Part shown: one piece after another, positions 1-64,000 of the stretch
Layout of the letters: each line of letters opens with the position of its first letter
Numbering within the stretch: position 1 is the stretch's first letter
Assembly (NCBI GenBank): GCA_964641355.1
Contig: CAZXND010000001.1
Coordinates: forward strand, 87,858 to 151,857
DNA from: an uncultured Gammaproteobacteria bacterium
GTDB taxonomy: Bacteria; Patescibacteriota; Microgenomatia; Levybacterales; GWA1-39-11
Reading direction: 5' to 3'
Length of the DNA stretch: 64,000 nucleotides
Position numbers and translations under genes: made by a program
The notes under the pieces: model-generated
The model's input: the letters and a program-made list of their open reading frames with translations, nothing else
Database searches by the model: none
What the model was told of the DNA's origin: nothing

Positions 1-81
1 CGTCAATCTCAAGCGAACCTTGATGTGTCATTTAACTTCAAGCGTTATTGTACCAAATCAGGCACACTATAGCAATAGATG

Positions 82-894
82 CTAAATACTAAAGTCGTCT
101 CCAGACAGTTTGGTTAAAATCTCAGGTGTCCCACTTTTTATCAGAATAGTTCTCTCAAAAAGACCCGAATCGCTCCCATCACTTGTTACAATAGTCCAAT
201 CGTCTTCTTCACTATAGGAAACAGTACTTTTTCCTTTGTTATAAATAACTTCAACTGCTATCGTCATTCCTTCTGTTAACATTGGCGTTAATTCGATACT
301 ACCTTTTAAATATCCAGGAATTTCAGGCTCTTCATGAAGTTCTTCGCCTACTCCATGCCCTACCAGACTTCGCACTATGGAATAGCCACTACCTTCAACT
401 ATTTCTTGTATAGCTTTCGATACATCACCAACTCTATTACCAGATTTTGCCTTGCTAATACCTGCAAATAATGCTTCTTTGCCAATTTTAATGAATTTAT
501 CGATATCATCACGACATTCAGAATCCTTTCTGAATAATTGGGCGATACCATCTCTTATTCTAAAAGTCTCAGACATATCGGTATGAAAACCATTTAAAAA
601 AACTCCACAGTCAATTCCAACTATATCTCCTTCCTTCAGTTTTCGATTTTTCGGAATTCCATGTACAACCACATTATTAATAGAAATACAAATCGTGTGT
701 TTATAATCTTCTACGCGCTTAAAGCCTGGCTCCCCACCGTGTTCTAAAATATACTCCTCAGCCATCTTATCAATCTCTATTTCCGAAATACCTTCTTTTA
801 TATTTTTACTAAGATAAAACAAAGTATCTCCCAAGATTTTTCCACCTAAACGCATTGCATTAATTTTTTTTACATCCATTTTCTTATTTATCAT
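82..894 (-). CDS. map: Methionine aminopeptidase type I (M24A)
   Basis: 270 aa; metal-binding M24 pita-bread motifs (HGIP, DIVGID, HTDMSETF). Sits downstream of adk as in spc/secY operons. Start overlaps the adk stop by 11 nt. Confidence 0.85.
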   Translation of the reverse strand: MINKKMDVKKINAMRLGGKILGDTLFYLSKNIKEGISEIEIDKMAEEYILEHGGEPGFKRVEDYKHTICISINNVVVHGIPKNRKLKEGDIVGIDCGVFLNGFHTDMSETFRIRDGIAQLFRKDSECRDDIDKFIKIGKEALFAGISKAKSGNRVGDVSKAIQEIVEGSGYSIVRSLVGHGVGEELHEEPEIPGYLKGSIELTPMLTEGMTIAVEVIYNKGKSTVSYSEEDDWTIVTSDGSDSGLFERTILIKSGTPEILTKLSGDDFSI

Positions 895-1438
895 TTTCCT
901 CTTTTAATGACTTAAAAAGATATTCTTTAATTTCTTCAACTGGTCTCTCTCCGTCTATATCTATAAGTTTTTTTTCTTTACGATAATAATCTATTACAGG
1001 TTCTGTGAATTTGAAAAAAATTTCCATCCTCTTTTTAATAGCATTATTTGTGTCATCTTCTCTATTTTCTTTTTCCATCCTCAATCCCAATCTATGAAGA
1101 GCTGTATCCTCACTAATATTGAAGTTAATAACCTTATCTATTTTCTGATCGAGGTTTTTCGCCTGTTTTAATGTTCTTGGAAAACCGTCTAAAATAAATC
1201 CCTTCCTATATTCTTTTTTTCTGAGATATTTCGTAACAATTTCAAAAGCTATATCATCAGGAACTAGATATCCAGCATTTAAAACTTCTTTAATATATCT
1301 GGAGAATTTTGACTTACCCTTCGCTATATCACGAAAAATATGCCCAGAAGATAAGTATGGCAAATTAAATTCTTCTGAAAGAATATTTCCTTGAGTAGAC
1401 TTACCACTACCTTGTAATCCTATTAAAATTATTTTCAA
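884..1438 (-). CDS. adk: Adenylate kinase, short form (no Zn lid)
   Basis: 184 aa with P-loop GLQGSGKSTQ. Sits directly after secY, the classical position. Confidence 0.85.
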   Translation of the reverse strand: MKIILIGLQGSGKSTQGNILSEEFNLPYLSSGHIFRDIAKGKSKFSRYIKEVLNAGYLVPDDIAFEIVTKYLRKKEYRKGFILDGFPRTLKQAKNLDQKIDKVINFNISEDTALHRLGLRMEKENREDDTNNAIKKRMEIFFKFTEPVIDYYRKEKKLIDIDGERPVEEIKEYLFKSLKEENDK

Positions 1439-1464
1439 TTTAATAACTCCTTATAATAAAACGG

Positions 1465-2760
1465 TTAAGACCGCAAGCTATTATTTAAAAACCTATCATA
1501 ACTTCTTGTCGCAAATTGTGCTTCAAGTATCTTAACCGTTTCAATAACTACCGAAACAACAATTAGAACACTCGTTCCTCCAATCAAGAGATTGGAGTTA
1601 TTAATAAATGCACGTGCGAAAGAAGGAAGAATAGCTATTACCCCCAAGAACACAGCTCCCGCAAGAGTTATTCTTGTTATTATATTATTAAGAAAGTCAG
1701 CGGTAGATTTACCAGGTCTTACTCCTGGGATAAATCCTCCTGATTTTTGAATATCTTCAGCAATCTTCTTAGGATCAAAAATAACCGCAGTATAAAAATA
1801 AGTGAACCCAACAACTAAAAGAAAATAAACAACGTTATATGAAATACTCTCAGGATTAAAATTCACTGCTAAGAATTCTCCTATTCCAACAAAGCTTGTA
1901 TTTTTAAGTGCAATCAAGTAGTTAGCAAAAAGAGATGGCAATAAAACAATTGAAACAGCAAATATTATCGGAATTACTCCTGCTTGATTTAGTTTCAAAG
2001 GAAGGTGAGTCGACTGCTTTACCTCTCCACCCCTAACTCTCTTTGCATAATATATGGGAACTTTTCTTACTGCTTCACTTACAAAGATTATCGCAGCAAT
2101 AACAACAACTGAAAGTATAGCAAACACTGTCAGGTTTAGAGCGTCTGAAGAATTTGTACTTGAAATGGTTTGACCAAAAATCACGGGAAACCTTCCCACT
2201 ATACCAGCAAAAATTAAAAGAGAAATGCCATTTCCTAATCCCTGTTCACTTATTAACTCCCCTATCCACATCAAGAAAAGAGTCCCAGCGGTTAATGTGG
2301 TTATAAAAGCCACCATATCAATCGGAGAAAGATTACCAATTATATTTTGACTCCTTAAAAGAGCGTACATCCCAATCCCCTGAACAACAGAAAGAGGTAT
2401 TGTTAAATATCGAGTATATTGATTAATTTTTTGTCTACCATACTCTCCCTCTTTAGAAAGAGCTTCCAGTTTTGGGTAAACAACGGTAAGCATCTGGAAA
2501 ACTATAGATGAGTAGATGTAAGGATTCAAACCTAGTGCTAATATGGAAAAATTAGAAAGAGTTCCACCTGAAAATATATCAAGAAGACCTAAAAATTGAT
2601 TACTTGAAAAAAGCGCTTTTAATTGATTTACATTTACACCTGCAACTGGAATATGAGCAAAAAGTCTAAAAATCAAGAAAAGCAAAAGAATTATAAATAT
2701 CTTTTTTCTTATCTCTTTGTCCTTAAAACTATTCTTAAAAAGTCTTAGCAATTCTCCCAC
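1465..2760 (-). CDS. secY: Preprotein translocase subunit SecY
   Basis: 431 aa polytopic membrane protein (10 TM pattern) with conserved SecY segments. Sits after rplO. Confidence 0.9.
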
Positions 2761-2789
2761 TATATTTTAAAGTTAAATATTAAAAGGGT

Positions 2790-3230
2790 TTAAATCTCAA
2801 CTTTTCCACCAGCTTTTTCGATTTTCACTTTTGCGGCGTTGGAAATTTTTACCTTGATTACCAAAGGAACTTTTACTTCTCCTTCACCGAGAATTTTTAC
2901 TCCGTACTGTTTGGCCTCATCCGCTTTAATAATTTTATTTTTTATAAGAGCATCTAAATCGACCGTGCTATTTGCAGAAAAAAGATTTAATATTTTTATA
3001 TTAACTGGAAGAGGTTTTTTCTTGAAAACATTATTTCTATCCTTTCCTCTTCTCAACGGAAGTCTTTTAATAAGAGGTAAGGCCCCTCCTTCAAAAAACA
3101 AACTAATATCTCTTCTTGCTTTTTGTCCTTTAGTTCCGCGTCCCGAAGTTTTACCACGTCCCGAACCATGACCCCTTCCAAGTCTTCTACTTTTTTTTGT
3201 TTTAATTTTTTGTAAACTATTTAAATCCAT
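2790..3230 (-). CDS. rplO: 50S ribosomal protein L15
   Basis: 146 aa with G/R-rich N-terminus (RRLGRGHGSGRGKTSGRGTKGQKARR). Its start overlaps the rpsE stop, leaving no room for rpmD (L30). Confidence 0.9.
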   Translation of the reverse strand: MDLNSLQKIKTKKSRRLGRGHGSGRGKTSGRGTKGQKARRDISLFFEGGALPLIKRLPLRRGKDRNNVFKKKPLPVNIKILNLFSANSTVDLDALIKNKIIKADEAKQYGVKILGEGEVKVPLVIKVKISNAAKVKIEKAGGKVEI

Positions 3231-3694
3231 TATTTTCCTTTGTTCATTTTTTTACTTAAAATGTTTAATGCTTCAAAGGTTGCGTAGACATTGCTTGCTT
3301 TATTTTCTGTTCCAAGAATCTTTGATGATATATTCCTAATTCCCGCAACTTCAACAACACTTCTAACAGCTCCCCCTGCAATAATTCCAGTTCCTGCCGG
3401 AGCAGGTTTTAAAAGAATTTCTGAAGCACCTTTTTTAATCCTAATAGGATAAGGGATCGTATCTTTTACAAGAGGTACATCTATAAGTCTCTTTTTTGCA
3501 TAGGTTGAAGCCTTTGTAATCGCAGATGAAACATCGTTTGACTTACCTAATCCGACTCCAACACGTCCTCTCCTGTTTCCAACTACTACCAAAGCAGCGA
3601 ATCTCATTTTATTTCCTCCTTTTGTTTTCTTAGAAACACGATTAATTTGAACAATCTTTTCTTCAAATTTTTCACCATCAACGAAATTATCCAT
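3230..3694 (-). CDS. rpsE: 30S ribosomal protein S5
   Basis: 154 aa with the S5 dsRBD and C-terminal domain ([21 protein letters not shown]). Confidence 0.9.
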
Positions 3695-3695
3695 T

Positions 3696-4049
3696 TTAAA
3701 AAACTAGTCCTCCTTTTCTTACTGCTTCTGCAAAAACCTTTACTTTCCCATGGTATTTATAAGCGCCTTTATCAAAAACTACTTGTGTTATTTTTTTCTC
3801 TTGTGCTTTTTTTGCTATCAATTTTCCAAGTTCTTCTACTCTTTCAAGACCATTTATATTTTCTGCAATTTGTTTTTCATTAACACTTGCAACAGTGATG
3901 CCTTGAGAATCATCAATTATCTGAGCATAAAGAAATCTATTAGAGCGGAAGACAGATAATCTCACTCTTCCATTTTCTCTTACAGATTTTCTTGTTCGGT
4001 TCACTCTTCTACTTTTTCTAATTTTTTTTATTTTTTCTTCTTTTATCAT
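3696..4049 (-). CDS. rplR: 50S ribosomal protein L18
   Basis: 117 aa; basic N-terminus and L18 core (LSVFRSNRFLYAQIIDD). Confidence 0.85.
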   Translation of the reverse strand: MIKEEKIKKIRKSRRVNRTRKSVRENGRVRLSVFRSNRFLYAQIIDDSQGITVASVNEKQIAENINGLERVEELGKLIAKKAQEKKITQVVFDKGAYKYHGKVKVFAEAVRKGGLVF

Positions 4050-4057
4050 TTTATCTC

Positions 4058-4609
4058 CTATTTGGCACCACCTACAGCTTTAGCTGCTTTACCCACTTTC
4101 CTTCTAATTTTTTCACCAACATATTTAATTCCTTTTGCTTTATATGGATCAGGCACCCTTATAGCTCTTATTTTACTAGCTACATCTCCAACTAATCCCT
4201 TATCTATTCCCGAAACACTTATTGTATTATCTTCAACTTTCAGATCTATCCCAATCGGAGCGTTAAACTTTACAGGAACTGCAAACCCAAGATTTAATAC
4301 CAAATCTTGCCCTTCCATTCTGGCTCTATAACCGACTCCAGAAAGTTCTAACTTTTTCTCAAATCCGCTTGTAACCCCCTCAACCATATTCGCAATCAAA
4401 GCTCGAGTAAGTCCATAAAATTTTGCGAAATCTCTTGCTTGATTAACTTGCTCCACTTTAATATTTTCATTATCAACTTTTACCCCAATTCCATGAGGAA
4501 TCTTTACTTCAAGATTACCCTTTGGTCCTGTAACTAAAACCTTTTCACCTGTTATACTAACAGATACACCTTCTTTTATTTTTATGACTTGTTTTCCAAT
4601 ATTTGACAT
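4058..4609 (-). CDS. rplF: 50S ribosomal protein L6
   Basis: 183 aa; begins MSNIGKQVIKI..., the typical two-domain L6. Confidence 0.85.
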   Translation of the reverse strand: MSNIGKQVIKIKEGVSVSITGEKVLVTGPKGNLEVKIPHGIGVKVDNENIKVEQVNQARDFAKFYGLTRALIANMVEGVTSGFEKKLELSGVGYRARMEGQDLVLNLGFAVPVKFNAPIGIDLKVEDNTISVSGIDKGLVGDVASKIRAIRVPDPYKAKGIKYVGEKIRRKVGKAAKAVGGAK

Positions 4610-4615
4610 AATATT

Positions 4616-5005
4616 CTAATAAATTCTGAAAAGAATCTCTCCTCCTATTTTATTTTTGATCGCATCGTTTCTTGTCATTACACCTTTACTAGTTGTCATT
4701 ATTACTACTCCAGGCTCTCTAAAACCCTTTACCTTTTGTGCGCTTAAAAAATTATGAGCAGAAGGCTTAGAAATAACTTTTACCTCAGTAAAAACACGAG
4801 AAATAGAACTATCTAGAAGGCTTATTTCAATTTTTTTAATTGGGCTCTTTTTATCTGTTAAAATTTCCGCCTTACTAATCAATCCTTCTTTTTCAAGAAT
4901 CTTGGCAATAGAATAATTAAGCTTTGAATAAGGTGTTGTGACCTTATCTCTACTTGCCATATATGCATTTTTGACTCTAATTAAAAAATCTGCTGCTGTA
5001 TACAT
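4616..5005 (-). CDS. rpsH: 30S ribosomal protein S8
   Basis: 129 aa; matches the conserved S8 N-terminus (DFLIRVKNA) and sits in the S8 position of the spc operon. Confidence 0.85.
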   Translation of the reverse strand: MYTAADFLIRVKNAYMASRDKVTTPYSKLNYSIAKILEKEGLISKAEILTDKKSPIKKIEISLLDSSISRVFTEVKVISKPSAHNFLSAQKVKGFREPGVVIMTTSKGVMTRNDAIKNKIGGEILFRIY

Positions 5006-5011
5006 AATAAT

Positions 5012-5197
5012 TTACCAACTGGCCTTCTTAACTCCAGGAAGCTCTCCTTTCAAAGCCCTTTCTCTAAAACAAATCCTACACATGCCAAAAGTTCTAAGGT
5101 ATCCCTTGGATCTTCCACAGAGCATACAAATATTTTTTTCTCTTGTACTAAACTTTTGTTTTTTGTTGTATTTAACAATATTCGATTTCTTTGCCAT
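5012..5197 (-). CDS. rpsZ: 30S ribosomal protein S14 type Z (zinc-binding)
   Basis: 61 aa with the Cys4 motif CMLCGR...CRIC. Confidence 0.9.
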
Positions 5198-5211
5198 TTT
5201 AAAATAGAGAA

Positions 5212-5754
5212 TTAATTCGTCTCTAATCCCTTCTTAAACTTCATCCCCATAGCTTCAAGTAAGTTCTTAGCTTCCTCGTCATTTTTAGCGTTGGTAACAA
5301 TCGTTACCTGAAGACTTCTTACCTTATCAACCTTGCCTGGATCTATCTCAGGAAACACAGTACTTTCCGTAAATCCAAGACTTAGATTTCCTCTCCCATC
5401 AAAGGCTTTTGAATCTACCCCAGAAAAATCTCTTACACGAGGGAAGACTATTTTAACAAGTTTTTCAAAAAAATCATACATTCTACTTCCTCTAAGAGTG
5501 ACAGTCATACCAATCTGATCTCCTTCTCTAAGTTTAAATGTAGAAATCGAAACTCTAGCTTTTGAGGTTTTTGGTTTTTGCCCCGTAATTAAAGATAGTT
5601 CTTCTCTTGCTCTTTCAATATTCTTCTTATCTTGCAAAAAGTCTCTATTAGATTCATTAACCATTATTTTAACAAGTTTGGGGAGAGCCATTGGATTCTT
5701 TATACCCAATTTCTCCTGTAAGTCTTTTTGTAATTGCTTTTGCTTATCGTTCAT
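5212..5754 (-). CDS. rplE: 50S ribosomal protein L5
   Basis: 180 aa L5 core. Confidence 0.85.
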
Positions 5755-5765
5755 ATTTTATTAAA

Positions 5766-5879
5766 TTATCCCTGTCTTTGTTTGTGCTTGGGATTATCAC
5801 ACACAATATAAAGCTTTCTTCTTCTTTTAACAATCTTGCAATTTTTACATCTTTTTTTAATTGAAGCTTGAACTTTCAT
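5766..5879 (-). CDS. rpmJ: 50S ribosomal protein L36, zinc-ribbon form. Too short for the ORF track; found by manual translation.
   Basis: The reverse complement of 5766..5879 translates to [37 protein letters not shown] (37 aa), a near-canonical L36 with the C-x2-C...C...H zinc motif. It fills the 125-nt gap between rplX and rplE. Confidence 0.85.
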
Positions 5880-5880
5880 C

Positions 5881-6189
5881 TTATATCTCCTTTTTACACT
5901 TTCTACAAATTCTACTCTTTTTACCTTCTTTAACCAAAAACCCTACCCTTGTCATCTTCTTACATTTAGGACAAACAAGAACAACCGCTCCTAGGCTATA
6001 AGGTCTTACTAACGTTATTATTTCTGATTTTTGTCCACTCGCACTATTACCCTTAATATGTTTTTTAAATTGATTTAGTCCTTCAACCACTATTTTACTA
6101 CCAGAGAAAATTCTACCAACTTTTCCCTCTTTTCCCTTATCTTTCCCTAAAATTACTTTTACTGTATCGCCTTTTTTAATCTTTAACAT
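5881..6189 (-). CDS. rplX: 50S ribosomal protein L24 (KOW) with a C-terminal Cys4 knuckle
   Basis: 102 aa; KOW motif [18 protein letters not shown]. The C-terminal third carries CPKC ... CRKC in place of the usual non-Cys residues. Confidence 0.85.
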
Positions 6190-6192
6190 ATC

Positions 6193-6567
6193 TTATACAA
6201 CGTACTTCGCAAGACTTGCTATCTTTGAAAATCCTTTTTCTTTAATTTCTCTCGCAACAGGGCCAAAAATTCTTGTCCCCATAGGATTTTTACTCTCTGG
6301 ATTTTCAATTATAACTCCAGCATTATCTGAAAATCTTATATATGAGCCGTCTTTTCTTTTGTATTCTTTTTTTGTTCTAACCAAAACAACTTTAACCTTA
6401 TCACCCTTTTTATAATTTGTGTTTGGTAAAGCACGCTTTACTACGCACCCAAGAATTTCTCCCAAATATCCAAATCTCCTTTTTGAACCAGTATAGATAT
6501 GTATCACCATAAGTTGCTTTACACCAGTATTATCAGCTACATTTAACATTGTTCTATGTTGAACCAT
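6193..6567 (-). CDS. rplN: 50S ribosomal protein L14
   Basis: 124 aa, starting MVQHRTMLNVADNTGVK. Confidence 0.9.
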   Translation of the reverse strand: MVQHRTMLNVADNTGVKQLMVIHIYTGSKRRFGYLGEILGCVVKRALPNTNYKKGDKVKVVLVRTKKEYKRKDGSYIRFSDNAGVIIENPESKNPMGTRIFGPVAREIKEKGFSKIASLAKYVV

Positions 6568-6809
6568 TAATTTTCTCCTCCCTCAACAGATACTAATTTA
6601 AACTTTTTCTTTTTAGAGATAGGTCGAGTAGGTGCAATACTCACAACATCCCCCACCTTTACCTGTAAACTTCCAGGGTCTACTAAGTATTTCTTATTTT
6701 TTTTAATAATCTTTTTGTAAATCTCATGCCTTACTTTTCTCTCAACTTCAACTACAACAGTTTTTGGAGTAGAGGTTGAAATAATTTTTCCAGTTATTAG
6801 TCTAGCCAT
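6567..6809 (-). CDS. rpsQ: 30S ribosomal protein S17
   Basis: 80 aa OB-fold S17. Confidence 0.85.
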   Translation of the reverse strand: MARLITGKIISTSTPKTVVVEVERKVRHEIYKKIIKKNKKYLVDPGSLQVKVGDVVSIAPTRPISKKKKFKLVSVEGGEN

Positions 6810-7008
6810 TTTTAACTCCTTTCTCTTTAATTACAGTTAAAATTCTTGCTAAATCTTTCCTTTTATTTCTAACGGAATTCAAATTTTTATTGGTTCCGCG
6901 AATAATTTCCATCCTTAATTTCATAATTTCTCCTTTTAAATCCTTCATTGACCTAAGTAATTCTTCGTGTGTCTTTGTATGTAATTCAACTCTATCAGTC
7001 TTTTTCAT
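6802..7008 (-). CDS. rpmC: 50S ribosomal protein L29
   Basis: I place the start at the internal Met (MKKTDRVELHTKTHEELLR...), giving about 68 aa. The longer ORF-track start would overlap rplP. Confidence 0.75.
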   Translation of the reverse strand: MKKTDRVELHTKTHEELLRSMKDLKGEIMKLRMEIIRGTNKNLNSVRNKRKDLARILTVIKEKGVKNG

Positions 7009-7009
7009 A

Positions 7010-7423
7010 TTAATCTCTCTTAATAAATGAACTTTTAACAGGCAACTTATGAGATGCAAGTCTCAATGCTTCCTTAGCTATGGGCTCGGTAACCCCACCC
7101 ATTTCAAATAAAACACTGCCTGTTTTAACAACTGCTACATACTCATGCAGATCACCTTTTCCTCCACCCATTCTTGTTTCAGGAGGTTTTTTTGTGATAG
7201 GCTTATCGGGAAAGATTCTTATCCAAACTCTTCCTCCCCGTTTTATAAAATGCGTTATTGCCTTTCTTGCCGATTCAATTTGTCTAGATGAAACGTTTCC
7301 AATTTCAGTTGATACGAGACCATAGTCACCAAAAGAAAGTTTATTTCCTCTTAGAGCAACTCCATAATCCGACTTATTAGGTCTAAATTGTTTTCTGTAT
7401 TTTAATCTTTTTGGCATTAACAT
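7010..7423 (-). CDS. rplP: 50S ribosomal protein L16
   Basis: 137 aa, starting [14 protein letters not shown]. Confidence 0.9.
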
Positions 7424-7425
7424 AA

Positions 7426-8067
7426 TTATCCCTTATCTATCCAAACCTTAACTCCTACATAACCACTTTTTGTTAAAGATGGAACACTTGCGTAATCAAT
7501 ATTTTCTCTAATGGTTGAAAGGGAAACTTTTCCAGACTGAGTTCTCTCTCTTCTTCCAATTTCGGCTCCACCAATTCTTCCTGAAAGAACAATTCTCACA
7601 CCCTTTGCTCCCGATGACATAACTCTATCAGTAGCTTGTTTAAGTACTCTTTTATGTGGAAATCTTCTTGCTATTTGTTCTGAGATGTTACTTGCAACAA
7701 GATATGCGTTTAGATTAGGATCTTTTATTGGCTCGACTTTTATTTCCACCTTTGGTGCATTTTTATTCTCATTTTTTTGAGACAGAAGTCTTAAAATTCC
7801 TCGTCTTAATTCCTCGAGTCCTGTTCCACCTCTTCCAATAACAATTCCAGGTCTTACAACATAAATTATGATTTTTATGTGACTTGGTGATCTTTCTATT
7901 AACACATCTCCAACACTTGCCTGTCTAAGCTTTTTATAAAGCATTTCTCTTATTTGTATATCTTGAAAAACTATTTTTGAATAAGTCTTCTTAGGATAGA
8001 ACCCTATACTTTTGAAATCATGATGTATTCCAAGTCTCAATCCGATTGGATTAACTTTTTGACCCAT
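7426..8067 (-). CDS. rpsC: 30S ribosomal protein S3
   Basis: I place the start at the universal S3 N-terminus [13 protein letters not shown]. The ORF-track N-terminal extension is probably spurious. Confidence 0.85.
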
Positions 8068-8452
8068 TTTCCTCCTCCTTCTCTTTTTCAATCTTTGGCT
8101 TGCTAACAACTTTTACAATATCCTTACCTTCAATCACAACTTTAATATGACTCGTTCTTCTTTTATAAGGTCTTACCCTTCCTCTCGCCGCAAAGTGATA
8201 TCTTTTAAGCATCGTACCTTCATTAACAACAATACTTTTCAGTGTTAAATCCTCACGCTTAGCTTTAAAATTATTAATAGCGTTTGCTATCGCACTTTCA
8301 ATAGTTTTTTTCACTGGTGTTGAAGCTCTTTTATTTAAAATAGAGAGCCTTGAAAGTGCATGGTTTAATTTTTTGCCTCTTACAGCATCGGCAATTAACC
8401 TAACTTTTCTAGGTGAAATTCTTATATTTTTAGCTTCGGCTGTATACAACAT
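8051..8452 (-). CDS. rplV: 50S ribosomal protein L22
   Basis: I place the start at MLYTAEAKNIRISPRKVRLIADAVRG, the typical L22 start. A lysine/glutamate-rich C-terminal tail follows. Confidence 0.8.
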   Translation of the reverse strand: MLYTAEAKNIRISPRKVRLIADAVRGKKLNHALSRLSILNKRASTPVKKTIESAIANAINNFKAKREDLTLKSIVVNEGTMLKRYHFAARGRVRPYKRRTSHIKVVIEGKDIVKVVSKPKIEKEKEEENGSKS

Positions 8453-8456
8453 ATTT

Positions 8457-8741
8457 TTAAGTCTTTGAAATTTCTCTAGCAACAACTCTTCCATGTCCTC
8501 GAAAAACCCTTGTAGGAGAAAACTCTCCAAGTCTATGACCAACCATTGATTCTGTAACTTTTACTCCAATAAAGTTCTTACCATTATGAACCGCTATCGT
8601 GTGCCCTACAAATTCCGGTGGAATTTGACTCGCTCTTGCCCAAGTTTTAATAGCATCACGATTTCCACCTTCTTTTTGCTTAAGAACTTTCTTAAGCAGT
8701 CTCTGGTCGATATATGGCCCCTTAACTGATGATCTTGACAT
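8457..8741 (-). CDS. rpsS: 30S ribosomal protein S19
   Basis: 94 aa S19 core. Confidence 0.9.
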
Positions 8742-8746
8742 ATAAT

Positions 8747-9487
8747 TTAAGACTTTCTCCTTTTAACAATATATTTATCTGAATATTTCTTTTTCTTTCT
8801 TGTTTTACCTACCGCAATTCTTCCTGCATAATTCTTTGGACTCTTCATACCAACCGAACTTCTTCCTTCTCCTCCTCCATGGGGATGAGAGGATGGATTC
8901 ATAGCAACTCCACGAACAGTTGGCCTAATTCCCATATGAATTGATCTTCCCGCCTTTCCGATAACTCGATCTTTCCACTCAACTCTAGCAAGCTGCCCAA
9001 TTGTTGCATAGTTTTCTTCATTTATTTTTCTTATTTCACCAGATGGCATTTTAATATGGATATAATTACCTTCTTTTGCCATTATCATTGCTTGATCTCC
9101 AGCAGATCTTGCAACTTGTCCACCTTTTCCTCTTCTAAGCTCGATATTATGGACCATTGTTCCGACAGGAATCTTTTTTAAGGGAAGTGTGTTTCCGACT
9201 TTAATATCTACTCCCTCACCTGAAATTATATGATCACCAAGAGAAAGACCCAACGGTCTTAAAACGTATCTTTTCTCTCCATCTGCGTATTGTACCAAAG
9301 CAAGATCTGCAGATCTATTAGGATCATATTCAAAAGCAATAACTCTTGCTGGAATATTCTTTTCTCTCTTAAAGTCCACAAGTCTATAGAATCTCTTGTG
9401 TCTTCCACCCTGATGTCTCACGGTGACTTGACCAGAAAAATTTCTTCCAGAATGTTTTTTTAATATCTTCTTTAAATCTCTAGACAT
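8747..9487 (-). CDS. rplB: 50S ribosomal protein L2
   Basis: 246 aa; conserved L2 C-terminal half ([15 protein letters not shown]...). Confidence 0.9.
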
Positions 9488-9783
9488 TAGCTTTTCTTCT
9501 CTTTCTTTTCTTCAAAAATGTCAATCTTTTGACCTTTAGCAAGAACAACTCTAGCCTTTTTAAACTCGAATTGTTTTTGACTTTTTCCCTTTTTTGTCAT
9601 TCTCACAACTGATCCCCTTATAATATTGGTATCAACCTTCTTTACATTAACTCCAAAAGCCTTTTCTACAGCTCTCCTAATTTCGACCTTACTTGAGTCT
9701 TTATCAACGATAAAAGTATACCTACCTTTTCCAGCGTCAGTCATTGATTTCTCTGTAATAATAGGTCTGATTATTGAATTCAT
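9487..9783 (-). CDS. rplW: 50S ribosomal protein L23
   Basis: 98 aa L23. Confidence 0.85.
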
Positions 9784-9785
9784 AA

Positions 9786-10511
9786 TTATACTCTTATTAA
9801 CCTTTTAGATAAATCCTCGATTGCGTTTTTCTGAAAAATTACATAAGAAGCATCTAAAACGTCGTAAGTGTTTAAATCATTTGCATTTTCTACTTCAAGA
9901 CCTTCAATGTTCTTTGAGGCTTTAAAAATACTTTTTGAACCCTTAGAAATAACGAGAAGGATTTTATTAACCTCACCTCTTTTGCTAACTAAATTTAACG
10001 CTTTCAATGCGCCACTTATTTCTCTAGTTTTTTTGATTGTATCATCTACTGCTAAAACTATAATTTTCTCGTTTTTTAGCTTTTCAGTAAGTACGGCTGA
10101 CAAAGATTTTGCTCTCATTTTTTTAGGTAGATCTAAGGAGAAATCCCTAGGTTTTGGTCCAAAAACTATTCCTCCACCCACGAATATCGGTGCTCTTATC
10201 CCTCCGTGTCTAGCCTTTCCCGTTCCTTTTTGTCTATATATTTTTCTAGTTGACCCTCTCACTTCTCCTCTTGTTTTAGTTGAAGCGTTTCCTTCTCTTT
10301 GGTTTGCAAGAAAAACTCTTACAGCTTGAGCTATTAAACTAGGAGCAGCTGTAACACTAAAAATTTCTTTGGGAAGAGTAATTTTTCCAACACTTTTACC
10401 GCTAAGATCCATAATTGAAAGAATAAGCTCACTTTGCGAATCCTTTACTCTTGTAGTTACTTTTTCTGTTTTTGGACTAACTTTGGGCATTTTCATCCTC
10501 CTTAATCTCAT
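9786..10511 (-). CDS. rplD: 50S ribosomal protein L4. The longest ORF is given; an internal start near 10412 (MDLSGKSVGKITL...) would give a canonical ~208 aa protein.
   Basis: L4 core QKGTGKARHGGIRAPIFVGGG. Confidence 0.8.
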   Translation of the reverse strand: MRLRRMKMPKVSPKTEKVTTRVKDSQSELILSIMDLSGKSVGKITLPKEIFSVTAAPSLIAQAVRVFLANQREGNASTKTRGEVRGSTRKIYRQKGTGKARHGGIRAPIFVGGGIVFGPKPRDFSLDLPKKMRAKSLSAVLTEKLKNEKIIVLAVDDTIKKTREISGALKALNLVSKRGEVNKILLVISKGSKSIFKASKNIEGLEVENANDLNTYDVLDASYVIFQKNAIEDLSKRLIRV

Positions 10512-11337
10512 GCTCTAATTCACTATCTGTCCTTATTTCCTCTGCTTTAGTCTCAGAAGAACTAACATCAGCAGTATCATTAACAGCGTTATCCTCAACA
10601 AAAACTTCCTCTTTTTCGACAACTGGCTCGGTTGATCCAACGATCTCCTCATCAGCTTTTACTTCAGATTGTAAAAGATCTTCTTTCTTATAGAGAGGCG
10701 TGAACTTTTTATATTCTCCTATCTTCTCGATTCGAACGATCGAACCAATTGACCCGGGAATAAGACCTTTTACACTCACTATCTGATCGGTCACATCCAT
10801 AACAACTAAATTCCTAATTGTTATTTGGTCGTTTCCCATTTTACCAGCCATTTTCTTACCTTTATAAACTCTTCCAGGAGTTGTTGTTTGACCAATAGAT
10901 CCAGGGGCTCTTTCTCTATCCGATTGTCCATGAGTTCTTGGACCTCCACGAAAACCCCATCTTTTTACTACACCCGCATATCCTTTTCCTTTGGATACTC
11001 CAGTAACTTTAACCATATCTCCTGGTTTCAAAATTTCAGTTGTCTTAAGTTCTTTACCAAGAACATCCACTTCAATATCTTCTGCTTTTAATTCTCTGAA
11101 AAAACGGGGAAATTTCTCCACTCCCGCTTTTTTGACATGTCCAGAAAGTGCTTTATTAAGCTTCTTTTTAAAGTCAAAACCAACTTGAACAGCATTGTAT
11201 CCATCTTTATCAGATGACTTTACTTGAGTAACAATATTTTCTGCCACATGAAGAATAGACAAAGGGATTCTTGTTCCATCCTCCAAAAAACCTTGTGTCT
11301 GCTCTCTTTTTTTACCAATAATGCTATTTATCTGCAT
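10477..11337 (-). CDS. rplC: 50S ribosomal protein L3 with an acidic C-terminal extension of about 75 aa
   Basis: 286 aa; L3 core, then a D/E-rich tail (VEKEEVFVEDNAVNDTADVSSSETKAEEIRTDSELEHEIKEDENAQS). Confidence 0.85.
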   Translation of the reverse strand: MQINSIIGKKREQTQGFLEDGTRIPLSILHVAENIVTQVKSSDKDGYNAVQVGFDFKKKLNKALSGHVKKAGVEKFPRFFRELKAEDIEVDVLGKELKTTEILKPGDMVKVTGVSKGKGYAGVVKRWGFRGGPRTHGQSDRERAPGSIGQTTTPGRVYKGKKMAGKMGNDQITIRNLVVMDVTDQIVSVKGLIPGSIGSIVRIEKIGEYKKFTPLYKKEDLLQSEVKADEEIVGSTEPVVEKEEVFVEDNAVNDTADVSSSETKAEEIRTDSELEHEIKEDENAQS

Positions 11338-11350
11338 TTTACTACTCTTA

Positions 11351-11381
11351 AAACAACAAAAAAGCGGCTCGCAAGCCGCCT
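11351..11381 (-). terminator. Rho-independent terminator or attenuator hairpin between the NUDIX gene and rplC
   Basis: The minus strand reads GCGGCTTGCGAGCCGC (6-bp GC-rich stem, 4-nt loop) followed by TTTTTTGTTGTTTT. Confidence 0.6.
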
Positions 11382-11513
11382 GAGTAAGAACTGACTGTTC
11401 TATTCGAGCTCGCTAACTAGTCAAAAACACCTCCCTCTTTTTTGTCATAAGAGTATCGATAATTATATACAAGCGTGAAGCTAAATGCAAGAGTAAAGTA
11501 AGAATTTCAAGGG

Positions 11514-11975
11514 TCACTTAGAAAGGGTCCTAAGAGCTTTTTCTGCATAAAATTTAATACCAGGAGAAAGTCCAATTTTTTTTAACTCATCAATATTAAA
11601 CCACTTAATCTCACCACTTTTTTCCTTTCCTCCTTCTTTAATTTTAGGGTTTTTAACAGTTGCAAAATAGGTCATGGTCACATGCTCATGTGTACTGTTA
11701 ATATTATGTCTATTTAAAAAATATGGAGGAACCAATTCTTGGTAGTTAATGGTTTTAAAAGTTTCTGGAAAAAGAGCTCTATCAAGCTCTATATCAAGCC
11801 CAACTTCTTCTTTGGCTTCCCTAATTATTGCTTGATTTGGGTCTTCATGAGGTTCAACATGACCTCCAATTCCCAACCAAATTCCATACTTATCATGTTT
11901 TCTAAGTAATACCTTGTTTTTATGAACAATAAAGACTTCAACTGTAAAATCAATCAAATCATTAATATGAGGCAC
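11514..11975 (-). CDS. NUDIX hydrolase
   Basis: 153 aa; Nudix box GGHVEPHEDPNQAIIREAKEEVGL (Gx5Ex7REuxEExGu). Confidence 0.8.
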   Translation of the reverse strand: MPHINDLIDFTVEVFIVHKNKVLLRKHDKYGIWLGIGGHVEPHEDPNQAIIREAKEEVGLDIELDRALFPETFKTINYQELVPPYFLNRHNINSTHEHVTMTYFATVKNPKIKEGGKEKSGEIKWFNIDELKKIGLSPGIKFYAEKALRTLSK

Positions 11976-12012
11976 GTTGTTATTATATTATCAAAGAATA
12001 GAAGGGGAATAA

Positions 12013-12321
12013 CTACATCTTGATCTCAACATCAACACCTGCGGGAAGATCAAGATGAATTAAAGACTCAATTGTCTTCTCTGTAGGAGAAACTATATCG
12101 ATCAATCTTTTATGAGTTTTTATCTGGAAGTGTTCTCTTGAATCTTTATCAATAAAAGTAGATTTATTTACTGTAATTACTGTTCTTCTTGATGGTAGAG
12201 GAATAGGACCAAGTACTTTTGCACCAGTTCTTATTGCAGTATCTAATATCTGTTGACATGTCGAGTCAATTATTCTAGGATCATAACTTTTTAAGCGAAC
12301 CCTTATTCTTCCTTTAGGCAT
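12013..12321 (-). CDS. rpsJ: 30S ribosomal protein S10
   Basis: 102 aa, starting MPKGRIRVRLKSYD. Confidence 0.9.
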   Translation of the reverse strand: MPKGRIRVRLKSYDPRIIDSTCQQILDTAIRTGAKVLGPIPLPSRRTVITVNKSTFIDKDSREHFQIKTHKRLIDIVSPTEKTIESLIHLDLPAGVDVEIKM

Positions 12322-12357
12322 ATCAGATATTAGATTTAAAAGAGCGGTTTATCTTAA

Positions 12358-13539
12358 TTAAGCAGTTATTTTAGTTATAACTCCTGCTCCAACCGTTCGT
12401 CCACCTTCTCGGATGGCGAATCTCATTCCTTCTTCAACAGCTATGGGTACGATAAGTTTTACATTCATCTTGGTATTATCACCTGGCATTACCATTTCAA
12501 CACCTGCTTGCAGTGCAATCTCACCAGTTACATCAGTTGTACGAATATAGAATTGTGGTCTATAACCCGTGAAGAAAGGTGTGTGTCTTCCTCCTTCTTC
12601 TTTAGTCAAAACATAAACTTCTGCTTCAAATTCCTTATGAGGCGTAATACTTCCAGGCTTAGCAACAACTTGACCTCTCTCAACGTCTTCTTTTTCGATT
12701 CCACGAAGCAAAAGTCCTACATTGTCTCCTGCTTGCGCATCATCCAATTGCTTTCTAAACATTTCTACTCCAGTTACAACTGTGCTCTTTGTATCCTTAA
12801 TACCTACAATTTCAACAGTATCGTTTACTTTAACCTGACCTCTTTCAACTCTACCAGTTACAACAGTTCCTCTACCTTTAATAGAGAAAACATCTTCTAC
12901 GGGCATGAGGTATGGTTTATCAATATCTCTTTCTGGAGTTGGAATATATTCATCAACCTGATCCATAAGAGCCAAAATTTGTTTCTCTGCATCAGCATCA
13001 CCTTCAATTGCTTTAAGAGCTGATCCTCGAATTATTGGAGTAGTATCACCAGGATACTGATATTTATTTAGAAGTTCTCTTACTTCCATTTCAACAAGAT
13101 CGAGAAGTTCTGCATCTTGTACCATATCTGTTTTATTCATGAAAACTACAATTGCTGGGACTCCGACCTGCTTTGCAAGAAGAATATGTTCTCTTGTTTG
13201 AGGCATTGGACCATCTGGAGCTGAAACAACAAGGATTGCACCATCCATTTGAGCTGCACCTGTAATCATGTTCTTAATATAATCCGCATGACCTGGGGCA
13301 TCTATATGAGCATAATGTCTTTTTGGAGTTTCGTATTCAATATGAGTAATGTTAATAGTAACTCCACGAGCTTTTTCCTCAGGAGCATTATCAATATCCT
13401 CATATTTTCTTGCTTGAGCCATTCCTTGTTTGGAAAGGACTGTAGTGATAGCGGAAGTTAAGGTTGTCTTACCATGATCGACATGACCAATCGTTCCTAT
13501 ATTTAAATGTGGTTTGCTTCTAACAAATTTATCTGCCAT
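12358..13539 (-). CDS. tuf: Elongation factor Tu
   Basis: 393 aa with [15 protein letters not shown] and NKTD motifs. Confidence 0.95.
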
Positions 13540-13578
13540 TTTAAAAAAATAAACCCCAATTGTTTGGGTCTAATGACT

Positions 13579-13607
13579 ACTATACAAAATTTTTTTCCTC
13601 TCGTCAA
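13579..13607 (-). promoter_or_regulatory. Sigma70-like promoter for tuf
   Basis: The minus strand reads TTGACG, then a 17-nt spacer, then TATAGT, about 33 nt upstream of the tuf ATG. The -35 element sits inside a small inverted repeat (CCTCT-TGACG-AGAGG). Confidence 0.55.
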
Positions 13608-13664
13608 GAGGCTAGAATTAATTACTCACAAAACCCTAAGCGTAGCTAGCTCAATTTAGAGTAA

Positions 13665-14708
13665 TTAAAAATATGAATTAGCCCAGAATGAAATCTTGTT
13701 TATACCTTTAGTGATCAGATAAGAATTCTTTGAATTTATAAAAGAAAAGTCCTCAATCCAAATTAAGTGCTTTTGATCGTTTTCAAAATATGTAATTTTA
13801 ATCGCATGAGATTTTTTTTCGTGTTCTATAGTACATCTGGAAAAAACACATTTATCTATAAAGTTTTTTTTAACATCTAAATAAGTGCGCGGCTTTCCTA
13901 TTTCCATAGATTCCCCTTTTTCATTAACCACCCAATCATAACCAAATAATCCGTAAATAATATTTAATTTCTCCTTGGGAACATCTCTTGAGAAATCATC
14001 AATCATTGTCTTGAAATCATATCCAAACAGTTCCAACCCCTCAAATGGGAAAGTAGGTCCCGGATCTCCACCAGCCTTAAATAAGTCATAAGACATTACA
14101 TAAACTTCATCTGCATATTTTGCCAAATCCCTTGGTTCAAATGGTCTAACTCTGTAATAATTATCTCCATAAATAGCAACCGCATAAGAAAAGTTATTTT
14201 CGTGAGCTTTTTTATAAAAAAATTGTGAAAAATTATTTATTCTATTGATTAAAGTATTAAAGGGAAGAGCTGAAATTTCTAAATCCAATAAAACACCGCT
14301 AAAACCATTCTCTCTTGCTATATTTAGGGTTTCATCTATTATATGAGCTTGAAGCTCTTTATTTTTAACGATCTCTAAATTATCTTTAGTATTCAAAAGT
14401 CTTAAAGTAAGAACTTTTTCTTTATTGGAAATTTTTTCACTAAAAAGAGCTATGTTTTTAAACCCTTGATCATTTCTATTTATTCCTTCCCTATTTGCTT
14501 CGATTCCAAAATATATGTATTTATCAAAAGAAGTATCTAAAACGTTTAAAGTCCAATAAGGAACAAATAAGGATCTTTTTATAACCAAAGAATGATTATT
14601 CTTTTTTTTAACTAGTGGAACAAATTTATCTGAGTTACTACTATTACTAATAGTAAAAAACAATAACCCAATCATAATAATCACTACTAGCAAAACAATT
14701 TTTTTCAT
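13665..14708 (-). CDS. Membrane-anchored GH18-like (chitinase-like TIM-barrel) glycoside hydrolase, tentative
   Basis: 347 aa with an N-terminal TM/signal. It has an FSGVLLDLE motif resembling the GH18 DGxDxDWE catalytic strand (Glu retained, second Asp replaced) and a VMSYD (MxYD) motif. Confidence 0.45.
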   Translation of the reverse strand: MKKIVLLVVIIMIGLLFFTISNSSNSDKFVPLVKKKNNHSLVIKRSLFVPYWTLNVLDTSFDKYIYFGIEANREGINRNDQGFKNIALFSEKISNKEKVLTLRLLNTKDNLEIVKNKELQAHIIDETLNIARENGFSGVLLDLEISALPFNTLINRINNFSQFFYKKAHENNFSYAVAIYGDNYYRVRPFEPRDLAKYADEVYVMSYDLFKAGGDPGPTFPFEGLELFGYDFKTMIDDFSRDVPKEKLNIIYGLFGYDWVVNEKGESMEIGKPRTYLDVKKNFIDKCVFSRCTIEHEKKSHAIKITYFENDQKHLIWIEDFSFINSKNSYLITKGINKISFWANSYF

Positions 14709-14803
14709 CTATAAATTATAACCCAAATTATTTTTATTTTTACTGGTTTTATAATAATTATATTTAATAAATAATTTGCATTTTTAAAAGAATCTGTTAA
14801 ACT

Positions 14804-15388
14804 ATGGGCGAAATGGAGGATGGATCACAAACCTCATATAGTTCTTTTTCTTCTCCGAATAGGAAGTCAGGTCGAAGTAAAAAAATCTTTATTTTATCAG
14901 CTCTTATTTTAGTTCTAGGTTTAATTGCTTTTGGAATATCCAGATCTATAGGAAATAAAGGGATTAGCTCTAACAAAACTCTTACTACCACTCCAACAAT
15001 GTCACCCACGACCACTCCTACTCCCACAGATATAATCGATACCACTCCAACACCTACTCTTAAAACGAAAACCACTCCAACACCTACTAAAATTTCGGGG
15101 AGTTCTGTTAAAAATCTTTCCATTCAGATATTAAATGGGTCTGGAGTTGTAGGGGCTGGAAAAAAGGCAGCTGATTTTCTTTCGGGACTTGGATATACAA
15201 TAACCTCAACAGGTAATGCTGACAACTTTGAATATAGTCAAACAACAATACAAATTAAGAGTGCAAAATCTAGTTTGCTTAATCAGCTCAAAAAAGATTT
15301 AACAGAGAATTACACTATTGGATCAACCTCTACAACTCTTTCCTCCTCTTCTTCAGCAGATGCTATTGTTATTATCGGAAAAGAATAA
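14804..15388 (+). CDS. Membrane-anchored LytR_C domain protein with a Thr/Pro-rich linker
   Basis: 194 aa: N-terminal TM, a TTPTPT-repeat linker, and a C-terminal LytR_cpsA_psr C-terminal-like domain (IQILNGSGVVGAGKKAADFLSGLGY...IQIKS). Confidence 0.6.
   Translation: MGEMEDGSQTSYSSFSSPNRKSGRSKKIFILSALILVLGLIAFGISRSIGNKGISSNKTLTTTPTMSPTTTPTPTDIIDTTPTPTLKTKTTPTPTKISGSSVKNLSIQILNGSGVVGAGKKAADFLSGLGYTITSTGNADNFEYSQTTIQIKSAKSSLLNQLKKDLTENYTIGSTSTTLSSSSSADAIVIIGKE
15011..15088 (+). repeat. Short tandem-like direct repeats encoding the Thr/Pro linker
   Basis: The 18-mer accactccaacacctact occurs at 15041..15058 and again at 15071..15088, with a related copy at 15011..15028. Confidence 0.7.
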
Positions 15389-16014
15389 TGAATAAAAGTA
15401 TAGTTGCACATTTCAAGAAAGTTGATCCAATCCTTGCAAGATTGGCAGAAAAAGTAGGACCACTTAATCTTCAACACAGAAGAACAAATAAAGCACTCGA
15501 CTCCGAAAATTTTTATTTTGCTTCCCTTACAAGTTCAATCATAGGACAACAATTATCAGGAAAAGTTGCAGATGTTATTTTTAAAAGATTTAAAGAATTA
15601 TTTCATAAAGAAAAAATAACCCCCGAATACGTATTAAAGCTGGATAAAGAAATAATTCGAAAAATAGGAATTTCTTATTCTAAGGTAAGTTACCTCAAAG
15701 ACCTTGCAAGTAAATTTAAAGAAGATGAAATAAAATACAGCAAATTAGATAAGCTATCAGATAAAGAAGTCACTGAAGAACTAATAAAAATCAAAGGAAT
15801 AGGTCCGTGGACCGCAGAAATGTTTTTAATGTTTACACTTGGACGAGAAGATATCTTTTCTCATGGAGATCTGGGGCTAAGAAGAGCAATCGAAAACATT
15901 TATCAAATTGAAAATCCGACTAGAGAACAGGTAGAGTCGATCTCTATAAAATGGTCTCCATATCGGTCTTACGCATCACTTGTACTTTGGAAAAGTCTGG
16001 ATATAAAATACTAA
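15388..16014 (+). CDS. alkA: HhH-GPD DNA glycosylase, AlkA-like (3-methyladenine DNA glycosylase II)
   Basis: 208 aa; HhH-GPD motif IKGIGPWTAEMFLMF...D. Its start overlaps the stop of the upstream gene. Confidence 0.65.
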   Translation: MNKSIVAHFKKVDPILARLAEKVGPLNLQHRRTNKALDSENFYFASLTSSIIGQQLSGKVADVIFKRFKELFHKEKITPEYVLKLDKEIIRKIGISYSKVSYLKDLASKFKEDEIKYSKLDKLSDKEVTEELIKIKGIGPWTAEMFLMFTLGREDIFSHGDLGLRRAIENIYQIENPTREQVESISIKWSPYRSYASLVLWKSLDIKY

Positions 16015-17027
16015 CTTTCACTTTTTTCAATATTAAATTGCTTCTGAAAATAGTTTGCTGCGACAATTCTAGAAACATATTCTTCAGTCATATCTCCCAA
16101 AACTCCATCTGAAATTTGTTTTTTTGCGTATGGAGATTCTACTAAATTTGCCAGATTTAGCTCGTTTTCAGAAATTACACTTGCTAGAGAGTCAAAATCC
16201 ACATTCCAATTTCCCACTTTTGCTCTAACAATATCTAGTAAATTTCCTGGACCTAAGTGATAATTCCAAAGACTCAAACCTACTTCAGGAATATAATCAT
16301 ACCAATCAGATAGATATTTTAAAGCAAACCTTATAGAGGTTTGGGGATCTCTCAAATCAAAGCTCTTCATATTTAATTTTTGCGCTAACTCCTTTGCAGT
16401 TTCCGGCATAACCTGTGTGAGTCCCGTCGCACCAGAAACTTCATTATAAGCGGCGGGGTTCCCTTCGCTTTCAACAAAAATTAAGCTTGGAATTAAATCG
16501 GGAATTCCAGAATTTAAAAATTCTTCACTCAACTGCATTTTAGCAATCTCCTCATTAACTAATTCTTTCCACTGCAATGATTTCTCAACAATCTCTTCCA
16601 AAGAGCGTCGATCTGGATATCTTTGATTTTCAAAATAACTAACGGCTTTATTTACCTTTCCATTTAAAACTTCTTTTTCTTTATTTTTATATTTCGGGAA
16701 AAGATCTTCAATTACTCCACTAATAGAGAGTTCGTTATTAGATATAAGCCCCTCACTATTTTTAAGAGAATTTTTATAAGCGTCTAAATTAGGCTGCTCA
16801 TCTTTTGGTTGTCTGTACGCCACGTCTGGAAGTTTTTGAGGATGTTCCAAAACTTGTTGAGACGAAGTACTTAGCTCATCAGAATTAAAACCAAGCCTCG
16901 CACCAACTGCAAATCCCAAAGCTCCTAAAAAACTATTCTTTATAAATTCACGCCTTTTAATTCTATTAATAGGCTTATTTTCTTTTCTCGTTTTACTTTT
17001 TAAATCAGGTTCTTTGGAATTTTCCAT
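16011..17027 (-). CDS. Lytic transglycosylase (SLT domain) with a twin-arginine signal peptide
   Basis: 338 aa; SLT catalytic motif ESEGNPAAYNEVSGATGLTQVMPETA; N-terminal KRREFIK followed by a hydrophobic stretch. Confidence 0.75.
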   Translation of the reverse strand: MENSKEPDLKSKTRKENKPINRIKRREFIKNSFLGALGFAVGARLGFNSDELSTSSQQVLEHPQKLPDVAYRQPKDEQPNLDAYKNSLKNSEGLISNNELSISGVIEDLFPKYKNKEKEVLNGKVNKAVSYFENQRYPDRRSLEEIVEKSLQWKELVNEEIAKMQLSEEFLNSGIPDLIPSLIFVESEGNPAAYNEVSGATGLTQVMPETAKELAQKLNMKSFDLRDPQTSIRFALKYLSDWYDYIPEVGLSLWNYHLGPGNLLDIVRAKVGNWNVDFDSLASVISENELNLANLVESPYAKKQISDGVLGDMTEEYVSRIVAANYFQKQFNIEKSES

Positions 17028-17036
17028 ATATAAATT

Positions 17037-17996
17037 TTAACCCTCAACAATTTCTACTTCTATCTCTGGCACAAATCCAAAAACATCACCTATTCTTCTT
17101 TTTATTTCATAGATTATAGAAGTGACATCATTAAAACTAGCTTCACCTAAATTAACAATAAAGTTAGGATGCTTATTACTAACCTGAGCATTTCCTACTT
17201 TGTATCCTTCAAGACCAAGTCTTTTTATCATATATCCAATACTCACTTTACCATACCAATTATTTTCAACTTTTTCCTTTACGTCAGGCCAAACTGAAAG
17301 CACTTTTTCAATATTTTCTTTTTCGTTTATATTTTTAAATACGGATCCAGTATTTGGATAATCTAAAGGATGATGTTCTCGTCTATAATTTATATTTGAA
17401 TAATAAGCTTCTTTTGCTTTCTCAACTCCTTTGGGGTTGGTTTTTGTAAGATTTAACGATACTGAAAGAATTATTAAATTCTTATTCTCTTTTATATAAC
17501 TATTTCTGTAAGAAAAATTTAGAGCATCGCTTCTTATTTTTTTAACTTCAAGTGTATTTATATCAATAACCTCAATCTCAAAGACCGAATCCTTAACTTC
17601 TCCTCCGAAAGCCCCAACATTTCCACGTACTGCTGCACCAACTGTTCCAGGCAATCCTCCTGCCCATTCTAACCCGATCAAATTATTGTCAAATGAAAAA
17701 TTTATTAAATCATCAAGAACTTCTCCTGCAAAAGCAGTGACAATGTTACCCTCAACTTTAAAAGAATACCCATTAGAAGAAGCTAGTTGAATTACTGCGC
17801 CTGGATAATCCTCGTCTGTAAAAATTAAATTAGTTCCAATTCCTACTACAAAAATTTTATTTATGTCCTGTTGTTTTAAGAATTTTAAAGCGTCTAAAAC
17901 TTCTTTCGCATCTTTAACCTTAATATAATAACTAACCTTACCACCGATTTCATACCAAAGAACTTGTGAGATAATATAATCCTTATTTATCAACAT
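17037..17996 (-). CDS. murB: UDP-N-acetylenolpyruvoylglucosamine reductase
   Basis: 319 aa; FAD-binding domain with GIGTNLIF and GGLPGTVGAAV motifs. Confidence 0.8.
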   Translation of the reverse strand: MLINKDYIISQVLWYEIGGKVSYYIKVKDAKEVLDALKFLKQQDINKIFVVGIGTNLIFTDEDYPGAVIQLASSNGYSFKVEGNIVTAFAGEVLDDLINFSFDNNLIGLEWAGGLPGTVGAAVRGNVGAFGGEVKDSVFEIEVIDINTLEVKKIRSDALNFSYRNSYIKENKNLIILSVSLNLTKTNPKGVEKAKEAYYSNINYRREHHPLDYPNTGSVFKNINEKENIEKVLSVWPDVKEKVENNWYGKVSIGYMIKRLGLEGYKVGNAQVSNKHPNFIVNLGEASFNDVTSIIYEIKRRIGDVFGFVPEIEVEIVEG

Positions 17997-17999
17997 AAA

Positions 18000-18122
18000 T
18001 CAAATGAAGACAAGAGTGAATGCAGTAACAAACCCTACAAAACTTATTACTGTCATTGGAAGTAGTATCAAAAAAATAAGACAACCAAGCTCACTGGTAA
18101 CATCATCGAATATTTCTTGCAT
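18000..18122 (-). CDS. Possible 40-aa hydrophobic small protein immediately upstream of murB
   Basis: Manual translation gives MQEIFDDVTSELGCLIFLILLPMTVISFVGFVTAFTLVFI, with its stop 3 nt before the murB ATG. No homology is known to me. Confidence 0.25.
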   Translation of the reverse strand: MQEIFDDVTSELGCLIFLILLPMTVISFVGFVTAFTLVFI

Positions 18123-18191
18123 AGCCTAAATATACGTCTGCAACATTCTCTAAGTCAAGTAAAAAACATGTAAAAGAAAAGAGGCTTAAGA

Positions 18192-18449
18192 TTAATAGGG
18201 TTTTGCAGGAAGAGGAATCCTAAACACTCTACCAATTATCAATTTTCTTTCCTGGTAAATCCTTTCGCACCTTACACCGTTCAATTTATCTTGAGCTTCT
18301 CTTAGAGCGTCTAAAGAAATTCCTGAAAGTTTTCCATTTTGAATATCTGATATTGAACTTCGAAGCATGCCTTCTGCATTATCTGCTCTTTTTAAATGTT
18401 CTGCTAAAACCTCTTCTCTAGATTGTGTTATAACTTCAACTAATTTCAT
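18192..18449 (-). CDS. Hypothetical 85-aa protein downstream of aclA
   Basis: ORF with a 24-nt gap to the aclA stop; no recognisable motif. Confidence 0.35.
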   Translation of the reverse strand: MKLVEVITQSREEVLAEHLKRADNAEGMLRSSISDIQNGKLSGISLDALREAQDKLNGVRCERIYQERKLIIGRVFRIPLPAKPY

Positions 18450-18473
18450 GAGCTTAATATAAAAATTTTCTTA

Positions 18474-20255
18474 TTACTTGTCAATAGTTGCATCAAAAAC
18501 CTGATCCTCATCAAGTCTAAAAATTCCTTCATCTAATCTTTTTTGATCTAAATAATGTGCTATAAAACCTACAGATCTAGACAATACAAATAGAGCATTA
18601 AAAAATTCAGCATCAATGAGTTTTTGTAATTCTTCAATGGTAAGGTTTTCTTTTTCACTCAAAATATCCAACAATACCGCTGCAATAACTCCATCAACAT
18701 TTAGGATTAGATTTCCCTTTTTCTCTGTGGTTACTTTTTCTACAGCAAGAGCAAAATCAGAAAATTTATTTTCTTTAAGATTTTCTTTGAATTTTAGGAT
18801 TTCAATAACTCTTGGATCAGGAGCATCAACTCTGTATTTTTTATGTCCAATTCCTGAAATATATTCTCTTTTAGAAGCGAACTCTTCAACAAAATCTGAT
18901 GGGTTTTTTTCATCAATTACTCCCTTAAACCAATTTTCTGCTGCTTGATTTATCGCTCCTCCAAACCGTGAACCAATCGTTAAAAGGCCAGAAGAAAGAG
19001 AGGATACAAGATCCTTTCCTGCTCTAGCAGTAATAATCGTATTTACCGCACCTGATACATAAGGACCGTGATCTACAGAAAGTTTTAATACTAAGTCAGT
19101 GAAATCTTCAAGTTCTTTTGATTTAGATTTTCTTCCCAAGAAGAGAGAAATAACTATATAAGAAAAAGAGTGTTCACCTGTAAACTTCACTAAATCTTCC
19201 CCAAGTATTTTTACATTTCCATCAACATCTTGAGATATACTTGTGGCAATTAGAGCATGACGTCTATCTTCCATCTCTCTTATTCTACTATAGTCCGACT
19301 CGGTTTTCACTTTTTCTTTTTCAATATTATTTATTAATTCTATAAATTCAGAAAAATTTTCTGCCACCATAACTCCTGCTTCGGAAAGAATTTTCTTTTT
19401 ACTTCTCGCTGATTCATCGACATCTTTTGCTATCGCCTTTGCATGACCAAATTGTGGGGGATTAGGAAAAACTTCTGCGACACTTCCTGCAATATAAGCG
19501 ATAACATTTTTGGTAATTTTTTTCTCGTAAATCAATTTTGCAATCTCGTATTCATCTACACCACCCAGTTCACCAAAATAGATAATGTGCTTTGTATTTC
19601 CATCTTTTTGAGCGGATAAAAATGCTTCAGTTGGAGTCAAAATGGGAAACCTTTCTCCTCCAAAAGAAAGTGCGAAAGAGAGCCTAAGACCAGAATTTGT
19701 TACCATTCTTATAATTTCATTTGTCATCCCTCCGGAAGAACTCATAACAGCTACATTTCCAGAGTCAAAAAGCGCTGAATCGATAAGTTGTCTTGGGTCA
19801 ACTCCTCCAATCGCACCAAGCTTTAAAATTTTAGGAATAATAAATCCAACACTAGCTGGACCTATTAAAAATTTATTATTATTTACAACTTTCGTATAAA
19901 GGTATAAAGAATGTTTTTCTGGCACCTCTTCAGCAAAAACTACCCCACCTAAGATGTTTTCAAAATCTAATAATTCATTCGAGTAATTAAGCGTTCTTCG
20001 TCCTGATGACAAATTGAGAAATAGGTTTGTATTTTCTGGAATTTCTTCAAACTCTGGAAAAACAGGGATCATAATTTCTTGCTTTCCAAAAAAATATCTT
20101 TCGTATTTTCTTCCAGAAGCAAATATTCCTACAATGCTAGGTTCTTTTTTACCAGCAAGAAAATCAAAATCAAGTATTGATTGGATTATAGAGGGATAAG
20201 ACCCAATTGTAACTATTTTAGCCTCGTATTTTCTTAATTTTTCAATATCTAACAT
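18474..20255 (-). CDS. aclA: ATP-citrate lyase large subunit (CoA-binding/SucD-like domain fused to a citryl-CoA lyase/citrate synthase-like domain)
   Basis: 593 aa; phosphohistidine motif QFGHAKAI. The C-terminal domain reads GIGHKKYRVDAPDPR...ALAVEKVTTEKKGNLILNVDG...FVLSRSVGFIAHYLDQKRL, almost identical to the corresponding ACLY segments. Confidence 0.85.
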   Translation of the reverse strand: MLDIEKLRKYEAKIVTIGSYPSIIQSILDFDFLAGKKEPSIVGIFASGRKYERYFFGKQEIMIPVFPEFEEIPENTNLFLNLSSGRRTLNYSNELLDFENILGGVVFAEEVPEKHSLYLYTKVVNNNKFLIGPASVGFIIPKILKLGAIGGVDPRQLIDSALFDSGNVAVMSSSGGMTNEIIRMVTNSGLRLSFALSFGGERFPILTPTEAFLSAQKDGNTKHIIYFGELGGVDEYEIAKLIYEKKITKNVIAYIAGSVAEVFPNPPQFGHAKAIAKDVDESARSKKKILSEAGVMVAENFSEFIELINNIEKEKVKTESDYSRIREMEDRRHALIATSISQDVDGNVKILGEDLVKFTGEHSFSYIVISLFLGRKSKSKELEDFTDLVLKLSVDHGPYVSGAVNTIITARAGKDLVSSLSSGLLTIGSRFGGAINQAAENWFKGVIDEKNPSDFVEEFASKREYISGIGHKKYRVDAPDPRVIEILKFKENLKENKFSDFALAVEKVTTEKKGNLILNVDGVIAAVLLDILSEKENLTIEELQKLIDAEFFNALFVLSRSVGFIAHYLDQKRLDEGIFRLDEDQVFDATIDK

Positions 20256-20260
20256 ATTTT

Positions 20261-21439
20261 TTAAGACACATAATTAATAGATGGTCTAACAATATCCGTT
20301 AACGGAATTTCTGCACCAAAAACCTCACCTAGGAGGTTTTCTTTATCTAGAAAATCTCTAATAAGAGCTAAACCTTCTTTATCGTGTGGACCACCTCGTC
20401 TAACAAAAATCTTAACTCTCTGAGCCCTTAATTCACTTGAAACTTCCGAAAGCGCATTAATAATACCCTTAAATGTGACTCTTACATCAGTGAAATTTGC
20501 AACACCACCACCGATTATCAGAGCCTTTTTCGGAGCACGAGATTTTAAAAGAAGTAAAAGAAGATTTTTCGCATAAATGTAAGTTTCTTCTTTATTGGGA
20601 TTTCCACTATATTCTCCGTAATTTGCGATAAGACTGGCTTCACCTTCAAGAAATACCTCATCAGCAAGAACCACACTTCCACCACCACCGGACAATAAAA
20701 GAAAAATCGCACCATCAGGGTTTAATACTTCAAGACTAAAAGACGAAGCACTTTCTTCTGAAAGTTTTTGAATATTAAGCTCTTCTTCTGTTTTTTTTCT
20801 ACTATTAAACTCGACAAAATCTCTTTCATTCCACTTATCTTCAACAAAAAAAATAGCTGAAGCATCTACTTCAACGGCACAATCTAAAATAAAAATTTTT
20901 TCATCAATAACTCTAAGGGGGTTAATTTCCAAAAATGAAAAATAATATTCTTCAAATGAATCAACTATCTTTTCAAGTATTCCCTCTTCTATTCCTAAAA
21001 ATATTTTTACTTCAACAAGATCTGATTCTTTTCTTACAAGAGTTCTCCTAATATTATCTTCTTCTTCAATATCTACTCCTCCTTTATCGGAATAAAGAAG
21101 CATAAGACCATCTCTAACTCTTTGAATTGATAAATAATAATCCTTGGCTTTATCAGAAGAAATAAACTCTTCAATTATAAATTTTTCATATCCTTGCTTA
21201 TTAAACTCTTCAAGTTTTTCTTTAATCTGATCCGGAGAGAGGTTTAACCCCACAAGACCCTGTTTAAATCTTTTTTTTACTCCTTGATCAACTTTTACTA
21301 CATATTTTTTAGAATTATCTAGTATTAAATCTGGAATAGAGTTTTCATTAAAATCAAACTTTACTGAAGTATTAAGCAATTTAAGCTCTGTGTAAATTAT
21401 TTCTTTTGCACGGAATTCTGAAAGTTTCTTTCTAGCCAC
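20261..21439 (-). CDS. aclB: ATP-citrate lyase small subunit (ATP-grasp/SucC-like)
   Basis: 392 aa; FLEINPL, ANYGEYSGNP and IIGGGVANFTDVRVTFKGII...IFVRRGGP match hallmark ACLY/AclB motifs. Confidence 0.85.
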   Translation of the reverse strand: MARKKLSEFRAKEIIYTELKLLNTSVKFDFNENSIPDLILDNSKKYVVKVDQGVKKRFKQGLVGLNLSPDQIKEKLEEFNKQGYEKFIIEEFISSDKAKDYYLSIQRVRDGLMLLYSDKGGVDIEEEDNIRRTLVRKESDLVEVKIFLGIEEGILEKIVDSFEEYYFSFLEINPLRVIDEKIFILDCAVEVDASAIFFVEDKWNERDFVEFNSRKKTEEELNIQKLSEESASSFSLEVLNPDGAIFLLLSGGGGSVVLADEVFLEGEASLIANYGEYSGNPNKEETYIYAKNLLLLLLKSRAPKKALIIGGGVANFTDVRVTFKGIINALSEVSSELRAQRVKIFVRRGGPHDKEGLALIRDFLDKENLLGEVFGAEIPLTDIVRPSINYVS

Positions 21440-21489
21440 CTTAACATTATAAAGGTTCTGGGACCGATGTTCTAGTTTTTGAGGATAAA

Positions 21490-23601
21490 TTATTGTTCTG
21501 AAATTCGACCTGTAAAAGTAGACTTTGCAAGCATTTGATCAACAATATTTTTTGGAACCGGCTCATAGTGAGAAGGTTCCATATAGTACGTTGCTCTTCC
21601 TTGCGACATGCTTCTAAGAGTTGTTGCATAGCCAGATAATTCTGCAAGAGGAACTTGAGATAAAATAATTCTTGCATTTCCACGTTCCTCAGTTCCAACT
21701 ATTTGCGCTCTTTTTGAAGAAAGATCACCAATTACGTCTCCCATGAATTCTTCCGGAGTGGTAACTTCAACTTTCATAATTGGCTCGAGAAGAACAAGAC
21801 CTGCCTTTCTCGTTGCTGTTTGAAAAGCCATACTTCCGGCAATTTTAAAGGCAACATCTGAAGAATCTACATCATGGAAAGATCCATCGTATAAAGTAAC
21901 TTTAATATCAGTCATTTGATATCCAAGAAGTACTCCTTTTTCTAAAGCCTCTTTAACTCCTTTTTCAACAGAACCTATAAATTCTGCGGGAATCGCACCT
22001 CCTTTTATCGCGTTAACGAAAGAAAAACCCTCCCCTCTTCCTAAAGGCTCAACTCTAAGAAGTGCATGACCATACTGTCCACGTCCTCCAGTTTGTTTGA
22101 TATATTTACCTTCTCCTTCGGCGTTCTTTTCTATCGTCTCTTTATAGGCGACTTGTGGCGCTCCAACATTCGCCTGAACATTAAATTCTCGATTCATACG
22201 ATCGACCATTATTTCTAATTGTAATTCTCCCATTCCAGAAATAATTGTTTGAGCTGTTTCATGGTTTGTTTTTACTCTAAAAGTCGGATCCTCTTCCATA
22301 AGTCTTTTAAGTGCATACCCAAGTTTTTCCTGATCTGATTTTGTTTTTGGCTCAATAGCCAAAGAAATAACTGGTTCTGGAAATGTAATCTTTTCAAGAA
22401 CAATCGGCTTTACTTCATCACACAAAGTATCACCTGTAACCGTATCCTTCAACCCAACAACTGCAACAATCTCTCCTGCATATGCTTCTTTAATTTCCTC
22501 TCTTTGATTAGAATGCATAAGAAGAATTCTTCCAACCCTTTCTCTAATATTCTTAGTGCTGTTATAAATATAAGATCCTGCAACAATTTTTCCAGAGTAT
22601 ACCCTAACAAATGTAAGCTTCCCTACGTGTGTATCAATTTGAACTTTAAATGCAAGTCCGCAGAAAGCTTCTTCTGGAACTAGGTTTCTTACCTCTTCTA
22701 CTGCTGTCTTAGGGTTAACTCCTTTTATCTCTTTAAGATCGAGAGGCGAAGGTAGGTAATCTATAACGGCATCAAGAAGTGGTTGAACTCCTTTATTTCT
22801 AAGAGACGATCCAGCATATGTTGGAACTAATTTGTATGCAATCGTAGCTGCTCGAAGTGATTTCTTTAACTCTTCTACTGAGATCTCTTCGTTATTTAGA
22901 TATTTCTCAAGAAGAGAATCATCATTCTCAGCTATTTTTTCTATCATTTTATGTCTTGCTTCTTCTATTTCTGCTTCCATTCCAGAAGGAACCTCATCGG
23001 TCACATCAAATTTCGCACCTAATTCTTCACCTGTCCAAACAATCGATTTCCTATTTAAAAGATCGTAGACACCTTTAAACTCCTGCTCGCGACCAATAGG
23101 AACAACCATTGCAACAGGATTGGCTCCCAGTCTATCAACAACGCTTTTAAGAGTTTTATTAAAGTCTGCACCAAGCTTATCCATTTTATTAATAAAACAA
23201 ATTCGAGGAACTTTGTATTTATCTGCTTGTCTCCAAACTGTTTCTGACTGAGATTGAACCCCTTCTTCAGCATCAAGGACAGTAACTGCACCATCAAGTA
23301 CTCTTAGAGATCTCTCGACTTCTGCGGTAAAATCTACGTGACCAGGAGTGTCAATAAGATTAATTCTGTAGTCTTTCCAAAAAGTAGTAGTAGCAGCTGA
23401 TACAATAGTTATTCCACGCTCTCTCTCCTGATCCATCCAGTCCATAACTGTATTTCCCTCATCAATATCACCGATTTTATAAGTTTTTCCTGTGTAATAA
23501 AGGATTCTCTCAGAAGTCGTAGTTTTACCCGCATCAATATGCGCAATTATTCCGATATTTCTTATTTTGTCTAATGGTAACATTCGATCATTATCAGCCA
23601 T
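21490..23601 (-). CDS. fusA: Elongation factor G
   Basis: 703 aa, starting [20 protein letters not shown]. Confidence 0.95.
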
Positions 23602-23665
23602 ATGAAAAAAAGAACCCCGAGAGGGTTCTTGAGCTAGTATAGCAAATCAATCCTCTCTTGTAAAC

Positions 23666-25198
23666 CTACTCCCACTCCATTGTTGCAGGAGGTTTTGTTG
23701 AAATATCATAAACAACACGAGAAACTCCAGGTACCTCATTTACTATTCTTGAAGAAATTCTTTGCAATACTTCATAAGGAATCCTCGCCCATTTCGATGT
23801 CATAATATCTTGAGACTCAACAACTCTAAGAGCTATAACTTCTCCAAAAAATTTCTCATCTCCTTTAACTGCTGTTGAAAAAGCACCACTTAAAACAGGG
23901 AAGGAAAGAAAAATATGAGACAAAATTTTTGCCTCATGAAGCTCTTCGATTACTATTTTATCCGCCAATTTCTCCTTTTCAAGCCTGTCTTCCGTGACAT
24001 CCCCCCTTATTCTTATTGCGTATCCCGGCCCTGGAAATGGTTGACGATTAATAAACTCTTCTGGTAAACCCAAAATTCTCCCTATTTTTTTAACCTCATC
24101 TTTATAAAACTCTCTAAGAGGTTCAATAAGTTTTAATTTCATATTTTCAGGTAAACCTCCTACATTATGGTGACTTTTTATTTTTGATGAGTGCTTACTC
24201 CCTTGACTCTCTATAACATCTGAATAGATTGTACCTTGAAGTAAAAATTTTACATCCTTACCCTGACTGACCAACCTCTCCATCTCGCGCTCAAAGATTT
24301 CAATATAGAAATTCCCAATTATTCTTCTTTTCTCTTCCGGATCATTTACTCCCTTTAATTTCTTAAGCATTTCTTCTTTCACTTCACAAATAATTGGTTC
24401 TATTCCAAGCTTGGAAAATATTTTTTCCAAATGTTCTTTTGTATCAAAGCGCATCAAGCCGTTATCAACATAGATTGGAATAAATTTCTCTCCGATTGCA
24501 GAAGCCGTAAGAAATCCCGCCACCGTAGAATCAACACCGCCAGAAATCGCACCAATAACAAACGAGTTGCCAGCCCTATTTTTTATGTCGTTTATCAGGC
24601 CTTTAACATTTACCTCGTGAGTCATTAAATCAAGATCACAGATATCAATAAAATTTTTTAAAATTATATTACCGAAGTCTGTATGTTCAACTTCCGGATG
24701 AAATTGCACACCAAAAATTTTTCTACTTGAATCCTCAACGAACGCATAAGAAACGTGATCTGTAGATCCAAGGGTTTCAAATCCAAAAGGAATACTCATA
24801 ATTTCATCTCCATGACTCATCCATACAATAAATTTATTTTCCAAACCTCTCAAAATTCTGGACTGCGAGTTCTTAACCTTAAGCTGTAACTCTGCAGGAC
24901 CAAACTCTTTCTTTCCAGAAATAACCTTTCCTCCTAGCAAATAAGATGTAAGTTGCATTCCATAGCATATTCCAAGTATTGGGATTCCTTTTGTAAAAAT
25001 TGAAATGTCTACTTTAGGAGCGTCAGCTGAGTAAACAGAGGATGGTCCTCCTGATAAAATTATCCCAGAATAATCCTGATTTTCTAAACTAAAAAGTGCC
25101 TCTTCAGGGTTTACTATTTTTGACTTTACACCCAACTCACGAAGTCTTCTTGAAATAAGATGGGTGGTTTGCGATCCAAAATCTACAATTAAAATCAT
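23666..25198 (-). CDS. guaA: GMP synthase (glutamine-hydrolysing)
   Basis: 510 aa; class I GATase domain (GICYGMQ) plus an ATP-PPase domain with SGGVDS. Confidence 0.9.
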   Translation of the reverse strand: MILIVDFGSQTTHLISRRLRELGVKSKIVNPEEALFSLENQDYSGIILSGGPSSVYSADAPKVDISIFTKGIPILGICYGMQLTSYLLGGKVISGKKEFGPAELQLKVKNSQSRILRGLENKFIVWMSHGDEIMSIPFGFETLGSTDHVSYAFVEDSSRKIFGVQFHPEVEHTDFGNIILKNFIDICDLDLMTHEVNVKGLINDIKNRAGNSFVIGAISGGVDSTVAGFLTASAIGEKFIPIYVDNGLMRFDTKEHLEKIFSKLGIEPIICEVKEEMLKKLKGVNDPEEKRRIIGNFYIEIFEREMERLVSQGKDVKFLLQGTIYSDVIESQGSKHSSKIKSHHNVGGLPENMKLKLIEPLREFYKDEVKKIGRILGLPEEFINRQPFPGPGYAIRIRGDVTEDRLEKEKLADKIVIEELHEAKILSHIFLSFPVLSGAFSTAVKGDEKFFGEVIALRVVESQDIMTSKWARIPYEVLQRISSRIVNEVPGVSRVVYDISTKPPATMEWE

Positions 25199-25201
25199 TT
25201 T

Positions 25202-26344
25202 TTAGTAATTTTTGCCGGGATTTGTAATTAGCAAACCGTGTGGATGGCTTTCTGTAAGACTTGCTTGTGTAATCTGAATGAATTTTGCCTTATTCCAAAG
25301 ATCACCAATACTCTTTGCGCCTATATAATACATTCCAGATTTTATTCCTCCCATACTTTGCTCAACTAACTGTTCAAGAGATCCTTTTATGGGAACTAGC
25401 CCTTCTACGCCTTCTGCAACTAAAATCTTATCTTTATAATAATCCTTTCCATGATATTCGTCTTCAACTTTTATTTTTGCACCGCGTTCCATAGCACCAA
25501 TCGAACCCATTCCTCGATATTCTTTAAAAAGATACTCTGCTATATTTGCTTTTACAATACTTTGGAAACGTGATGGAACTTGATCCTTTGTAAGTTTTAC
25601 AACTTTTCCAGGTGATTCTTCACTTGATGCAAAAAAGTTTCCCATCATGACTGTCGATGCACCAGCAGCAAGCGCTTTAATCATATCTCCAGAATATTTT
25701 ATTCCTCCATCAGCAATAACTGGCACGTTATTTTTTTTAGCAATATTACAAACATCGAGAAGAGCGGTAATTTGTGGAACTCCCATCCCTGAGATTACTC
25801 TTGTTGTACAGATTGCTCCTGGACCCATACCGACTCTGAGAGCATCAGCGCCAGCTTTAATTAGTGCCTCAGCGGCTTCTCCGGTTGCAATATTTCCAGC
25901 AATAACGTCTATATCTCTATATTTATTCTTGATATATCCGATTATTTCCAAAATGTTTTTCGTAAATCCATGAGCGCTATCAACAACTAAAACATCCACA
26001 CCAGCAAGGGCTAAAGCCTCAACTCTTTCTTCAAATCCCTTGTTTGTTCCAACAGCTCCTCCAACTAAAAGATTTTCCTGTTTAACTTTTAAGACTTCGT
26101 CAGCTTGATCCTTTATAGAAAAATTGCGATGGATTATTCCGATTCCTCCAAGACGAGATAAGGCAATGGCAAGACGCGATTCAGTTACTGTATCCATGGG
26201 AGCAGAAACTAAAGGAATTTCAATTTTGATTCTTCTCGTGAGATTAGTGGAAAGGTCTATATCACTTCTTGAGAAATCGGTGTATCCAGGAAGAAGTAAG
26301 ACATCGTCGAATGTAAGACCGTATGAGAAGTTTTGGGGATCCAT
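25202..26344 (-). CDS. guaB: IMP dehydrogenase lacking the CBS subdomain (GMP reductase not excluded)
   Basis: 380 aa TIM barrel with catalytic loop GPGAICTTR. There is no CBS pair between VKQ and LLVGGAVG. Adjacent to guaA. Confidence 0.75.
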   Translation of the reverse strand: MDPQNFSYGLTFDDVLLLPGYTDFSRSDIDLSTNLTRRIKIEIPLVSAPMDTVTESRLAIALSRLGGIGIIHRNFSIKDQADEVLKVKQENLLVGGAVGTNKGFEERVEALALAGVDVLVVDSAHGFTKNILEIIGYIKNKYRDIDVIAGNIATGEAAEALIKAGADALRVGMGPGAICTTRVISGMGVPQITALLDVCNIAKKNNVPVIADGGIKYSGDMIKALAAGASTVMMGNFFASSEESPGKVVKLTKDQVPSRFQSIVKANIAEYLFKEYRGMGSIGAMERGAKIKVEDEYHGKDYYKDKILVAEGVEGLVPIKGSLEQLVEQSMGGIKSGMYYIGAKSIGDLWNKAKFIQITQASLTESHPHGLLITNPGKNY

Positions 26345-26407
26345 GATTCATATTATATCAAAAGTATTTTGAAGTCAATATTCGCTTTATATGCTAGAAT
26401 ATGCAGT

Positions 26408-27493
26408 ATGTTTGAATCACGAACCAACAAAATACAAAAAATAATTATTGAAAATGACATCAAAGCATTATTAATATCATCTTCCAAAAACATATTTTAT
26501 TTAACAGGCGTATTACTATCTGAAGTCGAAAGAGAAGGGTATTTATTAATAACTCAAAAACATTTATATCTTTTTACAGATAAACGATATACTGGAGGAA
26601 TTAAGGCTAAATTCTTAAATGTAATAGAGATTTCTAGAGAAAAAAAGTTTGTTGAATGTTTAAAAAATATCTTAAAGAGCGAGAAGATAAAAAGCCTTTA
26701 TTTTGAGATGTATAATCTAAAATACTTAGAATTTGAAGTACTAAACAACTCATTAAAAACGACTATTAAACTTACTCCACTTTCTGATTTCATTGAAAAT
26801 CTGCGAATTATAAAAGACAAAAATGAGATAAAAAATCTAAAAAAAGCTTGTCTTCTAACTGATGAGTCCTTCTCCCACATTTTAGGCTTAATTAAAACCG
26901 GAATTAGCGAAAAGGAATTAGCTGAAGAACTAGAAATATTTATCATAAAGAACGGTGGAAAAATTTCTTTTCCAACAATAGTTGCTTTTGGTAAAAACTC
27001 AGCAGTTCCACATCATACAACAGGTAATACCAAGCTCAAAAAAAACTCCATAGTTCTTTTAGACTTTGGTGTTGATATAAACGGATATAAGTCTGATATG
27101 ACAAGAACCGTTTTTTTTGGTAAAGCCAATAAGAAATTTAAAGAAGCTTATAAAACAGTTCTGCTCTCTCAGAAAAAAGCCATAGAATCATTAACCAAAA
27201 CAAAAACAGCAAATTTTCCAGCTGAGATAGTTGATAAAGAGTTTGAAAATTCAGGATTTGAATCTTTAATCCACGGATTGGGACATGGGATAGGTCTTGA
27301 TATTCATGAATTTCCGTCAATTTCAAAGCTTAATAAAACAAAAATTGAGCCAGGAATGACATTTACAATTGAGCCAGGAATTTATATCACAAACCTTGGA
27401 GGAGTAAGAATCGAAGATGATATCCTAATGAAAAAAACTGGATTAGAAATTTTAACTAAATCTAAAAGAGAATTGATTGAAGTTAGAATCTGA
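26408..27493 (+). CDS. Xaa-Pro aminopeptidase/dipeptidase (M24B)
   Basis: Start placed at MFESRT. M24B signature HGLGHGIGLDIHEFP, with the creatinase-like N-terminal domain. It is the only sizeable plus-strand gene in the rpo/str region, and its 3' end overlaps rpsG convergently. Confidence 0.75.
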   Translation: MFESRTNKIQKIIIENDIKALLISSSKNIFYLTGVLLSEVEREGYLLITQKHLYLFTDKRYTGGIKAKFLNVIEISREKKFVECLKNILKSEKIKSLYFEMYNLKYLEFEVLNNSLKTTIKLTPLSDFIENLRIIKDKNEIKNLKKACLLTDESFSHILGLIKTGISEKELAEELEIFIIKNGGKISFPTIVAFGKNSAVPHHTTGNTKLKKNSIVLLDFGVDINGYKSDMTRTVFFGKANKKFKEAYKTVLLSQKKAIESLTKTKTANFPAEIVDKEFENSGFESLIHGLGHGIGLDIHEFPSISKLNKTKIEPGMTFTIEPGIYITNLGGVRIEDDILMKKTGLEILTKSKRELIEVRI

Positions 27494-27962
27494 AGTGGGC
27501 AAATGCTTTATTTGCTTCTGCCATTCGGTGTGCAACATCACGTTTTTTAATAGCATCTCCCAGGTTATTGGATGCATCAAGAAGTTCTGCTGCAAGTTTA
27601 TTTGCAAAACCTTTAAAATCTTTATTGGATCTTTTTTTTGTAGCTTCTAACAACCAACGAATTGCAAGAGAATTCCTTCTTTCTCCTCTAACTTCCATAG
27701 GAACCTGGTATGCTGCTCCACCAATTCTCCTAGCTTTTACCTCCTGCTTTGGTCCAACATTATCAATTGCTTTTTCAAAAACTTTAACAGGATCTTCCCC
27801 TTTTTCTTTGATTAGCTCAAGAGCATCATAGACAACTCTTTGAGCGGTTGTTTTTTTACCATCAACCATCAATCTATTTATAAATTTAGCCAGTAAAAAA
27901 TTATCGTAGATAGGATCATTAGCTACTTTTCTCTTCTTAATACTTCTTCCACCACGTGCCAT
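27483..27962 (-). CDS. rpsG: 30S ribosomal protein S7
   Basis: 159 aa, starting MARGGRSIKKRKVANDPIY. Confidence 0.9.
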   Translation of the reverse strand: MARGGRSIKKRKVANDPIYDNFLLAKFINRLMVDGKKTTAQRVVYDALELIKEKGEDPVKVFEKAIDNVGPKQEVKARRIGGAAYQVPMEVRGERRNSLAIRWLLEATKKRSNKDFKGFANKLAAELLDASNNLGDAIKKRDVAHRMAEANKAFAHFRF

Positions 27963-27970
27963 ATATTAGA

Positions 27971-28396
27971 CTAGGCTTGAGGGCCCCCTCCTTGTCCTTT
28001 AGCTCCATATTTAGACCTTGAAGTTTTTCTTCCTTCAACACCCGCTAGATCAAACTTCCCTCTAACCAAATGATATTTTACACCAGGAAGATCACGAACC
28101 CTACCACCCTTTACAAGCACTATACCGTGTTCAGCTAGATTATGTCCTATACCCTGGATATATGCTGTAACTTCTTCTCTGTTTGAAAGTTTTACTCTCG
28201 CGACTTTTCTAAGAGCTGAATTCGGTTTTTTAGGAGTCATCGTTCTAACAAGTGTAACTACTCCTCTTTTCTGTGGAGCCGGAATCTCCTTATATTCTCT
28301 TTTTTTCGCATTAAAAATATCTCTAAGAGCTGTCGCTTTAATTTTCTTTTTTCTTTTTTGTCTTCCTCGTCTTACGAGTTGATTTAGTGTAGGCAT
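27971..28396 (-). CDS. rpsL: 30S ribosomal protein S12 with a short Gly-rich C-terminal extension
   Basis: I place the start at the canonical [12 protein letters not shown]. The longer ORF-track start would overlap rpoC. Confidence 0.85.
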
Positions 28397-28406
28397 AGAA
28401 GGGCTA

Positions 28407-31400
28407 TTATATCGTATTTGTGGATTCTTGTCCATCAACCATGAAGTCAGATCTCACGGGAATCAATCTTCCAACGATAACATTTTCTTTAAGCCCAATA
28501 AGATTGTCCTCTCTTCCCTCCAGGGAAGCGTCCGTCAAAACTTGAGTTGTTTCCTGGAATGAGGCTGCAGAAAGCCATGAATCTGTTACAAGCGCAGCTT
28601 TTGTAATACCAAGTATAATTTCTCGTGCAGATGCTGGTTCTCCACCTTCAGAAATTATATTTGCGTTTTCTTCTTCAAATCTAAGTTTACTCACTAAATC
28701 ACCTGGAAGAAGCGATGAGTCTCCTGGAGTTTCGATCATAACCTTATCAGACATTTCGCGAACTATTGTCTCAAAATGCTTATAGTGAATTGCAATTCCT
28801 TGAGATTCATAAACCTTTTGAACTTCAGAAATTATGTATTTTTGAGCCTCACGAAGTCCTCCAACCTTAAGAGTATCTCGTGGGTCAAGATAACCTTCAC
28901 AAAGTTGTGTACCTGCAGTAACCATCTGATCTTCCTCAACAAGAATATTTGCTGTTAATGGAACAAAATATTCTCGCTCTTCAACAGGTTTTACTCTTGC
29001 ATTTCTAACTCTAATTACAAATCCATCTTCAGTCTTTGTTATTTGAACTTTTCCGGCAATTTCTGCAACTGGAGCTAGATTCTTAGGTCTTCTTACTTCA
29101 AAAAGTTCTTCAACACGAGGAAGACCTTGAGTTACGTCAGACATAACTACTCCTCCGAAATGCTTGACTCTCATGGTAAGCTGAGTCCCTGGTTCACCAA
29201 TTGATTGAGCAGCTATTACTCCTACTGGTGTTCCGAGATCTGCACGCTTGTATGTTGAAAGATCCCATCCATAACAAGAACTACAAACCCCATATTTTAA
29301 TTTACAAAACAAAGTAGTTCTTACTTTTGCTTCCAAAATACTCTCATCAGTTAAAATCTCATCAAGTTTTTCGTGATCTATATCTTCTCCTTTTTGAACA
29401 ATTGTTTTCTTTGTCTTCTTGCTTACAATGGGCTCAAGTGCAACTCTTCCTAAAAGCATATTTATTATGTAAGATTTATTTTCTCGAGTAGAAAGATCAA
29501 CATCCAACCCTTCCTCAACTCCACAATCATCTGTTCTAATAATAACTGTGTGAGCAACATCGACAAGACGTCTAGTGAGATACCCAGCATCAGCCGTTTT
29601 AAGAGCCGAATCAGTAAGACCTTTTCTTGATCCACGAGCAGAATTAACATACTCAAAGATTGAGAGCCCCTCACGGAAATTCGATGTAATAGGCAGCTCT
29701 ACTATTCTACCTAAAGGATCATATATAAGACCTCTCATAGCAGCGAGTTGCTTAATTTGATCTTTTCCTGCTCTTGCTCCTCCTGACTCTGCAATAATTC
29801 TTACCATATCATTATTTCCAAAAAGATCCCAAGTAAGGTTAGCCATTTTATCGGTAAGTTCAAGCCAAACATTATTCGAAAGTCTTCTCTGTTCTGAGTG
29901 TGTAATCAAACCATTTTGAAACTCTTCTTCGATTGCTTTTATTTTATCCTCTGCTTCTTTTATTAACTTCTCTTTATTAGGAAGCATTTTAAGATCAAAA
30001 GTTGAAACTGAAATTCCCGAAATAGTTGCAGAATAGAATCCTACTTCTTTAATACTATCAATGAGCCTTGCAACTTCTGCTTCAGGATATTCAACCATAG
30101 CTTTTGTAACAATTTCTTTGATTGTTGAAGCCTTAATTTCTTTATTAATAAATCTCATTCCAAGAGGCAATCTATCATTAAAAATTACTCTTCCCATTGT
30201 AGTTTCGATTATTTCTCCTTTTACTCTCAACTTTATGGGCTCACGTAAAGCAATTTTCTTCAAATTAAAGGCAAAATAAGCTTCGTACTCATTGGAGAAA
30301 ACAGGAACTTCATCTCTTCTTGCTCTCTCATCAACACTTGTTAGATAAAAGCTTCCAAGAGCCATTTCTTTATTAGGAAGTGTTATAGGACTTCCATCAG
30401 CTGGTTTAAGAAGATTGTGTTCAGGCATCATAAGTTCAATTGCTTCTTGTTGTGCTCTTGCCGAAAGAGGTACGTGAATAGCCATTTGATCTCCATCAAA
30501 GTCAGCGTTATATCCAGCACAAACACAAGGATGTATTCTAATAGCCGATCCTTCGACAAGAACAGGGAAGAAGGCTTGAATTCCTAATTTATGAAGAGTT
30601 GGAGCACGATTAAGAAGAACAGGATGATTTCTTGTTATTTCCTCAAGAATATCAAAAACTTCAGGTGGTCTTTTTTCAATGAATCTTTTTGCGGCTTTTG
30701 CGTTTGGAGTTGTAAGACCTCTTGAAATAACTTCTCTAATTACAAAAGGCTTAAATAATTCAAGAGCCATTTCTTTTGGAAGACCACACTCATTAAGTCT
30801 AAGTTCTGGTCCGACAACTATAACTGATCTTCCAGAGTAATCTGTTCTTTTCCCAAGAAGGTTCTTTCTAAATCTTCCTTGTTTTCCTCGAAGAACATCA
30901 GAAAGGGATTTGAATTGTCTCTGATTTTGGTTTGTTCTTATAGATGTATCGATCAAATAATCAACAGCTTCCTGTAACATTCTCTTTTCGTTTCTAAGAA
31001 TGATTTCTGGGGCACCAAGAGAAATAAGATGCTTAAGTCTGTTATTTCTATTAATAACTCTTCTATAAAGATCGTTTAGATCTGATGTAGCAAACCTCCC
31101 TCCATTAAGCTGAACCATTGGACGCAAATCTGGTGGAAGAACAGGTAATATCCTGAGGACAAGCGAAGCAGGGTTGAGACCCGATCTCTTTATGGCTTCA
31201 ACAAAATGAAGTCTTTTAAGAAGCTTTAATTGTTTTTGGCCACTTGATTTATGAACTTCTTCCCTAAGCTCTTCGATTAATTTTTGAAGATCTATCGATT
31301 CGATAGCTTTAAGAATTGCTGATGCTCCAGTTTCAACCTCAAAAAACAAAGGAATATCATATTCGATAAGTCGAACATATTCCTCTTCAGACAGAACATC

Positions 31401-32153
31401 CCAAAGTTTAAGACCTTTTACAATATCTCCAACTCTTGTAAAGATCTCTTCGATTCTAGAAACTTCAGTATCTAGTCTTTTATCAAGAGCTATCCTTTTT
31501 TGTCTATAAAGTACAGTGGTTTCACCAAGTACTAACTCTTTCTGTTCTTGCTTGAGAGATTTCTCAATTTCTTTAATCTTATCCTTTTCTTCTATGTCAA
31601 TTGCCTTTTTTTCTTCATCAACTTGCTCTTTAATTCTTTCAATTCTTTTAGTTTTAATGTCTGCAAGTACTTTTTGAGCCTCTTTCCTTTTTTCTTCATC
31701 CATTTCAACCACTAAATATCCAGCGAAATAAACAACTGATTCGAGATCTTTTTGTGTTAAGTCAAGGAGTATTGAAAGTTTACTTGGCGATCCCTTAGAA
31801 AACCATACATGCACGACAGGTGAAGCAAGAGAGATGCTTCCCATTCTTTCTCTTCTTACTCTTGAATACGTAACTTCTACTCCACATCGATCACAAACAA
31901 TTCCTTTATATCTAATTCTCTTATATTTTCCACAATAACATTCGAAATCACGAGTTGGACCAAAAATTCTCTCGTCGAAAAGTCCATCTTTTTCAGGTCT
32001 AAAAGTTCGGTAATTAATTGTTTCTGGCTTTGTTACTTCTCCATATGACCATTCAGAAATATCTTCTGGACCTGCAACAAGAATTTTAAGACCCTTAAAG
32101 TCTGCAATATTTATTACGTCAAATTTTCTATTTTTATTTTTTCTAGGTTCCAT
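28407..32153 (-). CDS. rpoC: DNA-directed RNA polymerase subunit beta-prime
   Basis: 1248 aa; Zn-binding CxxC...C, NADFDGD catalytic motif, trigger loop. Confidence 0.95.
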
Positions 32154-32160
32154 AATTAAA

Positions 32161-35100
32161 TTATTGAGCTGGTATTACCTCCTCTTCACCAAGTTCTTTT
32201 ACCGCTTCTGCTTCTGTGGCTATCTCTTCACCCTCAAGACTAGCCTTAAGCTCTTCTGCTTCTTTTTTAATCTCTTCTGCCTGATCTGATGTATCCTCTT
32301 TTTCTTCCTCAACAACTGCTCCCGTTGTCAAAATGTTCATAGAAAGACTTTGAAGTTCTCTTATTAAGACCTTAAATGACTCAGGAACTTTAGGAGTTGG
32401 GATATCAACACCTTTAATTATAGCTTCAAATGCCTTAGCTCGTCCAGCAACGTCATCAGATTTAATTGTAAGCATTTCTTGAAGAGTGTAAGATGCTCTG
32501 TGAGACTCAAGAGCCCAAACTTCCATTTCTCCCAAACGTTGTCCTCCCATTTGCGCTTTTCCACCAAGAGGCTGTTGTGTAACAAGAGAGTAAGGTCCAG
32601 TTGATCTTGCGTGAGCCTTATCCTCAACCATGTGAATGAGCTTCATAATATAGTTTATTCCAACTACTACTTCGTTTTCAAAAGCCTCACCTGTTCTCGC
32701 ATCAAAAAGTTTAACTTTTCCTGAAACAGGAAGACCTGACTCTTTCAAAAGATCAAAAATCTTATCCTCTTGAATTTTTTCAAAAACAGGAAGAGAAACC
32801 TTTTTCCCAAGTCTTTTTGCTGCCCAACCAAGATGAGTTTCAAGAAGTTGTCCGAGATTCATACGTGATAGAACAGAAATTGGAGAAATAATAATATCGA
32901 CAGGTGTTCCATCTTCAAGATATGGCATATCACTTGAAGGAACGATTTTCGATATAACTCCTTTATTTCCATGTCTTCCTGCTAACTTATCCCCAACGAC
33001 TACATGCCTAAGTTGTGCTACTTCAATTAAAATCTTTTTGATCGTCCCAGGTTCGAGCTCATCACCCTTTTCACGATCCAAAACTTGTACATTTATAACA
33101 ATTCCATGTTCTCCGTGAGGCATTCTAAGAGAAGTATCCCTTACTTCTCTTGCTTTTTCACCAAAAATTGCACGAAGAAGTCTTTCCTCTGCGGTAAGCT
33201 CTGTTTCCCCTTTTGGTGCAATCTTACCGACCAATATATCTCCAGGACTTACTTCTGAACCAATAACAACGACTCCTTCTTCGTCAAGATTTGCTAAATC
33301 TTCCTCTGCAACATTTGGAATATCTTTTGTAGTTTCTTCTGGTCCAAGTTTCGTATCCACAACAGTAGCTTCATACTTTTCAATATGGATTGAGGTCAAA
33401 ACATCATCCTTTACAAGTCTGTCTGAAATTACAATAGCATCTTCGTATCCAAGGCCATCAAAATTAGTATAGGCAATTACCAAATTCTTACCAAGTGCAA
33501 GATTTCCGTCTTCTGAGGCAGGACCATCAATGAGAAGTTCACCTTTTTTAACCTTTTGTCCTGCAACAACAACAGGTTTTTGACTGAAGAATGTATTTTG
33601 CGATGTTCTTTTAAACTTATCTATTTCATATTCAATTTCTTCTTTACCCTCAAGAACAAGCTTGTTAGCATCCACAAACTTAACTACCCCATCGAAAGGA
33701 GCTCTTACAATTCTCGACATTGCTGAAGACACTTCTCCCTCCATCCCGGTACCAACAATGGGACTCTCAGTCTTAACCAAGGGAACAGCTTGACACTGCA
33801 TGTGAGTACCCATAAGTGCACGGTTTGCCTCATCATGAGCTATAAAAGGAATAAGAGAGGCTGAAGTACCAACAACTTGTCTTGGAATAACATCGATAAG
33901 ATCAATTCTCTCTCGCTCAACCTCAAGATACTCCCCGTCAAATCTAGCTGGGATCATTTCATCAGCAATATAGCCATTTTCATCCAATCTTATGTCAGCA
34001 TGCGTTATGTAGTACTTAGATTCTTCGTCAGCATCAAGATATACAATCTCATCGGTAACTTTAATCTTTCCTTTTTTCTCCTTTAGAACTTTTCGATAAG
34101 GAGCTTCAAGAAAACCATATTCATTTACCCTAGTATACAAAGCAAGATAAGTAACAAGTCCAATATTTGGACCTTCAGGAGATCTTACAGGACAAATTCT
34201 AGAATATTGTGAGCTATTAATATCACGAATAGAGAAAGACGCTCTTTCCCTTGAAATTCCACCTGTTCCCATAACTGTTAAACGTCTCAAATTATCAATT
34301 TCAGATAATGGGTTTGTTTGATCAAGAATTGCTGATAACTGAGAGGTTCTAAAAAATTCATTAATTGAAGCAATTATTGGATGAGCATTGATAAAATGAG
34401 AGGGAGAGAACGCTTCATCAGTTGATGCAAGACTCATTTTTTCCTTAACTATTCTTTCAAGTCTCAAAGCGCCTACTCTAAAAGCAGTTGTTTGTACAAG
34501 TTCACCGATACTTCTAACACGCCTATTTGCTAAGTGGTCAATATCATCAACCTTTCCTTGATTGTTAGAAAGCATTATAAGATAAGAAATAATTCCTATA
34601 ATATCATCGATTGTAAGGGTAAAAGAATCTTGAGATTGGAAATTTGGAAGAATAGAAAGTTTCTTGTTTATTTTATATCTTCCTACTTTGCTCAAATCAT
34701 ATCTTCGTCTATCAAAAAATAGGTCTCGGAAATTTTGTCTGATCGTATCAATTACAATTGGCTCTCCGGGATTTAATTTTTTAAATATTTCAATAAGGGC
34801 ATCAGTGCTTCCTTTTGTTTCATCTTTCTCAAGAGTGTTTTTGACATAAACATCTGCATTTTCTATTCCAGCAAATTTTCCCATTATCTCCTCGTTGCCC
34901 TCAAGTCCAAGGGCCTTAAGGAAAACTGATACCAAAAACTTCTTTCTTCGATCGACTCTGACAACAACCATTTGAGTTCTTGTCGTTGAAAATTCGAGCC
35001 ACGATCCATGAACTGGTCTAAGCTCTCCTGTGTATAAAACTTTTCCTGTTATTGGATCTTCAACCGCTGTAAAGAAGACACCAGGAGATCTAACTATTTG

Positions 35101-35496
35101 ATTAACAATTACTCTTTCAATCCCATTTACGATGAAAGTACCACGATCTGTCATCTTGGGAACTTCACCTAAGAAAACGTCTTGCTTTGTTCTTTTTCCT
35201 GTTTTTTTGTTAACGAGGGTTGCTTCTACAATAAGTGGAGAGAAATATGTTAAACCTTTCTTGACCGCTACCTCTTCAGATATTTTAGGGCTTCCTAATT
35301 TATATTCACCTAAAATTAATTCCCAGTTCTTCCCTGTAAAATCTTCAATAGGAGATATTTCTTCAATTACTTCTTTTATTCCCTCTTTTACAAACCACTC
35401 ATATGATTCTTTCTGAATGGATAATAAATCTAATGAAGGAAGAGTTTTAAACTGTTTTCCCCAATATTGTGTTTCTAATTTTTTATCTTTTGCCAT
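32161..35496 (-). CDS. rpoB: DNA-directed RNA polymerase subunit beta
   Basis: 1111 aa with conserved beta-subunit blocks. A glutamate-rich C-terminal tail follows. Confidence 0.95.
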   Translation of the reverse strand: MAKDKKLETQYWGKQFKTLPSLDLLSIQKESYEWFVKEGIKEVIEEISPIEDFTGKNWELILGEYKLGSPKISEEVAVKKGLTYFSPLIVEATLVNKKTGKRTKQDVFLGEVPKMTDRGTFIVNGIERVIVNQIVRSPGVFFTAVEDPITGKVLYTGELRPVHGSWLEFSTTRTQMVVVRVDRRKKFLVSVFLKALGLEGNEEIMGKFAGIENADVYVKNTLEKDETKGSTDALIEIFKKLNPGEPIVIDTIRQNFRDLFFDRRRYDLSKVGRYKINKKLSILPNFQSQDSFTLTIDDIIGIISYLIMLSNNQGKVDDIDHLANRRVRSIGELVQTTAFRVGALRLERIVKEKMSLASTDEAFSPSHFINAHPIIASINEFFRTSQLSAILDQTNPLSEIDNLRRLTVMGTGGISRERASFSIRDINSSQYSRICPVRSPEGPNIGLVTYLALYTRVNEYGFLEAPYRKVLKEKKGKIKVTDEIVYLDADEESKYYITHADIRLDENGYIADEMIPARFDGEYLEVERERIDLIDVIPRQVVGTSASLIPFIAHDEANRALMGTHMQCQAVPLVKTESPIVGTGMEGEVSSAMSRIVRAPFDGVVKFVDANKLVLEGKEEIEYEIDKFKRTSQNTFFSQKPVVVAGQKVKKGELLIDGPASEDGNLALGKNLVIAYTNFDGLGYEDAIVISDRLVKDDVLTSIHIEKYEATVVDTKLGPEETTKDIPNVAEEDLANLDEEGVVVIGSEVSPGDILVGKIAPKGETELTAEERLLRAIFGEKAREVRDTSLRMPHGEHGIVINVQVLDREKGDELEPGTIKKILIEVAQLRHVVVGDKLAGRHGNKGVISKIVPSSDMPYLEDGTPVDIIISPISVLSRMNLGQLLETHLGWAAKRLGKKVSLPVFEKIQEDKIFDLLKESGLPVSGKVKLFDARTGEAFENEVVVGINYIMKLIHMVEDKAHARSTGPYSLVTQQPLGGKAQMGGQRLGEMEVWALESHRASYTLQEMLTIKSDDVAGRAKAFEAIIKGVDIPTPKVPESFKVLIRELQSLSMNILTTGAVVEEEKEDTSDQAEEIKKEAEELKASLEGEEIATEAEAVKELGEEEVIPAQ

Positions 35497-35602
35497 CTGG
35501 TACCTGGAAGCCTTTTCTACAAAAAAAGAAAACCCGTCAAGCGGCCTTCTTTAAAGAATAAAAAATAAAGGTATTTCTACCTCTATTTCATATGCAAGTG
35601 AA

Positions 35603-35631
35603 TTTATAATCTATTCACCCTCCAAAGTCAA
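35603..35631 (-). promoter_or_regulatory. Sigma70-like promoter for rpoBC
   Basis: The minus strand reads TTGACT, a 17-nt spacer, then TATAAA, about 105 nt upstream of the rpoB ATG. Confidence 0.55.
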
Positions 35632-35645
35632 TACCCTATAGTATT

Positions 35646-36602
35646 TTACTGGAGGAACCTTTCTATGTTCTCTTGGTGCTCTTCGTATGTTCTTGAATAA
35701 TGGACCTTACCATTCATGTCGTGTAAATAATAATTATACTCTGTACTAGCAGGTGAAGCAGCAGCTTGTATAGCAACTACTCCAGGATTAGATATTGGTC
35801 CAGGAGGAAGACCCGGATAGAGATATGTATTATAAAGAGATTTAACACTTTTATATTCATCAACAGTTACAGGGAGCCACCATTTATTCTTACTCAAACT
35901 AAACCCCTTTGCATATTGTATTGTAGCGTCTATTTGAAGAGGCATACCAGAACTCAGTCTATTTTTCATAATTCCGGCGAGAATCGGTTTTTCTTCATCT
36001 GTTATAGCCTCCCTCTCAACCAAAGAAGCAAGAATAATGATTTTATTTATATCAGAAGACTTAGAATCTAACCCAACTTTACTCAATTTTTTATCTAAAT
36101 TATTTCTCATAATTGAAATTATTGAGTCAATATCTGCATTTGTCGGAATCAAATAAGTATCTGGAAACAAATACCCCTCATTGGAATTTAATTTCTCTCT
36201 CCAAGAGTTATTGTATGTTTTAACACTTTTTTTGAGCAAATCAGCTATCTCTTCTGCCCGATAACCTTCGGGTACAGTAATCCATATATCAAGAGTGCCA
36301 TGGTGTAGTGTGTCCAAAACTTTCGAAAGATCCATCGATGGTGAAAGTTTATAATCTCCAGCTTGAATGCTTTTATCAAGACCTAATTTTTTAACGTAAA
36401 GGAAAAAAATAATTGGATCACGAATTAAACCTTCATCCTTTAAAGATTTTCCGATTTCCCTAACCGTCTCACCACGATTTATTACGAACAACTTTTCTTC
36501 CTTATTTTTAGAACTAACAGGGCGTGAACCGTTCACCCACCATAAAATCAAGCTTAAAAACACAAATGCAAGTAAAGTCGAAAAAATGAATCCTTTTTTC
36601 AT
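35646..36602 (-). CDS. mltG: Endolytic murein transglycosylase MltG/YceG
   Basis: 318 aa; N-terminal TM; YceG-like motifs LFPDTY and LPPGPISNPG. Confidence 0.75.
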   Translation of the reverse strand: MKKGFIFSTLLAFVFLSLILWWVNGSRPVSSKNKEEKLFVINRGETVREIGKSLKDEGLIRDPIIFFLYVKKLGLDKSIQAGDYKLSPSMDLSKVLDTLHHGTLDIWITVPEGYRAEEIADLLKKSVKTYNNSWREKLNSNEGYLFPDTYLIPTNADIDSIISIMRNNLDKKLSKVGLDSKSSDINKIIILASLVEREAITDEEKPILAGIMKNRLSSGMPLQIDATIQYAKGFSLSKNKWWLPVTVDEYKSVKSLYNTYLYPGLPPGPISNPGVVAIQAAASPASTEYNYYLHDMNGKVHYSRTYEEHQENIERFLQ

Positions 36603-36637
36603 TTGGTATATTCTAACATAATATTTTACTACCCAAT

Positions 36638-37909
36638 CTATACTATAGAATAAATCGGAAAAAGATTTTCTGAATCCCTTGCTTCCTTTAGATTAAACCT
36701 ACTTTGACTATAAAAAGACGCTAAAATGCTTCCCTTTTGGACCTTTTCCCCAACTCTTGTTCTCAAAAAAATTCCAGCTCTTTTATCGGTTGGCGCTCCT
36801 AAAATTCTCGCAATTATTGTTATATTCTTACTATCAATACTTTTAATCATTCCTGACTGGGAAGATTTTATTTCAATCTCAAACTTTCCGGGTTTTAATT
36901 TTTGAGAGGTTATATCAGGATCTCCATCTTGCGCTTCAATGATTTCTCTGAACTTTGATAATGCTTGCCCACTCTTCAATATTTCCTCTATCCACATTCT
37001 AAGACTTCCGTATTTACTCTCTATTTCTTTCTTTTTTATATCTCGATCGCTTAAACATAATCTTATTACGGCCTCTGCAAGATCCAGCGCTCTTTCTTCT
37101 AAAATTAATGGTCTAGTTGGAGTTTGCTCTAAAACTTCTAGTGCATCCTTTGCTTCTAGTAGAGGTCCGACTCCTGCTCCTGAAGGTTCATCTATTCTAT
37201 TAACAAGAACTTTTATTTCTATATCAAATTTTTTTGCTAAAAATTCGAATTTACTTTTTAAAACTTGTGTGTCGTCAATTTTTTGAACCTTCATTGCTTT
37301 TCCATAGGGAACTTCAATTACTACATGATTCGATCCGAATGCAATTTTTTTTGCCAATACAGATACTATTATTTTATCGAAGCTTTCAAAAAGAAGCGGC
37401 TCTTCCACTCTGATAATTTCATCATCGGCTGGAGCGATATTAAAACTTCCTCCCCAAACAATACACGCATTAGTTTTCTCTACAATTCTATATACATCTT
37501 TTTTTAAAAAATCAACTTTAGAAAAAACCTCCATCGAATCTGCTGTCCCTGCTGGTGTTGTAATGGCTCTTGATGAACTCTTAGGAATTTTGAAACCAGC
37601 AGCTGCAACAATAGGAACAACAACGAGGGTAGTTCTTCCACCAGGTGACCCACCAATGGAATGTTTATCTGCCACTATTCCCCTGAAATTTAGTTTTTCT
37701 CCTGTTTCAACCATTGCCTTGGTCAAAAAAAATAATTCCTCATTTGAAAAACCTTTTGAAAAACCTGAAGCAACAAAATATGTAGTTAAAACATCTCCCA
37801 ATCTATCTTCTGCAATTTGATCCATGATTGCATATATCTCTTTATAAGAAAGCTTCTTACCTAAAAGTTTTTTTCTAATTGCCTCAAGGGCTAAATTTTT
37901 TTGGTCCAA
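36638..37909 (-). CDS. Pyrimidine-nucleoside/thymidine phosphorylase family (AMP phosphorylase-like)
   Basis: 423 aa; glycosyltransferase family 3 motif ADKHSIGGSPGGRTT and a C-terminal PYNP domain. Confidence 0.7.
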   Translation of the reverse strand: MDQKNLALEAIRKKLLGKKLSYKEIYAIMDQIAEDRLGDVLTTYFVASGFSKGFSNEELFFLTKAMVETGEKLNFRGIVADKHSIGGSPGGRTTLVVVPIVAAAGFKIPKSSSRAITTPAGTADSMEVFSKVDFLKKDVYRIVEKTNACIVWGGSFNIAPADDEIIRVEEPLLFESFDKIIVSVLAKKIAFGSNHVVIEVPYGKAMKVQKIDDTQVLKSKFEFLAKKFDIEIKVLVNRIDEPSGAGVGPLLEAKDALEVLEQTPTRPLILEERALDLAEAVIRLCLSDRDIKKKEIESKYGSLRMWIEEILKSGQALSKFREIIEAQDGDPDITSQKLKPGKFEIEIKSSQSGMIKSIDSKNITIIARILGAPTDKRAGIFLRTRVGEKVQKGSILASFYSQSRFNLKEARDSENLFPIYSIV

Positions 37910-37917
37910 AGTTTTTT

Positions 37918-38124
37918 CTAATCCTCTAACTTAATTTGTCTCATAGCATATCTACTGAAATTTTTAATCAGCCGTGTTAACTCAAAAAATAACATATTAA
38001 TAAAGCGAACAATAAATGGTTCTGCAAGAAAAAAAAGATATTTAATTCTCTCCCAGATTTTGTTAATTAATAAAATTAATGAATTTGAGTTTTCTGTTTC
38101 GAATTCTAGTGTTTCTTCTGTCAT
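37918..38124 (-). CDS. Small hypothetical protein (68 aa, partly hydrophobic)
   Basis: ORF overlapping the sortase stop by 4 nt; no known motif. Confidence 0.3.
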   Translation of the reverse strand: MTEETLEFETENSNSLILLINKIWERIKYLFFLAEPFIVRFINMLFFELTRLIKNFSRYAMRQIKLED

Positions 38125-38852
38125 GAGTTGTCCATATCATCTAATCTTGCTTTTATAATTAATCTTTTCCAGGTTGTTCCTGGCGGCGTGCATGTAACAA
38201 TTGTTAAATAGCTCTCATCAAGTGATTGCGATAAAATATTTGTATCCTCTGGGTCCGTAATCGTTATTGAAAACACTTTGTACTGAAATTCTACTCCATT
38301 TACTTTAATTAAAACCTTATCTCCAACCTTTAAAGTATGAAGAGTTGCAAAAATAGCTTTATAATTTTTGGGGTCAAACAACTGAGGAAGAGTAGAGTGT
38401 CCGAAAATTACAGCATTTCCTTTTTCCGGAGGCGTAGAAGTTCCAAGATACTGTACAAGGTGTTTTGAAAGATCATAATCACGCGTTGATACTTCCGCAT
38501 CTAAGATCTTCAATCTTGGAATTGAAAATAAATATGAATCAACTTTTTTCTGATCGTATTGGTTTTTAATTTCAGGATACCAGTTTCTTGCATCAACATA
38601 ATCTGATCTAAACGAATCTAATCCCTGAGAGATCAAAGTGCCTATCCCCGTCTTTTTAACAAGATACTTTGGAACTGGAAGTTCTATTTCATTTTGAGCC
38701 AAAATCGGTGAGAGGAAAATCTGATAGGAAATCATAGGAAATAGAAAGTATGAAGTTAAAATGAATCCAAATAAAATTAATAAAGTGCCAAAAACTTTGA
38801 TGGAAACTTTTTTATATTTTTTCTTTCCCTTGACATAGTAATACTTACTCAT
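38121..38852 (-). CDS. Sortase family transpeptidase
   Basis: 243 aa; N-terminal TM, catalytic His in VIFGHST, and the TLxTC motif LTIVTCTPPGT. Confidence 0.75.
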   Translation of the reverse strand: MSKYYYVKGKKKYKKVSIKVFGTLLILFGFILTSYFLFPMISYQIFLSPILAQNEIELPVPKYLVKKTGIGTLISQGLDSFRSDYVDARNWYPEIKNQYDQKKVDSYLFSIPRLKILDAEVSTRDYDLSKHLVQYLGTSTPPEKGNAVIFGHSTLPQLFDPKNYKAIFATLHTLKVGDKVLIKVNGVEFQYKVFSITITDPEDTNILSQSLDESYLTIVTCTPPGTTWKRLIIKARLDDMDNS

Positions 38853-41067
38853 TTGATCGAATTAATAAATTGATATTCTTAGAATTAGTGGGAAGTTTGT
38901 TTGGAAATAACGGCAATTTATTTTTTAGTACAATCATGAAAGAAGAAACTCCCTTGGTATTATCCAAAATTTCTTTTGCATCGTTTATATTCTTACCTTT
39001 TAATTTTTCCGCTATTTCATCTGATTTTATTTTTGGAACAAAAACTGCATCCGCAACAAGCTTTGCTTTAATTTCACCATTCTTCTGGGTTTCAAAATTA
39101 GATAATTTAATTTTTGAATCTTCAGAAACATAATTATAATTTGAAGGAATTCCACCAGAATCATCTCTAATCACCTTCTCCAAATCAGAAACACTATACT
39201 TACCTACTTTAAAATTAATTTTGACTGCTAAATGCAAATCAGAAGACTGATCTCCTTTTTTCTTACTAAAGTTTTTAGCCACATACTCATAGTCAAAACT
39301 CTCAGGCAATAATTCTTCATCAGTAGCTTTTTGAGATGAAGCCTTTTCAATTGCTTGTTTTTCAAGACTACCAAATACTTTTGCTTCAAGAGTATCAAGA
39401 TCCTTTTGAGATACAGTCTTTATTTCTTTTTTTGTTCCACCAGAAAAAGCAGAATCATTTTTTGCGAGCACATCAGATTGTGAAAAGTCTCCGACACTAA
39501 AGTTTGTTCCAGAAGGAAGATTATATTCCGTACCAAATTTTGAAGCTTCAATTTTTACCTTTGCACTTGGAGGGGTTATAGCACTAGCACTAAAAGATGC
39601 AACAGAAACATTATCTACTAAAATAAACTTTAGGTTATTAGAAGATGTAATTACACTTCCTTTGTCAAAAGTTCTTTTTTGATCGGATTTATTGTAAACA
39701 GTAATTTCGCCCGTTGATTTATCTCCCGTTTCAGTTATTCCAGTAACATCGGCATCCCCTTCTCCACTTATTTCCTCATCAAAAATTGACACCTTAATAG
39801 AATTTCCTGAGGTAACTTCATTGGATGAAAAAACTAAATCAGATTTTTCATTTACAGACTTTCTGTCAGTAAACACAGAAATGTCCGCTTTAAGAATTAA
39901 TCCATAATACACAAAAGAGAATAAGAATAAGAGAATTAAAAAAACTACAGGGACCACCAATAACCCTGCTTTTTTCTGAGTACTAAAAACAGACGGTAAA
40001 TATATTTTTGGAAAAGAAATTTTTTCTGTTATATTTGAAATTCTCGAAAAAACACTTTTAGCTACTGGCACAGATGAAACATCATTAATTCTAATGTCTT
40101 CTACTTTATTTTCTCCCTTATCAAACTCCGGAATTATTAAATTACTTTCTTCATTTATAGACACTGGGGAAGCTTCATCTTCCACAGTATCCTCTTCTAC
40201 TTCGCCCTTAGCAAATTGAATATCTTGATCCTTTACAAATCCGAATTCTTGAGATTCAGATGTCATCAGTTTTTCAGCATTCTCCTCAACGTCCTTTCCT
40301 GCCTTTATCTCCATCTCAACACGATATCCCATTTGATTTCCAACGCCAGATATTATTGCCTCTTTCTCAAATCCCTTTTCAAGAACAACTGTCTGAGGGA
40401 TGTGTAAAAAAGGCAACTCTTTACTCCATTGATACGAAAGAAAACTCTGCTGAATTTCTTCTGCCTGCTCATAATCGAGGAGAACTATTTTAGAAGGTAA
40501 TACTTCAACATTTTCTATCTTTTTAAGCAGTTTTTCAACTGACCTCGGTAAGTCATCTTCCACATCACCACTTCTCGCCTCAATAACATTATCGTTTTTA
40601 ACGATATAAACATAAATTTTTCTTCCTCCTATTTCAACAAAAATCGAAGAAACTGGTGCACCTTCGGATTTCTTTACAAAAGATGTTATTGCCTCAACTG
40701 AAATTATAAAACCTATGGGAGTAAGGTCTAGTGCTTCACAAATACTTTTAAGTTTTGCGAGATATTCTTTTTTTATTTTTCCAGCATCAACCCAATCGTA
40801 AGGAACAGCAAAAATTGTTTTATTTAGCGGCACCCCTTCAGGAAGGCTTGTTTCTACGAAACTGATAACCTTATCTGATGCTGAGAGAATATCTTCTTCT
40901 TCAAAAGTGGAATTATTTAGAAGCTCGTCCTTTGTGGAAATAACGTGAAGGGACTGTCCTAGTTTTTCAAAAAGTATCGCTCCAACATTTCTAGAATTAA
41001 TAATTAAAGAAAGAAAATATTCTCTTTCCTCTTTCTTTTTATTTAAAAGCTTAGGCAGATTTATCAT
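38845..41067 (-). CDS. Bitopic membrane protein: cytoplasmic actin-like (PilM/FtsA/GspL-like) domain, one TM, then a large S/T/K-rich extracytoplasmic domain
   Basis: 740 aa. The first ~230 residues follow a PilM/FtsA-like strand pattern (VGAILFEK..., FAVPYDWVD, ICEALDLTPIGFIISVEAI, SSIFVEIGGRKIYVYIV); a single TM (LLVVPVVFLILLFLFSFVYYGLIL) lies near residue 370; about 350 aa follow outside the cell. The fold assignment comes from pattern only. Confidence 0.35.
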   Translation of the reverse strand: MINLPKLLNKKKEEREYFLSLIINSRNVGAILFEKLGQSLHVISTKDELLNNSTFEEEDILSASDKVISFVETSLPEGVPLNKTIFAVPYDWVDAGKIKKEYLAKLKSICEALDLTPIGFIISVEAITSFVKKSEGAPVSSIFVEIGGRKIYVYIVKNDNVIEARSGDVEDDLPRSVEKLLKKIENVEVLPSKIVLLDYEQAEEIQQSFLSYQWSKELPFLHIPQTVVLEKGFEKEAIISGVGNQMGYRVEMEIKAGKDVEENAEKLMTSESQEFGFVKDQDIQFAKGEVEEDTVEDEASPVSINEESNLIIPEFDKGENKVEDIRINDVSSVPVAKSVFSRISNITEKISFPKIYLPSVFSTQKKAGLLVVPVVFLILLFLFSFVYYGLILKADISVFTDRKSVNEKSDLVFSSNEVTSGNSIKVSIFDEEISGEGDADVTGITETGDKSTGEITVYNKSDQKRTFDKGSVITSSNNLKFILVDNVSVASFSASAITPPSAKVKIEASKFGTEYNLPSGTNFSVGDFSQSDVLAKNDSAFSGGTKKEIKTVSQKDLDTLEAKVFGSLEKQAIEKASSQKATDEELLPESFDYEYVAKNFSKKKGDQSSDLHLAVKINFKVGKYSVSDLEKVIRDDSGGIPSNYNYVSEDSKIKLSNFETQKNGEIKAKLVADAVFVPKIKSDEIAEKLKGKNINDAKEILDNTKGVSSFMIVLKNKLPLFPNKLPTNSKNINLLIRSNE

Positions 41068-42857
41068 GTAACTTTTGCGTATATTCTTCTAGTATTCTTT
41101 CCCGCTCCTTCCTCTTTTATAATCTTAAACGATTTTATTTCACCTGTAAAATCCACATGAGGACCTCCACAAAATTCTTTTGAATAATTTCCAACAAAGT
41201 ACACTTTTACATTGCTACTATACTTATCGTCAAAAAGACCTATCGCACCTATATTTTTAGCCTGATCTATAGACATGATCTCGAAGTGAACAGGAAGGTT
41301 TTCCTTTATCCTTGTCAAAACAATCTCATCAACCATTTTAACCTCCTCGTGTGTTAACTTTCTATCAAAAGAAAAATCAAACCTTAATCTCTCAGATGTA
41401 ATATTTGATCCTGTTTGGTGAACTGATTCTCCTAATACATCTCGTAACGCCTGGTGCAAGAGATGAGTTGCAGTGTGACCCTTAACCGTCAACTCTTCAT
41501 GGTCAGCTAATCCACCTGCAAATTTTTGTTTAGCTCCCTTTCTTGATAAATCTTGATGTTTTTTTATTTTCTCTACAAACTCTTCCTCAGAAAAAGTATA
41601 TCCCAAACTTTTAATTTGAGAGGGTGATAATCCATGCGTAGAATAAAGAGTAAATGCATCCTCTGAAGATATTTCTTTTACTCCCAAAATTTCATCTCCT
41701 ATATCGCGGTACTTTTTAATTATATAATTCTTTGCACTCTCAACTGTTCTTTTATATGTATTTTTCTCTTCTAAAAAGGTTAATTTAATATTCTCAAATT
41801 TTTTTAATAAAATAGAGTCTGTAGGAGAATATTGTTCGACTATTTTTTCTAGTACTAAATCCACATCATCAATCCCAAGCTTATATAAATTATCAATACC
41901 ACGTCTTATTAATCTTCTTAGTAGATATCCCTGTTCCTTATTTGAAGGTCTGATACCATCTGCTGCAATAAAAGAACCAGCTATAAAATGGTCTGAAACA
42001 ATTCTCATTTCTCGTTCGTTTTCTTTGTATTTTTTACCCGAAACTTCCTCAAGAGACTTCACAATTGGGAAAAAGAGGGATGTTTCAAAAATGTCATTTT
42101 TATCTTCTGTAGCAGCGATAAGCCTTTCAAGTCCTCCTCCAAAATCAACATTAGACTTGGGAAGTCTTTTAAACTCTCCGTCTTTTTCCTTCACGTATTC
42201 CATGAATACACTATTTCCAATCTCTAATAATCTCCCTTTATCAGACAACTCTTTAAAACTTCCCCCTATCTCTCCTTCTTCAGGTTTTAAATCAAAATAA
42301 ACCTCACTATCAGGACCTCCTAATTCGCCAGGAGGCATTTTCTCAGGAACTCCAGACCTCGACCACCAGTTATCCTCAACTCCACAATAAAAGATTCTCC
42401 CATTAGGGTTTATATTTTCGGAATTAAATAGTTCTTTCCAAATTTCAGCAGACTCATCGTCTTTTGGAATATTTTTATACCCTTCAAAGACACTTACATA
42501 AAGCCTTTTAGGATCTAATAACAATTCCTTTGTCAGAAATTCAAAGAACCAAGGGATCTGCTCACGTTTAAAATAATCACCCAAACTCCAATTCCCAAGC
42601 ATTCTAAAAAATGTTGTATGACGATTATCACCAATCTCATCAATATCTTGTGCGCGAAAACAATTTTGAACATTAACCAAACGTGTTCCCGAAGGATGCA
42701 CTTCTCCAAGAAGGTAAGGAATCAATGGCTGCATTCCAGATGAAGTAAAGAGTGTCGTGGGATCATTCTCTGGAATTAACGAAGAATTAGCTATTAAAGC
42801 ATGTTTTCTCTTCTCAAAAAAAGATATATAAATATTTACAATATCCTGAGCACTCAT
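41064..42857 (-). CDS. alaS: Alanine--tRNA ligase, short form lacking the C-terminal C-Ala domain
   Basis: 597 aa; class II catalytic core plus editing domain (HTATHLLHQAL ... CGGPHV), ending right after the editing domain. Confidence 0.85.
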   Translation of the reverse strand: MSAQDIVNIYISFFEKRKHALIANSSLIPENDPTTLFTSSGMQPLIPYLLGEVHPSGTRLVNVQNCFRAQDIDEIGDNRHTTFFRMLGNWSLGDYFKREQIPWFFEFLTKELLLDPKRLYVSVFEGYKNIPKDDESAEIWKELFNSENINPNGRIFYCGVEDNWWSRSGVPEKMPPGELGGPDSEVYFDLKPEEGEIGGSFKELSDKGRLLEIGNSVFMEYVKEKDGEFKRLPKSNVDFGGGLERLIAATEDKNDIFETSLFFPIVKSLEEVSGKKYKENEREMRIVSDHFIAGSFIAADGIRPSNKEQGYLLRRLIRRGIDNLYKLGIDDVDLVLEKIVEQYSPTDSILLKKFENIKLTFLEEKNTYKRTVESAKNYIIKKYRDIGDEILGVKEISSEDAFTLYSTHGLSPSQIKSLGYTFSEEEFVEKIKKHQDLSRKGAKQKFAGGLADHEELTVKGHTATHLLHQALRDVLGESVHQTGSNITSERLRFDFSFDRKLTHEEVKMVDEIVLTRIKENLPVHFEIMSIDQAKNIGAIGLFDDKYSSNVKVYFVGNYSKEFCGGPHVDFTGEIKSFKIIKEEGAGKNTRRIYAKVT

Positions 42858-42898
42858 TTAGATTTATATTATAGCAGTTTGAAGCTGGTTGTAGAAAT

Positions 42899-43516
42899 CT
42901 ACTCTATAAATTCTCTAAGTGGGCAGTCTATATGTTTACAACGGGCTGAACAGTATTTCCTCCCATATAAAATTAATCCTAAAGCAAAATCATGCCAACT
43001 TCTTTTCGGTAGAACCTTCATTAAATCATTCTCAATTTTTTCTGGATCTTGTTTATTGGTTAGTCCAAATAAATTGGCGAGACGCTTTACATGAGTATCA
43101 ACAACTATTCCTTCGCTTTTCCCAAATGCTTCTTGCAAAATTACATTTGCAGTTTTTCTGCCAACAAATGGAAGCTTCACTAATTCTTCCATAGATTCAG
43201 GCAAGTTTCCATCATATTGATCCAAAATAATGTCTGCAGCTTTTTTAATTGCTTTTGCTTTACCTTTATAAAAATTTATTTTATTTATATCTGATTCGAA
43301 CTCCTCCAAAGAAACTTTTTGATAATCAGATATTTTTTTATATTTACTAAATAATTCTTTAGTTACCTTGTTTACTCCAACATCGGTCTGCTGAGCAGAA
43401 AGTACAACCGCAACATATAATTCCCAGGGATTTGAATATGTAAGAGGAGTATGGGGATCTGGGAATAATTTTTTTAGAATCACTTCTATCTTATTTATTT
43501 TTTCCGTTTTACTCAT
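42899..43516 (-). CDS. nth: Endonuclease III (HhH-GPD, 4Fe-4S)
   Basis: 205 aa; HhH LPFVGRKTANVIL and cluster motif CSARCKHIDCPL. Confidence 0.85.
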   Translation of the reverse strand: MSKTEKINKIEVILKKLFPDPHTPLTYSNPWELYVAVVLSAQQTDVGVNKVTKELFSKYKKISDYQKVSLEEFESDINKINFYKGKAKAIKKAADIILDQYDGNLPESMEELVKLPFVGRKTANVILQEAFGKSEGIVVDTHVKRLANLFGLTNKQDPEKIENDLMKVLPKRSWHDFALGLILYGRKYCSARCKHIDCPLREFIE

Positions 43517-43519
43517 TTC

Positions 43520-44476
43520 TTATTTTAACGTTGAGATTTCCGCTATTGTATCTGCCAATTTTTTTGAATCATGTCTCAAAAACTGTCCTCTCCTCAAAAA
43601 CTTTCCCACTATAACTTTAAAATTATCTTTTTCAAAAGCCTTAGGGGAATATTCAACAAATTCTTCATTTTCTTCTCTATATCTTTCTAGGATTTCTCCT
43701 TTAAGCTTTTGAACATTTACTATTATGTAATTCAAAACTCCCTTACCTAAGTGTTCTTCCATAATCCTAACAAAATCTCTTGCCGAATAACTATTTGTTT
43801 CACCAAATTTCGTCATTATGTTTACGACATAAATTTTTTTGGCCTTAGAATTTTTAATAGCATCTTTTATTCCCTTTACTAGCAGGTTGGGAATGATCGA
43901 AGTATATAAATCTCCAGGTCCAAGAATTATAAAATCTGCTTTTTTAATTGCATCGACAGCATCGGGATTTGCATTAACATTCGGTTTCAAAAATAATCTT
44001 TTAATCTTGAGGCTTCCATCATGCTTTGGAACATCGATGTTCGTCTCGCCAATTACAACTTCACCATTTTCTAAAGTAGCATGAAGCCTCGTCGGAGTGA
44101 GTGTTACTGGAATTACCTTCCCTCTAACATTAAGAATTTTAACAGCTTCTTTAACTGCTTTATCAAAACTTCCAGTTATTCGTTCTAACGCCGTTAAAAG
44201 AAGATTACCCAAACTATGTCCCTTCAAAGTTTGTCCCTCTGAAAACCGATAATTAAATAATTCGGAAACAATCTTATTATTAGTCTCTGAAAGAGCTACA
44301 AGAACACGTCTAATATCCCCTGGTGGTAGTATCCCAAACTCTTCTCGAAGCTGCCCAGTTGAACCACCATCATCAGCCATGGAAACGATAGCATAAAGTT
44401 TAAAAGGATAGTTTTTAAGCCCGGTAAGAACAGTAAAAACTCCAGTCCCACCACCTATTACAACAATTCTTTTCAT
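43520..44476 (-). CDS. yvcK: YvcK/UPF0052 (CofD-like, gluconeogenesis factor family)
   Basis: 318 aa, starting VVIGGGTGVFTVLTGLK...DDGGSTGQLR. Confidence 0.75.
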   Translation of the reverse strand: MKRIVVIGGGTGVFTVLTGLKNYPFKLYAIVSMADDGGSTGQLREEFGILPPGDIRRVLVALSETNNKIVSELFNYRFSEGQTLKGHSLGNLLLTALERITGSFDKAVKEAVKILNVRGKVIPVTLTPTRLHATLENGEVVIGETNIDVPKHDGSLKIKRLFLKPNVNANPDAVDAIKKADFIILGPGDLYTSIIPNLLVKGIKDAIKNSKAKKIYVVNIMTKFGETNSYSARDFVRIMEEHLGKGVLNYIIVNVQKLKGEILERYREENEEFVEYSPKAFEKDNFKVIVGKFLRRGQFLRHDSKKLADTIAEISTLK

Positions 44477-44568
44477 ATCTTATAAAGTTTAATATAGAAA
44501 ACCTCCAAAAGAATTATATCTTTCCTATAATGCCGCAATTATATCAAACTCGAGGTTAAACAGTAGCT

Positions 44569-44889
44569 CTAAAACCTTTTTTTAATCCCTTTAAAAAAAC
44601 GCTTTCTAGGAGAATGTCCATTACCATTTTCATGCAATTCTTCTTGATTTTCCTCAACCTCGTCCGTCTCCTCGTTCGTATACTCATCCGCTCCTTCGAA
44701 TTCTGAAATATTTTCAAGAGTTTCAAACCCCATTTCAGATAATTGTTTCAAGATTCTCTTTCCCCTTTTTGTAGTAAAAAGATAAACTATAATTCCACCA
44801 ATTATCATTCCCCACAAAAAAGCATTACTACTAGATTTACGATGTTCATTCTTCTCAGACATGGAGCTACTCCTTCCTTTTTTTTGCAC
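44569..44889 (-). CDS. YtxH-like small membrane protein
   Basis: 106 aa; LWGMIIGGIIVYLFTTKRGKRILKQL matches the YtxH GxxxG/KSGKE-type segment, followed by an acidic tail. Confidence 0.5.
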   Translation of the reverse strand: MQKKGRSSSMSEKNEHRKSSSNAFLWGMIIGGIIVYLFTTKRGKRILKQLSEMGFETLENISEFEGADEYTNEETDEVEENQEELHENGNGHSPRKRFFKGIKKRF

Positions 44890-45127
44890 CTAAAACTTTA
44901 GCCAAGTTTGACAAAGACTTAGTACCAGTTAAAAGACCTGATAAAAATGACATGGGTTCTGAAACACTTTCAGTTATTACCTCAGTGTTCTCAAGAACTT
45001 TATTGGCTCGATCTAATGTTGTTCTAAGCTCTTTTAATATAAAAAATACCTGAACCCCAAGCACAACAAGAAGAACGGTAAGAAGAACGATAACAAAAAG
45101 CAAAACACCTTGGACAGCATCAATCAT
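44867..45127 (-). CDS. DUF948 (YtxG-like) small membrane protein
   Basis: 86 aa: N-terminal TM then a coiled-coil. It overlaps the downstream YtxH-like gene, mirroring the Bacillus ytxG-ytxH arrangement. Confidence 0.5.
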   Translation of the reverse strand: MIDAVQGVLLFVIVLLTVLLVVLGVQVFFILKELRTTLDRANKVLENTEVITESVSEPMSFLSGLLTGTKSLSNLAKVLGAKKRKE

Positions 45128-45171
45128 GGTTTTATTAGACTAGCACTTATTAAGCTCAAAAGTCAATAAAA

Positions 45172-45792
45172 TCATTTAACAATTACTGATAACTCTTTTT
45201 TACTAGATTTTCCATATCTGTTTTTGGCTACTATTTTTATCTTCTGTTCACCCGAAAAAGTATAGATTGTTTTCTTAAAGGATCCGTCAAAAGGAGCAAC
45301 ATAAACTTCCTCTTCGTTAATAAAAAGGGCTGCATAGGGATCTGTTTTTCCTTTGACTTCAATTAAATTTCCGCCTATGATTGATCTATCTCGGGGACTA
45401 ACCACTTCAAGCTTTGGACCAAAAATGAGTGACCCGTATTGAAAAATAATAAAAATAATAATTATTATAAAAGTTGCAAACAAAAGAATTCTCTTTGCAT
45501 CAAAAAAACCTTTCCTAACAGATTCTCTTTGTTTAAAAGTTACACTATTCTCTTTTTTATCATCATATTCTCTTCGAAAAAGAGCGATTGCCTTCCCTTC
45601 GGGATAGCCAAGAAATGATGCATAATTTTTTACAAACCCCATTGCATATGCTTGAGATGGTAACTGATCGAATTTCCCGTTTTCTATTGCCAAAAGAAAA
45701 TTCTTTCTTATTTTTGTAATTCTTTCAACATGCTCAATGGAAAGGTCTCTCTTTTCCCTTTCTTCCTTCAATAATTGGCTGATTTTTTGCAT
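45172..45792 (-). CDS. rodZ: RodZ-like cytoskeleton protein (XRE HTH, TM, C-terminal domain)
   Basis: 206 aa; N-terminal HTH LSIEHVERITKIRKNFLLAIENG, central TM, C-terminal DUF4115-like segment. Confidence 0.65.
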   Translation of the reverse strand: MQKISQLLKEEREKRDLSIEHVERITKIRKNFLLAIENGKFDQLPSQAYAMGFVKNYASFLGYPEGKAIALFRREYDDKKENSVTFKQRESVRKGFFDAKRILLFATFIIIIIFIIFQYGSLIFGPKLEVVSPRDRSIIGGNLIEVKGKTDPYAALFINEEEVYVAPFDGSFKKTIYTFSGEQKIKIVAKNRYGKSSKKELSVIVK

Positions 45793-45815
45793 GTATAATA
45801 TAACTGACTTCGAGG

Positions 45816-47921
45816 TTAAGTTGATCTATTAAGAATTTCTTCAGGATTTTTTACTATTACATCACGGGGCTTTGATCCATCTCCGGGACCAACGACTCCA
45901 GCCGCTTCAAGCTGTTCGATAATTCTTGCTGCCCTATTAAAACCTATAGAAAGCTTTCTCTGAAGAAGGGAGGACGAAGCTCTATCGTACTGACATACAA
46001 TTCTTACTGCTTGCTCAAACAATTCATCTTGATCGTCATGCACTGATCCATCACTACTATAAGTGACACCTCCACGCTTTAAATTTACAGGCTGTTCAAC
46101 AACTTCAGTTGTGTATTGAACTGGAATTCCACGAGACTTAATAAAATTAACTAATCTTTTTACATCTTGATCTGATACAAAGGTTCCTTGAATTCTCGTA
46201 GGTTTAGCTTGATCAGGTGGTACGTACAACATATCTCCTCTTCCAAGAAGCTTCTCTGCTCCTGGCGTGTCAATAATAACCTTACTATCAACCATCGAAG
46301 AAACATTAAACGCTATCCTACAAGGAATATTGGCTTTAATTAATCCCGTTATAACATCTACTGAAGGTCTTTGAGTTGATAACACTAAATGTATTCCAGT
46401 TGCACGTGCCATTTGTGCAAGACGGGCAATCGAGTCCTCAACTTCAACAGGTGCAAGCGCCATCAAGTCAGCAAGTTCATCTATAAATATGATTAAATAA
46501 GGAAGAGCTTGAAACCCAGACAACTCGTTAAAAGAATCAATATTCCTTACTCCTGCATCAGCAAACTTTATATATCTTCTATCCATCTCCTTAAGAGCCC
46601 ACTTAAGAGCAGAAACACTTTTATCTGCATCAACAACTACAGGAGTTAAAAGGTGGGGAATATCATTATAACCAGTCAACTCAACTCTTTTAGGATCAAT
46701 TAGAATCATCTTGACCTCAGACGGTGAAGCCCTAAAAAGCAAAGAGGATATAATAGAGTTAACGAGTACTGATTTTCCAGATCCTGTTGTTCCAGCAACA
46801 AGTACATGAGGCATTTTAGCAATATCAGCAACCACTGGATTTCCTGAGACATCTAAACCAAGAGGAACAATCGTCTTTGATTTTGCCTTCTGCATTTGTG
46901 AAGATTCAAGCATTCTTTTAAGACCTACCATCTCAAGACCTCTATTTGGAACTTCTATACCTACCAAGTCTCTTCCAGGAATCGGAGCTTCGATTCTTAT
47001 CTGACCGGTAGGTGCTTCCGTTGCAAGAGCAAGATCATTAGCAAGAGCTGTGACTTTTGAAAGTTTAGTTCCCTGAGCAATTCTAATTGCATACTGAGTA
47101 ACTGAAGGGCCCATGTTTATTTCGATAATTTTTGCCTGAATTCTAAAACTTTGGAGCGTGTTTTCAATAATCGCAGCGGTCTTCTTTACATCACCAGTAT
47201 CCTTTTTTTTATCAGCGTGCTCTGATAGTAAAGAAAGTGGAGGATACTCCCAAACTCCCATTTCAAGAGGTTCATTAAGAATGATATCATCACTCAAATC
47301 CTTCTTTGCAGCTGCAACGACAGGAGGTTGTGAGTGAGATTCAGAAGAAGTAGGAGTATCTTTTAAGCCTTTAATTTTTATTTGATCTATATCATTAGTT
47401 GATTTTTTAGTTTTAAGCAAAGGAAAGATCCTTTGACTAATAAAGACGCCCACAAAAGACAATGATTTAGAAATTACCGAAAAAACTTGAGAAATAGATA
47501 AATTAAAGAATATACTTAGTCCTAAAAATATTCCTACAAAGAAAATAATATTGCTTAAAATTCCACCCAAGAGCGCGTCAGTATTTGCAAAAATAAGTAT
47601 TCCAACATAACCTTGTTTAAAAAGAGAAACAGAAGATAAGGTCATTATTAAAAAACCTAGGAAAAAAGTTGGCTTTGTAAATTTAGATTTTATTCTTGTT
47701 AACAGCAGAGCAAAAAGAAGTATATTAAATGGGATGAAAAATCCAAATAAACCAAAAAAATAAACCAAATATCTATTTGTAGTACTTAGAAATTCTCCAT
47801 TTTTTGTGTAAGAGAAAAGCAAAAGAGCAGAAAACAAGAAGAGACAAATACAAAAAAGTGTATAAATAGTATCATTTTTAAGCTTGAGCTTAAATAAATT
47901 TCTTTTTTTGTGTCTACCCAC
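45816..47921 (-). CDS. ftsK: DNA translocase FtsK/SpoIIIE
   Basis: 701 aa; 4 N-terminal TMs, linker, motor domain with Walker A VLVAGTTGSGKS, and a C-terminal gamma-domain. Confidence 0.9.
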   Translation of the reverse strand: MGRHKKRNLFKLKLKNDTIYTLFCICLFLFSALLLFSYTKNGEFLSTTNRYLVYFFGLFGFFIPFNILLFALLLTRIKSKFTKPTFFLGFLIMTLSSVSLFKQGYVGILIFANTDALLGGILSNIIFFVGIFLGLSIFFNLSISQVFSVISKSLSFVGVFISQRIFPLLKTKKSTNDIDQIKIKGLKDTPTSSESHSQPPVVAAAKKDLSDDIILNEPLEMGVWEYPPLSLLSEHADKKKDTGDVKKTAAIIENTLQSFRIQAKIIEINMGPSVTQYAIRIAQGTKLSKVTALANDLALATEAPTGQIRIEAPIPGRDLVGIEVPNRGLEMVGLKRMLESSQMQKAKSKTIVPLGLDVSGNPVVADIAKMPHVLVAGTTGSGKSVLVNSIISSLLFRASPSEVKMILIDPKRVELTGYNDIPHLLTPVVVDADKSVSALKWALKEMDRRYIKFADAGVRNIDSFNELSGFQALPYLIIFIDELADLMALAPVEVEDSIARLAQMARATGIHLVLSTQRPSVDVITGLIKANIPCRIAFNVSSMVDSKVIIDTPGAEKLLGRGDMLYVPPDQAKPTRIQGTFVSDQDVKRLVNFIKSRGIPVQYTTEVVEQPVNLKRGGVTYSSDGSVHDDQDELFEQAVRIVCQYDRASSSLLQRKLSIGFNRAARIIEQLEAAGVVGPGDGSKPRDVIVKNPEEILNRST

Positions 47922-47953
47922 GGTAGTATTATACTATACTTATGCTTTTCTTA

Positions 47954-49630
47954 CTAAATTTCAATAACAACGGGGACAACTAACGGCTCTTTTCCCTCTT
48001 GATATAACACCTCTTCAGCTTTTTCACTTAAAAGTTTTTTAATATGTATCCAATTAGAAACTCTTTCTTTCCTTTTTGATAGAATATTTCTTACTCTAGA
48101 CTCTATAGTATTAGAAAGCCGATTCTTATCTTGATACATAAATCCTTTAGTTATTAAGTCAAGTCTGCCTACCATTTGCCCATTATTAGAGTCTATTTCT
48201 GCTACAACAATAACAACCCCTTCTTCTGAGATCTTTTTTCTATCAAGCACAACGAAGTTTTCAACTTCTTCCTCTGTAATCTTATCGACAAAAACTGCCC
48301 CAGCATCAACTTTTCTACCAAAAGAATAAGTATCTTTTGAAAAAACGACCTCTTGACCATCCTCAAGAAGAATCGTATCATCACTTAAATATCCCATACT
48401 ATTTGCTATTTCCCGAAAAGCTACCATGTGTCTATAGGTTCCCCCTATGGGTATGAGAAACTTTGGAGCAGTTAGAGCAATCATAAGTTTAATATCCCCT
48501 TCTGAGCCATGTCCTGATACATGAAACTCATCCGTAATATCCGAGTAGACAACCTTAACTCTTTTTTTTGATATAGTGTCGATTAAAGAATTAACGCTTA
48601 TTTCATTCCCTGGAATTGGATCAGCAGAAAATATTACAACATCACCAGCCTTCATCCTAATATCTCGATCTTCATCGCTTGCTATCCTCACCAAAGCTGA
48701 CTCCTCTTGAGCTTGACTTCCTGCAACCAAAATAAGAACTTTTGACGGGTCGTATTTATTTATTTCATAAGGTTTTATTTCCATTTTTTTGGGAAGCTTC
48801 ATATAGCTAAGTTGTCGCCCAATATCACGAGATTTAAGAAAAGAACGACCTATAAAACATACTTTTCTTCCATACTTAGCCGCTACTTCTAGCGCCTGAT
48901 TCATTCTTGAAATATTTGAAGAATAAGTAGTTATAAAAACTTTTCCTTTAGCATTCCTAATCTCATCCTCAAAACTTTGGGAAATATCCTTTTCAGAAGC
49001 AGAGTGTCCCTTTCTTTCTGCCCCAAGCGAATCACAGAAAAGACATGTTATTCCTTGAGCTGATAATTGAGCGATTTTTCTAATATCAGAAGGTTTTCCA
49101 TCAACTGGGGTAAAATCAAATTTGAAATCACTAGCGTGAAAAAAATTGGCTGTTGGAGTTTTTATAAAAATATTGGCAGTATCCATAACAGAATGTGTTA
49201 CTCTTACAAAGGTTGCAGTAAAATTTCCTATTTTTATTTCCTCAGAAAAATTGACAATTTTAACTTTTTTATCAATTCTTCTATCGGCGAATTTTCCATT
49301 CTCAAGCTCAGCTGTAAGTCTTGAAGCAAAAATTGGAAAATCAGGAAGCTGGTTAATTAAAAATGGAAGCGCACCTATATGATCTTCGTGTCCATGAGTA
49401 AGAACCATTCCAACAATTTTTTTCTTAGTATTTTTTAAGTAAGTTATATCAGGGATCAAAAAATCTACACCAAGATCTGTTTCATTAGCAAATCCAAGAC
49501 CACAATCAACTATAAGAATCTCTTCTCCCCATTCATAGAGATACATGTTTTTAGTAACGTCACCAATCCCACCAATGGGTATAAATGATACTTTGTCTTG
49601 CATTAGGAATATTCTACCATTTGGAAACAA
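47954..49630 (-). CDS. rnj: Ribonuclease J
   Basis: 558 aa; metallo-beta-lactamase HGHEDHIG plus beta-CASP and C-terminal domain. Confidence 0.85.
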   Translation of the reverse strand: MFPNGRIFLMQDKVSFIPIGGIGDVTKNMYLYEWGEEILIVDCGLGFANETDLGVDFLIPDITYLKNTKKKIVGMVLTHGHEDHIGALPFLINQLPDFPIFASRLTAELENGKFADRRIDKKVKIVNFSEEIKIGNFTATFVRVTHSVMDTANIFIKTPTANFFHASDFKFDFTPVDGKPSDIRKIAQLSAQGITCLFCDSLGAERKGHSASEKDISQSFEDEIRNAKGKVFITTYSSNISRMNQALEVAAKYGRKVCFIGRSFLKSRDIGRQLSYMKLPKKMEIKPYEINKYDPSKVLILVAGSQAQEESALVRIASDEDRDIRMKAGDVVIFSADPIPGNEISVNSLIDTISKKRVKVVYSDITDEFHVSGHGSEGDIKLMIALTAPKFLIPIGGTYRHMVAFREIANSMGYLSDDTILLEDGQEVVFSKDTYSFGRKVDAGAVFVDKITEEEVENFVVLDRKKISEEGVVIVVAEIDSNNGQMVGRLDLITKGFMYQDKNRLSNTIESRVRNILSKRKERVSNWIHIKKLLSEKAEEVLYQEGKEPLVVPVVIEI

Positions 49631-50684
49631 ATTGAGTAATATTAGATTTATTTATGATAAATTTTTGATTTGGAGATATTTTCCCTTCGAGTATAAGTAG
49701 TGCTACTCTTCTTACAACACTTTGAATAGTTCTCTGTAAACTCCGAATTCCAGAATCATACCCTAAAGGTCTAACAATGTCATCCCAAACACTATCATCT
49801 ATTATTAAATCGTTAATTGTTAAACCCGATTCTGTCAAAATCTTAGGAAACATATGTGTTTTTGCTATTGTAATTTTCTCACTATCTGAATAAGACGGCA
49901 TTTGAATCATTTCAAGCCTATCAATAACAGCAGTTGAAATATCTTTAGTATTATTTGAAGTTGCTATAAATAAAACATCCGATAAATCAAATGGAAAATC
50001 AATATAGTGATCAACGAAGTTTTTGTTTTGTTCAGGATCAAGAATCTCAACAAGAACACCCATTATGTCTGCTCTTGCATCTTCACTCACCCTATCTATT
50101 TCATCAAGAAGAATTACTAGGTTTCGACTCTTTGCATGTTTCAGAGCTTTAATAATCGCCCCAGGTTCTGCGTCAGAAGAAAATCTTGATCGACCTCGAA
50201 GTTGAACAGGAGAACCCATTCCTCCGAAAGGAATTCTCTCAATCCTTCTTCCAAGAGCTTCAGCAATTGAATAAGCAATAGTAGTTTTACCAACTCCAAC
50301 AAGTCCCACTAAAGAGATTATGGGAGCACGTAAGATCTTTTCTCCACTTCCTGCAAATCTTTGCTCTTTAATTATCATTACCGAAAGATATTCAAGTATT
50401 TTTTCTTTAACATCAGCCAGTCCAAAGTGATTTTTATCAAGCACCTGACGAGCGTGATTAAGATCAAGAATATCCTTTGTTTCACTTTGCCATGGAAGAG
50501 AAGTTACCCAATCTATATATCTTGAAATATTGTCATATTCAATAAAAAAACTAGAATCCTTTTCAACAATTTTTAATCTTTCAAGAAGTGAATTCGCTTT
50601 TTCTTTTAAATCTTGTGGGAGACTAATAGATACAATCTTTTCTTCAAGTTTTTTAATTTGGACAGCTGTGGCAGATTGCTCCAT
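49614..50684 (-). CDS. Lon-like AAA+ ATPase module with no N-terminal LON domain and no S16 protease domain
   Basis: 356 aa. Residues 1-90 match the Lon pre-AAA helical segment (SLPWQSETKDILDLNHARQVLDKNHFGL). Walker A LVGLVGVGKTT, Walker B VILLDEIDR, sensor ATSNN...IDRLEMI. The ORF ends with ...GIRSLQR, where Lon's AAA+ module ends, and rnj follows immediately with overlap. Confidence 0.7.
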   Translation of the reverse strand: MEQSATAVQIKKLEEKIVSISLPQDLKEKANSLLERLKIVEKDSSFFIEYDNISRYIDWVTSLPWQSETKDILDLNHARQVLDKNHFGLADVKEKILEYLSVMIIKEQRFAGSGEKILRAPIISLVGLVGVGKTTIAYSIAEALGRRIERIPFGGMGSPVQLRGRSRFSSDAEPGAIIKALKHAKSRNLVILLDEIDRVSEDARADIMGVLVEILDPEQNKNFVDHYIDFPFDLSDVLFIATSNNTKDISTAVIDRLEMIQMPSYSDSEKITIAKTHMFPKILTESGLTINDLIIDDSVWDDIVRPLGYDSGIRSLQRTIQSVVRRVALLILEGKISPNQKFIINKSNITQFVSKW

Positions 50685-50708
50685 GGAAAAAGTATATCAA
50701 AAATGAGT

Positions 50709-52934
50709 CTATCTTACGCGTCGATCTCTTCTTGGAGGAAAGTCTCTATTATTTCGGCTGGCGTTTCTTCCAGCAGGCCTTCTTACAAAATCTTCTCTTC
50801 TTCTTTCTCTATCTATTCTTTCGTCACGAACTCTCTGTGGTCTTTCTTGTCTTTCACCAAAAAGCATTGAAAGATTCACTCTTCCTTGATCATCAATTTC
50901 TTTTACTCTAACCTTTACTATTTGATCCAACTTTATTACATCATTGGGATTATTTACATAGTTTTCTGACATCTCCGAAACATGAACCATTCCTTCTTTT
51001 CCTGGAACTATCTCAACAAATGCTCCAAATGGAAGAATTCTCTTAACTTTTCCTTCAAAAACTTCTCCACGCTGCAACTCTCTTGTTAAAAGCTCAACCC
51101 ATGAAACCGCTTTTTCTACAGCCTCCTCATCAATTGAAGCAATTGTAACCGACCCATCCTCTTCCACATCTATTTGAGCGCCTGTTGAAGCAATAATATT
51201 TTTAATTACTTTGCCTCCACTTCCGATTACTTCTCCGATTTTTTCAGGATTAATTTTAATTACTTTTATTTTTGGAGCAAACTTTGATACACCAGTTCTT
51301 GACTCAGGAATAATTGAAAGCATTTTTTCAAGAATTGAAAGTCTTGCAACTTTAGCCTTTGCTAAGGTTTCTTCAATCTGCTCACGATTCAAACCAGAGT
51401 TTTTAACATCGAGTTGAATTGCGGTAACCCCGTTTTTTGTTCCTGCAACTTTAAAGTCCATATCTCCAGAAAAATCTTCCAAACCAATAATATCTGTCAT
51501 AATCACATATTTTTTATCATCCGACATCATTCCCATCGCAATTCCCGCAACTGGTGAGACTATGGGTACTCCAGCATCCATAAGTGCAAGAGTAGAACCA
51601 CAAGTAGAAGCCATCGACGTAGAACCATTTGATGACATGACTTCTGAAACAACCCTAACTGCATAGGGGAAACTTGACGCAAGTGGCATAACAGCTTCAA
51701 TCGCCTTTTCTGCAAGAGCTCCATGCCCAATCTCTCTTCTTGAAGGACTTCCCACTCTTCCAGTCTCACCTACTGAATACGGAGGCATAGAGTAGTGATG
51801 CATATATCTTTTTGCCTCTTCACCTTCAGGACTCTCGATTAACTGTTCATAAGAAGGCATGGCAAGTGTTGCCACTGTCAAAACCTGAGTATCTCCTCTT
51901 TGAAAGATTGCTGATCCGTGCGTTCTTGGTAAAATTCCAACCTTTACAGAAATAGGTCTAACCTCATCTGTTGGTCTTCCATCAGGTCTCTTCCCCTCGT
52001 TTAGAATTCTTTCTCTAACACTTTTTTTGAAAACGTAATCAACAGCATCCTTAATCTTTCTTTTGTCCTCGAAGTTTTCAGATTCAACCTTATAAACTTC
52101 TTCTCCCAATGCATCGATTTCACTACCTATTCCCTCACCAATTCCACCTTCCATCAGTTTTAGGATTTTATCTTTGTGTGATTTTTCAACTAGAACTATC
52201 GCTTCATCAAGTTTCTCGTCACGAGAAAGCTCAATCTTAGACTCCCCAACTTCTGCCACCATTTCATTAATAAAATCAACAATCTTTCCATTCCAAACCT
52301 TCGCCTCTTCAATTGCAGCAACAACTTCTTCTTCTGCAATTTGTTTACCTTCAGCTTCGATCATAATCGCCTTATCTTTTGTACCAGATACTACAACTTC
52401 TAAATCTGTGAATTCTTCTTCGTTCGTACCTGGATTTACTACAAATTCAATTTGTCCATTATCTCTAACAAGACCAATATTTATTCCACTAATAGGACCT
52501 TTCCAAGGAATTTTAGAAACAGCAAGAGCTGCTGAAGTAGCAATGATTCCAAGAACTCCTGGATCATTTTCTCCATCAACCGATAAAACAGTTACAACAA
52601 CTTGAACGTCTTTTTTTAGTTCTTTAGGAAAAAGAGGTCTTATAGATCTATCAATAAGCCTTGCTTTAAGAATTGCATCGTCAGATGGTCTTCCTTCACG
52701 TTTAACCCATTTGCTTCCCTTAATTCTTCCTCCTGCGTAAAGTCTTTCTACGTATTCAACGCTTAGAGGAAAATACCCAAGCTCAGTATCGTTACGACCC
52801 ATAACAACAGTTGACAAAACCATCGTATCCCCAAGCTTAGCAAGCACAGAAGAGGTTGCCTGTTGGGCTAATACTCCTGTTTCAAGTGTTAGATTGCTGT
52901 CTCCTATGAGGAGGGTTTTCGAGGAAATCTTCAT
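50709..52934 (-). CDS. pnp: Polyribonucleotide nucleotidyltransferase (PNPase) with an Arg/Glu-rich C-terminal tail
   Basis: 741 aa: two RNase PH domains, KH and S1 domains, then about 50 aa of tail (RQERPQRVRDERIDRERRREDFVRRP...RRDRRVR). Confidence 0.95.
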   Translation of the reverse strand: MKISSKTLLIGDSNLTLETGVLAQQATSSVLAKLGDTMVLSTVVMGRNDTELGYFPLSVEYVERLYAGGRIKGSKWVKREGRPSDDAILKARLIDRSIRPLFPKELKKDVQVVVTVLSVDGENDPGVLGIIATSAALAVSKIPWKGPISGINIGLVRDNGQIEFVVNPGTNEEEFTDLEVVVSGTKDKAIMIEAEGKQIAEEEVVAAIEEAKVWNGKIVDFINEMVAEVGESKIELSRDEKLDEAIVLVEKSHKDKILKLMEGGIGEGIGSEIDALGEEVYKVESENFEDKRKIKDAVDYVFKKSVRERILNEGKRPDGRPTDEVRPISVKVGILPRTHGSAIFQRGDTQVLTVATLAMPSYEQLIESPEGEEAKRYMHHYSMPPYSVGETGRVGSPSRREIGHGALAEKAIEAVMPLASSFPYAVRVVSEVMSSNGSTSMASTCGSTLALMDAGVPIVSPVAGIAMGMMSDDKKYVIMTDIIGLEDFSGDMDFKVAGTKNGVTAIQLDVKNSGLNREQIEETLAKAKVARLSILEKMLSIIPESRTGVSKFAPKIKVIKINPEKIGEVIGSGGKVIKNIIASTGAQIDVEEDGSVTIASIDEEAVEKAVSWVELLTRELQRGEVFEGKVKRILPFGAFVEIVPGKEGMVHVSEMSENYVNNPNDVIKLDQIVKVRVKEIDDQGRVNLSMLFGERQERPQRVRDERIDRERRREDFVRRPAGRNASRNNRDFPPRRDRRVR

Positions 52935-52958
52935 TAATTTTTTCTTTCTATGTATATT

Positions 52959-53225
52959 TTAAACGAGTCCGGCTTTTTTTCCAATAGATACGGCTCTTTC
53001 CTTATCTGTTTTAACTAAAAAATTGTAAAGTCTTCTTCTTTTAGAAAGCATGTTTAAAAGCCCACGTCTTGAATGTGAATCCTTCTGATGAATCTTGAGA
53101 TGATCAGTAAGTTTTTGAATCTTATGTGAAAGAAGTGCAATTTGAACTTCAGGACTTCCTGTGTCCCCATCCACTACTTTATTTTCTGAAATAATTTTCT
53201 TTTTTTCGTCAGCTGTTAATGGCAT
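52959..53225 (-). CDS. rpsO: 30S ribosomal protein S15
   Basis: Start placed at [12 protein letters not shown]; conserved [14 protein letters not shown]. Confidence 0.9.
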
Positions 53226-53288
53226 ATTTTTAAAAAGACTTGTCAATTTTAGCAAATTTGAGGCAAAGATTCAATCCGAAGTTAATAT

Positions 53289-54227
53289 CTAAACATTTGG
53301 ATCATCTTGACCCTTGAAAACCTTTGGAACGAACCAATCGCTTGGAACATCTTCCTCATTAAAACCATTATTAAAATTCTGATTCTGAGTGATTGGCTTA
53401 GACTGTCTTACCTCTGTCTGATTCTGCACTTGAGCTTGAGGCTGTCTTCTTTGAAAAGAAGCACCTCCTTGCCCACGAACTTCATTTCGTACTTTTGATT
53501 GTCGTCTTGCACCATGTTTTAAAAGAAACGCTGCTGCTTCAAAAGCGTAAGGACTGGTTTTTTGAGAAGAAAAATCAGAAGTCGACCTTGATAATCCATC
53601 TAATAAATTTTGCGCTACATCAAGAGAAAATGGAAGCGATAATTCTGAGAGTATCTTGGATATAATTTCACTTGTTGAAGAAAAAGCAGAATCAACAAAT
53701 ACTAAATCTCCATAAAGCGAATTAGCAGGGTTATTGTCAATATTAACAATCTTAGCACCTGACAAATCAATTACTCCCGAAAGCTTATCTTGGCTTGAAA
53801 CACCTATTACAAAAACTAGACTGGGTGAAGAACCTTTCTTTATAAATTGAATCTCTTGATCGCTAAAATTAATACCATTCGTCTCAGCAAAAAGATTTAC
53901 ATTAAGACGATCTCCTTCTATATTATAGGAAACCTTCTCAATATCCCCATCTCTATATGGGACAGAAATAACAAGAGTTTTAGTACTCCCTTCAAACTCT
54001 CTTTTTATCTTATCTATACCAACCAAATTTGAAATTTCAACTATAGGTTCTTTTCTCGAAACTACTTGGACTGTTTTACCAAGATCTGAAAGAGACAGAA
54101 AAAGGCCTAATCCCGCAGCTGTTTTATCCAAATTTTGATCTCCACCAATAAATATCCCGATGCTTGGAGCTTGAGAGATTAAATCATTTAAAATATTTCT
54201 TGAACTTGCGAAGGAATTATCATTCAT
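53289..54227 (-). CDS. DHH/DHHA1-family (NrnA-like) protein with degenerate catalytic motifs and a Q/N-rich C-terminal tail
   Basis: 312 aa. It has an NrnA-like layout, but motif III reads VNIDNNP (DNN in place of DHH) and motif I reads GGDQNLD, with no GGGH in the DHHA1 part. It ends in QRRQPQAQVQNQTEVRQSKPITQNQNFNN. It sits between infB and rpsO. Confidence 0.45.
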   Translation of the reverse strand: MNDNSFASSRNILNDLISQAPSIGIFIGGDQNLDKTAAGLGLFLSLSDLGKTVQVVSRKEPIVEISNLVGIDKIKREFEGSTKTLVISVPYRDGDIEKVSYNIEGDRLNVNLFAETNGINFSDQEIQFIKKGSSPSLVFVIGVSSQDKLSGVIDLSGAKIVNIDNNPANSLYGDLVFVDSAFSSTSEIISKILSELSLPFSLDVAQNLLDGLSRSTSDFSSQKTSPYAFEAAAFLLKHGARRQSKVRNEVRGQGGASFQRRQPQAQVQNQTEVRQSKPITQNQNFNNGFNEEDVPSDWFVPKVFKGQDDPNV

Positions 54228-54233
54228 AGTATT

Positions 54234-55691
54234 TTAACTACAGGATAATATCACATCACCCACAGAAAAGTCAACAAACGGAGAGAGCTGCATACCACAC
54301 TCAACATCTTTTTCTACCTTTTTTACCTCTTCTTTTCCTCTTCTTAAGCTAAGTATTTTAGATTTACCTAATTCTAAATCTCCATGCATAACTTTTACCT
54401 TATCACCAACAACAACCCGACCATCAATAACTTTTATACCCAAAATTTTTTTATCCTTTTCTCCAAAAGAAGCCAATACTTCAGCTTTTCCCAATATTTG
54501 CTCTTCATCGCTTTTCAAAAACGCTTCAGTTGCCTCGCTTACCTCGTCTATTAATTCGTAAATGATTTTATAGATCCTGTAGAAAACTTTTTGGTTTTCC
54601 GCCAATATCTGTGCATCTTTTGAGATCTGTACATTAAAACCTACAACTATTGCTTTCAGATCTTTTGCCATTAAAACATCTGAGACACTCACATCTCCCT
54701 GTGAAACATATACCACTTTTACAGACTCAGGAAGAGAAGCCAAAACTGCTTCCTCTTCCCCTCTACTTTCAGTTTTAAGAACAATAGGAAGCTTTCCCCC
54801 TTCGTCTTCTCCAAAAATTTTTGCATAAGCGGAGATAGCTTCCGCTTTTACCTCAACTTTTGTTTCTACTTTCTTCTCAATCGAATGAAGATATACAAGT
54901 GATCCGGTAGTCAAAACCTCTGACAAACCTATTATTTCAATTGCGTCTCCAGGGAACGCCTCTTTTACACTAACTACGTGTGAATTGAAAAGAGCTCTTA
55001 CCTTTCCTGCTTCACCATTTTCACTGTATATTCTCTCTCCCACTTTAATTTTACCCTGTTTTACAATAAGGGAAGCTAAATTACCCCTCCTCTTATCAAG
55101 CTTAGATTCAATTACTATCCCTAGAAAATCCGCATTTTCTTCCTTAATTTTTCCGGAGAGATCATAACTTAAAATAATTAAGTCCAGAAGCTCATTTACA
55201 CCTACACCAGTTTTGGAAGAAACACCAATAAAAGGTGTATTACCTCCCAAACCTTCAAGGAGAATCCCTTCGTGCATTACCTGCTGCTTTACTTTTTCGA
55301 TGTTTGCAGATTCAAGATCAATTTTTGTAAATACTACAATAAAGGGAATTTTAGACTCAAGTATCTTTACTATTGATTCTTTAGTCTGAGGCATAACACC
55401 ATCATCTGAAGCTACAACTAGAAGTGCGATGTCACAAGCTGCAACTCCGTGCGATCTCATGTTCTGAAAAGCTTCGTGTCCCGGTGTGTCAATAAAAGTT
55501 ATCCTTCTATCTTCTCCTTCGTGTTTTACAACTATTTCTGAAGCACCGATTTTTTGAGTTATTCCTCCGTGCTCACGATCGGCCTGATTTGAAGATCTTA
55601 TCTTATCAAGAAGAGAAGTTTTACCATGGTCAACATGGCCTAAAACTGAAACGACAGGCGGAAAAGTTTTTTTTCTACTAGATTCGTCCAT
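54234..55691 (-). CDS. infB: Translation initiation factor IF-2, minimal form starting at the G domain
   Basis: 485 aa, starting [19 protein letters not shown]. No long N-terminal region. Confidence 0.9.
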   Translation of the reverse strand: MDESSRKKTFPPVVSVLGHVDHGKTSLLDKIRSSNQADREHGGITQKIGASEIVVKHEGEDRRITFIDTPGHEAFQNMRSHGVAACDIALLVVASDDGVMPQTKESIVKILESKIPFIVVFTKIDLESANIEKVKQQVMHEGILLEGLGGNTPFIGVSSKTGVGVNELLDLIILSYDLSGKIKEENADFLGIVIESKLDKRRGNLASLIVKQGKIKVGERIYSENGEAGKVRALFNSHVVSVKEAFPGDAIEIIGLSEVLTTGSLVYLHSIEKKVETKVEVKAEAISAYAKIFGEDEGGKLPIVLKTESRGEEEAVLASLPESVKVVYVSQGDVSVSDVLMAKDLKAIVVGFNVQISKDAQILAENQKVFYRIYKIIYELIDEVSEATEAFLKSDEEQILGKAEVLASFGEKDKKILGIKVIDGRVVVGDKVKVMHGDLELGKSKILSLRRGKEEVKKVEKDVECGMQLSPFVDFSVGDVILSCS

Positions 55692-55721
55692 AAATTGTAG
55701 ATAATGAGACTCAAATTCATA

Positions 55722-56717
55722 TTATTCAGCGCTTACTTCTTTAGCGTTTTCAGATTCTGTCTCATCAATTCCCTCTACTTCAATATTATATCCTGTTAAC
55801 TTTGAAGCCAAACGAACATTTTGTCCTTCTTTGCCGATTATTAAAGGGAGCTCCTCTTTTGGAGCGCTAACTACTGCTGCATTTTCTTTTTCGTTTACTG
55901 TAACCGTGATATTTTTTGCCGGTGATAATGAATTAGTTATAAATTTCACAGGATCACTATTCCATTGAATTACATCAATTTTTTCAAGACCATCTAGAGC
56001 ATCTATTACCGCCTGGATTCTTACTCCTTTTTGCCCAACGCAAGATCCTACTGGATCAATTCCCGATTGTTCAGAAAAAACAGCCACTTTTGCTCTACTT
56101 CCAGGTTCCCTAACTGTCTTTTTTATTACGACGCTTCCTGAGGCAACTTCTGGGACTTCTCTCTTAAGCAATCCTTCAATAAGTCCTGAATGGCTTCTTG
56201 AAACAAAAACTTCTCTTCCCTTTTTATCTTCAGCTATTTCAACAATATAAACAGGCATCTTTTTATTTAGAAAGTATTGTTCATTTTGAATTTTATTAGG
56301 AGGAGTCATAATTGCTTCCGATTTACCTATATCTACAATAATATTTGGGCCAGCAAATCTTAAAATCATTCCGTTTACCACTGTTCCAACCCTCTTTGAA
56401 TATTCTTCAAGAATAGCGTCTTTTTCTTTTTCACGAATTTTTTGAAGTAATACCTGCTTTGCAGTTTGGGCCGCAATTCTTCCAAATCCTGGAGGAGTAA
56501 TATCTTTTCCCTTATAAAGAATTTTAGTTTCTCCACTTGAAGAATTAAGATCAACTGAGTAATCTTCCTCATTCTCTTCTACTTCTGGATGGTCTTTTTT
56601 GTAAGCCGCTAAGATCGCGCTTTGAATTGTCTCAAGAACGGTTGATGGATCAACTCCTCGTTCAGAGGCTATTTGATTTAGCGCTAAAGTAAACTCGCTT
56701 CTTTGAACAACTGCCAT
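55722..56717 (-). CDS. nusA: Transcription termination/antitermination factor NusA
   Basis: N-terminal domain, S1 domain and two KH domains. I placed the start at an internal Met; the longer ORF adds a hydrophobic 17 aa that is probably not real. Confidence 0.8.
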   Translation of the reverse strand: MAVVQRSEFTLALNQIASERGVDPSTVLETIQSAILAAYKKDHPEVEENEEDYSVDLNSSSGETKILYKGKDITPPGFGRIAAQTAKQVLLQKIREKEKDAILEEYSKRVGTVVNGMILRFAGPNIIVDIGKSEAIMTPPNKIQNEQYFLNKKMPVYIVEIAEDKKGREVFVSRSHSGLIEGLLKREVPEVASGSVVIKKTVREPGSRAKVAVFSEQSGIDPVGSCVGQKGVRIQAVIDALDGLEKIDVIQWNSDPVKFITNSLSPAKNITVTVNEKENAAVVSAPKEELPLIIGKEGQNVRLASKLTGYNIEVEGIDETESENAKEVSAE

Positions 56718-56809
56718 AATACTTAATGTGGTGGGTAATCCCACCACGAATTGTCCTAATTTTAACAAATGCGTGAGCGTGAGTCAACGTTAAGTAGTAA
56801 AATATATTC

Positions 56810-58519
56810 GTGAAAACTTTTGCACTCAAACTAATATTTACCGTAATAATTATTTTTTTTATTTCAAAACCCGCATTAGCGGATTCACCCTGGGTTATTA
56901 ATAATTTCAACAGTAATATTAATATCGAAAAATCAGGAAAAATTATTATTGAAGAAAAAATAAATCTTAATTTTAAAACTTTAGAAAAACATGGAATTTA
57001 CAGAGATATTCCCATCGTATATAACCAAAACGGGAAAAAAATATATACAAAATTACAAGTTTTGAAAATTGAAAAAAATGATGTACCTGAAAAATATTCG
57101 GTTTCAAACAATGGAAATAATTTAAGAATAAGAATTGGAGATCCCAATAAAACTGTGCACGGGTTTCAAGAATACTCAATTATTTATTCTGTAATTGGAG
57201 TTATCTCATCCCATAAAGACTTTGATGAATTTTATTGGAATGTTACAGGAAATAACTGGGAAGCAGATATTTTACATACTGAGGCGAAAATCACACTACC
57301 CGAGAATCTCATTATCCAAACATCTTGTTATGAAGGCGTCTTTAGATCTATAGAAAAATGCGATGCTAAAAACACAAAGAAAGATGCCGCTTTCAGCTCT
57401 AAAAGGACTTTAATATCAGGGGAAGGATTTACCATTGCAGTAGGATTCAAAAAAGGAATAATTAAAATCTTATCAGGAAAGACTTTTTACAACACGCTGC
57501 AAGAATTATCTTTCTTCTATTACATTCTCTTTTTTCTAACTCCTATTGCTCTTTCTCTTTTTATTTTAGTTAAAAAATGGCGTGAAAGTGGACGAGATTC
57601 AAGATTAAATACAGATAATGTAATTGTAGTTGAATACGAATCACCAAATAAACTCCGCCCTGCTGAAATAGGAGTGCTTATTGATGAAAAAGCTGACACA
57701 AAAGACGTGACATCAACTATTATCGACCTTGCAGAACGTGGTTTCTTGACAATAAGGGAAATAAAAAAAAGTTGGATGTTTGGAAAAAACGACTATGAAC
57801 TTACTAAAAAAACAAAGGATAAAAAAAATCTTCTGACATATGAGCGACTTCTTTTAGATAAACTTTTTGAGAGTAGAAGCACTTTAAAAACCTCTAATTT
57901 AAAATACAAATTCTATAAGGAAATGGCAAAGATCAAAGATTCCCTTTATGAGGAGCTCGTAAACAAAAACCTATTCCCAAAAAATCCGGAAAAAGTAAGA
58001 ACATTTTACTTAGTTATTGCCATAATAACCATTATCATCTCTATCCTTATTTTCTTTACATCCATATCTACTCAAATTTTTGCACTTATTGCCCTTTCCT
58101 CTGGTATTTTAGTAAGTGGTCTAATAACTCTAATATTCTCAAAAATTATGCCAAGAAGAACTGTATTGGGTTACGAATTATATAGGAAAGCTTTAGGATA
58201 TAAACTATTCTTAGATCGTGCAGAGAGTTACAAACAAAGATTCTTTGAAAGTAAAAATTTAATAAATGAGGTTCTTCCTTATACTATCGCGTTTGGGATG
58301 ACTAAAAAGTTTTCAGAAGCAATGAAAGAAATAGGACTTGAGAAGGAAATGGGAAAAGGATTTTATCACGGTGCAACTTTCAATTCTATTTCTTCCAGTT
58401 TGGACGCCTTATCCTCATCTTTATCATCTGCAATCTCTTCTGCTCCCACATCTAGTGGGTCAGGTGGAGGAGGGTCTTCAGGAGGAGGTTTTGGGGGTGG
58501 TGGTGGAGGCAGCTGGTAA
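56810..58519 (+). CDS. DUF2207-family membrane protein with a Gly-rich C-terminal tail
   Basis: 569 aa: signal peptide, a ~230-aa extracytoplasmic domain, TM segments flanking a cytoplasmic region, and a C-terminus ending SGSGGGGSSGGGFGGGGGGSW, typical of DUF2207 proteins. GTG start. Confidence 0.55.
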   Translation: MKTFALKLIFTVIIIFFISKPALADSPWVINNFNSNINIEKSGKIIIEEKINLNFKTLEKHGIYRDIPIVYNQNGKKIYTKLQVLKIEKNDVPEKYSVSNNGNNLRIRIGDPNKTVHGFQEYSIIYSVIGVISSHKDFDEFYWNVTGNNWEADILHTEAKITLPENLIIQTSCYEGVFRSIEKCDAKNTKKDAAFSSKRTLISGEGFTIAVGFKKGIIKILSGKTFYNTLQELSFFYYILFFLTPIALSLFILVKKWRESGRDSRLNTDNVIVVEYESPNKLRPAEIGVLIDEKADTKDVTSTIIDLAERGFLTIREIKKSWMFGKNDYELTKKTKDKKNLLTYERLLLDKLFESRSTLKTSNLKYKFYKEMAKIKDSLYEELVNKNLFPKNPEKVRTFYLVIAIITIIISILIFFTSISTQIFALIALSSGILVSGLITLIFSKIMPRRTVLGYELYRKALGYKLFLDRAESYKQRFFESKNLINEVLPYTIAFGMTKKFSEAMKEIGLEKEMGKGFYHGATFNSISSSLDALSSSLSSAISSAPTSSGSGGGGSSGGGFGGGGGGSW

Positions 58520-58534
58520 TGATATAATAAAATT

Positions 58535-58759
58535 ATGAAGTATTGGTTTCAGTCAAAATGGTATGGTTGGTATCCATCTTCCTGGCAGGGTTGGATCGTC
58601 ACTCTAGCCTATTGCATAGTTACAGTATATCTACTTTTAAACTCTAACGATCCAAAGTCTACAATAAATACCATTCTTTCATTTGTACCTAAATTCTTAG
58701 TGTTAAATATCGTTTTTATGACTATTTACTTCTTCACTGGACCTCGACCTAAAAAATGA
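58535..58759 (+). CDS. Small hypothetical membrane protein (74 aa, Trp-rich N-terminus)
   Basis: ORF with two predicted TM helices, directly after the DUF2207 gene. Confidence 0.35.
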   Translation: MKYWFQSKWYGWYPSSWQGWIVTLAYCIVTVYLLLNSNDPKSTINTILSFVPKFLVLNIVFMTIYFFTGPRPKK

Positions 58760-58818
58760 TATATTTCGTACCACTTGTGCATCCTGATTAAACAGGTTAA
58801 AATTTTTAAATTATTTTT

Positions 58819-58995
58819 ATGAAACCCGAGAAAAACGGTCATTACAGCGAACAAAAAGGACACCAATTAAGAGGAGCTTGGAATAGGGCTGCAAAACAAG
58901 CCCCAGGAATTGCTCGAGGACAACTAATAATTGATCAAGTTAGATTTCTTGAATCTCGTCGAAGGATGCGCAGAGTAAGTAGAGACGGAAAATAA
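58819..58995 (+). CDS. Possible small basic protein (58 aa)
   Basis: Manual translation gives MKPEKNGHYSEQKGHQLRGAWNRAAKQAPGIARGQLIIDQVRFLESRRRMRRVSRDGK. It is below the ORF-track length cutoff and there is no homology call. Confidence 0.2.
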   Translation: MKPEKNGHYSEQKGHQLRGAWNRAAKQAPGIARGQLIIDQVRFLESRRRMRRVSRDGK

Positions 58996-59003
58996 CATAT
59001 CAC

Positions 59004-59342
59004 CTAACCTCTTGATAAACCGTGAAGAAATGAACCAACTAGAGATACCACTAAGCTAAATAAAAGAGCCCACCAAAAATTCTCAACAAAAAAACCAGGT
59101 ACGATAATTGAAGTTAACATAACAAGTAATGCATTGATCACAAAAATAAAAAAACCTAAAGTTAAGATATTTATTGGAAGAGTTAGAATAATTAGAATTG
59201 GCTTAATAAAAGTATTTATGGCACCAAGAACTATTGCAATAATTACAATTGTTATCCAATTTTCCACCTTAATGCCAGGAAGAATCTTCGCAGCAACAAA
59301 TACAGCAATACTCGAAAGTAGAAGATTAAGAAGAATATGCAT
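59004..59342 (-). CDS. DUF360 / phage-holin-4-like 4-TM membrane protein
   Basis: 112 aa, entirely hydrophobic with a pattern like Phage_holin_4_2 (ILPG..V..F..A). Confidence 0.45.
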   Translation of the reverse strand: MHILLNLLLSSIAVFVAAKILPGIKVENWITIVIIAIVLGAINTFIKPILIILTLPINILTLGFFIFVINALLVMLTSIIVPGFFVENFWWALLFSLVVSLVGSFLHGLSRG

Positions 59343-59343
59343 T

Positions 59344-59823
59344 CTATTGCGCTTTTAAATCACCGCATGCAACGTAATTCTTTGATTCCTGAACCGACTT
59401 ATGTATGTTAAAAGCGAGCGGTAATTCTTCCAAAATTTGCTCCAGAGTTACATTTAAAGTCGTTTCGGATCTACCATTAAGAACTGGAGATAACGGGTAC
59501 TTAACTACTCCAGGAGCAGGACATTTACCAACATGGATGTGAGCTGGCTGCTCGACTCCAGTAGGAGACCCATTAACTTCCAAAATTATTATAACTTTTC
59601 CGTCTTGATCAGAAATAGTTGCAGTTCCAGACTCAGCAGAAGAATTTTGCTCTAAAAGATTTATAGTAACCTTTGATATTCCTGCCGATTGAGAAGATTT
59701 CTTAGTACTGACCTGCGTTGGCGTTATCTTGCTATCACCATAGTTCTGCAATCCCCCTTTTAACAAAAGAAAACCGCATATTACCATGATAAGTAAAATT
59801 ATCGCTATTACAACGTTTCTCAC
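59344..59823 (-). CDS. Secreted/anchored protein with a CHRD-like motif, tentative
   Basis: 159 aa; N-terminal TM/signal; PAHIHVGKCPAPGVV resembles the CHRD HIH.G..G segment. Confidence 0.25.
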   Translation of the reverse strand: MRNVVIAIILLIMVICGFLLLKGGLQNYGDSKITPTQVSTKKSSQSAGISKVTINLLEQNSSAESGTATISDQDGKVIIILEVNGSPTGVEQPAHIHVGKCPAPGVVKYPLSPVLNGRSETTLNVTLEQILEELPLAFNIHKSVQESKNYVACGDLKAQ

Positions 59824-59829
59824 ATCATA

Positions 59830-59868
59830 TTTATATGACTTAACGTTTTTTTTGTCAAGTTTTATAAT
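59830..59868. promoter_or_regulatory. Divergent promoter pair between the CHRD-like gene (minus) and the SGNH gene (plus)
   Basis: Minus strand: TTGACA, 17-nt spacer, TATAAA (59858..59830). Plus strand: TTAACG, 17-nt spacer, TATAAT (59840..59868). Confidence 0.4.
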
Positions 59869-59885
59869 CTGTTAAAATAACTTAA

Positions 59886-60623
59886 GTGAGTTTTTGGAGA
59901 AAATTTGTGATCCCATTCTTTTTAATAATAATCATAGTAATTTCTATAAATATTTTTATCTTATTTTTGAGAATAAATATTGGAAGACAAATAGCAAAAG
60001 AATCCATTCCATTTCAACATCTAGATAGAAATGCAAAATACAAAGCTCTATTTGCTGGAGATAGCACTGCAGTTGGAACTGGAGCAAAGTCACCAAACGA
60101 CTCTATCGCGGGAAGGTTCTACAAAGATAATCCGAGTTTTGAGGTAATTAATATCGGTAAAAATGGCTTAAAAACATCTGAGCTTATTCCACTATTAAAA
60201 CAACAAAAAGAAAAATTTGATTTAGTTATTATACAGATTGGGGGCAACGACATACTAGGACTCGCTGATATCAACGACTTATCAAAGGAAATCAATACAG
60301 TACTTAAACTTTCCAAATCCTTGTCAAATAAAGTCGTTCTTATTACCGCAGGCAATGTAGGACTTGCGCCTTTTTTTCCAAAACCTTTTAATTTTCTGTA
60401 TACACAAAAAACTAAAGAAGTAAGAAACGTTTTTATTCAAGCTGCTAAAAAAGAACAAGTCTACTATATTGATTTATATAAAAATAAGGAAGATGATATA
60501 TTTTCAAAAAATCCATCCAAATTTTATGCAAAGGACATGCTACATCCAAATTCCGAAGGATATAGGATTTGGTATATGCAGCTTAAAAAAACGATAGATA
60601 AAATGAGATTAGTGGGTGATTAA
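59886..60623 (+). CDS. SGNH/GDSL hydrolase
   Basis: 245 aa; N-terminal TM; block I FAGDSTAVG, block III GGND, block V DMLHPN. Confidence 0.7.
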   Translation: MSFWRKFVIPFFLIIIIVISINIFILFLRINIGRQIAKESIPFQHLDRNAKYKALFAGDSTAVGTGAKSPNDSIAGRFYKDNPSFEVINIGKNGLKTSELIPLLKQQKEKFDLVIIQIGGNDILGLADINDLSKEINTVLKLSKSLSNKVVLITAGNVGLAPFFPKPFNFLYTQKTKEVRNVFIQAAKKEQVYYIDLYKNKEDDIFSKNPSKFYAKDMLHPNSEGYRIWYMQLKKTIDKMRLVGD

Positions 60624-61613
60624 GTTTTGAAGATTTCCCTGAATAAACGATTCTATATTTTCGCAAGTTATTTCCGCAATTCTTTTTAATGATTCGACGC
60701 TATTAAATGCATTATGAGGTGTAATCAGAACATTAGGATTTTTCAAAAGAAAATGATTCTCTATAATTCCCATTAACTCTTGACTGTTGTAATTAGAATA
60801 AAAAAGCTCTGCTTCTTCTTTTAACATAGGTTCTTCTTCCAAAACGTCCAGTCCACAAGCAGATATTTTTTTAGAATTAAGATGATAGATGAGAGCTCTA
60901 GTATCAATTATCGCACCTCTTGCTGTATTTATTAAAACGACACCATCTTTCATTTTCGCTATTTTTTCATCGTCTATAAAATGGTGAGTTTCTTTGTTGT
61001 AAGGAATGTGAAGAGTTATAATGTCAGACTCGGATAACAATCGATCAAGACTCACAGCTTCGAAATTTAAAACCTCAGCAAGCTCTTGGTCGGGATGTTT
61101 TTGATAAGCAAGCACTCTCATTCCAAAACCATTTGCTATTTTCACAACATTTTTTCCTATATTTCCAACACCAATTACTCCTATTATTTTTTCTTTTAAA
61201 TCAAATCCAGTAAGACCATCTGGGGAAAAATTTCCATCTTTAACCCTTTTATAAGACTCGACAATCTTTCTTGATATAGAAAGAATTAATGCGAAGGTGT
61301 GCTCTGCAACAGTATGTTCTCCGTAGGTTGGGATATTTGCCACCACAATATTTCTATTTTTTGCCTCCTCAATGTCAATATGATCATAACCAGTAGACAT
61401 CGTAACTATGCATTTTAAGTTAGGGAGTTGATCAATAATTTCCTTTTTAACTTGTGAGTAGATGAATATGACTACTATTTCTGCGCTTGAAAAATCAGCA
61501 AGATTTGCCTCGTTAATTGTTTTGTCTGTAAAAGATATTTTATTTCCCCCACTTAGTCTTTCTTCAAAAAAACTTTTATCAGACTCTTTTGTTTCAAAAA
61601 ATGCTATATCCAT
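60609..61613 (-). CDS. D-isomer-specific 2-hydroxyacid dehydrogenase (NAD-binding)
   Basis: 334 aa; Rossmann motif GVIGVGNIGKNV and catalytic R...E...H pattern. Confidence 0.75.
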   Translation of the reverse strand: MDIAFFETKESDKSFFEERLSGGNKISFTDKTINEANLADFSSAEIVVIFIYSQVKKEIIDQLPNLKCIVTMSTGYDHIDIEEAKNRNIVVANIPTYGEHTVAEHTFALILSISRKIVESYKRVKDGNFSPDGLTGFDLKEKIIGVIGVGNIGKNVVKIANGFGMRVLAYQKHPDQELAEVLNFEAVSLDRLLSESDIITLHIPYNKETHHFIDDEKIAKMKDGVVLINTARGAIIDTRALIYHLNSKKISACGLDVLEEEPMLKEEAELFYSNYNSQELMGIIENHFLLKNPNVLITPHNAFNSVESLKRIAEITCENIESFIQGNLQNLITH

Positions 61614-61659
61614 AATACATTTTTGATTTTACATTAAAGAATTAATCTAATCAAGAAGG

Positions 61660-62517
61660 TTAGAACCAGGACTTCTTAGAAGATTCTTTTTGAAATTCCT
61701 CAAGAATCTCTTTTTCTCGATGGCTTAATTTTATAGGAATTTTAACTTTTATTTTAATAAATTGATCCCCTTTATTTTTATCTTTAATATGTTTTACTCC
61801 TTTTCCTCTTAATCTAATTATGGATTCTGGCTGGGTTCCTTGAGGAATCCTTATTTTTACTTTACCGTCGATCGTATCAACCTCGGTAGTTCCTCCAAGA
61901 GCAGCATAAGTAAAAGGAATCTCACTCTCTGTAATAATATCGTATCCTTCTCTCCTAAATCTTGGGTGAGGCGAAACACTTATTACTAAATCAAAGTCAT
62001 CAAATCTAATTCTTGACCCATTATCGACTCCTGCAGGTATTTTGATTTCTCTTGATTTTCCTTGAATATTCACTTTCTTTTGTATACCTCTAATTGCTTC
62101 CATAAAATCTAAATTAATAGAGTAAGAAGGTTTCCTTCTACCAAAAGGTGATCCTCCGAAAAATTGCTCGAATATATCAAATGGATCTGAAAATCCCCCA
62201 AAATCCCCTGCTTCCTGATCACCGTAATAAGTATAATTAAAAGGACCTTGGCCGTATGTCCTTCCTCCAAACCCTCCACTAAAAGGGCCCTGACCACCAT
62301 TGAAGGCGTTATGACCAAACTGATCATAAGCCTGCTTTTTTTGTGGATCGGATAAGACTTCGTAGGCTTCGTTTATTTCTTTGAATTTTTCTTCTGCTTC
62401 TTTTGTTTTGTTTCTATCTGGATGATATTCAAGTGCTAATTTTCTATAAGCTTTTTTAATCTCAGTTTCAGTTGCATCTTTTTTAACACCCAATACTTCG
62501 TAAAAATCTTTTTTCAT
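61660..62517 (-). CDS. J-domain co-chaperone without a zinc finger (CbpA/DnaJ class B-like)
   Basis: 285 aa: J domain with HPD, G/F-rich region, DnaJ C-terminal domains; no CxxCxGxG repeats. Confidence 0.75.
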
Positions 62518-62541
62518 CTGAATTTAAATATATTTTAGCAT

Positions 62542-62572
62542 GAACAAATAAAAACCTCGGACATCCGAGGTT
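62542..62572 (-). terminator. Intrinsic terminator or attenuator between dnaK and the J-domain gene
   Basis: The minus strand reads AAACCTCGG-ATGT-CCGAGGTTT (9-bp stem) followed by TTTATTTGTT. Confidence 0.55.
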
Positions 62573-62598
62573 TAAATTAAATTTGATTTAGCAAATAA

Positions 62599-64000
62599 TT
62601 AATTTTTTTCTTCATCAACCACTTCACCTTCAACAGGACCCTCTTTATCATCAGGGTTATTCTGCTTAGAATTGTCAGATTCCTGATTACCACTGTCCTG
62701 ATTTTTGTAGATTTGCTCACCCATCTTTGAAAGAGCAGTAGAAAGATCACTTGTCTTTACTTCTATTTCTTCCTTTTCTGCTGTATCAAGAATAGATTTA
62801 AGATTTGATATTTTTTCTTCGATTTCCTTTTTAAGATCGTCGTTTACTTTCCCTTCATTATCTTTTAATGATTTTTCTGCCGAGAAAATTAAATTATCGG
62901 CATTATTTCTAACCTCGATTTTTTCTTTCTTTTTCAGATCTTCTTCAGCATTCATTTCGGCTTCTTTTGTCATCTTCTCAATTTCTTCTTTAGATAAACC
63001 TGTTGATCCTGTTATTTTTATACTTTGCTCTTTTCCAGTAGCGTTATCCTTTGCTGTAACAGAAAGAATTCCTGATGCGTCAAGATCAAATGCAACTTCA
63101 ATCTGTGGCACGCCTCTAGGAGCAGGGGGTATACCATCTAACACAAATCTTCCAAGCGATTTATTATCTGCAGCCATAGGACGCTCTCCTTGGACTACAT
63201 TTATTTCGACTTGTGTTTGATTGTCACCTGCAGTTGAAAATACTTGGGACTTTTTAGTAGGAACCGTGGTGTTTCTTGGAATAAGTGGTGTAGCTACTCC
63301 GCCTAAAGTTTCTATTCCAAGAGTCAAGGGTGTCACATCAAGAAGAAGAACGTCTTTTACTTCCCCACCAAGTACTCCTGCTTGAACCGCAGCACCAACT
63401 GCAACTACCTCATCAGGATTAACGCTCTTATTTGGTTCCTTCCCAAAGAATTTAGTAACTTCGTCAATAATTTTAGGCATTCTTGTCATCCCTCCAACAA
63501 GTATCACCTCGTTAACATCTGATGCTTTAACACCAGCATCTGTTAAACATTTCTTAACAGGCTCAAAAGTACCAGTAATAAGATCTCCCACGAGCTGTTC
63601 TAACTTAGCTCTAGTTATCTTCATGTTTAAATGGAGAGGGCCAGAAGGACCCATTGTTATGAAGGGTTGGTTAATCTCTGCTTCAAGAGAAGTGGAAAGT
63701 TCTATTTTTGCTTTTTCTGCTGCTTCTTTAAGTCTTTGAAGTGCTTGTGGGTCTGCCTTTAAGTCTATACCATTCTCACGTTTAAATTCTTCTGCAAGAT
63801 AATTAATTATTTTTTTATCAAAATCGTCTCCTCCAAGGTGAGTATCCCCATTTGTTGCCTTTACTTCATAAACACCTTCTCCAAGCTCTAAAACAGAAAC
63901 GTCAAAGGTCCCTCCACCAAGGTCGTAAACAACTATTGTATGTGCATGTTTTTTATCAAGACCATAAGCAAGAGCTGCAGCAGTAGGTTCATTAACTATA
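62599..64000 (-). CDS. dnaK: Chaperone DnaK (Hsp70), 3' portion; the 5' end lies beyond the window
   Basis: Substrate-binding and lid domains ([14 protein letters not shown]) end in an acidic EEVD-like tail. The reading frame continues upstream of the ORF-track Met to the window edge. Confidence 0.9.

Follow-up and report, generated by a model that had tools for sequence, protein, structure and literature searches.

Few gene adjacencies are conserved among bacteria as well as the junction between rpsJ and rplC. In the stretch of DNA analysed here, a window of 64 kb, this junction is interrupted: the gene order is tuf, rpsJ, a gene for a Nudix hydrolase, a spacer of 176 nt and rplC, with every feature located on the minus strand. 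An initial annotation had treated the Nudix gene and a terminator-like hairpin in the spacer as one insertion. We therefore asked whether these two elements belong together, and what role each of them may play in front of a long ribosomal protein operon.

Gene order at the rpsJ-rplC junction

The upstream transcription unit begins with tuf (12358-13539, minus strand), a 393-aa ORF encoding EF-Tu; GTP_EFTU domains were found at the same position in homologous loci. It is preceded by a promoter-like site, TTGACG-17-TATAGT, identified by its sequence motif (13607..13579, minus strand). A small hairpin followed by a U-run is located directly 5' of the tuf ATG as well. Downstream lies rpsJ for ribosomal protein S10 (12013-12321, minus strand; Pfam Ribosomal_S10, E=3.9e-33), and 37 nt past its stop codon begins the Nudix gene (11514-11975, minus strand; 153 aa with a GTG start; Pfam NUDIX, E=3.6e-14). 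The spacer occupies positions 11338-11513 (minus strand) and is followed by rplC for L3 (10477-11337, minus strand; Pfam Ribosomal_L3). From rplC to map the operon extends over ~11 kb and reaches position 82 of the window; L4, L16, L14, L5, S5, L15, SecY, Adk and Map were confirmed. ORFs, Pfam matches and translation thus bear out the annotated Nudix gene with an intact Nudix box between rpsJ and rplC, and likewise the 176-nt spacer with a GC-rich hairpin (11362-11381) and a T-run right before rplC.

It had also been considered that the Nudix gene might be mis-joined into the ribosomal cluster and occur in this assembly only. We found the order rpsJ-Nudix-rplC, with 99.75-100% DNA identity, in four further assemblies obtained independently from different samples; another contig, 96% identical, is truncated where the Nudix gene ends. 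Two diverged sister species (L095 and L096) share the order too. These observations refute the suspected misassembly, and the chance of an assembly artefact is negligible.

A variable slot between rpsJ and rplC

Among 55 distinct related loci the gap between rpsJ and rplC ranges from 125 nt to >5 kb and contains, taken over all relatives, ~50 unrelated gene families (about 53 clusters). Cargo genes include Def (peptide deformylase), an MGMT-like protein, Fic, Gp49/HTH toxin-antitoxin pairs, a racemase, an rve (IS) transposase, EamA, PCMT, GDPD and Kelch proteins as well as many unknowns. In cargo-free relatives, with gaps of 125-290 nt, the predicted promoter, leader and terminator are still present 5' of rplC, and the same arrangement is found in relatives with entirely different cargo. 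Because the terminator occurs without cargo and with other cargo, it belongs to rplC and not to the Nudix gene. The region from the rpsJ stop codon to the rplC promoter is a hypervariable slot, of which the Nudix gene is one of many unrelated occupants. The idea of a single inserted unit consisting of Nudix gene and terminator was consequently abandoned; the locus is probably made up of two independent things superimposed on each other, a cis-acting unit of rplC and a cargo slot.

When synteny of the Nudix gene was compared among related genomes, it turned out to be kept in the two sister species, the slot being variable over the 55 loci. Between the window species and these two sisters the slot-encoded Nudix proteins share 58% aa identity, and L3 shares 69-71%. 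L095 and L096 have kept the Nudix gene together with the same leader subtype; their terminator stem differs, yet is still paired. The nearest Nudix homologues outside the slot (61-62% identity) are found in unrelated gene contexts. In a Nudix tree the proteins from the window and the sister slots formed no clade (4/100 bootstraps), so that a single ancestral insertion, which may have occurred, has synteny as its sole basis. A search for flanking repeats around the Nudix gene, such as a target-site or att-like signature, gave nothing convincing.

The Nudix protein

As read from the translation, the Nudix box GX5EX7REUXEEXGU is represented by G38-HVEPH-E44-DPNQAII-R52-E53-A54-K-E56-E57-V-G59-L60. 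The match to PF00293 (NUDIX) scores 53.3 bits against a gathering cutoff of 21.1 (E=3.6e-14). None of the NCBIfam equivalog cutoffs was reached, including those of MutT, RppH, NudB, NudG and NudI: the top equivalog match, NF006961, scored 34.2 bits (cutoff 103), the MutT model 29 bits (cutoff 148) and the RppH model ~20 bits (cutoff 139). The closest solved structure is 3f6a (E=2e-17, nearly full length), itself an uncharacterised 'Hydrolase, NUDIX family', and the likeness to the slot protein is that of the superfamily PF00293 with an intact Nudix box. The classification by HMM that had been suggested therefore ends at the superfamily, with every equivalog below its cutoff and no subfamily assignable.

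In a terminator scan of the window, neither the rpsJ-Nudix interval nor that from the Nudix gene to the rplC promoter contained a terminator. Since rpsJ and the Nudix gene are not separated by a terminator, co-transcription of the latter with tuf and rpsJ, as initially proposed, is likely, and its expression would most likely depend on read-through from the tuf promoter.

Promoter and terminator upstream of rplC

Within the spacer we noticed a putative promoter, which is absent from the initial annotation. This predicted sigma-70-type promoter (11462..11490, minus strand), placed there by its motif, consists of a -35 box TTGCAT (11490..11485), a 17-nt spacer and a -10 box TATAAT (11467..11462). 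TTGCAT-N17-TATAAT has a single occurrence in the 64-kb window, and a CTTGCATTT-N13-TATATAAT motif is conserved 5' of rplC among relatives. Promoter-like sites were located 5' of the terminator in 45/55 loci, with the -10 box at ~100-135 nt from the ATG. We infer the transcription start site as well as the 3' ends and read-through at the rplC leader from the sequence.

The terminator hairpin, AGGCGGCT-TGCG-AGCCGCTT (11362..11381, minus strand), comprises 8 pairs, 5 of them G-C, and a 4-nt loop. It is directly followed by the U-tract TTTTTTGTTGTTTT (11348..11361, minus strand), and the sequence thus has the G+C-rich stem-loop and immediate U-run of an intrinsic terminator. The T-run ends about 10-14 nt 5' of the rplC ATG. 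Taken alone, such a site is not above chance: in the 8-kb region 4 terminator-like sites were seen, with 4.0 +/- 2.4 expected from shuffles. The fold of the full spacer (z=+0.66 vs shuffles) is likewise uninformative on its own. When considering the related loci, a hairpin with T-run was detected 5' of rplC in 54/55 by script and in the remaining one (L011) by eye, in 48 of these loci within <=45 nt of the rplC ATG. This conservation gives the terminator a weight that the single-site statistics do not provide. In the family alignment 5/8 pairs of the terminator stem show compensatory changes, and 94% of the cells are paired.

The initial annotation had interpreted the hairpin as an attenuator or regulated terminator acting on transcripts arriving from tuf and rpsJ. 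The canonical motif before rplC stands, and a regulated role is its best reading. A barrier to read-through from tuf/rpsJ is not its sole role, however, because with a promoter of its own in the spacer the hairpin would also attenuate transcripts that start at the rplC promoter.

A conserved leader RNA family

The region from the -10 box to the end of the T-run (11355..11467, minus strand) is a member of an rplC leader RNA family, matching the covariance model R1 with 63.8 bits (E=1e-8). It is the only match to R1 in the window. Across loci there is one match each, always immediately 5' of rplC and on the same strand (41 matches), including loci named Levybacteria and Levyibacteriota; the two sister loci, which lie outside the R1 seed, scored 47.6 and 42.4 bits. 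Upstream of the terminator the leader forms a further predicted hairpin, P1, whose base helix has compensatory changes in 5/8 pairs, a count that, like that for the terminator stem, rests on an alignment which had been fitted to the structure of the model. The covariation score was 0.256, compared with 0.19 in shuffles (0/500 reach 0.256) and <=0.147 in slid controls. RNAalifold on a MAFFT alignment returned the terminator stem alone, and P1 was obtained by manual definition and covariance-model realignment. The linker hairpin P2 was not significant (mean z=-0.8).

No Rfam 15 family reached its gathering threshold anywhere in the window, and e-value scans gave nothing relevant at E<=10 for the region or at E<=1 for four leader subtypes. 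A weak match to RyhB (E=1.2) was discarded, as the terminator alone accounts for it. Rfam 15 has no ribosomal protein leader catalogued for CPR/Patescibacteria, and the promoter-leader-terminator unit of rplC is previously uncatalogued. We conclude that a predicted promoter, a ~100-nt leader and a putative intrinsic terminator are conserved as a unit 5' of rplC throughout a Levybacteria-like (CPR/Patescibacteria) clade, whose assignment follows the names carried by L3 homologues. With its inferred start site the unit shares with ribosomal protein leaders the position 5' of the first ribosomal protein gene and the conservation across species, and in an alignment fitted to the model it also shows covarying secondary structure.

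A Shine-Dalgarno-like box and an alternative fold

The leader contains a Shine-Dalgarno-like box, GAGGGAGGTG (11428..11437, minus strand), with the family consensus AGGAGGUGAU, which is perfectly complementary to the canonical 16S 3' tail over 9-10 nt. Among type-A leaders this box shows almost no variation, and P1 holds GGAGG in its loop. Only 10/56 genes of the window have a Shine-Dalgarno sequence, and rplC is without one. No consistent start codon is found at Shine-Dalgarno spacing from the box. We also considered the box as a remote Shine-Dalgarno sequence for rplC across the folded terminator, which is unlikely, as the two are ~95 nt apart in linear sequence and no geometry speaks for it. 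In most type-A leaders there is an in-frame GUG-N12-stop of 5 codons, with one 3-nt indel and the GUG falling within the box; L037, L040 and L077 do not keep the frame, and alternative starts are inconsistent. A leader-peptide attenuator, whose start codon would be unusable or inconsistent, is kept as a possibility.

The box can also pair with the 3' arm of the terminator and the U-tract. At all 8 box-terminator pairs the variation is confined to the terminator side, or departures occur through unpaired cells only. In the window member a second leader box, AGCGAGCTCG (11405..11414, minus strand), is the complement of the terminator 3' arm and the candidate antiterminator strand; its duplex with CGAGCCGCU reaches -14.9 kcal/mol by RNAduplex (z=-2.7 vs shuffles). 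When the whole leader of this member is folded, the terminator form comes out 4.2 kcal/mol ahead, and the alternative does no better than with shuffled upstream sequence (z=-0.06). For the type-A leaders, with terminator pairs alone penalised in the energy calculation, the terminator-free fold is at least as stable in 19/32 (median ddG -1.7 kcal/mol) and beats shuffled-upstream controls (mean z=-2.0; 21/32 below -1.64). In the proposed antiterminator 88% of the cells pair vs 44-61% with slid partners; two-sided covariation of its helices is almost nil (2/16 pairs). The antiterminator signal of the leader subtypes B and C is not above shuffles. The models thus point to a possible terminator/antiterminator switch at the level of the family, not for the window member.

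Interpretation of the locus

Taken together we consider it fairly likely that a transcription attenuator heads the rplC-to-map operon and also ends the tuf-rpsJ-Nudix transcripts, with the Nudix gene as cargo of the slot. Transcription would start at a strong sigma-70-type promoter, proceed through a leader of ~100 nt and meet a terminator whose end lies 10-30 nt 5' of the rplC start codon. As no other promoter fits between terminator and rplC, all transcripts of this essential operon must pass the terminator, which argues for attenuation. In the main leader type P1 would present or partly sequester the Shine-Dalgarno-like box, and the GGAGGUGA...CUACAUAG segment could instead pair with the terminator loop, 3' arm and U-tract, resulting in a near-isoenergetic terminator-free fold. 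The output of the operon would then be set by whatever shifts the balance between the two forms, and the same terminator would stop transcripts coming from tuf-rpsJ with or without cargo. By analogy with other ribosomal protein leaders, L4 or L3, both products of the operon, would be the most likely effector. A ribosome-sensing attenuator is a rather unlikely form of the mechanism. Here the box would have two partners, either the terminator 3' arm with the U-tract as antiterminator or the anti-Shine-Dalgarno sequence of free 30S subunits, the former resembling the 16S tail (UCAC and a U-run); once idle 30S subunits occupy the box of the nascent leader, the antiterminator would be prevented and the terminator would arise in its place. 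Compatible with this, variation is far lower in the box than in its intramolecular partner, and a consistent start codon at Shine-Dalgarno spacing is lacking. If it holds true, spare ribosome capacity would feed back on a ~30-gene operon without a ribosomal protein repressor.

The attenuator has to be weighed against a constitutive, partly leaky terminator that merely ends tuf-rpsJ(-cargo) transcripts with a fixed read-through into rplC, the leader being conserved for promoter-proximal or mRNA-stability constraints. We regard this as possible, if somewhat doubtful. It fits the window leader, which strongly favours the terminator fold with an alternative not above chance, the subtypes B and C without antiterminator signal, and an effector that is still only a candidate; the hairpin and U-run before the tuf ATG hint that 5'-UTRs of this genome are generally built in this style. 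It does not fit the promoter found 5' of the terminator in 45/55 loci, as a terminator encountered ~90 nt after the start would be wasteful if unregulated. Nor does a plain insulator explain the covariation of P1, the enrichment of the alternative fold over shuffles in 21/32 type-A leaders or the near-invariant box. The unit might instead be an independent gene for a trans-acting sRNA of ~95 nt, for example one binding 30S via an exposed Shine-Dalgarno-like loop, with rplC transcribed by read-through. A promoter and a terminator ~100 nt apart are what an sRNA gene canonically looks like, P1 is conserved with GGAGG in its loop, and there is a single copy per genome region. Irrespective of the cargo, however, the unit always lies on the rplC strand 10-30 nt 5' of that gene, and as the space does not suffice for a separate rplC promoter, it must act in cis. 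A function in trans could only come on top of this, and we judge the sRNA gene to be improbable.

Equally improbable is that the Nudix enzyme was recruited to tie nucleotide housecleaning, or RNA 5'-end processing, to the translation apparatus and that the terminator arrived with it. It is true that three diverged species (L3 69-71%, Nudix 58% identity) have kept the Nudix gene at this junction, no terminator separates it from rpsJ, and other cargos such as Def, PCMT and the MGMT-like protein are maintenance enzymes too. On the other hand, >50 loci have terminator and leader without a Nudix gene, the cargo is a mixture in which toxin-antitoxin pairs, an IS transposase, Fic and unknowns also occur, and the scores for RppH and MutT stay far under the respective cutoffs. 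With ~50 cargo families, nearest non-slot homologues in unrelated contexts and no subfamily, the initial suggestion that Nudix housecleaning is linked to translation-factor expression found no specific support.

Under the attenuator reading the unit would be the main control point of ribosome production in these reduced genomes, as it fronts the fused S10-spc operon from rplC to map, in a group (CPR/Patescibacteria) whose gene regulation is almost unexplored. The comparative set of >40 sequences in several subtypes offers a basis for probing and in vitro transcription, and the Shine-Dalgarno-like box makes direct ribosome sensing a testable hypothesis. The slot beside a strong promoter usefully illustrates, in a natural setting, how accessory genes come to be expressed when genomes are streamlined. 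It also calls for caution in annotation: a lone gene inside a ribosomal cluster is no proof of functional coupling.

Comparison with known systems

The closest functional parallel is the S10-operon leader of E. coli, in which L4 stimulates termination within the leader in a way that requires a further hairpin 5' of the terminator (PMC3616713). Both are 5' leaders of an operon with rplC-rplD-rplW-rplB and later genes, and in both an intrinsic terminator lies a few tens of nt before the first start codon. Both also have a hairpin 5' of the terminator hairpin, the one in E. coli being needed for control as far as described in that account (PMC3616713), and both precede a long multi-gene ribosomal protein operon controlled at the level of transcription, for the rplC leader putatively so. 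The E. coli leader precedes rpsJ, whereas here the leader precedes rplC and rpsJ is located outside the operon. The E. coli mechanism, stimulated by L4 and NusA, works without an antiterminator, while the rplC leader family has a competing terminator-free fold and a Shine-Dalgarno-like box that is not present in E. coli. L4 control is known for the E. coli leader, and for the rplC leader L4 is a candidate by analogy. With the Rfam 15 models no homology in sequence or structure was detectable between the two.

Ribosomal protein leaders of Firmicutes, e.g. that of B. subtilis L20, switch between terminator and antiterminator, presumably by autogenous protein binding. They resemble the rplC leader in having mutually exclusive terminator and alternative helices 5' of a ribosomal protein operon, but differ in operon, structure and phylum, and no homology to them was found.

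Leaders directly 5' of rplC, with rplC and not rpsJ heading the operon, have been put forward elsewhere: the portions of the reports considered here describe a candidate L4 r-leader in Archaeoglobi (PMC7247131) and conserved RNA structures in cyanobacteria (PMC12873609). In these portions the motifs are not described as promoter-terminator attenuators with a Shine-Dalgarno-like box. They belong to other lineages, and the Rfam 15 models gave no match to the rplC leader described here.

A linkage of tufA and rps10 next to a separate rplC operon is found in cyanobacteria, plastids and archaea. As in the locus analysed here, S10 travels with EF-Tu and L3 begins its own transcription unit. The difference is that in the present clade, and in this one clade, both units are still adjacent, and their junction has become a hypervariable cargo slot of 0 to >5 kb.

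The rpsJ-rplC junction and its Nudix gene

The genes at the junction are arranged on the minus strand in the order tuf (12358-13539), rpsJ (12013-12321), an ORF of 153 aa (11514-11975), a spacer of 176 nt (11338-11513) and rplC (10477-11337). Pfam confirmed S10 and L3 and detected a NUDIX domain in the ORF between them (E=3.6e-14), so that the Nudix gene described at this position in the initial annotation is confirmed. The arrangement also passed the check for misassembly: four further independent assemblies encode an identical Nudix protein between S10 and L3 with a DNA identity of 99.75-100%. In a fifth contig (96% identical) the Nudix gene likewise follows S10, and the contig stops at the end of this gene. 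Downstream of rplC the operon comprises the genes for L4, L16, L14, L5, S5, L15, SecY, Adk and Map, reaching position 82. L3 has an acidic extension of about 70 aa without Pfam match at its C-terminus (10477-10700, minus strand), which differs in length and sequence among relatives; their L3 proteins are 264 to 366 aa long.

The Nudix box is intact (G38-x5-E44-x7-R52-E53-A-x-E56-E57-x-G59-L60) and the protein belongs to a family that is widespread in CPR and DPANN. Its closest other homologues (61-62% identity) are found in CPR and DPANN organisms in unrelated neighbourhoods, and the best solved relative is 3f6a, an uncharacterised structural-genomics protein. Classification by HMM succeeded for the domain only; none of the NCBIfam equivalog cutoffs was reached. 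A specific link of the Nudix protein to translation, as had been considered, was not found. The gene starts 37 nt past rpsJ without a Shine-Dalgarno sequence (SD), and a TATAAT is located about 7 nt upstream of its GTG. Judged from these features it could be co-transcribed with tuf-rpsJ, could have its own weak leaderless-type promoter, or both.

We noticed that the rpoBC-str-S10 supercluster, which is usually contiguous, is broken at several junctions besides rpsJ/rplC (13540-35496, minus strand). The pair rpsL-rpsG (27483-28438) is followed by a plus-strand Xaa-Pro peptidase gene and by the genes for IMP dehydrogenase and GMP synthase (together 23666-27493); fusA (21490-23601) comes after these. 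The fusA-tuf interval (13665-21439) contains two ATP-citrate-lyase-like genes, murB, an SLT transglycosylase gene, more ORFs and a GH18-like gene. The ATP-citrate-lyase-like pair (18474-21439, minus strand), with Citrate_bind and ATP-grasp in one protein and Citrate_synt and Ligase_CoA in the other, is unexpected for a reduced CPR-type genome.

A hypervariable slot between rpsJ and the rplC promoter

The comparison of synteny with related genomes was carried out by scanning species-representative genomes with L3 and metagenomes with an S10 alignment. rpsJ and rplC are separated in relatives as well, by different genes. The metagenome scan yielded 80 loci with an S10 77-90% identical to that of the window, and in loci having both genes the rpsJ stop and the rplC start were between 125 nt and more than 5 kb apart. 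Clustering of the 82 ORFs in these gaps gave about 53 unrelated groups. Pfam matches include peptide deformylase (6 loci), an MGMT-type DNA-binding domain (5 loci), Fic, a Gp49-like toxin with HTH antitoxin, Asp/Glu racemase, an rve transposase, an EamA transporter, PCMT, and GDPD, Kelch and Big_7 proteins; many further ORFs had no match in the Pfam search. L3 homologues carried the names Levybacteria, Levyibacteriota and Patescibacteria. At three loci with named L3 homologues, one of them (L099) labelled Parcubacteria, the junction is broken likewise, and in a Saccharibacteria-labelled relative (L013) rpsJ and rplC are contiguous.

Since a unit of promoter, leader and terminator in front of rplC is constant and the gap contents vary, we define the slot as the stretch bounded by the rpsJ stop and the -35 box. 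Where relatives lack cargo, as in L077, hardly any sequence separates the rpsJ stop from the promoter. Within the slot a Nudix gene occurs only in the species of the window and two sister species (L095 and L096; L3 69-71% and Nudix 58% identical). Testing for a shared origin, a neighbour-joining tree grouped the slot Nudix genes in only 4 of 100 bootstraps. The Nudix gene is lineage-specific cargo in a hypervariable slot. In four Levybacteria-like loci (L017, L018 and L019, gap 668-674 nt; L098, 674 nt) the slot holds short ORFs only; one of 74 aa is probably a decayed Fic gene, as the slot of L038 encodes a related Fic protein of full length.

Predicted promoter, leader and terminator upstream of rplC

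In the window the terminator hairpin AGGCGGCT-TGCG-AGCCGCTT (11381..11362, minus strand) is followed by TTTTTTGTTGTTTT, which ends about 10-14 nt upstream of the rplC ATG. The hairpin alone is not unusual, as the 8-kb region contains 4 terminator-like sites compared to 4.0 ± 2.4 in shuffled sequences. The predicted rplC promoter TTGCAT-17-TATAAT (11490..11462, minus strand), 23 nt past the Nudix stop, is the single such site in the whole 64 kb. In a comparison of all loci over the 230 nt preceding rplC, we found this promoter as the common pattern CTTGCATTT-N13-TATATAAT, followed by a leader of about 100 nt and a GC hairpin with T-run. Hairpin and T-run were detected by script in 54 of 55 distinct upstream regions and by eye in the remaining one (L011); in 48 they lie within 45 nt of the ATG, and 45 have a promoter-like site upstream of the terminator. 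Besides the main type A, subtypes B to F have promoter and terminator in common and differ in their middle parts; an above-chance alternative fold is present in some and absent in others. In some relatives GC-rich inserts of about 40-170 nt, which may be small mobile elements, break the AT-rich leader region (L045:10195-10232, L072:1540-1690, L049:4895-5018, L064:6270-6400); that of L045 is inside the loop of the upstream hairpin P1, and others are between terminator and rplC.

Base pairing is possible between the 5' end of the leader (UACUCUUAUGACAAAAAA) and the stretch behind the terminator, with the AAGAG immediately 5' of the rplC ATG included (11343-11360 with 11438-11455; 18 nt, 83% complementary); it could mask the start region in read-through transcripts. 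The UACUCUU/AAGAGUA portion of this inverted repeat is not kept in the two sister species. A miniature design resembling that of rplC precedes tuf (13540-13607, minus strand): a promoter-like CTCTTGACG-17-TATAGT, then a small hairpin (CCCAA-ACAA-TTGGG) and a T-run that stops 3 nt short of the ATG. It may reflect a general 5'-UTR style of this genome. A recognisable SD is present in only 10 of the 56 window genes and missing from rplC, and TATAAT-like boxes lie 7-12 nt upstream of many start codons, among them those of the genes that end at 42857, 26344 and 47921. This points to a wide occurrence of leaderless or very short-leader mRNAs.

Structure and covariation of the leader

For 32 distinct type A leaders including that of the window (alignment A2), RNAalifold returned only the terminator stem, with compensatory changes in 4 of 7 pairs. 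Folds of single sequences showed P1, with a nearly invariant AGGAGGUGAU box in or beside its loop, and in 18 of 32 leaders the minimum free energy structure was an alternative fold, formed by pairing of GGAGGUGA...CUACAUAG with the loop and 3' arm of the terminator and with the first U residues. When P1 and terminator were combined into a covariance model (R1), it gave one match per locus, always directly upstream of rplC. It scored 63.8 bits as the single match in the window and also recovered loci outside the seed (e.g. L095, 47.6 bits; L096, 42.4 bits). A weak additional match, located between tuf and rpsJ in a Levybacteria locus (L098:2406-2489, 18.4 bits, E=0.5), could be chance, a remnant or a second copy. 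Pairing of the terminator amounts to 94% in the model-based alignment A3, and two-sided changes occur in 5 of 8 pairs both in this stem and in the P1 base helix. The covariation score of 0.256 exceeds shuffles (0.190 ± 0.011, reached in 0 of 500) and slid partners (≤0.147), A3 being fitted to the structure and thereby favouring it. The linker hairpin P2 was not significant.

For the proposed antiterminator, the terminator-free alternative, 88% of cells pair compared to 44-61% with slid partners; both sides change in only 2 of 16 pairs. Between an SD-like box and the terminator 3' arm and U-tract, two-sided changes are found in 0 of 8 pairs; 7 vary on one side and the remaining one departs via unpaired cells only. 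In 19 of 32 leaders the optimal fold lacking the terminator equals or exceeds the optimal fold containing it in stability (median ddG -1.7 kcal/mol). Shuffling the upstream sequence makes this alternative less competitive (mean z=-2.0, with 21 of 32 leaders below -1.64). The leader of the window is among those that favour the terminator most (+4.2 kcal/mol, z=-0.06); a local match of 9 bp exists between its AGCGaGCUCG (11414..11405) and the 3' arm of the terminator (-14.9 kcal/mol, z=-2.7).

A candidate attenuator and its known counterparts

Taken together, the order of promoter, leader, terminator and rplC is conserved, the P1 and terminator helices covary, a competing fold exists at the family level, and this unit is independent of the cargo. 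The rplC promoter is presumably active. Between terminator and rplC there is no room for another promoter, so that every transcript of rplC-to-map would have to pass the terminator, and the unit would thus work as an attenuator. The same terminator would end read-through from tuf-rpsJ-Nudix, as a search from rpsJ to the hairpin found no further terminator-like site. Attenuation as originally proposed was right in spirit and wrong in its cause: Nudix gene and terminator are not one insertion, and the terminator would serve as expression platform for an rplC leader that is clade-wide and uncatalogued. Perfectly complementary to the canonical 16S tail, the SD-like box is under tighter constraint than its pairing partner within the leader. 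Binding of 30S subunits is one possible role of the box; another is to direct the translation of a mini-ORF of 5 codons, in which the frame is mostly kept without a consistent start codon.

Rfam 15 gave no family match, whether for the region, for the window as a whole or for members representing four subtypes. In the ribosomal-leader catalogue of Eckert and Weinberg an Archaeoglobi L4 candidate is the sole entry upstream of rplC, and CPR motifs are absent (PMC7247131); for cyanobacteria, conserved structures have been described in front of rplC (PMC12873609). In the S10 leader of E. coli, L4 stimulates termination at the leader terminator and a hairpin upstream is required (PMC3616713). By analogy, the effector may be a ribosomal protein of the operon, L4 or L3, stabilising the state with P1 and terminator. 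The E. coli S10 leader is the closest functional analogue of the rplC leader.

Follow-up and report, generated by a model that had tools for sequence, protein, structure and literature searches.

Two adjacent genes in the window, as we designate the whole 64-kb stretch of DNA analyzed here, were confirmed by sequence comparison as a real and intact two-subunit ATP-citrate lyase (ACL; EC 2.3.3.8), whose activity is predicted. The host was placed in Levybacteria (CPR/Patescibacteria) by ribosomal protein S3. In our preferred reading, to which we assign a probability of roughly 0.6, a functional ACL of the CPR clade, vertically inherited within Levybacteria, would cleave acquired citrate to provide precursors for the cell envelope and for amino acids.

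CPR bacteria are usually seen as fermenters lacking a TCA cycle. Peptidoglycan requires acetyl-CoA for GlcNAc, plus aspartate-derived DAP or lysine; for many Microgenomates it is not apparent how acetyl-CoA or oxaloacetate is obtained, yet peptidoglycan is built. A conserved, lineage-specific ACL whose neighbors include murB, ddl, glmS, DAP-pathway genes and glycan acetyltransferases provides a testable answer on the origin of these precursors, and it also suggests that citrate is among the metabolites exchanged.

Locus organization and identity of the enzyme

The small (beta) subunit gene aclB (20261..21439, minus strand; 392 aa, GTG start) is followed by the large (alpha) subunit gene aclA (18474..20255, minus strand; 593 aa, ATG start), the two co-oriented genes being 5 nt apart in the window. 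Upstream, 50 nt separate the start of aclB from the stop of fusA, which encodes EF-G (21490..23601, minus strand; Pfam EF-G domains), while murB, encoding UDP-N-acetylenolpyruvoylglucosamine reductase (17037..17996, minus strand; Pfam FAD_binding_4 and MurB_C, identical contig), is found downstream, and tuf at 12358..13539. The coordinates and sizes of both ORFs, the location of the pair inside a broken rpsL-rpsG-fusA-tuf region flanked by fusA, murB and tuf, and the lack of ribosomal protein L30 (the L18, S5 and L15 genes adjoin one another and leave no space for it) agree with a preliminary description of this DNA. A promoter and terminator scan detected no minus-strand terminator-like site in the fusA-aclB gap, and was uninformative regarding promoters (24 promoter-like sites versus 22.7 expected); fusA and aclBA probably share one transcript. 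The window gave no match in Rfam or tRNA scans, and a dnaK gene at the window end, suspected to be truncated, is actually cut by the window edge.

A doubtful 85-aa ORF between aclA and murB (18192..18449, minus strand) was considered as a third component and rejected, because it had no above-threshold family match (Pfam, NCBIfam), no homologue in any of 80 related loci, and no relationship to the 102-aa ORF found at the aclA-murB position in another locus (L008). It is probably not part of the ACL system.

AclB, which matches PF16114 (184.2 bits, cut-off 26.8) and the ACL-specific PF24948 (98.8 bits, cut-off 83), combines an ATP-grasp domain with a citrate-binding domain. Its EYSGNP, GGGVANFTDV (residues 310-319; 20483..20512, minus strand) and FVRRGGP (residues 345-351; 20387..20407, minus strand) motifs align with human ACLY G309, N346/T348 and R379, which we take to be citrate-binding residues (Sun et al., 2010). 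Conservation extends to the ATP-grasp motifs (VVKVDQ..KKR, LEINPL and ILD). AclA, with Ligase_CoA above its Pfam cut-off and Citrate_synt (PF00285, 77 bits) at the C-terminus, consists of a CoA-binding and CoA-ligase module fused to a citryl-CoA-lyase (citrate-synthase-like) domain of residues about 335-585; this C-terminal domain, proposed in the preliminary description, aligns end to end, catalytic residues included. FAEEVPE (19917..19937, minus strand) is the counterpart of the human IAEGIPE motif, its Glu matching E599, and H271 of the QFGHAKA phosphohistidine loop (residues 268-274; 19434..19454, minus strand) corresponds to human H760. Within the lyase domain, H396 of VDHGP (19062..19076, minus strand) corresponds to human H900, H471 and R482 of GIGHKKYRVDAPDPRV (18807..18854, minus strand) to H975 and R986, and D521 of LILNVDG (residues 516-522; 18690..18710, minus strand) to D1026, whereas R560 and R580 align with R1065 and R1085; the roles of the human residues, as the catalytic His/His/Asp and the Arg triad of the lyase domain, are those we take from ACLY structure papers. 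Every catalytic and citrate-binding residue checked is conserved in the window proteins as well as across 24 to 65 relatives, and the motifs quoted earlier as near-diagnostic of ACL (including GGGVANFTDV, FVRRGGP, QFGHAKA and LILNVDG) are all present, far beyond chance.

Searches against the PDB (phmmer) retrieved human ACLY with E=7e-65 for AclB and E=7e-102 for AclA. The scores of AclB were 223 bits to human ACLY, 188 to Methanothrix concilii ACL, 145 to Chlorobium limicola ACL, 65 to citryl-CoA synthetase (CCS) and 28 to SucC; those of AclA were 345 bits to human ACLY (residues 12-585 aligned to human 497-1090), 308 to M. concilii, 212 to C. limicola, 80 to the CCS small subunit, 77 to succinyl-CoA synthetase (SCS) and 63 to citryl-CoA lyase (CCL). 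Both subunits therefore rank human first, Methanothrix second and Chlorobium third, and the assignment to a Chlorobium type stands for the subunit sizes and fails for the sequence, which is closer to eukaryotic and Methanothrix ACLs.

The top NCBIfam matches of the two proteins are SucC, SucD and citryl-CoA lyase models, and some source annotations read 'succinyl-CoA synthetase alpha subunit' or 'citrate/2-methylcitrate synthase', as would be seen if a CCS or SCS had been misread as ACL. These matches, however, fall far below the cut-offs (SucC, 53.8 bits versus 375.6; SucD, 112.6 versus 336; citryl-CoA lyase, 85 versus 212), and since neither AclB nor AclA passes any NCBIfam model, this collection is unusable for membership. 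Conversely, ACL-specific Pfam domains exceed their cut-offs, the PDB scores to ACL are 3 to 5 times those to CCS or SCS, and the alpha-like module carries the lyase domain on the same polypeptide, a fusion absent from CCS/CCL and SucCD. The heteromeric AclB/AclA reading of the preliminary description is thus upheld for this reduced CPR genome, its best matches being bona fide ACLs rather than SucCD or CCS/CCL, and the probability of a misreading, which the protein comparisons already refute, is negligible.

One trait sets the protein apart: K273, beside the phosphohistidine H271, replaces the usual Gly of GHAGA and is invariant in 24 aligned relatives. The GHAKA loop is confined to the CPR clade, which also includes one GHAGA member (P0122), and Gly is retained in the GHAGA-type loops of all other ACLs examined. 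This clade-specific loop and the GIGH[KR]KY motif may be regarded as signs of an enzyme that descends from ACL but has changed its substrate or chemistry, acting for instance on another hydroxy-acid or acyl-CoA; in addition, the position of human R976 is Lys or Arg in the CPR clade, and two Woesebacteria members carry Asn at the H900 equivalent. Nevertheless, the AclB equivalents of G309, N346, T348 and R379 are all kept, as are the AclA equivalents of H900, H975, D1026, R986, R1065 and R1085, and AclA is about 37-38% identical to human ACLY over its full length; we consider a change of chemistry improbable.

Distribution and inheritance of the CPR-type ACL

In a neighbor-joining tree on Kimura distances, the window ACL fell in a CPR-only clade with 100/100 bootstrap, the closest non-CPR relatives including archaeal and DPANN sequences; this tree does not resolve the relations among non-CPR groups or any ancient donor. 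The sister representatives were found in mixed contexts, bacterial-looking as well as archaeal.

At least 312 GTDB species genomes carry the CPR-type ACL, as recovered by two patterns together, including PQFGHAKA; peptide patterns taken from a single protein were too specific, with 0 confirmed GTDB relatives, whereas an alignment-based scan succeeded. Given this number, and given that ACL has already been reported in CPR, in Gracilibacteria (2019) and Saccharimonadia (2025), the enzyme is less unexpected in such a host than the preliminary description had assumed. In the literature we found no paper joining ACL with Levybacteria, and no description of the GHAKA clade, its breadth or its linkage to murB, DAP and glmS genes. 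Public labels of CPR ACL proteins are mostly 'hypothetical', 'citrate/2-methylcitrate synthase' or 'succinyl-CoA synthetase alpha', and PQFGHAKA constitutes a simple marker to recover mislabelled CPR ACLs in surveys.

The genes interrupt the normally conserved rpsL-rpsG-fusA-tuf operon in an insertion-like manner, and archaeal and DPANN sequences are among their nearest non-CPR relatives, features that would suit a recently acquired foreign module in the str operon region, or an assembly or binning chimera, with little physiological relevance. However, the comparison with flanking genes proposed earlier was carried out, and the GC, GC3 and codon usage of aclBA are within the window range, with no foreign signal; both reading frames are unbroken and no catalytic residue is missing; and an exact copy of aclA, in identical gene order, occurs on contigs of three independent sequencing runs. 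Furthermore, the order fusA-aclBA-murB-...-tuf is common to Levybacteria whose AclA is only 59-64% identical to that of the window. On account of this flank-like composition, the conserved gene order, the CPR clade at 100/100 and the S3 placement, the ACL is best explained as vertically inherited in Levybacteria and is not a recent import, and the recent-import or chimera reading is effectively refuted, with a very low residual probability. From the earlier suggestion of a laterally acquired module, only the recent event is discarded; an ancient transfer is possible, given the archaeal and DPANN neighbors in the tree.

Gene neighborhoods and direction of the reaction

The neighborhoods of 80 related loci (±10 kb each) were surveyed, with neighbor genes called by curated models above cut-offs unless stated. 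In 78 of them aclB lies directly upstream of aclA and co-oriented; of 65 related loci, 25 have a co-oriented fusA less than 4 kb upstream, and a co-oriented murB follows within 800 bp in 29 of 73, embedded in two distinct gene environments. Across the 80 loci, murB is beside aclBA in 38, ddl directly upstream in 4 and glmS nearby in 7, whereas dapL occurs in 8 and aspartate kinase-dapB-dapA plus lysA in 3. Genes making acetyl-CoA are represented by tdh-kbl (7-8 loci, a few to ~30 bits below strict equivalog cut-offs) and an AMP-forming acetate-CoA ligase (3 loci), and acetyl-CoA users by GNAT (5 loci) and the membrane O-acyltransferase Acyl_transf_3 (3 loci); an archaeal-type PEP carboxylase is present in 4. 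In a sister-clade locus, aclBA adjoins a hexapeptide acetyltransferase and DegT within a glycan cluster. At least one pathway gene (murB, ddl, glmS, DAP/lysine, tdh, kbl, acs or PEPC) was detected in 59 of the 80 loci, and the density of such genes drops from 17 per 100 kb at 0-2.5 kb from aclBA to 0.9 at 7.5-10 kb, an enrichment that is descriptive and not a test, as the neighbor set was picked after recurrence was seen and the 80 loci share ancestry.

A MatC/CitMHS citrate-dicarboxylate carrier lies ~1.5 kb from aclA in a single locus of the 80 (L051), the other multi-TM neighbors being MraY-like, UbiA, PMT_2, Acyl_transf_3 or MFS proteins, and no citrate transporter was found in the 64-kb window. 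Regarding the reverse TCA cycle, 2-oxoglutarate:ferredoxin oxidoreductase, fumarate reductase, PFOR and other genes of this cycle were absent from the Pfam-scanned window genes, nor did any appear among the recurring clusters annotated across the 80 loci (±10 kb).

The catalytic steps are established for the ACL family, and we infer them here from residue conservation. ATP would be bound in the ATP-grasp fold of AclB and citrate in its citrate-binding domain; AclA His271 would be phosphorylated and the phosphoryl group transferred to citrate, CoA attack on citryl-phosphate would generate citryl-CoA, and the citrate-synthase-like domain of AclA (H396, H471, D521, R482, R560, R580) would split it into acetyl-CoA and oxaloacetate. 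The predicted net reaction is citrate + ATP + CoA -> acetyl-CoA + oxaloacetate + ADP + Pi, by an enzyme expected to assemble as a tetramer through its lyase module. We assume that the host is devoid of PFOR, PDH, Pta-Ack, citrate synthase and similar enzymes; in such a fermentative cell without a TCA cycle, the ACL would operate in the cleavage direction on host- or environment-derived citrate. The acetyl-CoA would then serve N-/O-acetylation of envelope sugars, e.g., UDP-GlcNAc by GlmU, followed by MurA and MurB, and oxaloacetate would lead via aspartate to DAP, lysine and the peptidoglycan stem peptide. The gene neighborhoods support this anabolic cleavage role. In related Microgenomates, sugars are fermented to lactate, and both a TCA cycle and a route to acetyl-CoA or oxaloacetate are lacking (PMC6064768); moreover, the same citrate-cleavage role has been put forward for a Gracilibacterium (PMC6851277).

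The ACL reaction is near equilibrium and its direction is not readable from sequence; thus, the enzyme could mainly run reversed, as an ATP-conserving citrate synthase (acetyl-CoA + oxaloacetate + ADP + Pi -> citrate + CoA + ATP), fed with acetyl-CoA from threonine (Tdh-Kbl) or acetate and with oxaloacetate from PEP carboxylase. ATP-yielding reverse use is documented, as relayed from Moller et al. (1987) by PMC9768450 and PMC8085960. Moreover, tdh-kbl, acs and PEPC are directly upstream of aclBA in several loci, like consecutive pathway steps, and since PEP carboxylase and Tdh-Kbl make the very products of cleavage, their presence fits reversal equally well. The energetics are nonetheless poor: each acetyl-CoA made by the AMP-forming ACS consumes two ATP equivalents, and PEPC loses the phosphate of PEP from which pyruvate kinase would make ATP, so that the net gain would be zero or negative, and an AMP-forming ACS beside ACL argues that these cells pay ATP for acetyl-CoA rather than burn acetyl-CoA for ATP. 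Further, aconitase and IDH were found in none of the 80 loci, leaving citrate without a visible fate, while recurrent partners consume acetyl-CoA (GNAT, Acyl_transf_3, the GlcNAc pathway) or oxaloacetate and aspartate (the DAP pathway), and one locus holds the CitMHS-type carrier. Reversal as the main mode is in our judgment unlikely, and cleavage remains our preferred reading.

A more extensive proposal, which we advance tentatively and regard as doubtful in its full form, is that citrate may be a principal carbon currency taken from hosts or neighbors by Levybacteria, Woesebacteria, Saccharimonadia, Magasanikbacteria and Dojkabacteria, with the GHAKA-type ACL as the main, perhaps only, source of acetyl-CoA and oxaloacetate, genetically wired to peptidoglycan and glycan acetylation and to DAP/lysine synthesis. 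If this were true, the presence of ACL would mark a distinct metabolic platform within CPR, and citrate supplementation would be suggested as a cultivation lever.

Comparison with known citrate-cleaving systems

The H. thermophilus (Hydrogenobacter thermophilus) CCS/CCL system (PDB 6HXQ, 6HXP) is built of homologous modules and performs the same overall chemistry; however, its CCL is a separate protein, whereas the lyase is fused to AclA in the window, and the scores are low (65, 80 and 63 bits). The ACL of Desulfobacter postgatei, of the same family, is a citrate-forming, ATP-yielding precedent (Moller et al., 1987) set in a complete TCA cycle oxidizing acetate, a context not seen here. Closer in architecture, the Chlorobium limicola ACL (Kanao et al., 2001; PDB 6HXJ) shares with the window the two-gene aclB-aclA arrangement, the domain order, the catalytic residues and similar subunit sizes (about 398 and 610 aa), but identity is ~34% (145 and 212 bits), the loop is GHAGA instead of GHAKA, and the enzyme serves an autotrophic reverse TCA cycle of which there is no hint in the window or the 80 loci.

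Near-full-length alignments were obtained with Methanothrix (Methanosaeta) concilii ACLY-A/B (PDB 6HXI/6ZNW; 188/308 bits) and with human ACLY (PDB 6HXH, 6POE and others; 223/345 bits), the two closest solved relatives. The proposed supply of acetyl-CoA in a compartment without its own source would parallel cytosolic ACLY, although in eukaryotes both parts are fused into one polypeptide that carries a regulatory linker and the window enzyme has two subunits; both the human and M. concilii ACLs carry GHAGA, while the window protein belongs to a separate CPR-only clade.

The nearest parallels in lifestyle are the two-subunit ACL of a Gracilibacterium (Sieber et al., 2019, mBio, PMC6851277) and the aclAB genes enriched in Saccharimonadia MAGs (PMC12577380, 2025), both from CPR without a TCA cycle and read as splitting external citrate into acetyl-CoA and oxaloacetate. 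The Gracilibacteria ACL was described as GHAGA, closest to archaeal proteins and 'rarely detected in CPR' (PMC6851277); by contrast, the Levybacteria-type clade displays GHAKA and was recovered from no fewer than 312 species genomes, with murB, DAP-pathway genes and glmS as linked neighbors.

The aclB-aclA pair and its enzymatic identity

On the minus strand, aclB (20261..21439; 392 aa, GTG start) and aclA (18474..20255; 593 aa, ATG start) are arranged in the same orientation with a spacing of 5 nt, and aclB starts 50 nt past the stop codon of fusA, which encodes a 703-aa EF-G. These coordinates match exactly those of the preliminary description, and all the motifs that it quoted were found in the two ORFs. 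Exact copies of the window AclA were found in contigs of three independent sequencing runs, with identical neighbours.

In Pfam searches, AclB matched PF24948, the ATP-grasp domain specific to ATP-citrate lyase (ACL), at 98.8 bits (cut-off 83) and PF16114, the citrate-binding domain of ACL, at 184 bits; AclA displayed Ligase_CoA plus a C-terminal citrate-synthase domain. When searched against all PDB chains, AclB scored 223 bits with human ACLY, 188 with Methanosaeta concilii ACLY-A and 145 with Chlorobium limicola AclB, compared with 65 bits for Hydrogenobacter citryl-CoA synthetase (CCS) and 28 for SucC. Residues 12-585 of AclA align with residues 497-1090 of human ACLY (345 bits), and M. 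concilii and C. limicola followed with 308 and 212 bits, compared with 80 bits for CCS, 63 for citryl-CoA lyase (CCL) and 77 for SucD. With ACL domains above cut-off and scores well over those of CCS, CCL, SucC and SucD, the two-subunit ACL initially proposed is upheld; as judged from sequence, the kind of enzyme was identified correctly.

In the alignment, AclA keeps the equivalents of human E599, H760, H900, H975, R986, D1026, R1065 and R1085, of which H760 is the phosphohistidine and H900 a catalytic histidine, and AclB keeps those of G309, N346, T348 and R379. The single departure among the checked residues lies in the phosphohistidine loop, which reads GHAKA instead of GHAGA. An ACL-derived enzyme with altered specificity is very improbable, because the citrate and citryl-CoA ligands are all conserved.

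No model of NCBIfam release 20 was passed by AclA or AclB; SucC, SucD and citryl-CoA lyase, tried as candidate identities, scored far under their cut-offs. Probably because no such model is passed, these proteins appear in source records of CPR genomes as 'hypothetical', 'citrate/2-methylcitrate synthase' or 'succinyl-CoA synthetase alpha', and metabolic surveys that rely on annotation probably count too few ACLs.

Host and remainder of the window

The best named matches of the window ribosomal protein S3 were Candidatus Levybacteria (72-75% identity). L18, S5 and L15 are contiguous and L30 is absent, as previously claimed. With a GC content of ~34% throughout, the window carries a housekeeping set (secY, adk, map, rpoBC, alaS, ftsK, RNase J, pnp, infB, nusA and dnaJK), together with a D-2-hydroxyacid dehydrogenase and an AMP-phosphorylase-like gene (36638..37909, minus strand, 423 aa). 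The product of the latter, an AMP/thymidine phosphorylase-type protein, scored 439 bits with PRK04350 (cut-off 434) and 419 with AMP_phos (cut-off 535), these being archaeal-type thymidine phosphorylase/AMP phosphorylase models; its family is an enzyme of the CPR/archaeal nucleotide-salvage route.

Besides ACL, the str region is broken between rpsG and fusA (23666..27493) by guaB (25202..26344), guaA (23666..25198) and a divergent Xaa-Pro M24 peptidase gene (26333..27493, plus strand), and the peptidase and guaA/guaB occupy the same place in some related loci. A near-consensus sigma-70-like site (18456..18484, minus strand; TTGACA-17-TATATT, 11/12) overlaps the aclA stop codon ahead of a non-conserved 85-aa ORF, and could be a murB promoter or have arisen by chance in AT-rich sequence. 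Further, a sortase gene (38121..38852, minus strand) overlaps the end of that of a 740-aa protein (38121..41067 region), whose sole match was weak (Baseplate_J-like, E=5e-5) and which may be a sortase-anchored surface protein. A Phage_holin_4_2 family protein (59004..59342, minus strand; 112 aa, 108 bits) and a DUF2207 membrane protein (56810..58519, plus strand) are also encoded, and no further phage genes were seen near them.

Distribution and ancestry of the GHAKA clade

A word-indexed protein search with AclA returned 1,934 matches, the best 120 of which displayed 60-78% identity, the named ones being Levybacteria. In an alignment-based scan of GTDB with one genome per species, counting either PQFGHAKA or Y[FY]GELGGxDE, a relative was encoded in at least 312 species; the best 80 of these (54-66% identity) corresponded to Levyibacteriota, Woesebacteria, Saccharibacteria/Saccharimonadia, Magasanikbacteria and 'Patescibacteria group'. 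An exhaustive search of 50%-identity representatives yielded 134 clusters at E<1e-30, and within the set examined the GHAKA loop was restricted to the CPR group. The window pair belongs to a large, under-annotated clade of a known kind of enzyme. In dozens of TPA MAGs titled 'uncultured Gammaproteobacteria bacterium' (among L010-L089), the loci are of the Levybacteria type and their gene order is that of CPR; these titles look like placeholders or mislabels.

A distance-based tree was built by neighbour joining from 59 sequences over 582 columns, with 100 bootstraps. In it, the representatives P0122-P0127, including one Dojkabacterium, grouped with the window and all CPR loci in one clade with 100/100 support. 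Outside it were placed a second Saccharibacteria type, a DPANN archaeon, Chlorobiaceae, and a Methanothrix-like group with the eukaryotic fused ACLs; the gene contexts of the nearest outside representatives were mixed, both bacterial and archaeal. The second type (P0144/P0297, Candidatus Saccharibacteria, 588 aa) shares ~35% identity with AclA of the window; its loop reads GHAGA, and it falls outside the GHAKA-containing clade; therefore, at least two ACL lineages exist among CPR.

For both aclA and aclB, the values of GC, GC3 and codon-usage distance were within the spread of the 55 window genes, a comparison suggested in the preliminary description, which had considered a laterally acquired module. 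This composition, the fully supported CPR clade and the wide species spread identify aclBA as an old CPR trait that was inherited vertically rather than imported recently; an ancient transfer between domains of life is possible.

Variation at the lyase site was also observed. Two Woesebacteria AclA (L062 and L071, ~10001-11773) read VDNGP where others read DHGP, placing Asn at the His900 equivalent, and may be impaired or mechanistically different at the lyase step. The AclA-like P0129 (1003 aa), with a long C-terminal extension, DRNP for DHGP and GIGC for GIGH, may be a paralogue that lacks catalytic activity or has been repurposed.

Gene neighbourhoods and proposed role

ORFs were called in 80 related loci (±10 kb) and clustered, and recurrent clusters were identified with Pfam and NCBIfam. 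The aclB gene was immediately upstream of aclA in 78/80 loci. Two contexts were recognized in Levybacteria, both with murB after aclA: that of the window, rpsL-rpsG-...-fusA-(x)-aclB-aclA-murB-...-HhH-GPD/LytR_C-...-tuf, and a second one, greA-[tdh-kbl]-aclB-aclA-murB-lysS. Overall, fusA lay at most 4 kb upstream of aclBA in 25 of 65 loci, and in 29 of 73 loci a same-strand murB followed aclA at a distance of at most 800 bp. Other arrangements were fusA-ddl-aclBA (4 loci), aclBA(-murB)-dapL-lysA-aspartate kinase-dapB-dapA (3 loci; dapL was found in 8, spanning Levy-, Woese- and Saccharibacteria-type) and archaeal-type PEP carboxylase-dcd-x-aclBA (4 loci), as well as an adjoining AMP-forming acetate-CoA ligase (3 loci), glmS within 5 kb (7 loci), a GNAT acetyltransferase (5 loci), the membrane O-acyltransferase Acyl_transf_3 (3 loci) and, in one locus (L051), a MatC/CitMHS carrier ~1.5 kb from aclA. 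In ~8 Levybacteria-type loci, including L041, L043, L044, L046, L052 and L063, aclBA-murB was followed after a few kb by a gene for a eukaryotic/poxvirus-type topoisomerase IB (cluster c45).

For a list compiled post hoc from genes seen recurring in these phylogenetically related loci (murB, ddl, glmS, DAP/lysine genes, tdh, kbl, acs and PEPC), at least one was present in 59/80 loci, and their density, 17.2 per 100 kb at distances of up to 2.5 kb from aclBA, dropped to 0.85 at 7.5-10 kb (from 7.7 to 0.85 without murB). In the sister-clade locus of P0132 (L091:8292-11755), aclBA directly follows a DegT aminotransferase fusion and a hexapeptide-repeat acetyltransferase within a large glycan-biosynthesis cluster (glycosyltransferases, methyltransferases, flippase), which independently hints at a contribution of ACL to the acetylation of sugars.

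Because AclBA belongs to the ACL family, its reaction chemistry is expected to be that of the family: the ATP-grasp step would phosphorylate His271, citryl-phosphate and then citryl-CoA would form, and retro-Claisen cleavage would take place in the citrate synthase-like domain of AclA. We favour, with a probability of about 0.6, cleavage of citrate for anabolic purposes in a fermenter presumed to lack the TCA cycle, in which acetyl-CoA would serve N- and O-acetylation of sugars (UDP-GlcNAc to the MurA/MurB route, and other glycans) and oxaloacetate would lead to aspartate, DAP, lysine and peptidoglycan. The main rival is the reverse reaction as an ATP-conserving citrate synthase, a mode known for the Desulfobacter postgatei ACL (Moller et al. 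1987, as cited in PMC9768450 and PMC8085960). The PEPC and Tdh-Kbl genes upstream of aclBA would fit it; however, citrate would have no visible fate, an AMP-forming ACS gene adjoins aclBA in 3 loci, and the association is with consumers of both acetyl-CoA and oxaloacetate, so that we consider this direction unlikely.

In the literature searched, no paper connected ACL with Levybacteria, and none described the GHAKA clade or its linkage to cell-wall/DAP genes; the physiological role proposed for this ACL is plausible and testable. ACL in CPR was already reported by Sieber et al. (PMC6851277), and aclAB was enriched in Saccharimonadia MAGs in a 2025 study (PMC12577380). For a Gracilibacterium ACL, Sieber et al. 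likewise proposed citrate cleavage, a role that matches the anabolic cleavage favoured here for the window enzyme.

Follow-up and report, generated by a model that had tools for sequence, protein, structure and literature searches.

In type IV filament and type II secretion platforms an actin-like cytoplasmic domain is coupled to a bitopic partner, either through adjacent genes (pilM-pilN) or within one polypeptide (GspL), and the periplasmic parts of PilN, PilO and GspL have a ferredoxin-like fold. FtsA, built on an ASKHA (actin-like) 1A/2A core, carries subdomains 1C (SHS2) and 2B (the site for the FtsZ C-terminal peptide) and is attached to the membrane by an amphipathic helix. Described systems on the outer side include the phage baseplate wedge proteins (J/gp47/XkdT/TRI-2, PF04865), sortases of classes C, D and E, and GlxA (PF21110), a membrane-tethered copper oxidase of Streptomyces. 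The locus described here, from a window of 64 kb (the whole stretch of DNA that was analysed), resembles each of these in part. From the sequence alone it had been read as a GspL-like or PilM-PilN(-PilO)-like type IV platform, possibly a sortase-linked surface-appendage module.

Layout of the module and size of the family

All features of that sequence-only reading were found where it had placed them (Table 1), with open reading frames of 740, 243 and 68 aa that overlap by 8 and 4 nt. Read directly from the sequence, alaS and the 740-aa gene meet in an ATGA overlap, the 740-aa gene and the sortase gene in an 8-nt overlap (ATGAGTAA), and the sortase stop and the start of the 68-aa gene in a 4-nt ATGA overlap. 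A promoter and terminator scan of the locus gave counts at or below the shuffled expectation and hence no information, so that the operon is inferred from the overlapping codons. Judged from these junctions, the sortase (and, in Levybacteria, the small membrane protein) is predicted to be translationally coupled directly downstream of the fused gene. The proposed co-transcription with a genuine sortase is thereby upheld, and so is the small ORF, for which profile iteration recovered homologs directly after the sortase and on the same strand in 50 loci.

Table 1. Positions of the module and its parts, counted from the first nucleotide of the window
Feature	Position	Strand	Evidence or remark
Bitopic fusion protein, 740 aa	38845..41067	(-)	ORF; from the N-terminus an FtsA-derived ASKHA domain, a linker, a TM helix and a baseplate-J-like ectodomain
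Cytoplasmic minimal ASKHA (actin-like) domain, aa 16-251	40315..41022	(-)	AF2 model, Foldseek PDB, hhalign, reciprocal HMM matches, motif columns
Linear motif F275-G276-F277-x-K-x-x-D282, disordered cytoplasmic linker	40222..40245	(-)	column counts, 59 sequences
Single transmembrane helix, aa 365-392 (hydropathy aa ~365-396)	39892..39975	(-)	hydropathy; aligns with TM helix of unfused relatives
Extracellular domain, aa 393-740	38848..39891	(-)	full-length homolog of phage baseplate wedge proteins J/gp47/XkdT/TRI-2
Beta-barrel subdomain, aa 443-552	39412..39741	(-)	most conserved family motifs TGKKETGDKAKG, FGKEYNLPSGTNF, AFSGGTKKE; invariant columns
Membrane-anchored sortase, 243 aa	38121..38852	(-)	ORF; Pfam and NCBIfam
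Sortase N-terminal TM anchor, aa 19-43 (hydropathy aa 14-43)	38724-38798	(-)	hydropathy
Sortase catalytic domain, aa 111-237	38142-38522	(-)	
Sortase His152	38397-38399	(-)	catalytic residue
Sortase Cys221	38190-38192	(-)	catalytic residue
Sortase Arg230	38163-38165	(-)	catalytic residue
Conserved small gene, 68 aa, hydrophobic/amphipathic helix	37918..38124	(-)	profile iteration; third module member in Levybacteria-type genomes

Because 167 full-length homologs were found, the fused family comprises 1421 clusters at 50% identity and the adjacency of the sortase is conserved, the 740-aa protein is not a chance product. Microgenomates (CPR) bacteria have in common a previously undescribed trio of a fused membrane protein, a sortase and a small protein. 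Members of the 740-aa family are labelled 'hypothetical protein' or, for fragments at NCBI, 'baseplate J/gp47 family protein', and a description of the family was not found in the literature on CPR/Patescibacteria sortase, baseplate J, FtsA/MltG and TM7x loci. Unfused FtsA-like partners, discussed below, number in the thousands.

The cytoplasmic domain and its unfused relatives

In the AlphaFold (AF2) model the N-terminal domain is ordered over aa 16-253, with most 10-residue blocks at pLDDT >90, and its secondary structure runs bbb-a-b-a-b-a in two successive copies, as in the two RNase-H-like subdomains of the ASKHA fold. A Foldseek search of the PDB returned 378 matches at E<=0.001, with probability 1.0 for all of the best 50 of these 378, and PilM, FtsA, Ppx/GppA, MreB and ParM were matched at that probability. 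On the basis of this model, the domain is confidently predicted to be an ASKHA (actin-like) fold of the FtsA/PilM lineage, as had been suggested from the sequence. For ranking the ASKHA subfamilies Foldseek has no power here, Ppx/GppA, PilM, FtsA, ROK kinases, MreB and ParM all scoring alike (E ~1e-9 to 1e-7, TM 0.33-0.48). Nor did searches with the sequence by itself assign the domain: Pfam, NCBIfam and a PDB profile search gave no match, the FtsA HMMs (TIGR01174 / PF14450) matched neither the 740-aa protein nor any of 21 members at E<=10, and Pfam PilM_2 and T2SSL gave zero signal in the 21 members even at E<=10. Its identity was resolved only through structure prediction combined with an intermediate FtsA-like profile.

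Against profiles of the separate FtsA-like partners, hhalign aligned aa 10-232 with a probability of 95.9-96.5% (E=5.6e-9 and 7.9e-10), leaving two large inserts, at the 1C and 2B positions, that occur only in the partners. Conversely, the partner HMM matched the fused proteins down to E=4e-11 as three collinear pieces, skipping HMM positions ~98-189 and ~259-309 (i.e. 1C and 2B), while the N-domain HMM found all four FtsA-like partners, yet not the MreB of locus L086. The ASKHA ATPase motifs (DxG, DxGGGT and the adenosine GG) are missing from the motif columns: in phosphate-1 an invariant Leu21 replaces the Asp and a conserved Gly is absent, phosphate-2 is down to Glu145 (54/59 sequences) with Gly147 in only 32/59, and the CGGGS equivalent is lost, as also seen with hhalign. 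GspL is likewise not known to bind nucleotides. These alignments identify the N-domain as the reduced core of an FtsA-family protein, from which 1C, 2B and the nucleotide-binding signatures are missing. Since it lacks 1C and 2B, it should be unable to bind FtsZ or late divisome proteins in the fashion of FtsA, and ftsZ was found neither in the 64-kb window nor in any fetched locus (loci only). An FtsA-type division protein had been named as the alternative in the sequence-only reading, of which the FtsA descent stands, but the domain is too reduced for a canonical FtsA.

A transmembrane enzyme or signalling protein with a catalytic ASKHA domain (a Ppx/GppA-like phosphatase or a kinase) would fit Ppx/GppA being the best Foldseek match and the conservation of the acidic residues D65, E72, E125, E135 and E145. 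However, both phosphate loops are degenerate, the Foldseek E-values fail to separate the ASKHA families, and at profile level the specific link leads to FtsA-like proteins, which makes catalysis a highly improbable explanation. The Ppx reading was dropped on motif grounds.

The domain is followed by a linker with a short motif that is strongly conserved (G276 and F277 in 59/59 sequences, F275 in 52/59, D282 in 54/59) in spite of a pLDDT <50 in the AF2 model, and then by the only hydrophobic helix of the protein, which agrees with the bitopic topology and cytoplasmic N-terminus proposed before. A bitopic protein, here called X, is encoded in Saccharibacteria-type contigs, Berkelbacteria and Parcubacteria immediately downstream of a separate FtsA-like gene, and in three unfused loci the gene order is alaS–ftsA-like–X–ruvX–mltG. 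X has a TM helix, a baseplate-wedge-like ectodomain and an N-terminal cytoplasmic domain of ~90 aa, the last of these matching neither Pfam nor the PDB. With hhalign the 740-aa protein and X align (probability 100%, E=3.6e-44) over the TM helix, the residues directly preceding it and the entire ectodomain; no alignment was obtained for the cytoplasmic parts, the FtsA part of the fused protein standing in place of the ~90-aa domain. As the Microgenomates gene occupies the exact position of the ftsA-like–X pair, it is, on comparative grounds, a fusion of these two genes at the same chromosomal position.

The unfused FtsA-like partners retain DIGGGTTD and CGGGS, and thus intact ATP motifs, as well as 1C and 2B, and they end in an amphipathic helix of the FtsA type. 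Compared with solved structures, their family is closer to FtsA (1e-24) than to PilM (3e-14), while some databases call the partner 'PilM' and the supplement of Méheust 2019 pools FtsA and PilM in one family. The genes annotated as ftsA and ftsZ in TM7x are widely separated (PMC10768705), which agrees with the FtsA-like partner of X being the TM7x FtsA. Taken against FtsA itself, the 740-aa protein shares the 1A/2A core (with profile homology running through the unfused CPR proteins), a lasting membrane attachment and the place on the chromosome that the ftsA-like gene takes in other CPR lineages, whereas it differs by its true TM helix and 348-aa ectodomain, by the loss of 1C, 2B and the phosphate-binding signatures, by the lack of an FtsA HMM match, and by the absence of ftsZ from the fetched loci.

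The ectodomain and the genes around the module

The C-terminal part had been described as an S/T/K/D-rich extracellular region of ~350 aa; it is extracellular, but not merely low-complexity, as its 348 aa have a mean pLDDT of 90.2 (AF2), which indicates a well-folded domain. Pfam Baseplate_J (PF04865) matched with 23.1 bits (cutoff 21.1) over profile positions 20-113 of 255, the PDB profile search gave TRI-2 CD1371 (E=5.5e-7), and Foldseek aligned the whole length with wedge proteins of phi812, XM1, Pa193, diffocin and Mu in the PDB and with entries in BFVD. The ectodomain thus scores above the gathering threshold of a family whose fold it also has, with 3Di alignments over all 348 aa and the (Y)NLP and GG(T) motifs in common, whereas TM-scores of ~0.23 reflect a different arrangement of domains. 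Homologs also match the barrel of GlxA (PF21110), with 20-23% identity over the small barrel subdomain; as in GlxA, the barrel is placed by an N-terminal anchor immediately outside the membrane, but only the barrel is shared, an oxidase domain being absent.

Two stretches of the ectodomain were considered in relation to the sortase and rejected. The C-terminal LPxFPxxLPxN is no sorting signal, having no hydrophobic tail, lying inside a confidently folded loop and strand, and not being conserved in Roizmanbacteria. The conserved NLPSGT is not a sortase site; the NLP motif is also present in the phage homolog TRI-2, and NLPSGT therefore belongs to the fold.

The whole-length alignments with phage and pyocin wedge proteins, and the name given to fragments at NCBI, could be taken to mean that the protein is a domesticated phage-tail remnant, i.e. 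a receptor decoy, a defence element or the anchor of a contractile system. Against this, the protein belongs to the cell, is tethered to its membrane and faces outward; further genes for a tail, sheath or tube were not found near the module, and every locus examined held housekeeping and cell-wall genes. The locus, moreover, is surrounded by core genes and keeps its synteny in several CPR lineages, in agreement with an old, vertically inherited locus, and the ectodomain is fused to or paired with FtsA-like genes and has a sortase as neighbour. A phage-tail origin of this kind is accordingly given very little credence.

Nor does the ectodomain agree with a platform of a type IV filament or a type II secretion-like system, in which the sortase would decorate or anchor the appendage, as the sequence-only reading had preferred. 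The succession of ASKHA domain, TM helix and ectodomain is indeed that of GspL and of PilM plus PilN (a likeness of architecture only), PilM structures are among the best Foldseek matches, the unfused partner carries the name PilM in some databases, and T4P genes are widespread in CPR (PMC6744442). However, PilN, PilO and GspL/M folds are absent among the best 50 Foldseek matches of the ectodomain, which is baseplate-J-like and not ferredoxin-like. The PilM (PF11104 / TIGR01175) and GspL (PF05134 and PF12693) families are not recovered by their HMMs, the N-domain is closer in sequence to FtsA than to PilM and lacks an SHS2-type insert, and the partner ends in an FtsA-type helix. As to neighbours, pil genes (among them pilN, pilO, pilB, pilC and pilT, and pilins) were found neither in the 64-kb window nor in the annotated loci, fused and unfused, gsp genes (gspE/F/M) are not near the 740-aa gene in the window, and in the closed Microgenomates genome Ch65 the T4P genes, including PilM, have one locus of their own (PMC7143001). 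The platform reading is therefore improbable.

The genes that do surround the module are YceG/MltG (after it, in Levybacteria and Shapirobacteria) and, in Roizman-type loci, a class A PBP downstream and a VanW/PG_binding_4 protein upstream, while MreB-MreC-PBP2, SLT and LysM-CHAP genes occur near the unfused pair. These neighbours point to cell-wall or division work and away from a pilus machine. Part of this peptidoglycan context may be incidental, since alaS–ruvX–mltG is an old syntenic block (alaS-yrzL-ruvX-yrzB-mltG in B. subtilis).

The sortase and the proposed function

The sortase matches Pfam PF04203 (E=7e-22) and NCBIfam sortase_fam (62.8 bits, cutoff 39.35), has an N-terminal membrane anchor, and retains the triad H152, C221 and R230 in 79/79 sequences, from which it is predicted to be active. 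With classes C, D and E it shares the fold HMM, the anchor, the TLxTC-type Cys and the His and Arg of the triad, whereas it scores under every subclass threshold and has no adjacent LPXTG substrates or pilins. Class C pilus sortases are among its nearest classified relatives, and of the solved structures 4d70 and class C sortases come closest; CPR cells, in addition, bear several kinds of surface filament. These points would suit the base of a pilus or fibre built by the sortase, which would polymerise LPXTG pilins on a platform formed by the ectodomain. Yet the class C HMM (NF033745) gives 66.5 bits against a cutoff of 160, the flanking LPXTG pilin genes of a class C sortase are missing near the module, and the newly described CPR Pam pili rely on donor-strand exchange rather than on sortase. 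Within ~6 kb of the module, moreover, sorting-signal or pilin genes gave 2 loose matches in 80 loci, compared with 12 in the reversed control, and sorting-signal proteins were not found in the 64-kb window. Such a pilus base is hence very doubtful, and the sortase-linked appendage module suggested earlier loses its support.

The sortase follows the fused gene on the same strand and abutting it in 78/79 loci with downstream sequence, its start codon overlapping the fused-gene stop in most loci; the exception is a Roizmanbacteria genome (L084). Next to the unfused pair, no sortase was found in the annotated Saccharibacteria-type, Berkelbacteria and Parcubacteria loci. It therefore seems that the sortase is an add-on to an older function. 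These absences, together with the tight gene packing of CPR genomes and the presence of the unrelated alaS and a nucleoside phosphorylase in the operon, would also allow the pairing to be without mechanistic meaning, with a general envelope or wall protein and a housekeeping sortase that just share an operon. Against this stand the overlapping codons and an adjacency that persists in Levy-, Shapiro- and Roizmanbacteria despite all other neighbours changing, so that mere operon sharing is considered unlikely, if less so than the pilus and phage readings.

The best explanation, which we put forward tentatively and with somewhat less than even confidence, is that the 740-aa protein is an FtsA-derived scaffold for division or wall growth that positions the sortase. 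The predicted dead FtsA core would act as a cytoplasmic docking or polymerisation module that keeps the protein where the cell divides or its wall grows, much as membrane partners are tethered by FtsA, PilM and GspL. The baseplate-J-like ectodomain would assemble into an oligomeric platform outside the membrane, next to newly made peptidoglycan, and the sortase expressed with it would thereby be placed to join its substrates, whose genes lie elsewhere, to lipid II or to new wall at those sites. In Gram-positive cocci, sortase A and its substrates are concentrated at the septum. We know of no precedent for a fixed partnership of a sortase with an FtsA-derived bitopic protein, nor of a model bacterium that has an FtsA-family actin fused to a wedge-shaped outer domain.

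CPR/Patescibacteria may account for much of the diversity of bacteria, and their envelope and division machinery is little understood. The present family is large, conserved and situated among core genes, and its label 'baseplate J/gp47 family protein' wrongly hints at prophage content. A wider reading, which is possible but doubtful, is that FtsA and its bitopic wedge-like partner are an unrecognised component of division or wall growth across CPR, and that in Microgenomates an ATPase-dead FtsA core was fused and a housekeeping sortase recruited. As Saccharibacteria-type contigs carry the unfused pair, and Saccharibacteria can by now be grown and mutated, the idea is directly testable. For the near-universal sortase of Microgenomates, the module offers a concrete hypothesis: if the reading is true, anchoring of surface proteins would be mechanically coupled to the synthesis of septal or nascent peptidoglycan, and, should Microgenomates have no other FtsA, the tethering of their Z-ring must differ from that of other bacteria.

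Origin of the 740-aa protein

The 740-aa protein arose when an FtsA-family gene fused to that of the bitopic protein encoded next downstream, as follows from the two-way profile homology of its N-domain to separate FtsA-like proteins, a shared genomic slot, and the homology of its TM helix and ectodomain to an unfused protein, X. A profile search found these ectodomain relatives (550-610 aa) in Parcubacteria, Berkelbacteria and other CPR, and their alignment with the fused form begins shortly before the TM helix and runs through to the C-terminus (profile-profile probability 100%, E=3.6e-44). No alignment is seen between the cytoplasmic parts; in the place of the ASKHA domain, X carries an unrelated domain of ~90 aa, unmatched in Pfam and the PDB. 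At four of five loci examined (the exception being L088) a separate gene for an FtsA-like protein (~420 aa) lies immediately upstream of X, and the ~90-aa domain may bind this partner. The order alaS–ftsA-like–X–ruvX–mltG occurs in Berkelbacteria and in two Saccharibacteria-type contigs, and the Microgenomates fused gene occupies the same slot as the ftsA-like–X pair. The ~90-aa domain is conserved among the unfused relatives (P0302, P0294, P0295 and P0297, aa 1-90; loci L085-L089), with the pattern VYI..DEEI.S.I.KI....I.LV.P.N.....NLKLL.

The FtsA-like partners keep DIGGGTTD, CGGGS and a C-terminal amphipathic helix, and match solved structures of FtsA (1e-24), PilM (3e-14) and MreB (3e-8); their family is very large, and sources variously label its members FtsA, 'FtsA domain-containing' or PilM. 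The annotated ftsA of TM7x lies far from its ftsZ (PMC10768705), which would fit with the partner of X being the TM7x FtsA. The N-domain profile matches the partners over aa 10-232 with probabilities of 95.9-96.5% (E=5.6e-9 and 7.9e-10), and the partner has two large inserts in this alignment, located where FtsA has its subdomains 1C and 2B. Conversely, the partner HMM, matching in three collinear segments, recovers fused proteins with E-values as low as 4e-11, while the N-domain HMM recovers the four partners and not the MreB of the same locus. Subdomains 1C and 2B and the ATP-binding motifs were lost from the FtsA part in the course of fusion.

Neither Pfam nor NCBIfam nor a profile search of the PDB gave a match for the N-domain, and a scan of 21 family members found nothing even at E<=10. 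An AlphaFold model, for which an alignment of 21 sequences was used, is confident over aa 16-253 and shows bbb-a-b-a-b-a twice (i.e. the minimal ASKHA topology). Foldseek returned 378 PDB matches at E<=0.001, and the best 50 of the 378 all have probability 1.0; among these 50 are Ppx/GppA, PilM, FtsA, MreB, ParM, EutJ and ROK kinases. On this predicted structure, membership of the ASKHA superfamily is certain, and the actin fold proposed by the sequence-only reading stands, in a reduced form. The E-values and TM-scores (0.33-0.48) are alike across the matched families, so that Foldseek does not fix the ASKHA subfamily. Across 59 homologs, the phosphate-1 position holds an invariant Leu21 and no conserved Gly, and phosphate-2 is reduced to Glu145 (54/59), Gly147 being present in just 32; judged from these alignment columns, the nucleotide-binding signatures are gone. 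Since 1C and 2B are lacking, the domain is unable to act as a canonical FtsA. An FGFxKxxD motif (G276 and F277 invariant, F275 and D282 nearly so) stands out in the acidic linker that joins the ASKHA domain to the TM helix and is elsewhere variable and disordered; this motif looks like a candidate for peptide docking.

On the extracellular side, 348 residues fold confidently (AlphaFold, mean pLDDT 90.2). Pfam Baseplate_J scores just over its gathering threshold, ectodomain homologs also match the GlxA barrel, and the ectodomain profile matches the diffocin triplex protein TRI-2 among PDB sequences (E=5.5e-7). In Foldseek the whole ectodomain aligns to the wedge proteins of phi812, XM1, Pa193, diffocin, Mu and others, as well as to Baseplate J/gp47/XkdT entries of the viral library. 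The TM-scores against the wedge proteins are ~0.23 with a very high rmsd, which indicates that the same domain chain is present in a different arrangement; the ectodomain is a baseplate-wedge homolog. The layout of the whole protein had been likened to GspL or a PilM-PilN(-PilO) fusion, but the matches of the ectodomain are of the baseplate J type instead, and PilN, PilO, GspL and GspM folds are absent from its best 50 Foldseek matches.

The sortase and the appendage reading

The tightly packed genes described from sequence are indeed present as three minus-strand ORFs (see table), and the 740-aa protein has the single TM helix ascribed to it, at ~aa 365-396. Read directly from the sequence, ATGA is shared by the alaS stop and the 740-aa start and, likewise, by the sortase stop and the 68-aa start, and the end of the 740-aa gene and the start of the sortase gene have 8 nt in common (ATGAGTAA); such overlaps point to translational coupling within a single operon. 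A scan for consensus promoters and terminators did no better than on shuffled sequence. The 68-aa gene is real, since profile iteration finds a homolog directly 3' of the sortase in 50 loci. The AlaRS itself is only 597 aa long (tRNA-synt_2c and tRNA_SAD, without the long C-terminal extension), its relatives measuring 565-660 aa.

Features of the window
Feature	Position	Strand	Content	Source
740-aa ORF	38845..41067	-		ORF calling
Sortase ORF	38121..38852	-	243 aa	ORF calling
Small ORF	37918..38124	-	68 aa	ORF calling
FGFxKxxD motif	40222-40245	-		
AlaRS	41064-42857	-		
RodZ-like protein	45172-45792	-	HTH_25, TM helix, then Glucodextran_B-like beta domain	
FtsK	45816-47921			
Envelope cluster	13665-17027		GH18-like protein; LytR_C protein with Thr/Pro-rich linker; SLT lytic transglycosylase	
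ATP-citrate-lyase-like pair	18474-21439	-	392 aa (ATP-grasp, Citrate_bind); 593 aa (CoA-ligase domain, citrate-synthase C-terminal domain)	
DUF2207 membrane protein	56810-58519	+	Unusual Gly/Ser-rich tail at end (SSGSGGGGSSGGGFGGGGGGSW)	

The 243-aa protein was correctly recognised as a sortase (Pfam PF04203, E=7e-22; NCBIfam sortase_fam, 62.8 bits against a cutoff of 39.35). Its N-terminus carries a membrane anchor, and His152, Cys221 and Arg230 are kept in 79/79 sortases; the nearest structures are of class D and class C, and it scores under every NCBIfam subclass cutoff. A same-strand sortase ORF abuts the fused gene in 78 of 80 species-representative loci, the other two being a contig end (L023) and a genuine absence (L084). 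In the latter, a Roizmanbacteria locus, the next gene (7837-10956) encodes a secreted protein of 1039 aa whose sequence, by eye, resembles a beta-propeller and ends in a dockerin-like tail.

The adjacency outlasts a complete turnover of the other neighbours: the order is alaS–fused gene–sortase–small ORF–nucleoside phosphorylase–YceG/MltG in Levybacteria, alaS–fused gene–sortase–RuvX–YceG in Shapirobacteria, and VanW/PG_binding_4, solute-binding protein, fused gene, sortase, class A PBP in the Roizman type. The sortase is found with the fused Microgenomates form and does not adjoin the unfused relatives; it is an add-on.

A sortase-linked pilus or appendage module, as earlier proposed, finds no backing in the surroundings: no pil, gsp or pilin genes lie within the 64-kb window or the annotated related loci, and no ORF of the window has a C-terminal sorting signal. 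Among 1025 ORFs that surround the module in 80 genomes, two loosely match a sorting signal, versus 12 in the reversed control. The closed genome of one member of the Microgenomates has its type IV pilus genes (PilM included) at one separate locus, with a single sortase alongside (PMC7143001). The CPR-specific Pam pili assemble by donor-strand exchange, and the preprint describing them mentions sortase just as background on Gram-positive pili (10.64898/2026.03.03.709456).

Distribution and genomic surroundings

The fused family comprises 167 full-length matches in a word-index search and 1421 clusters at 50% identity, is nearly always 720-820 aa long, and those of its records that name a lineage belong to Levy-, Roizman- and Shapirobacteria or to other Microgenomates. 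Many MAG records with this Microgenomates-specific module and typical CPR synteny (loci L008-L022 and many others) are titled 'uncultured Gammaproteobacteria bacterium', and others Lysobacterales, Sulfotelmatobacter, Pseudomonadales or Bdellovibrionales; such non-CPR titles look like submitter mislabelling.

Over window positions 1-64000 nearly all genes are on the minus strand, the GC skew stays below zero in each of the 2-kb bins and its cumulative curve declines monotonically. This suggests a single replichore of marked strand asymmetry, a pattern also reported for a different Microgenomates genome (PMC7143001). The ATP-citrate-lyase-like pair is unexpected in a metabolically minimal CPR genome. 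The RodZ-like gene, which adjoins FtsK, encodes another candidate bitopic cytoskeleton-to-envelope adaptor.

A possible scaffold for wall growth

Wall genes accompany both forms, namely MltG, class A PBP and VanW by the module, and MreB-MreC-PBP2, SLT and LysM-CHAP near the unfused pair. However, alaS–ruvX–mltG is an old syntenic block, and the wall context may therefore be partly incidental. The dead FtsA core could act in the cytoplasm as a module for docking or self-association and so bring the protein to division or wall-growth sites, where the baseplate-J-like ectodomain would form an extracellular platform; the co-translated sortase would thereby be positioned to attach substrates encoded elsewhere to the nascent wall. 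This reading as a whole (i.e. an FtsA-derived scaffold that positions a sortase at division or wall-growth sites) is tentative, and we give it slightly less than an even chance.

As a membrane-tethered actin-like scaffold, the 740-aa protein would work in the manner of FtsA, PilM-PilN and GspL. Membership tests nevertheless place it outside FtsA and PilM, and outside GspL by family HMM, periplasmic fold and neighbouring genes (the resemblance being one of architecture), just as they place the sortase outside the class C sortase systems; what they do return is the ASKHA fold, the Baseplate_J domain and the generic sortase family. In the literature searched, neither the fused protein nor the unfused FtsA-like/X pair nor the sortase coupling is described, and database entries go under 'hypothetical protein' or 'baseplate J/gp47 family protein'. 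It is quite possible, if less likely than not, that the module marks a new envelope or division component that is widespread across CPR lineages.

Follow-up and report, generated by a model that had tools for sequence, protein, structure and literature searches.

Lon is defined by an AAA+ motor fused to its own protease. ClpX and HslU are stand-alone unfoldases of the HCLR clade that work with the separate peptidases ClpP and HslV, and LonC, such as that of Meiothermus taiwanensis, is a natural Lon derivative that keeps the protease and carries a degenerate, inactive ATPase. In Y. pestis Lon, the roles of residues in the three-helix bundle of the N-terminal domain (NTD-3H; Y294/W297) and in the pre-sensor-1 (PS1) hairpin (Y456/E458) have been described, and Y398 and I399 of pore-loop 1 grip the translocating polypeptide (PMC7239648). 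LONP1 has an anti-aggregation activity that requires ATP hydrolysis and does not require proteolysis (PMC8368198). Together with FtsH, Lon makes up the minimal degradation machinery of genome-reduced bacteria, Mycoplasma among them (PMC7737663). In a full-text literature search, neither a protease-less Lon, nor the family described here, nor the Lon of CPR, Patescibacteria or Dojkabacteria turned up as the subject of a paper.

The window, a 64,000-nucleotide stretch of DNA from the Levybacteria lineage, contains an open reading frame, here called lonAAA, that is made of the LonA three-helix bundle, the AAA+ module and the lid, with neither a LON N-domain nor an S16 protease domain. The gene and its surroundings have the following features, listed from upstream to downstream.

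50709..52934, minus strand: pnp (PNPase), intact and full-length, directly upstream of lonAAA with a 24-nt gap
49614..50684, minus strand: full reading frame of lonAAA, a Lon-derived protease-less AAA+ ATPase of 356 aa plus stop (ATG start, TAG stop)
50358..50672, minus strand: helical region (residues 5-109) corresponding to the end of the LonA long helix and the NTD three-helix bundle, from the LonA alignment and the AF2 model
49899..50333, minus strand: AAA+ large alpha/beta subdomain (residues 118-262), from Pfam AAA, the AF2 model and Foldseek matches to LonA/LONP1
50280..50306, minus strand: Walker A, G127-LVGVGKT-T135 (family G[LIV]xGxGKT[TS]; Lon GPPGVGKT)
50160..50198, minus strand: pore-loop 1, RGRSRFSSDAEPG (residues 163-175), a derived acidic loop with Ser at the Tyr position and D171 and E173 fixed
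50100..50117, minus strand: Walker B, VILLDE (residues 190-195) with D194/E195, invariant in the family
50058..50090, minus strand: pore-loop-2-equivalent segment (residues 199-209; family R204-x-D206-I-M208-G/A, Lon RGDPxSA)
49980..50024, minus strand: pre-sensor-1 beta-hairpin (residues 221-235), a hallmark of the HCLR clade, from alignment to the Lon PS1-beta-hairpin and the AF2 model
49953..49955, minus strand: sensor-1 N244, invariant
49917..49919, minus strand: trans-acting arginine finger R256, invariant
49680..49892, minus strand: Lon-type lid (small alpha subdomain; residues 265-335), from Pfam Lon_lid
49743-49745, minus strand: sensor-2 R314, within the lid
49617..49679, minus strand: conserved C-terminal tail (residues 336-356), ending at the point where S16 starts in LonA
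47954..49603, minus strand: rnj (RNase J), intact and full-length, directly downstream of lonAAA, with a likely ATG start at 49603

The initial annotation, which described a stand-alone Lon pre-AAA helical bundle and AAA+ core without the N-domain and the S16 peptidase domain, agrees with every domain search. Pfam matches the 356-aa product with AAA (residues 125-261) and Lon_lid (residues 285-335), and gives no match to LON_substr_bdg (PF02190) or Lon_C (PF05362). The NCBIfam model TIGR00763 (endopeptidase La) matches with an E-value of 4.6e-96 over model positions 254-568 of 795 only, with a score of 323 bits below the curated equivalog cutoff of 608.05; NF008053 gives 245.9 against a cutoff of 891, and ClpA/ClpB-type models match weakly. 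The top match among solved structures is B. subtilis LonA (3m6a; E 1.2e-73, query residues 9-355). The AF2 model (pLDDT 91.4) superposes in Foldseek over its full length on NTD-3H and AAA+ of LONP1, Y. pestis Lon and MtaLon, with TMq of 0.82-0.87. A 242,876-bp contig in NCBI/Logan carries an identical sequence, and the complete genomes CP129478.1 (Dojkabacteria, 1.036 Mb) and OZ246394.1 (1.61 Mb) contain the gene as well.

The placement of lonAAA between pnp and rnj also stands, both neighbours being intact and on the same strand. The initial annotation further held that rnj overlaps the 3' end of lonAAA and that no room exists for a protease domain. The second part holds, but the 17-nt overlap depends on a mechanically called TTG start of rnj at 49630; since alignments of rnj homologs start at about residue 10, pointing to the ATG at 49603, rnj more likely begins 10 nt after the lonAAA stop.

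The N-terminal region of the AF2 model is formed by helices H5-19, H24-39, H46-62, H75-85 and H90-109. Tyr-56 and Trp-59 of the helical bundle correspond to Y294/W297 of Y. pestis Lon, and the contact residues are kept in the family. Tyr-227 and Asp-229 of the PS1 hairpin correspond to Y456/E458 of Lon and are conserved, and the model has short paired strands ahead of beta4 at this hairpin. The reading frame stops 21 residues past the lid. In the C-terminal tail, Asn-348 is invariant and Lys-350 and Phe-352 are conserved, and a modelled strand at residues 342-344 (E342-344) probably completes the lid sheet.

Conservation has been assessed in 80 Levybacteria-type homologs and in 59 cross-class sequences. 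The Walker A residues G127, G130, G132, K133 and T134 are invariant in 80/80 and 59/59 of them, as are D194/E195, N244, R256 and R314, so that the Walker and sensor residues reported as intact in the initial annotation are indeed so, and the arginine finger with them. The bridging glutamate E218 is mostly conserved, and the lid carries the family signature W300...R305-P-L-G-Y-D-S-G-I-R314. This catalytic residue set and the PS1 hairpin insertion are features of HCLR-clade AAA+ proteins. A trans arginine finger implies that the ATPase site would form between subunits of an oligomer, and from its invariance and the mostly conserved E218 we infer a hexameric ring that hydrolyses ATP.

Pore-loop 1 has diverged from that of Lon. 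The Lon loop RGHRRTY[VI]GAMPG is replaced in the protease-less family by RGxS[RK]xxxDAEPG, and F-S-S-D of the window protein aligns to T-Y-V-G of Lon, so that the aromatic-hydrophobic pair (Y398/I399 in Y. pestis Lon) is not kept. The serine at the position of the canonical pore-loop-1 tyrosine was missed in the initial annotation. Across the clade this position is F/Y/S/E/V/M/N, with Glu in 10/33 Dojkabacteria sequences. As judged from these sequences, the non-conserved tyrosine and the fixed acidic residues argue against a standard Lon-type translocase.

The initial annotation left it to related genomes to show whether the truncation is conserved, and it is: all 80 Levybacteria-type species homologs (348-463 aa) end 3-20 codons past the lid, Dojkabacteria homologs are protease-less as well, and the same limits are found in more than 80 species and in thousands of database proteins. 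In an NJ tree, the protease-less homologs of the Levybacteria type and of Dojkabacteria (WS6) form one clade apart from canonical Lons, which spans two CPR classes, Levybacteria/Woesebacteria and Dojkabacteria. The dN/dS ratio among homologs is 0.03-0.12, indicating purifying selection. Since this stripped-down form of Lon is under strong selection across two CPR classes, it is a working protein.

We lean, with slightly more confidence than doubt, toward the view that the lonAAA product is a stand-alone, ring-forming ATPase derived from LonA that remodels proteins without degrading them. The functions suggested in the initial annotation, an unfoldase or chaperone acting with another protease or an ATPase associated with RNA or DNA, are likewise kept as candidates only. 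An ancient event would have stripped LonA of its substrate-recognition domain at the N-terminus and of its S16 protease domain at the C-terminus. Since its active site depends on an arginine finger supplied in trans, the ATPase most likely assembles as a ring and would hydrolyse ATP. The energy would probably be spent on remodelling or partly unfolding substrates at the axial pore, these being proteins rather than nucleic acids, and such a protease-free, chaperone-like Lon would carry out no proteolysis itself. Since the tyrosine of the pore loop is not conserved and an Asp and a Glu are fixed, the grip is expected to be unlike the aromatic hand-over-hand threading of Lon, and an acidic pore may favour basic segments. 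The variability of the aromatic position and the Glu found there in Dojkabacteria count against processive unfolding. Ring assembly is also not a given, since AAA+ fragments of LonA form hexamers poorly once separated from the protease ring. The proteolysis-free anti-aggregation activity of LONP1 provides a precedent for protease-free remodelling. A 2026 preprint assigns the chaperone-like activity of LonP1 to the N-domain; this domain is missing in the protease-less family, which counts against the remodeller reading.

The short length of the reading frame, and nothing more, would suit a decaying remnant or an assembly artefact of a full-length lon, and this is almost certainly wrong, being ruled out by the identical limits across species and database proteins, the low dN/dS, the invariant catalytic residues, the intact adjoining genes and the lack of an S16 remnant in any frame. 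Six-frame searches of 1.27 Mb (the window and 90 related loci) by tblastn, a dedicated S16 HMM and an N-domain HMM found no S16 or N-domain coding potential, with a phage Lon recovered at E 8e-66 as the positive control of the S16 HMM search; no protease frame of the kind that the initial annotation considered for the intact rnj was found in the window or the 90 loci. These searches bear equally on a split Lon, whose ATPase half would hand substrates to an S16 or other self-compartmentalised peptidase with a gene of its own, as in ClpX-ClpP and HslU-HslV. Such an arrangement would account for the retention of the NTD-3H entry pore, the PS1 hairpin and the segment leading into the LonA protease domain, including the invariant Asn-348, and it has a parallel in the HCLR-clade relatives ClpX and HslU. 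However, operon partners usually cluster, and no S16 or other peptidase gene lies within 7-10 kb of lonAAA in the 90 loci from two CPR classes, nor was a protease or chaperone partner found among ten further ORFs scanned elsewhere in the window. In addition, the threading pore-loop tyrosine is not conserved, the conserved C-terminal tail may be explained by its completing the lid fold, and to our knowledge no natural split LonA has been described. Judged from these loci and sequences, a split Lon appears unlikely. Several candidates for fusions, intermediates or partners have been rejected. P0121-P0124, P0127 and P0137, considered as Rosetta-stone fusions, contain two to three Lon AAA modules plus S16, both modules with canonical motifs, and rank top only through the summed scores of their modules; they are thus no fusions that include the protease-less family. 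P0202, with an AAA region 49% identical, was considered as an intermediate that lacks the N-domain and still has the protease, yet it is a phage-encoded canonical Lon, and P0231, considered as a split Lon with an adjoining S16 ORF, is not followed by an S16 gene and lies in a phage-like island. Membership in an anti-phage defence system has likewise been rejected, the PADLOC models giving only weak generic AAA matches (DolB 31-43 bits, TRIP13 about 20 bits, compared with 323 bits for Lon).

Nearly all 80 loci of the Levybacteria type have the order pnp-lonAAA-rnj, and in many of them the junction between lonAAA and rnj measures -6 to about +20 nt. In the window, no terminator-like site is present in the pnp-lonAAA or lonAAA-rnj junction; the three genes are probably co-transcribed in Levybacteria. 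In three of eight deep-branch contexts (mostly Dojkabacteria), pnp directly adjoins lonAAA and rnj lies 1-2.5 kb downstream; pnp is nearby in a fourth, and lonAAA is located elsewhere in four of the eight. Therefore, the order is probably ancestral and not obligatory, the RNA-decay neighbourhood being ancient yet not universal in the family. Such a neighbourhood would fit an accessory role in RNA decay, in which the ATPase would be the energy-dependent part of a degradosome-like CPR assembly with PNPase and RNase J and might strip or remodel basic RNA-binding proteins on RNA, or regulate the nucleases. An acidic pore loop might grip Arg-rich segments, and the PNPases of Levybacteria have Arg/Gly-rich tails. 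However, this tail is specific to Levybacteria and is not kept in Dojkabacteria, and that of the window's PNPase lacks the conserved motif embedded in it; on these grounds an Arg-rich PNPase tail has been rejected as a matched substrate of the acidic pore. The genes in the variable pnp-lonAAA gap, considered as partners, turned out to be a mixed set of mobile insertions, among them reverse transcriptases, transposase-like genes and toxin-antitoxin pairs. Since Levybacteria share an entire colinear block of nine genes, nusA...ftsK, the adjacency may be only inherited synteny, and an acidic pore loop speaks against RNA being threaded directly. With the gene elsewhere in half of the deep contexts, we consider this role rather improbable. 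DEAD-box helicases are the ATP-dependent component of other degradosomes. In a bolder version, which we regard as quite doubtful, Lon would have been converted, in the Microgenomates/Dojkabacteria branch of the CPR, into a protease-free, acidic-pore motor, ancestrally co-transcribed with PNPase and RNase J. This motor would fill the role of the DEAD-box helicase in an RNA-decay assembly of CPR bacteria, where it might, for instance, detach nuclease tails or RNA-binding proteins rich in Arg/Lys from RNA, and the cells would lack Lon-type cytosolic proteolysis. In several species the AAA+ and alpha domains of Lon have DNA-binding activity, and one structure match, PDB 6n2i, has the title 'DNA-binding ATP-dependent protease La', so that a specialised DNA-binding property directing the ATPase to DNA might be envisaged, with udg and ftsK as frequent neighbours of lonAAA. 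The fixed pore-loop Asp and Glu disfavour nucleic-acid contact at the pore, no DNA-binding domain has been added and the neighbour genes vary, which makes action on DNA very unlikely.

Two ultra-small CPR classes thus keep, under strong selection, a non-cutting Lon motor with a rewired substrate-gripping loop, a natural experiment in which a Lon AAA+ ring has been deprived of its protease and N-domain. KEGG-/JGI-style annotations label family members 'ATP-dependent Lon protease'; if the genomes hold no other Lon, such labels overstate proteolytic capacity, and CPR proteostasis would differ from the textbook minimal set. The ancient placement of lonAAA with PNPase and RNase J is a concrete lead on function.

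Among described systems, the closest is LonA (endopeptidase La, MEROPS S16; 3M6A of B. subtilis, 4YPL/7FD4 of M. taiwanensis, 6ON2 of Y. pestis and human LONP1), with which the lonAAA product shares the NTD three-helix bundle, the AAA+ module with the pre-sensor-1 hairpin and the Lon-type lid, at 34-40% identity, E-values down to 1e-73 and TMq of 0.82-0.87; Walker A/B, sensor-1, the arginine finger and sensor-2 are at equivalent positions. Unlike LonA, the protease-less family has neither a LON N-domain nor an S16 Ser-Lys protease domain, and GPPG of Walker A is replaced by GLxG, TY[VI]GAMPG of pore-loop 1 by xxxDAEPG and YTREAGVR of the lid by RPLGYDxGIR. ClpX and HslU are likewise HCLR-clade AAA+ ATPases encoded without a fused protease, but they have peptidase-docking elements (IGF loops, C-terminal tails), accessory substrate-binding domains and aromatic pore loops, none of which is seen in the protease-less Lon, and their peptidase genes usually adjoin them, whereas none adjoins lonAAA in the loci examined. 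The phage-type P0231 also ends past the lid and so is another protease-less Lon-type ATPase, but its motifs are those of canonical Lon (GPPGVGKT, RGHSRTYVGSLPG), the NJ tree puts it among canonical Lons, and it is an independent truncation outside the protease-less CPR clade. Protease-inactive Lon and LONP1 chaperones, as described in PMC8368198, resemble the family in having an ATPase that is useful without proteolysis and differ in being full-length with the N-domain. LonC, like the protease-less family, has lost one of the two activities of Lon, but it is the mirror image, since LonC keeps the protease and the protease-less family keeps an apparently active ATPase.

The lonAAA gene, coding for a 356-residue Lon-derived AAA+ ATPase, lies between pnp and rnj, as the initial annotation had placed it:

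49614–50684, minus strand, lonAAA, 356 aa, ATG start, TAG stop
50709–52934, pnp (PNPase), intact, stop codon 24 nt upstream of lonAAA
directly downstream of lonAAA, rnj (RNase J), intact, probable ATG start at 49603

Pfam places an AAA domain at residues 125–261 and a Lon-specific lid at residues 285–335, and detects no LON substrate-binding N-domain and no S16 Lon_C domain in the protein. Of the 795 positions of TIGR00763, the NCBIfam equivalog for endopeptidase La, only 254–568 are matched (E 4.6e-96), and the 323 bits scored lie below the trusted cutoff of 608. The closest solved structures are all LonA or LONP1, the top one being B. subtilis 3m6a (E 1.2e-73, query residues 9–355). A confident AlphaFold2 model built from a 59-sequence family alignment (mean pLDDT 91.4, pTM 0.85) can be superposed along its entire length on the NTD three-helix bundle and AAA+ module of LONP1, Y. 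pestis Lon and M. taiwanensis LonA (TMq 0.82–0.87). These results bear out the proposal, made from the sequence, of a stand-alone Lon helical bundle and AAA+ core with neither N-domain nor protease domain. The claim that rnj overlaps the 3' end of lonAAA needs a correction: the 17-nt overlap hinges on a mechanical TTG start at 49630, and since homologue alignments start at about residue 10 and an ATG lies at 49603, a 10-nt spacing between the genes is more likely. No terminator-like site is present in the pnp–lonAAA or lonAAA–rnj junction of the window.

Searches with the N- and P-domains of E. coli Lon by tblastn gave no match in the window or the first 80 homologue loci. Canonical representatives also supplied HMMs for the S16 domain (55 sequences) and for the N-domain (51), which were run against six-frame translations of 1.27 Mb, the window together with 91 loci. 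The only S16 match was the positive control, the phage Lon of L091 (E 8e-66); for the N-domain there was none. Thus, neither tblastn nor the S16 HMM reveals protease coding hidden in another frame, and rnj is intact, as had been supposed.

All of the 120 best matches among 5.8 billion proteins are 347–437 aa long, share 62–77% identity and have the same AAA and Lon_lid content, and their named sources are Levybacteria, Woesebacteria or Patescibacteria. One-genome-per-species reference contigs hold 548 stretches with a lonAAA relative; in every one of the best 80 of these the ORF is 348–463 aa long and stops 3–20 codons past the lid, with length variation at the N-terminus only, so that the truncation is conserved in related genomes. 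In close species pairs, synonymous sites are near saturation, protein identity is 82–95% and dN/dS is 0.03–0.12; a pseudogene or artefact is refuted. The Lon-core region of 150 representatives, taken from 1.84 billion protein clusters, was used for a neighbour-joining tree, in which all the protease-less proteins form one clade, with canonical single-module and tandem-module Lons outside it. A profile search seeded with deeper branches retrieves proteins of 350–630 aa without S16, the named ones mostly from Candidatus Dojkabacteria/WS6. Since the tree gives one clade, the homologues share the same limits and Dojkabacteria/WS6 members exist, the loss of both flanking domains is most simply one ancient event before the split of the two CPR classes. 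Source databases name the deeper-branch proteins differently: NCBI has 'AAA family ATPase', JGI 'ATP-dependent Lon protease' and UniRef 'Lon protease', the Lon protease label being misleading for this family. Many MAG records in L001–L079 are titled 'uncultured Gammaproteobacteria bacterium', which look like placeholder mislabels because gene content and synteny are clearly those of Levybacteria-type CPR.

Other Lon-type proteins were seen outside the window. The Lon proteases P0121–P0124, P0127 and P0137 (889–1675 aa) carry two or three tandem canonical modules of three-helix bundle, AAA and lid before a single S16 domain, the two modules of P0124 being nearly identical. A phage-encoded canonical Lon (P0202; L091 10001–12157) has no recognisable N-domain and neighbours portal, terminase, lysozyme and D5-primase genes, with an AAA and VWA gene pair just upstream. 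P0231 (L084 5001–6023; L085 1417–2439) is distinct from it: a Lon-type ATPase of 340 aa that keeps canonical motifs, also has no S16, and sits with AAA, VWA and nSTAND3 genes in a comparable island of small ORFs.

The catalytic set is invariant among 80 sequences of Levybacteria type and in a cross-class alignment of 59: G127, G130, G132, K133 and T134 in Walker A, D194 and E195 in Walker B, N244 as sensor-1, R256 as the arginine finger acting in trans, and R314 as sensor-2. This confirms the intact Walker and sensor motifs read earlier; the Y. pestis Lon counterparts of this catalytic set are K362, D423/E424, N473, R484 and R542 (PMC7239648). The aromatic pair Y56/W59 of the NTD three-helix bundle (Y294/W297 of Y. 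pestis Lon) and Y227/D229 of the pre-sensor-1 hairpin (Y456/E458) are kept, and the bridging Glu E218 (E447) is kept in most sequences. Because an invariant trans-acting arginine makes sense only in an oligomer, a ring ATPase would be the natural inference from these sequences. The clearest change is in pore loop 1, where RGHRRTY[VI]GAMPG of Lon becomes RGxS[RK]xxxDAEPG in the family and RGRSRFSSDAEPG in the window copy. Y398 of this Lon loop intercalates with the translocating chain (PMC7239648); its position is Ser in the window protein and F, Y, S, E, V, M or N clade-wide, with Glu in 10 of 33 Dojkabacteria sequences, and an almost invariant Asp and Glu stand where Lon has the next Gly and Met. 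Also fixed in the clade are GLxG in Walker A (GPPG in Lon), R-x-D-I-M-G/A in the pore-loop-2 segment, and W300 and R305-P-L-G-[YF]-D in the lid beside sensor-2. The C-terminal tail, with invariant N348, is the counterpart of the LonA segment leading into the protease domain; it forms a strand in the model, and its retention would be explained if this strand, as is probable, completes the lid sheet.

The order nusA–infB–orf312–rpsO–pnp–lonAAA–rnj–ftsK–orf206 is near-universal in Levybacteria-type loci, down to 47% identity, and the lonAAA-to-rnj junction is often −6 to +20 nt. The pnp-to-lonAAA gap is variable, with unrelated mobile genes in some loci; it is a recurrent insertion site in Levybacteria for group-II-intron-type reverse transcriptases, IS200/Y1-transposase-like genes and toxin–antitoxin pairs, as in four loci:

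L013, 2222–5682, insertion
L037, 4330–6956, insertion
L035, 5359–7001, insertion
L053, 5113–6974, insertion

Since the whole Levybacteria block is colinear, eight deeper-branch contexts were examined. pnp directly adjoins lonAAA in three (L086, L087, L090), with rnj 1–2.5 kb downstream after udg; it lies four genes upstream in one (L083); and lonAAA is elsewhere in four (L081, L082, L088, L089), two of which adjoin an M23 peptidase. Because of this split, the pnp–lonAAA–(udg)–rnj arrangement is probably ancestral to both classes, yet the linkage is not obligatory. In L081, L082 and L089 (Dojkabacteria), a conserved type IV secretion-like PrgI/TraC-like/VirB4-like cluster lies just downstream on the opposite strand, and an M23 peptidase gene directly follows in two of the three.

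Levybacteria PNPases (L001–L080) carry a probably disordered Arg/Gly-rich tail of 50–120 aa after the S1 domain, many with a conserved motif [SD]EHPL[SA]xQF[RK]RE; that of the window (residues 691–741; 50712–50864, minus strand) is Arg-rich, with 19 K+R among 51 residues, but has no such motif, and Dojkabacteria tails are Lys-rich and only 4–28 aa. Between infB and rpsO, the usual place of rbfA/truB, a 312-aa ORF (53289–54227, minus strand) has no Pfam match and a faint NrnA/DHH-like NCBIfam match (E 9e-4); all Levybacteria loci have a counterpart in the same position, and that of Dojkabacteria is 420–442 aa, with no Pfam match. Elsewhere in the window, a short alanyl-tRNA synthetase gene (41064–42857, minus strand) codes for 597 aa, the catalytic core and SAD only; its end shares 4 nt with a 740-aa ORF (38845–41067, minus strand) that neither Pfam nor NCBIfam matches and that could represent an AlaRS C-terminal region which was split off or replaced. 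A 593-aa ORF (18474–20255, minus strand) joins a CoA-ligase domain to a citrate-synthase C-terminal domain, an ATP-citrate-lyase-like architecture unexpected for a small CPR genome.

The best-supported reading of lonAAA is a protease-free, ring-forming, Lon-derived protein remodeller, its function being inferred: the ring would hydrolyse ATP and may remodel or partly unfold proteins at an axial pore whose chemistry has presumably shifted from aromatic to acidic. LonA AAA+ fragments in isolation are poor hexamers, and processive threading is doubtful given that the pore-loop aromatic residue varies. PMC8368198 describes an anti-aggregation activity of LONP1 that needs ATP hydrolysis and not protease activity, a precedent for useful Lon ATPase work without proteolysis; a 2026 preprint assigns this activity to the N-domain, which lonAAA lacks.

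None of the neighbourhoods examined supports a split Lon, in which the ATPase would hand substrates to a peptidase from another locus, and ten further window ORFs include no protease or chaperone partner. The ancient pnp–lonAAA–rnj synteny would suit an accessory of PNPase/RNase J-based RNA decay, but this synteny is non-universal and makes up the whole case; it is a lead to function, not proof. A nucleic-acid-directed ATPase is disfavoured, since the acidic pore counts against it.

The protein descends from LonA and presumably works like it. It departs from the defining features of a Lon protease: the S16 domain and the N-domain are missing, its score falls short of the equivalog cutoff, and the pore-loop tyrosine is not conserved. 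PADLOC gave only weak generic AAA matches. The family is already in databases but uncharacterised; neither its derived pore loop nor the conserved loss of domains is described in the searchable literature, where full-text searches found no account of Lon in these CPR phyla or of any Lon without its protease. That a Lon should naturally lack the protease, be conserved in this form and have a rewired pore loop would surprise a specialist and bears on CPR proteostasis. Its sequence and fold are those of a catalytically competent HCLR-clade AAA+ ATPase; ClpX and HslU resemble it only in being unfused, and LonC, with an active protease and a dead ATPase, is its rough mirror image.
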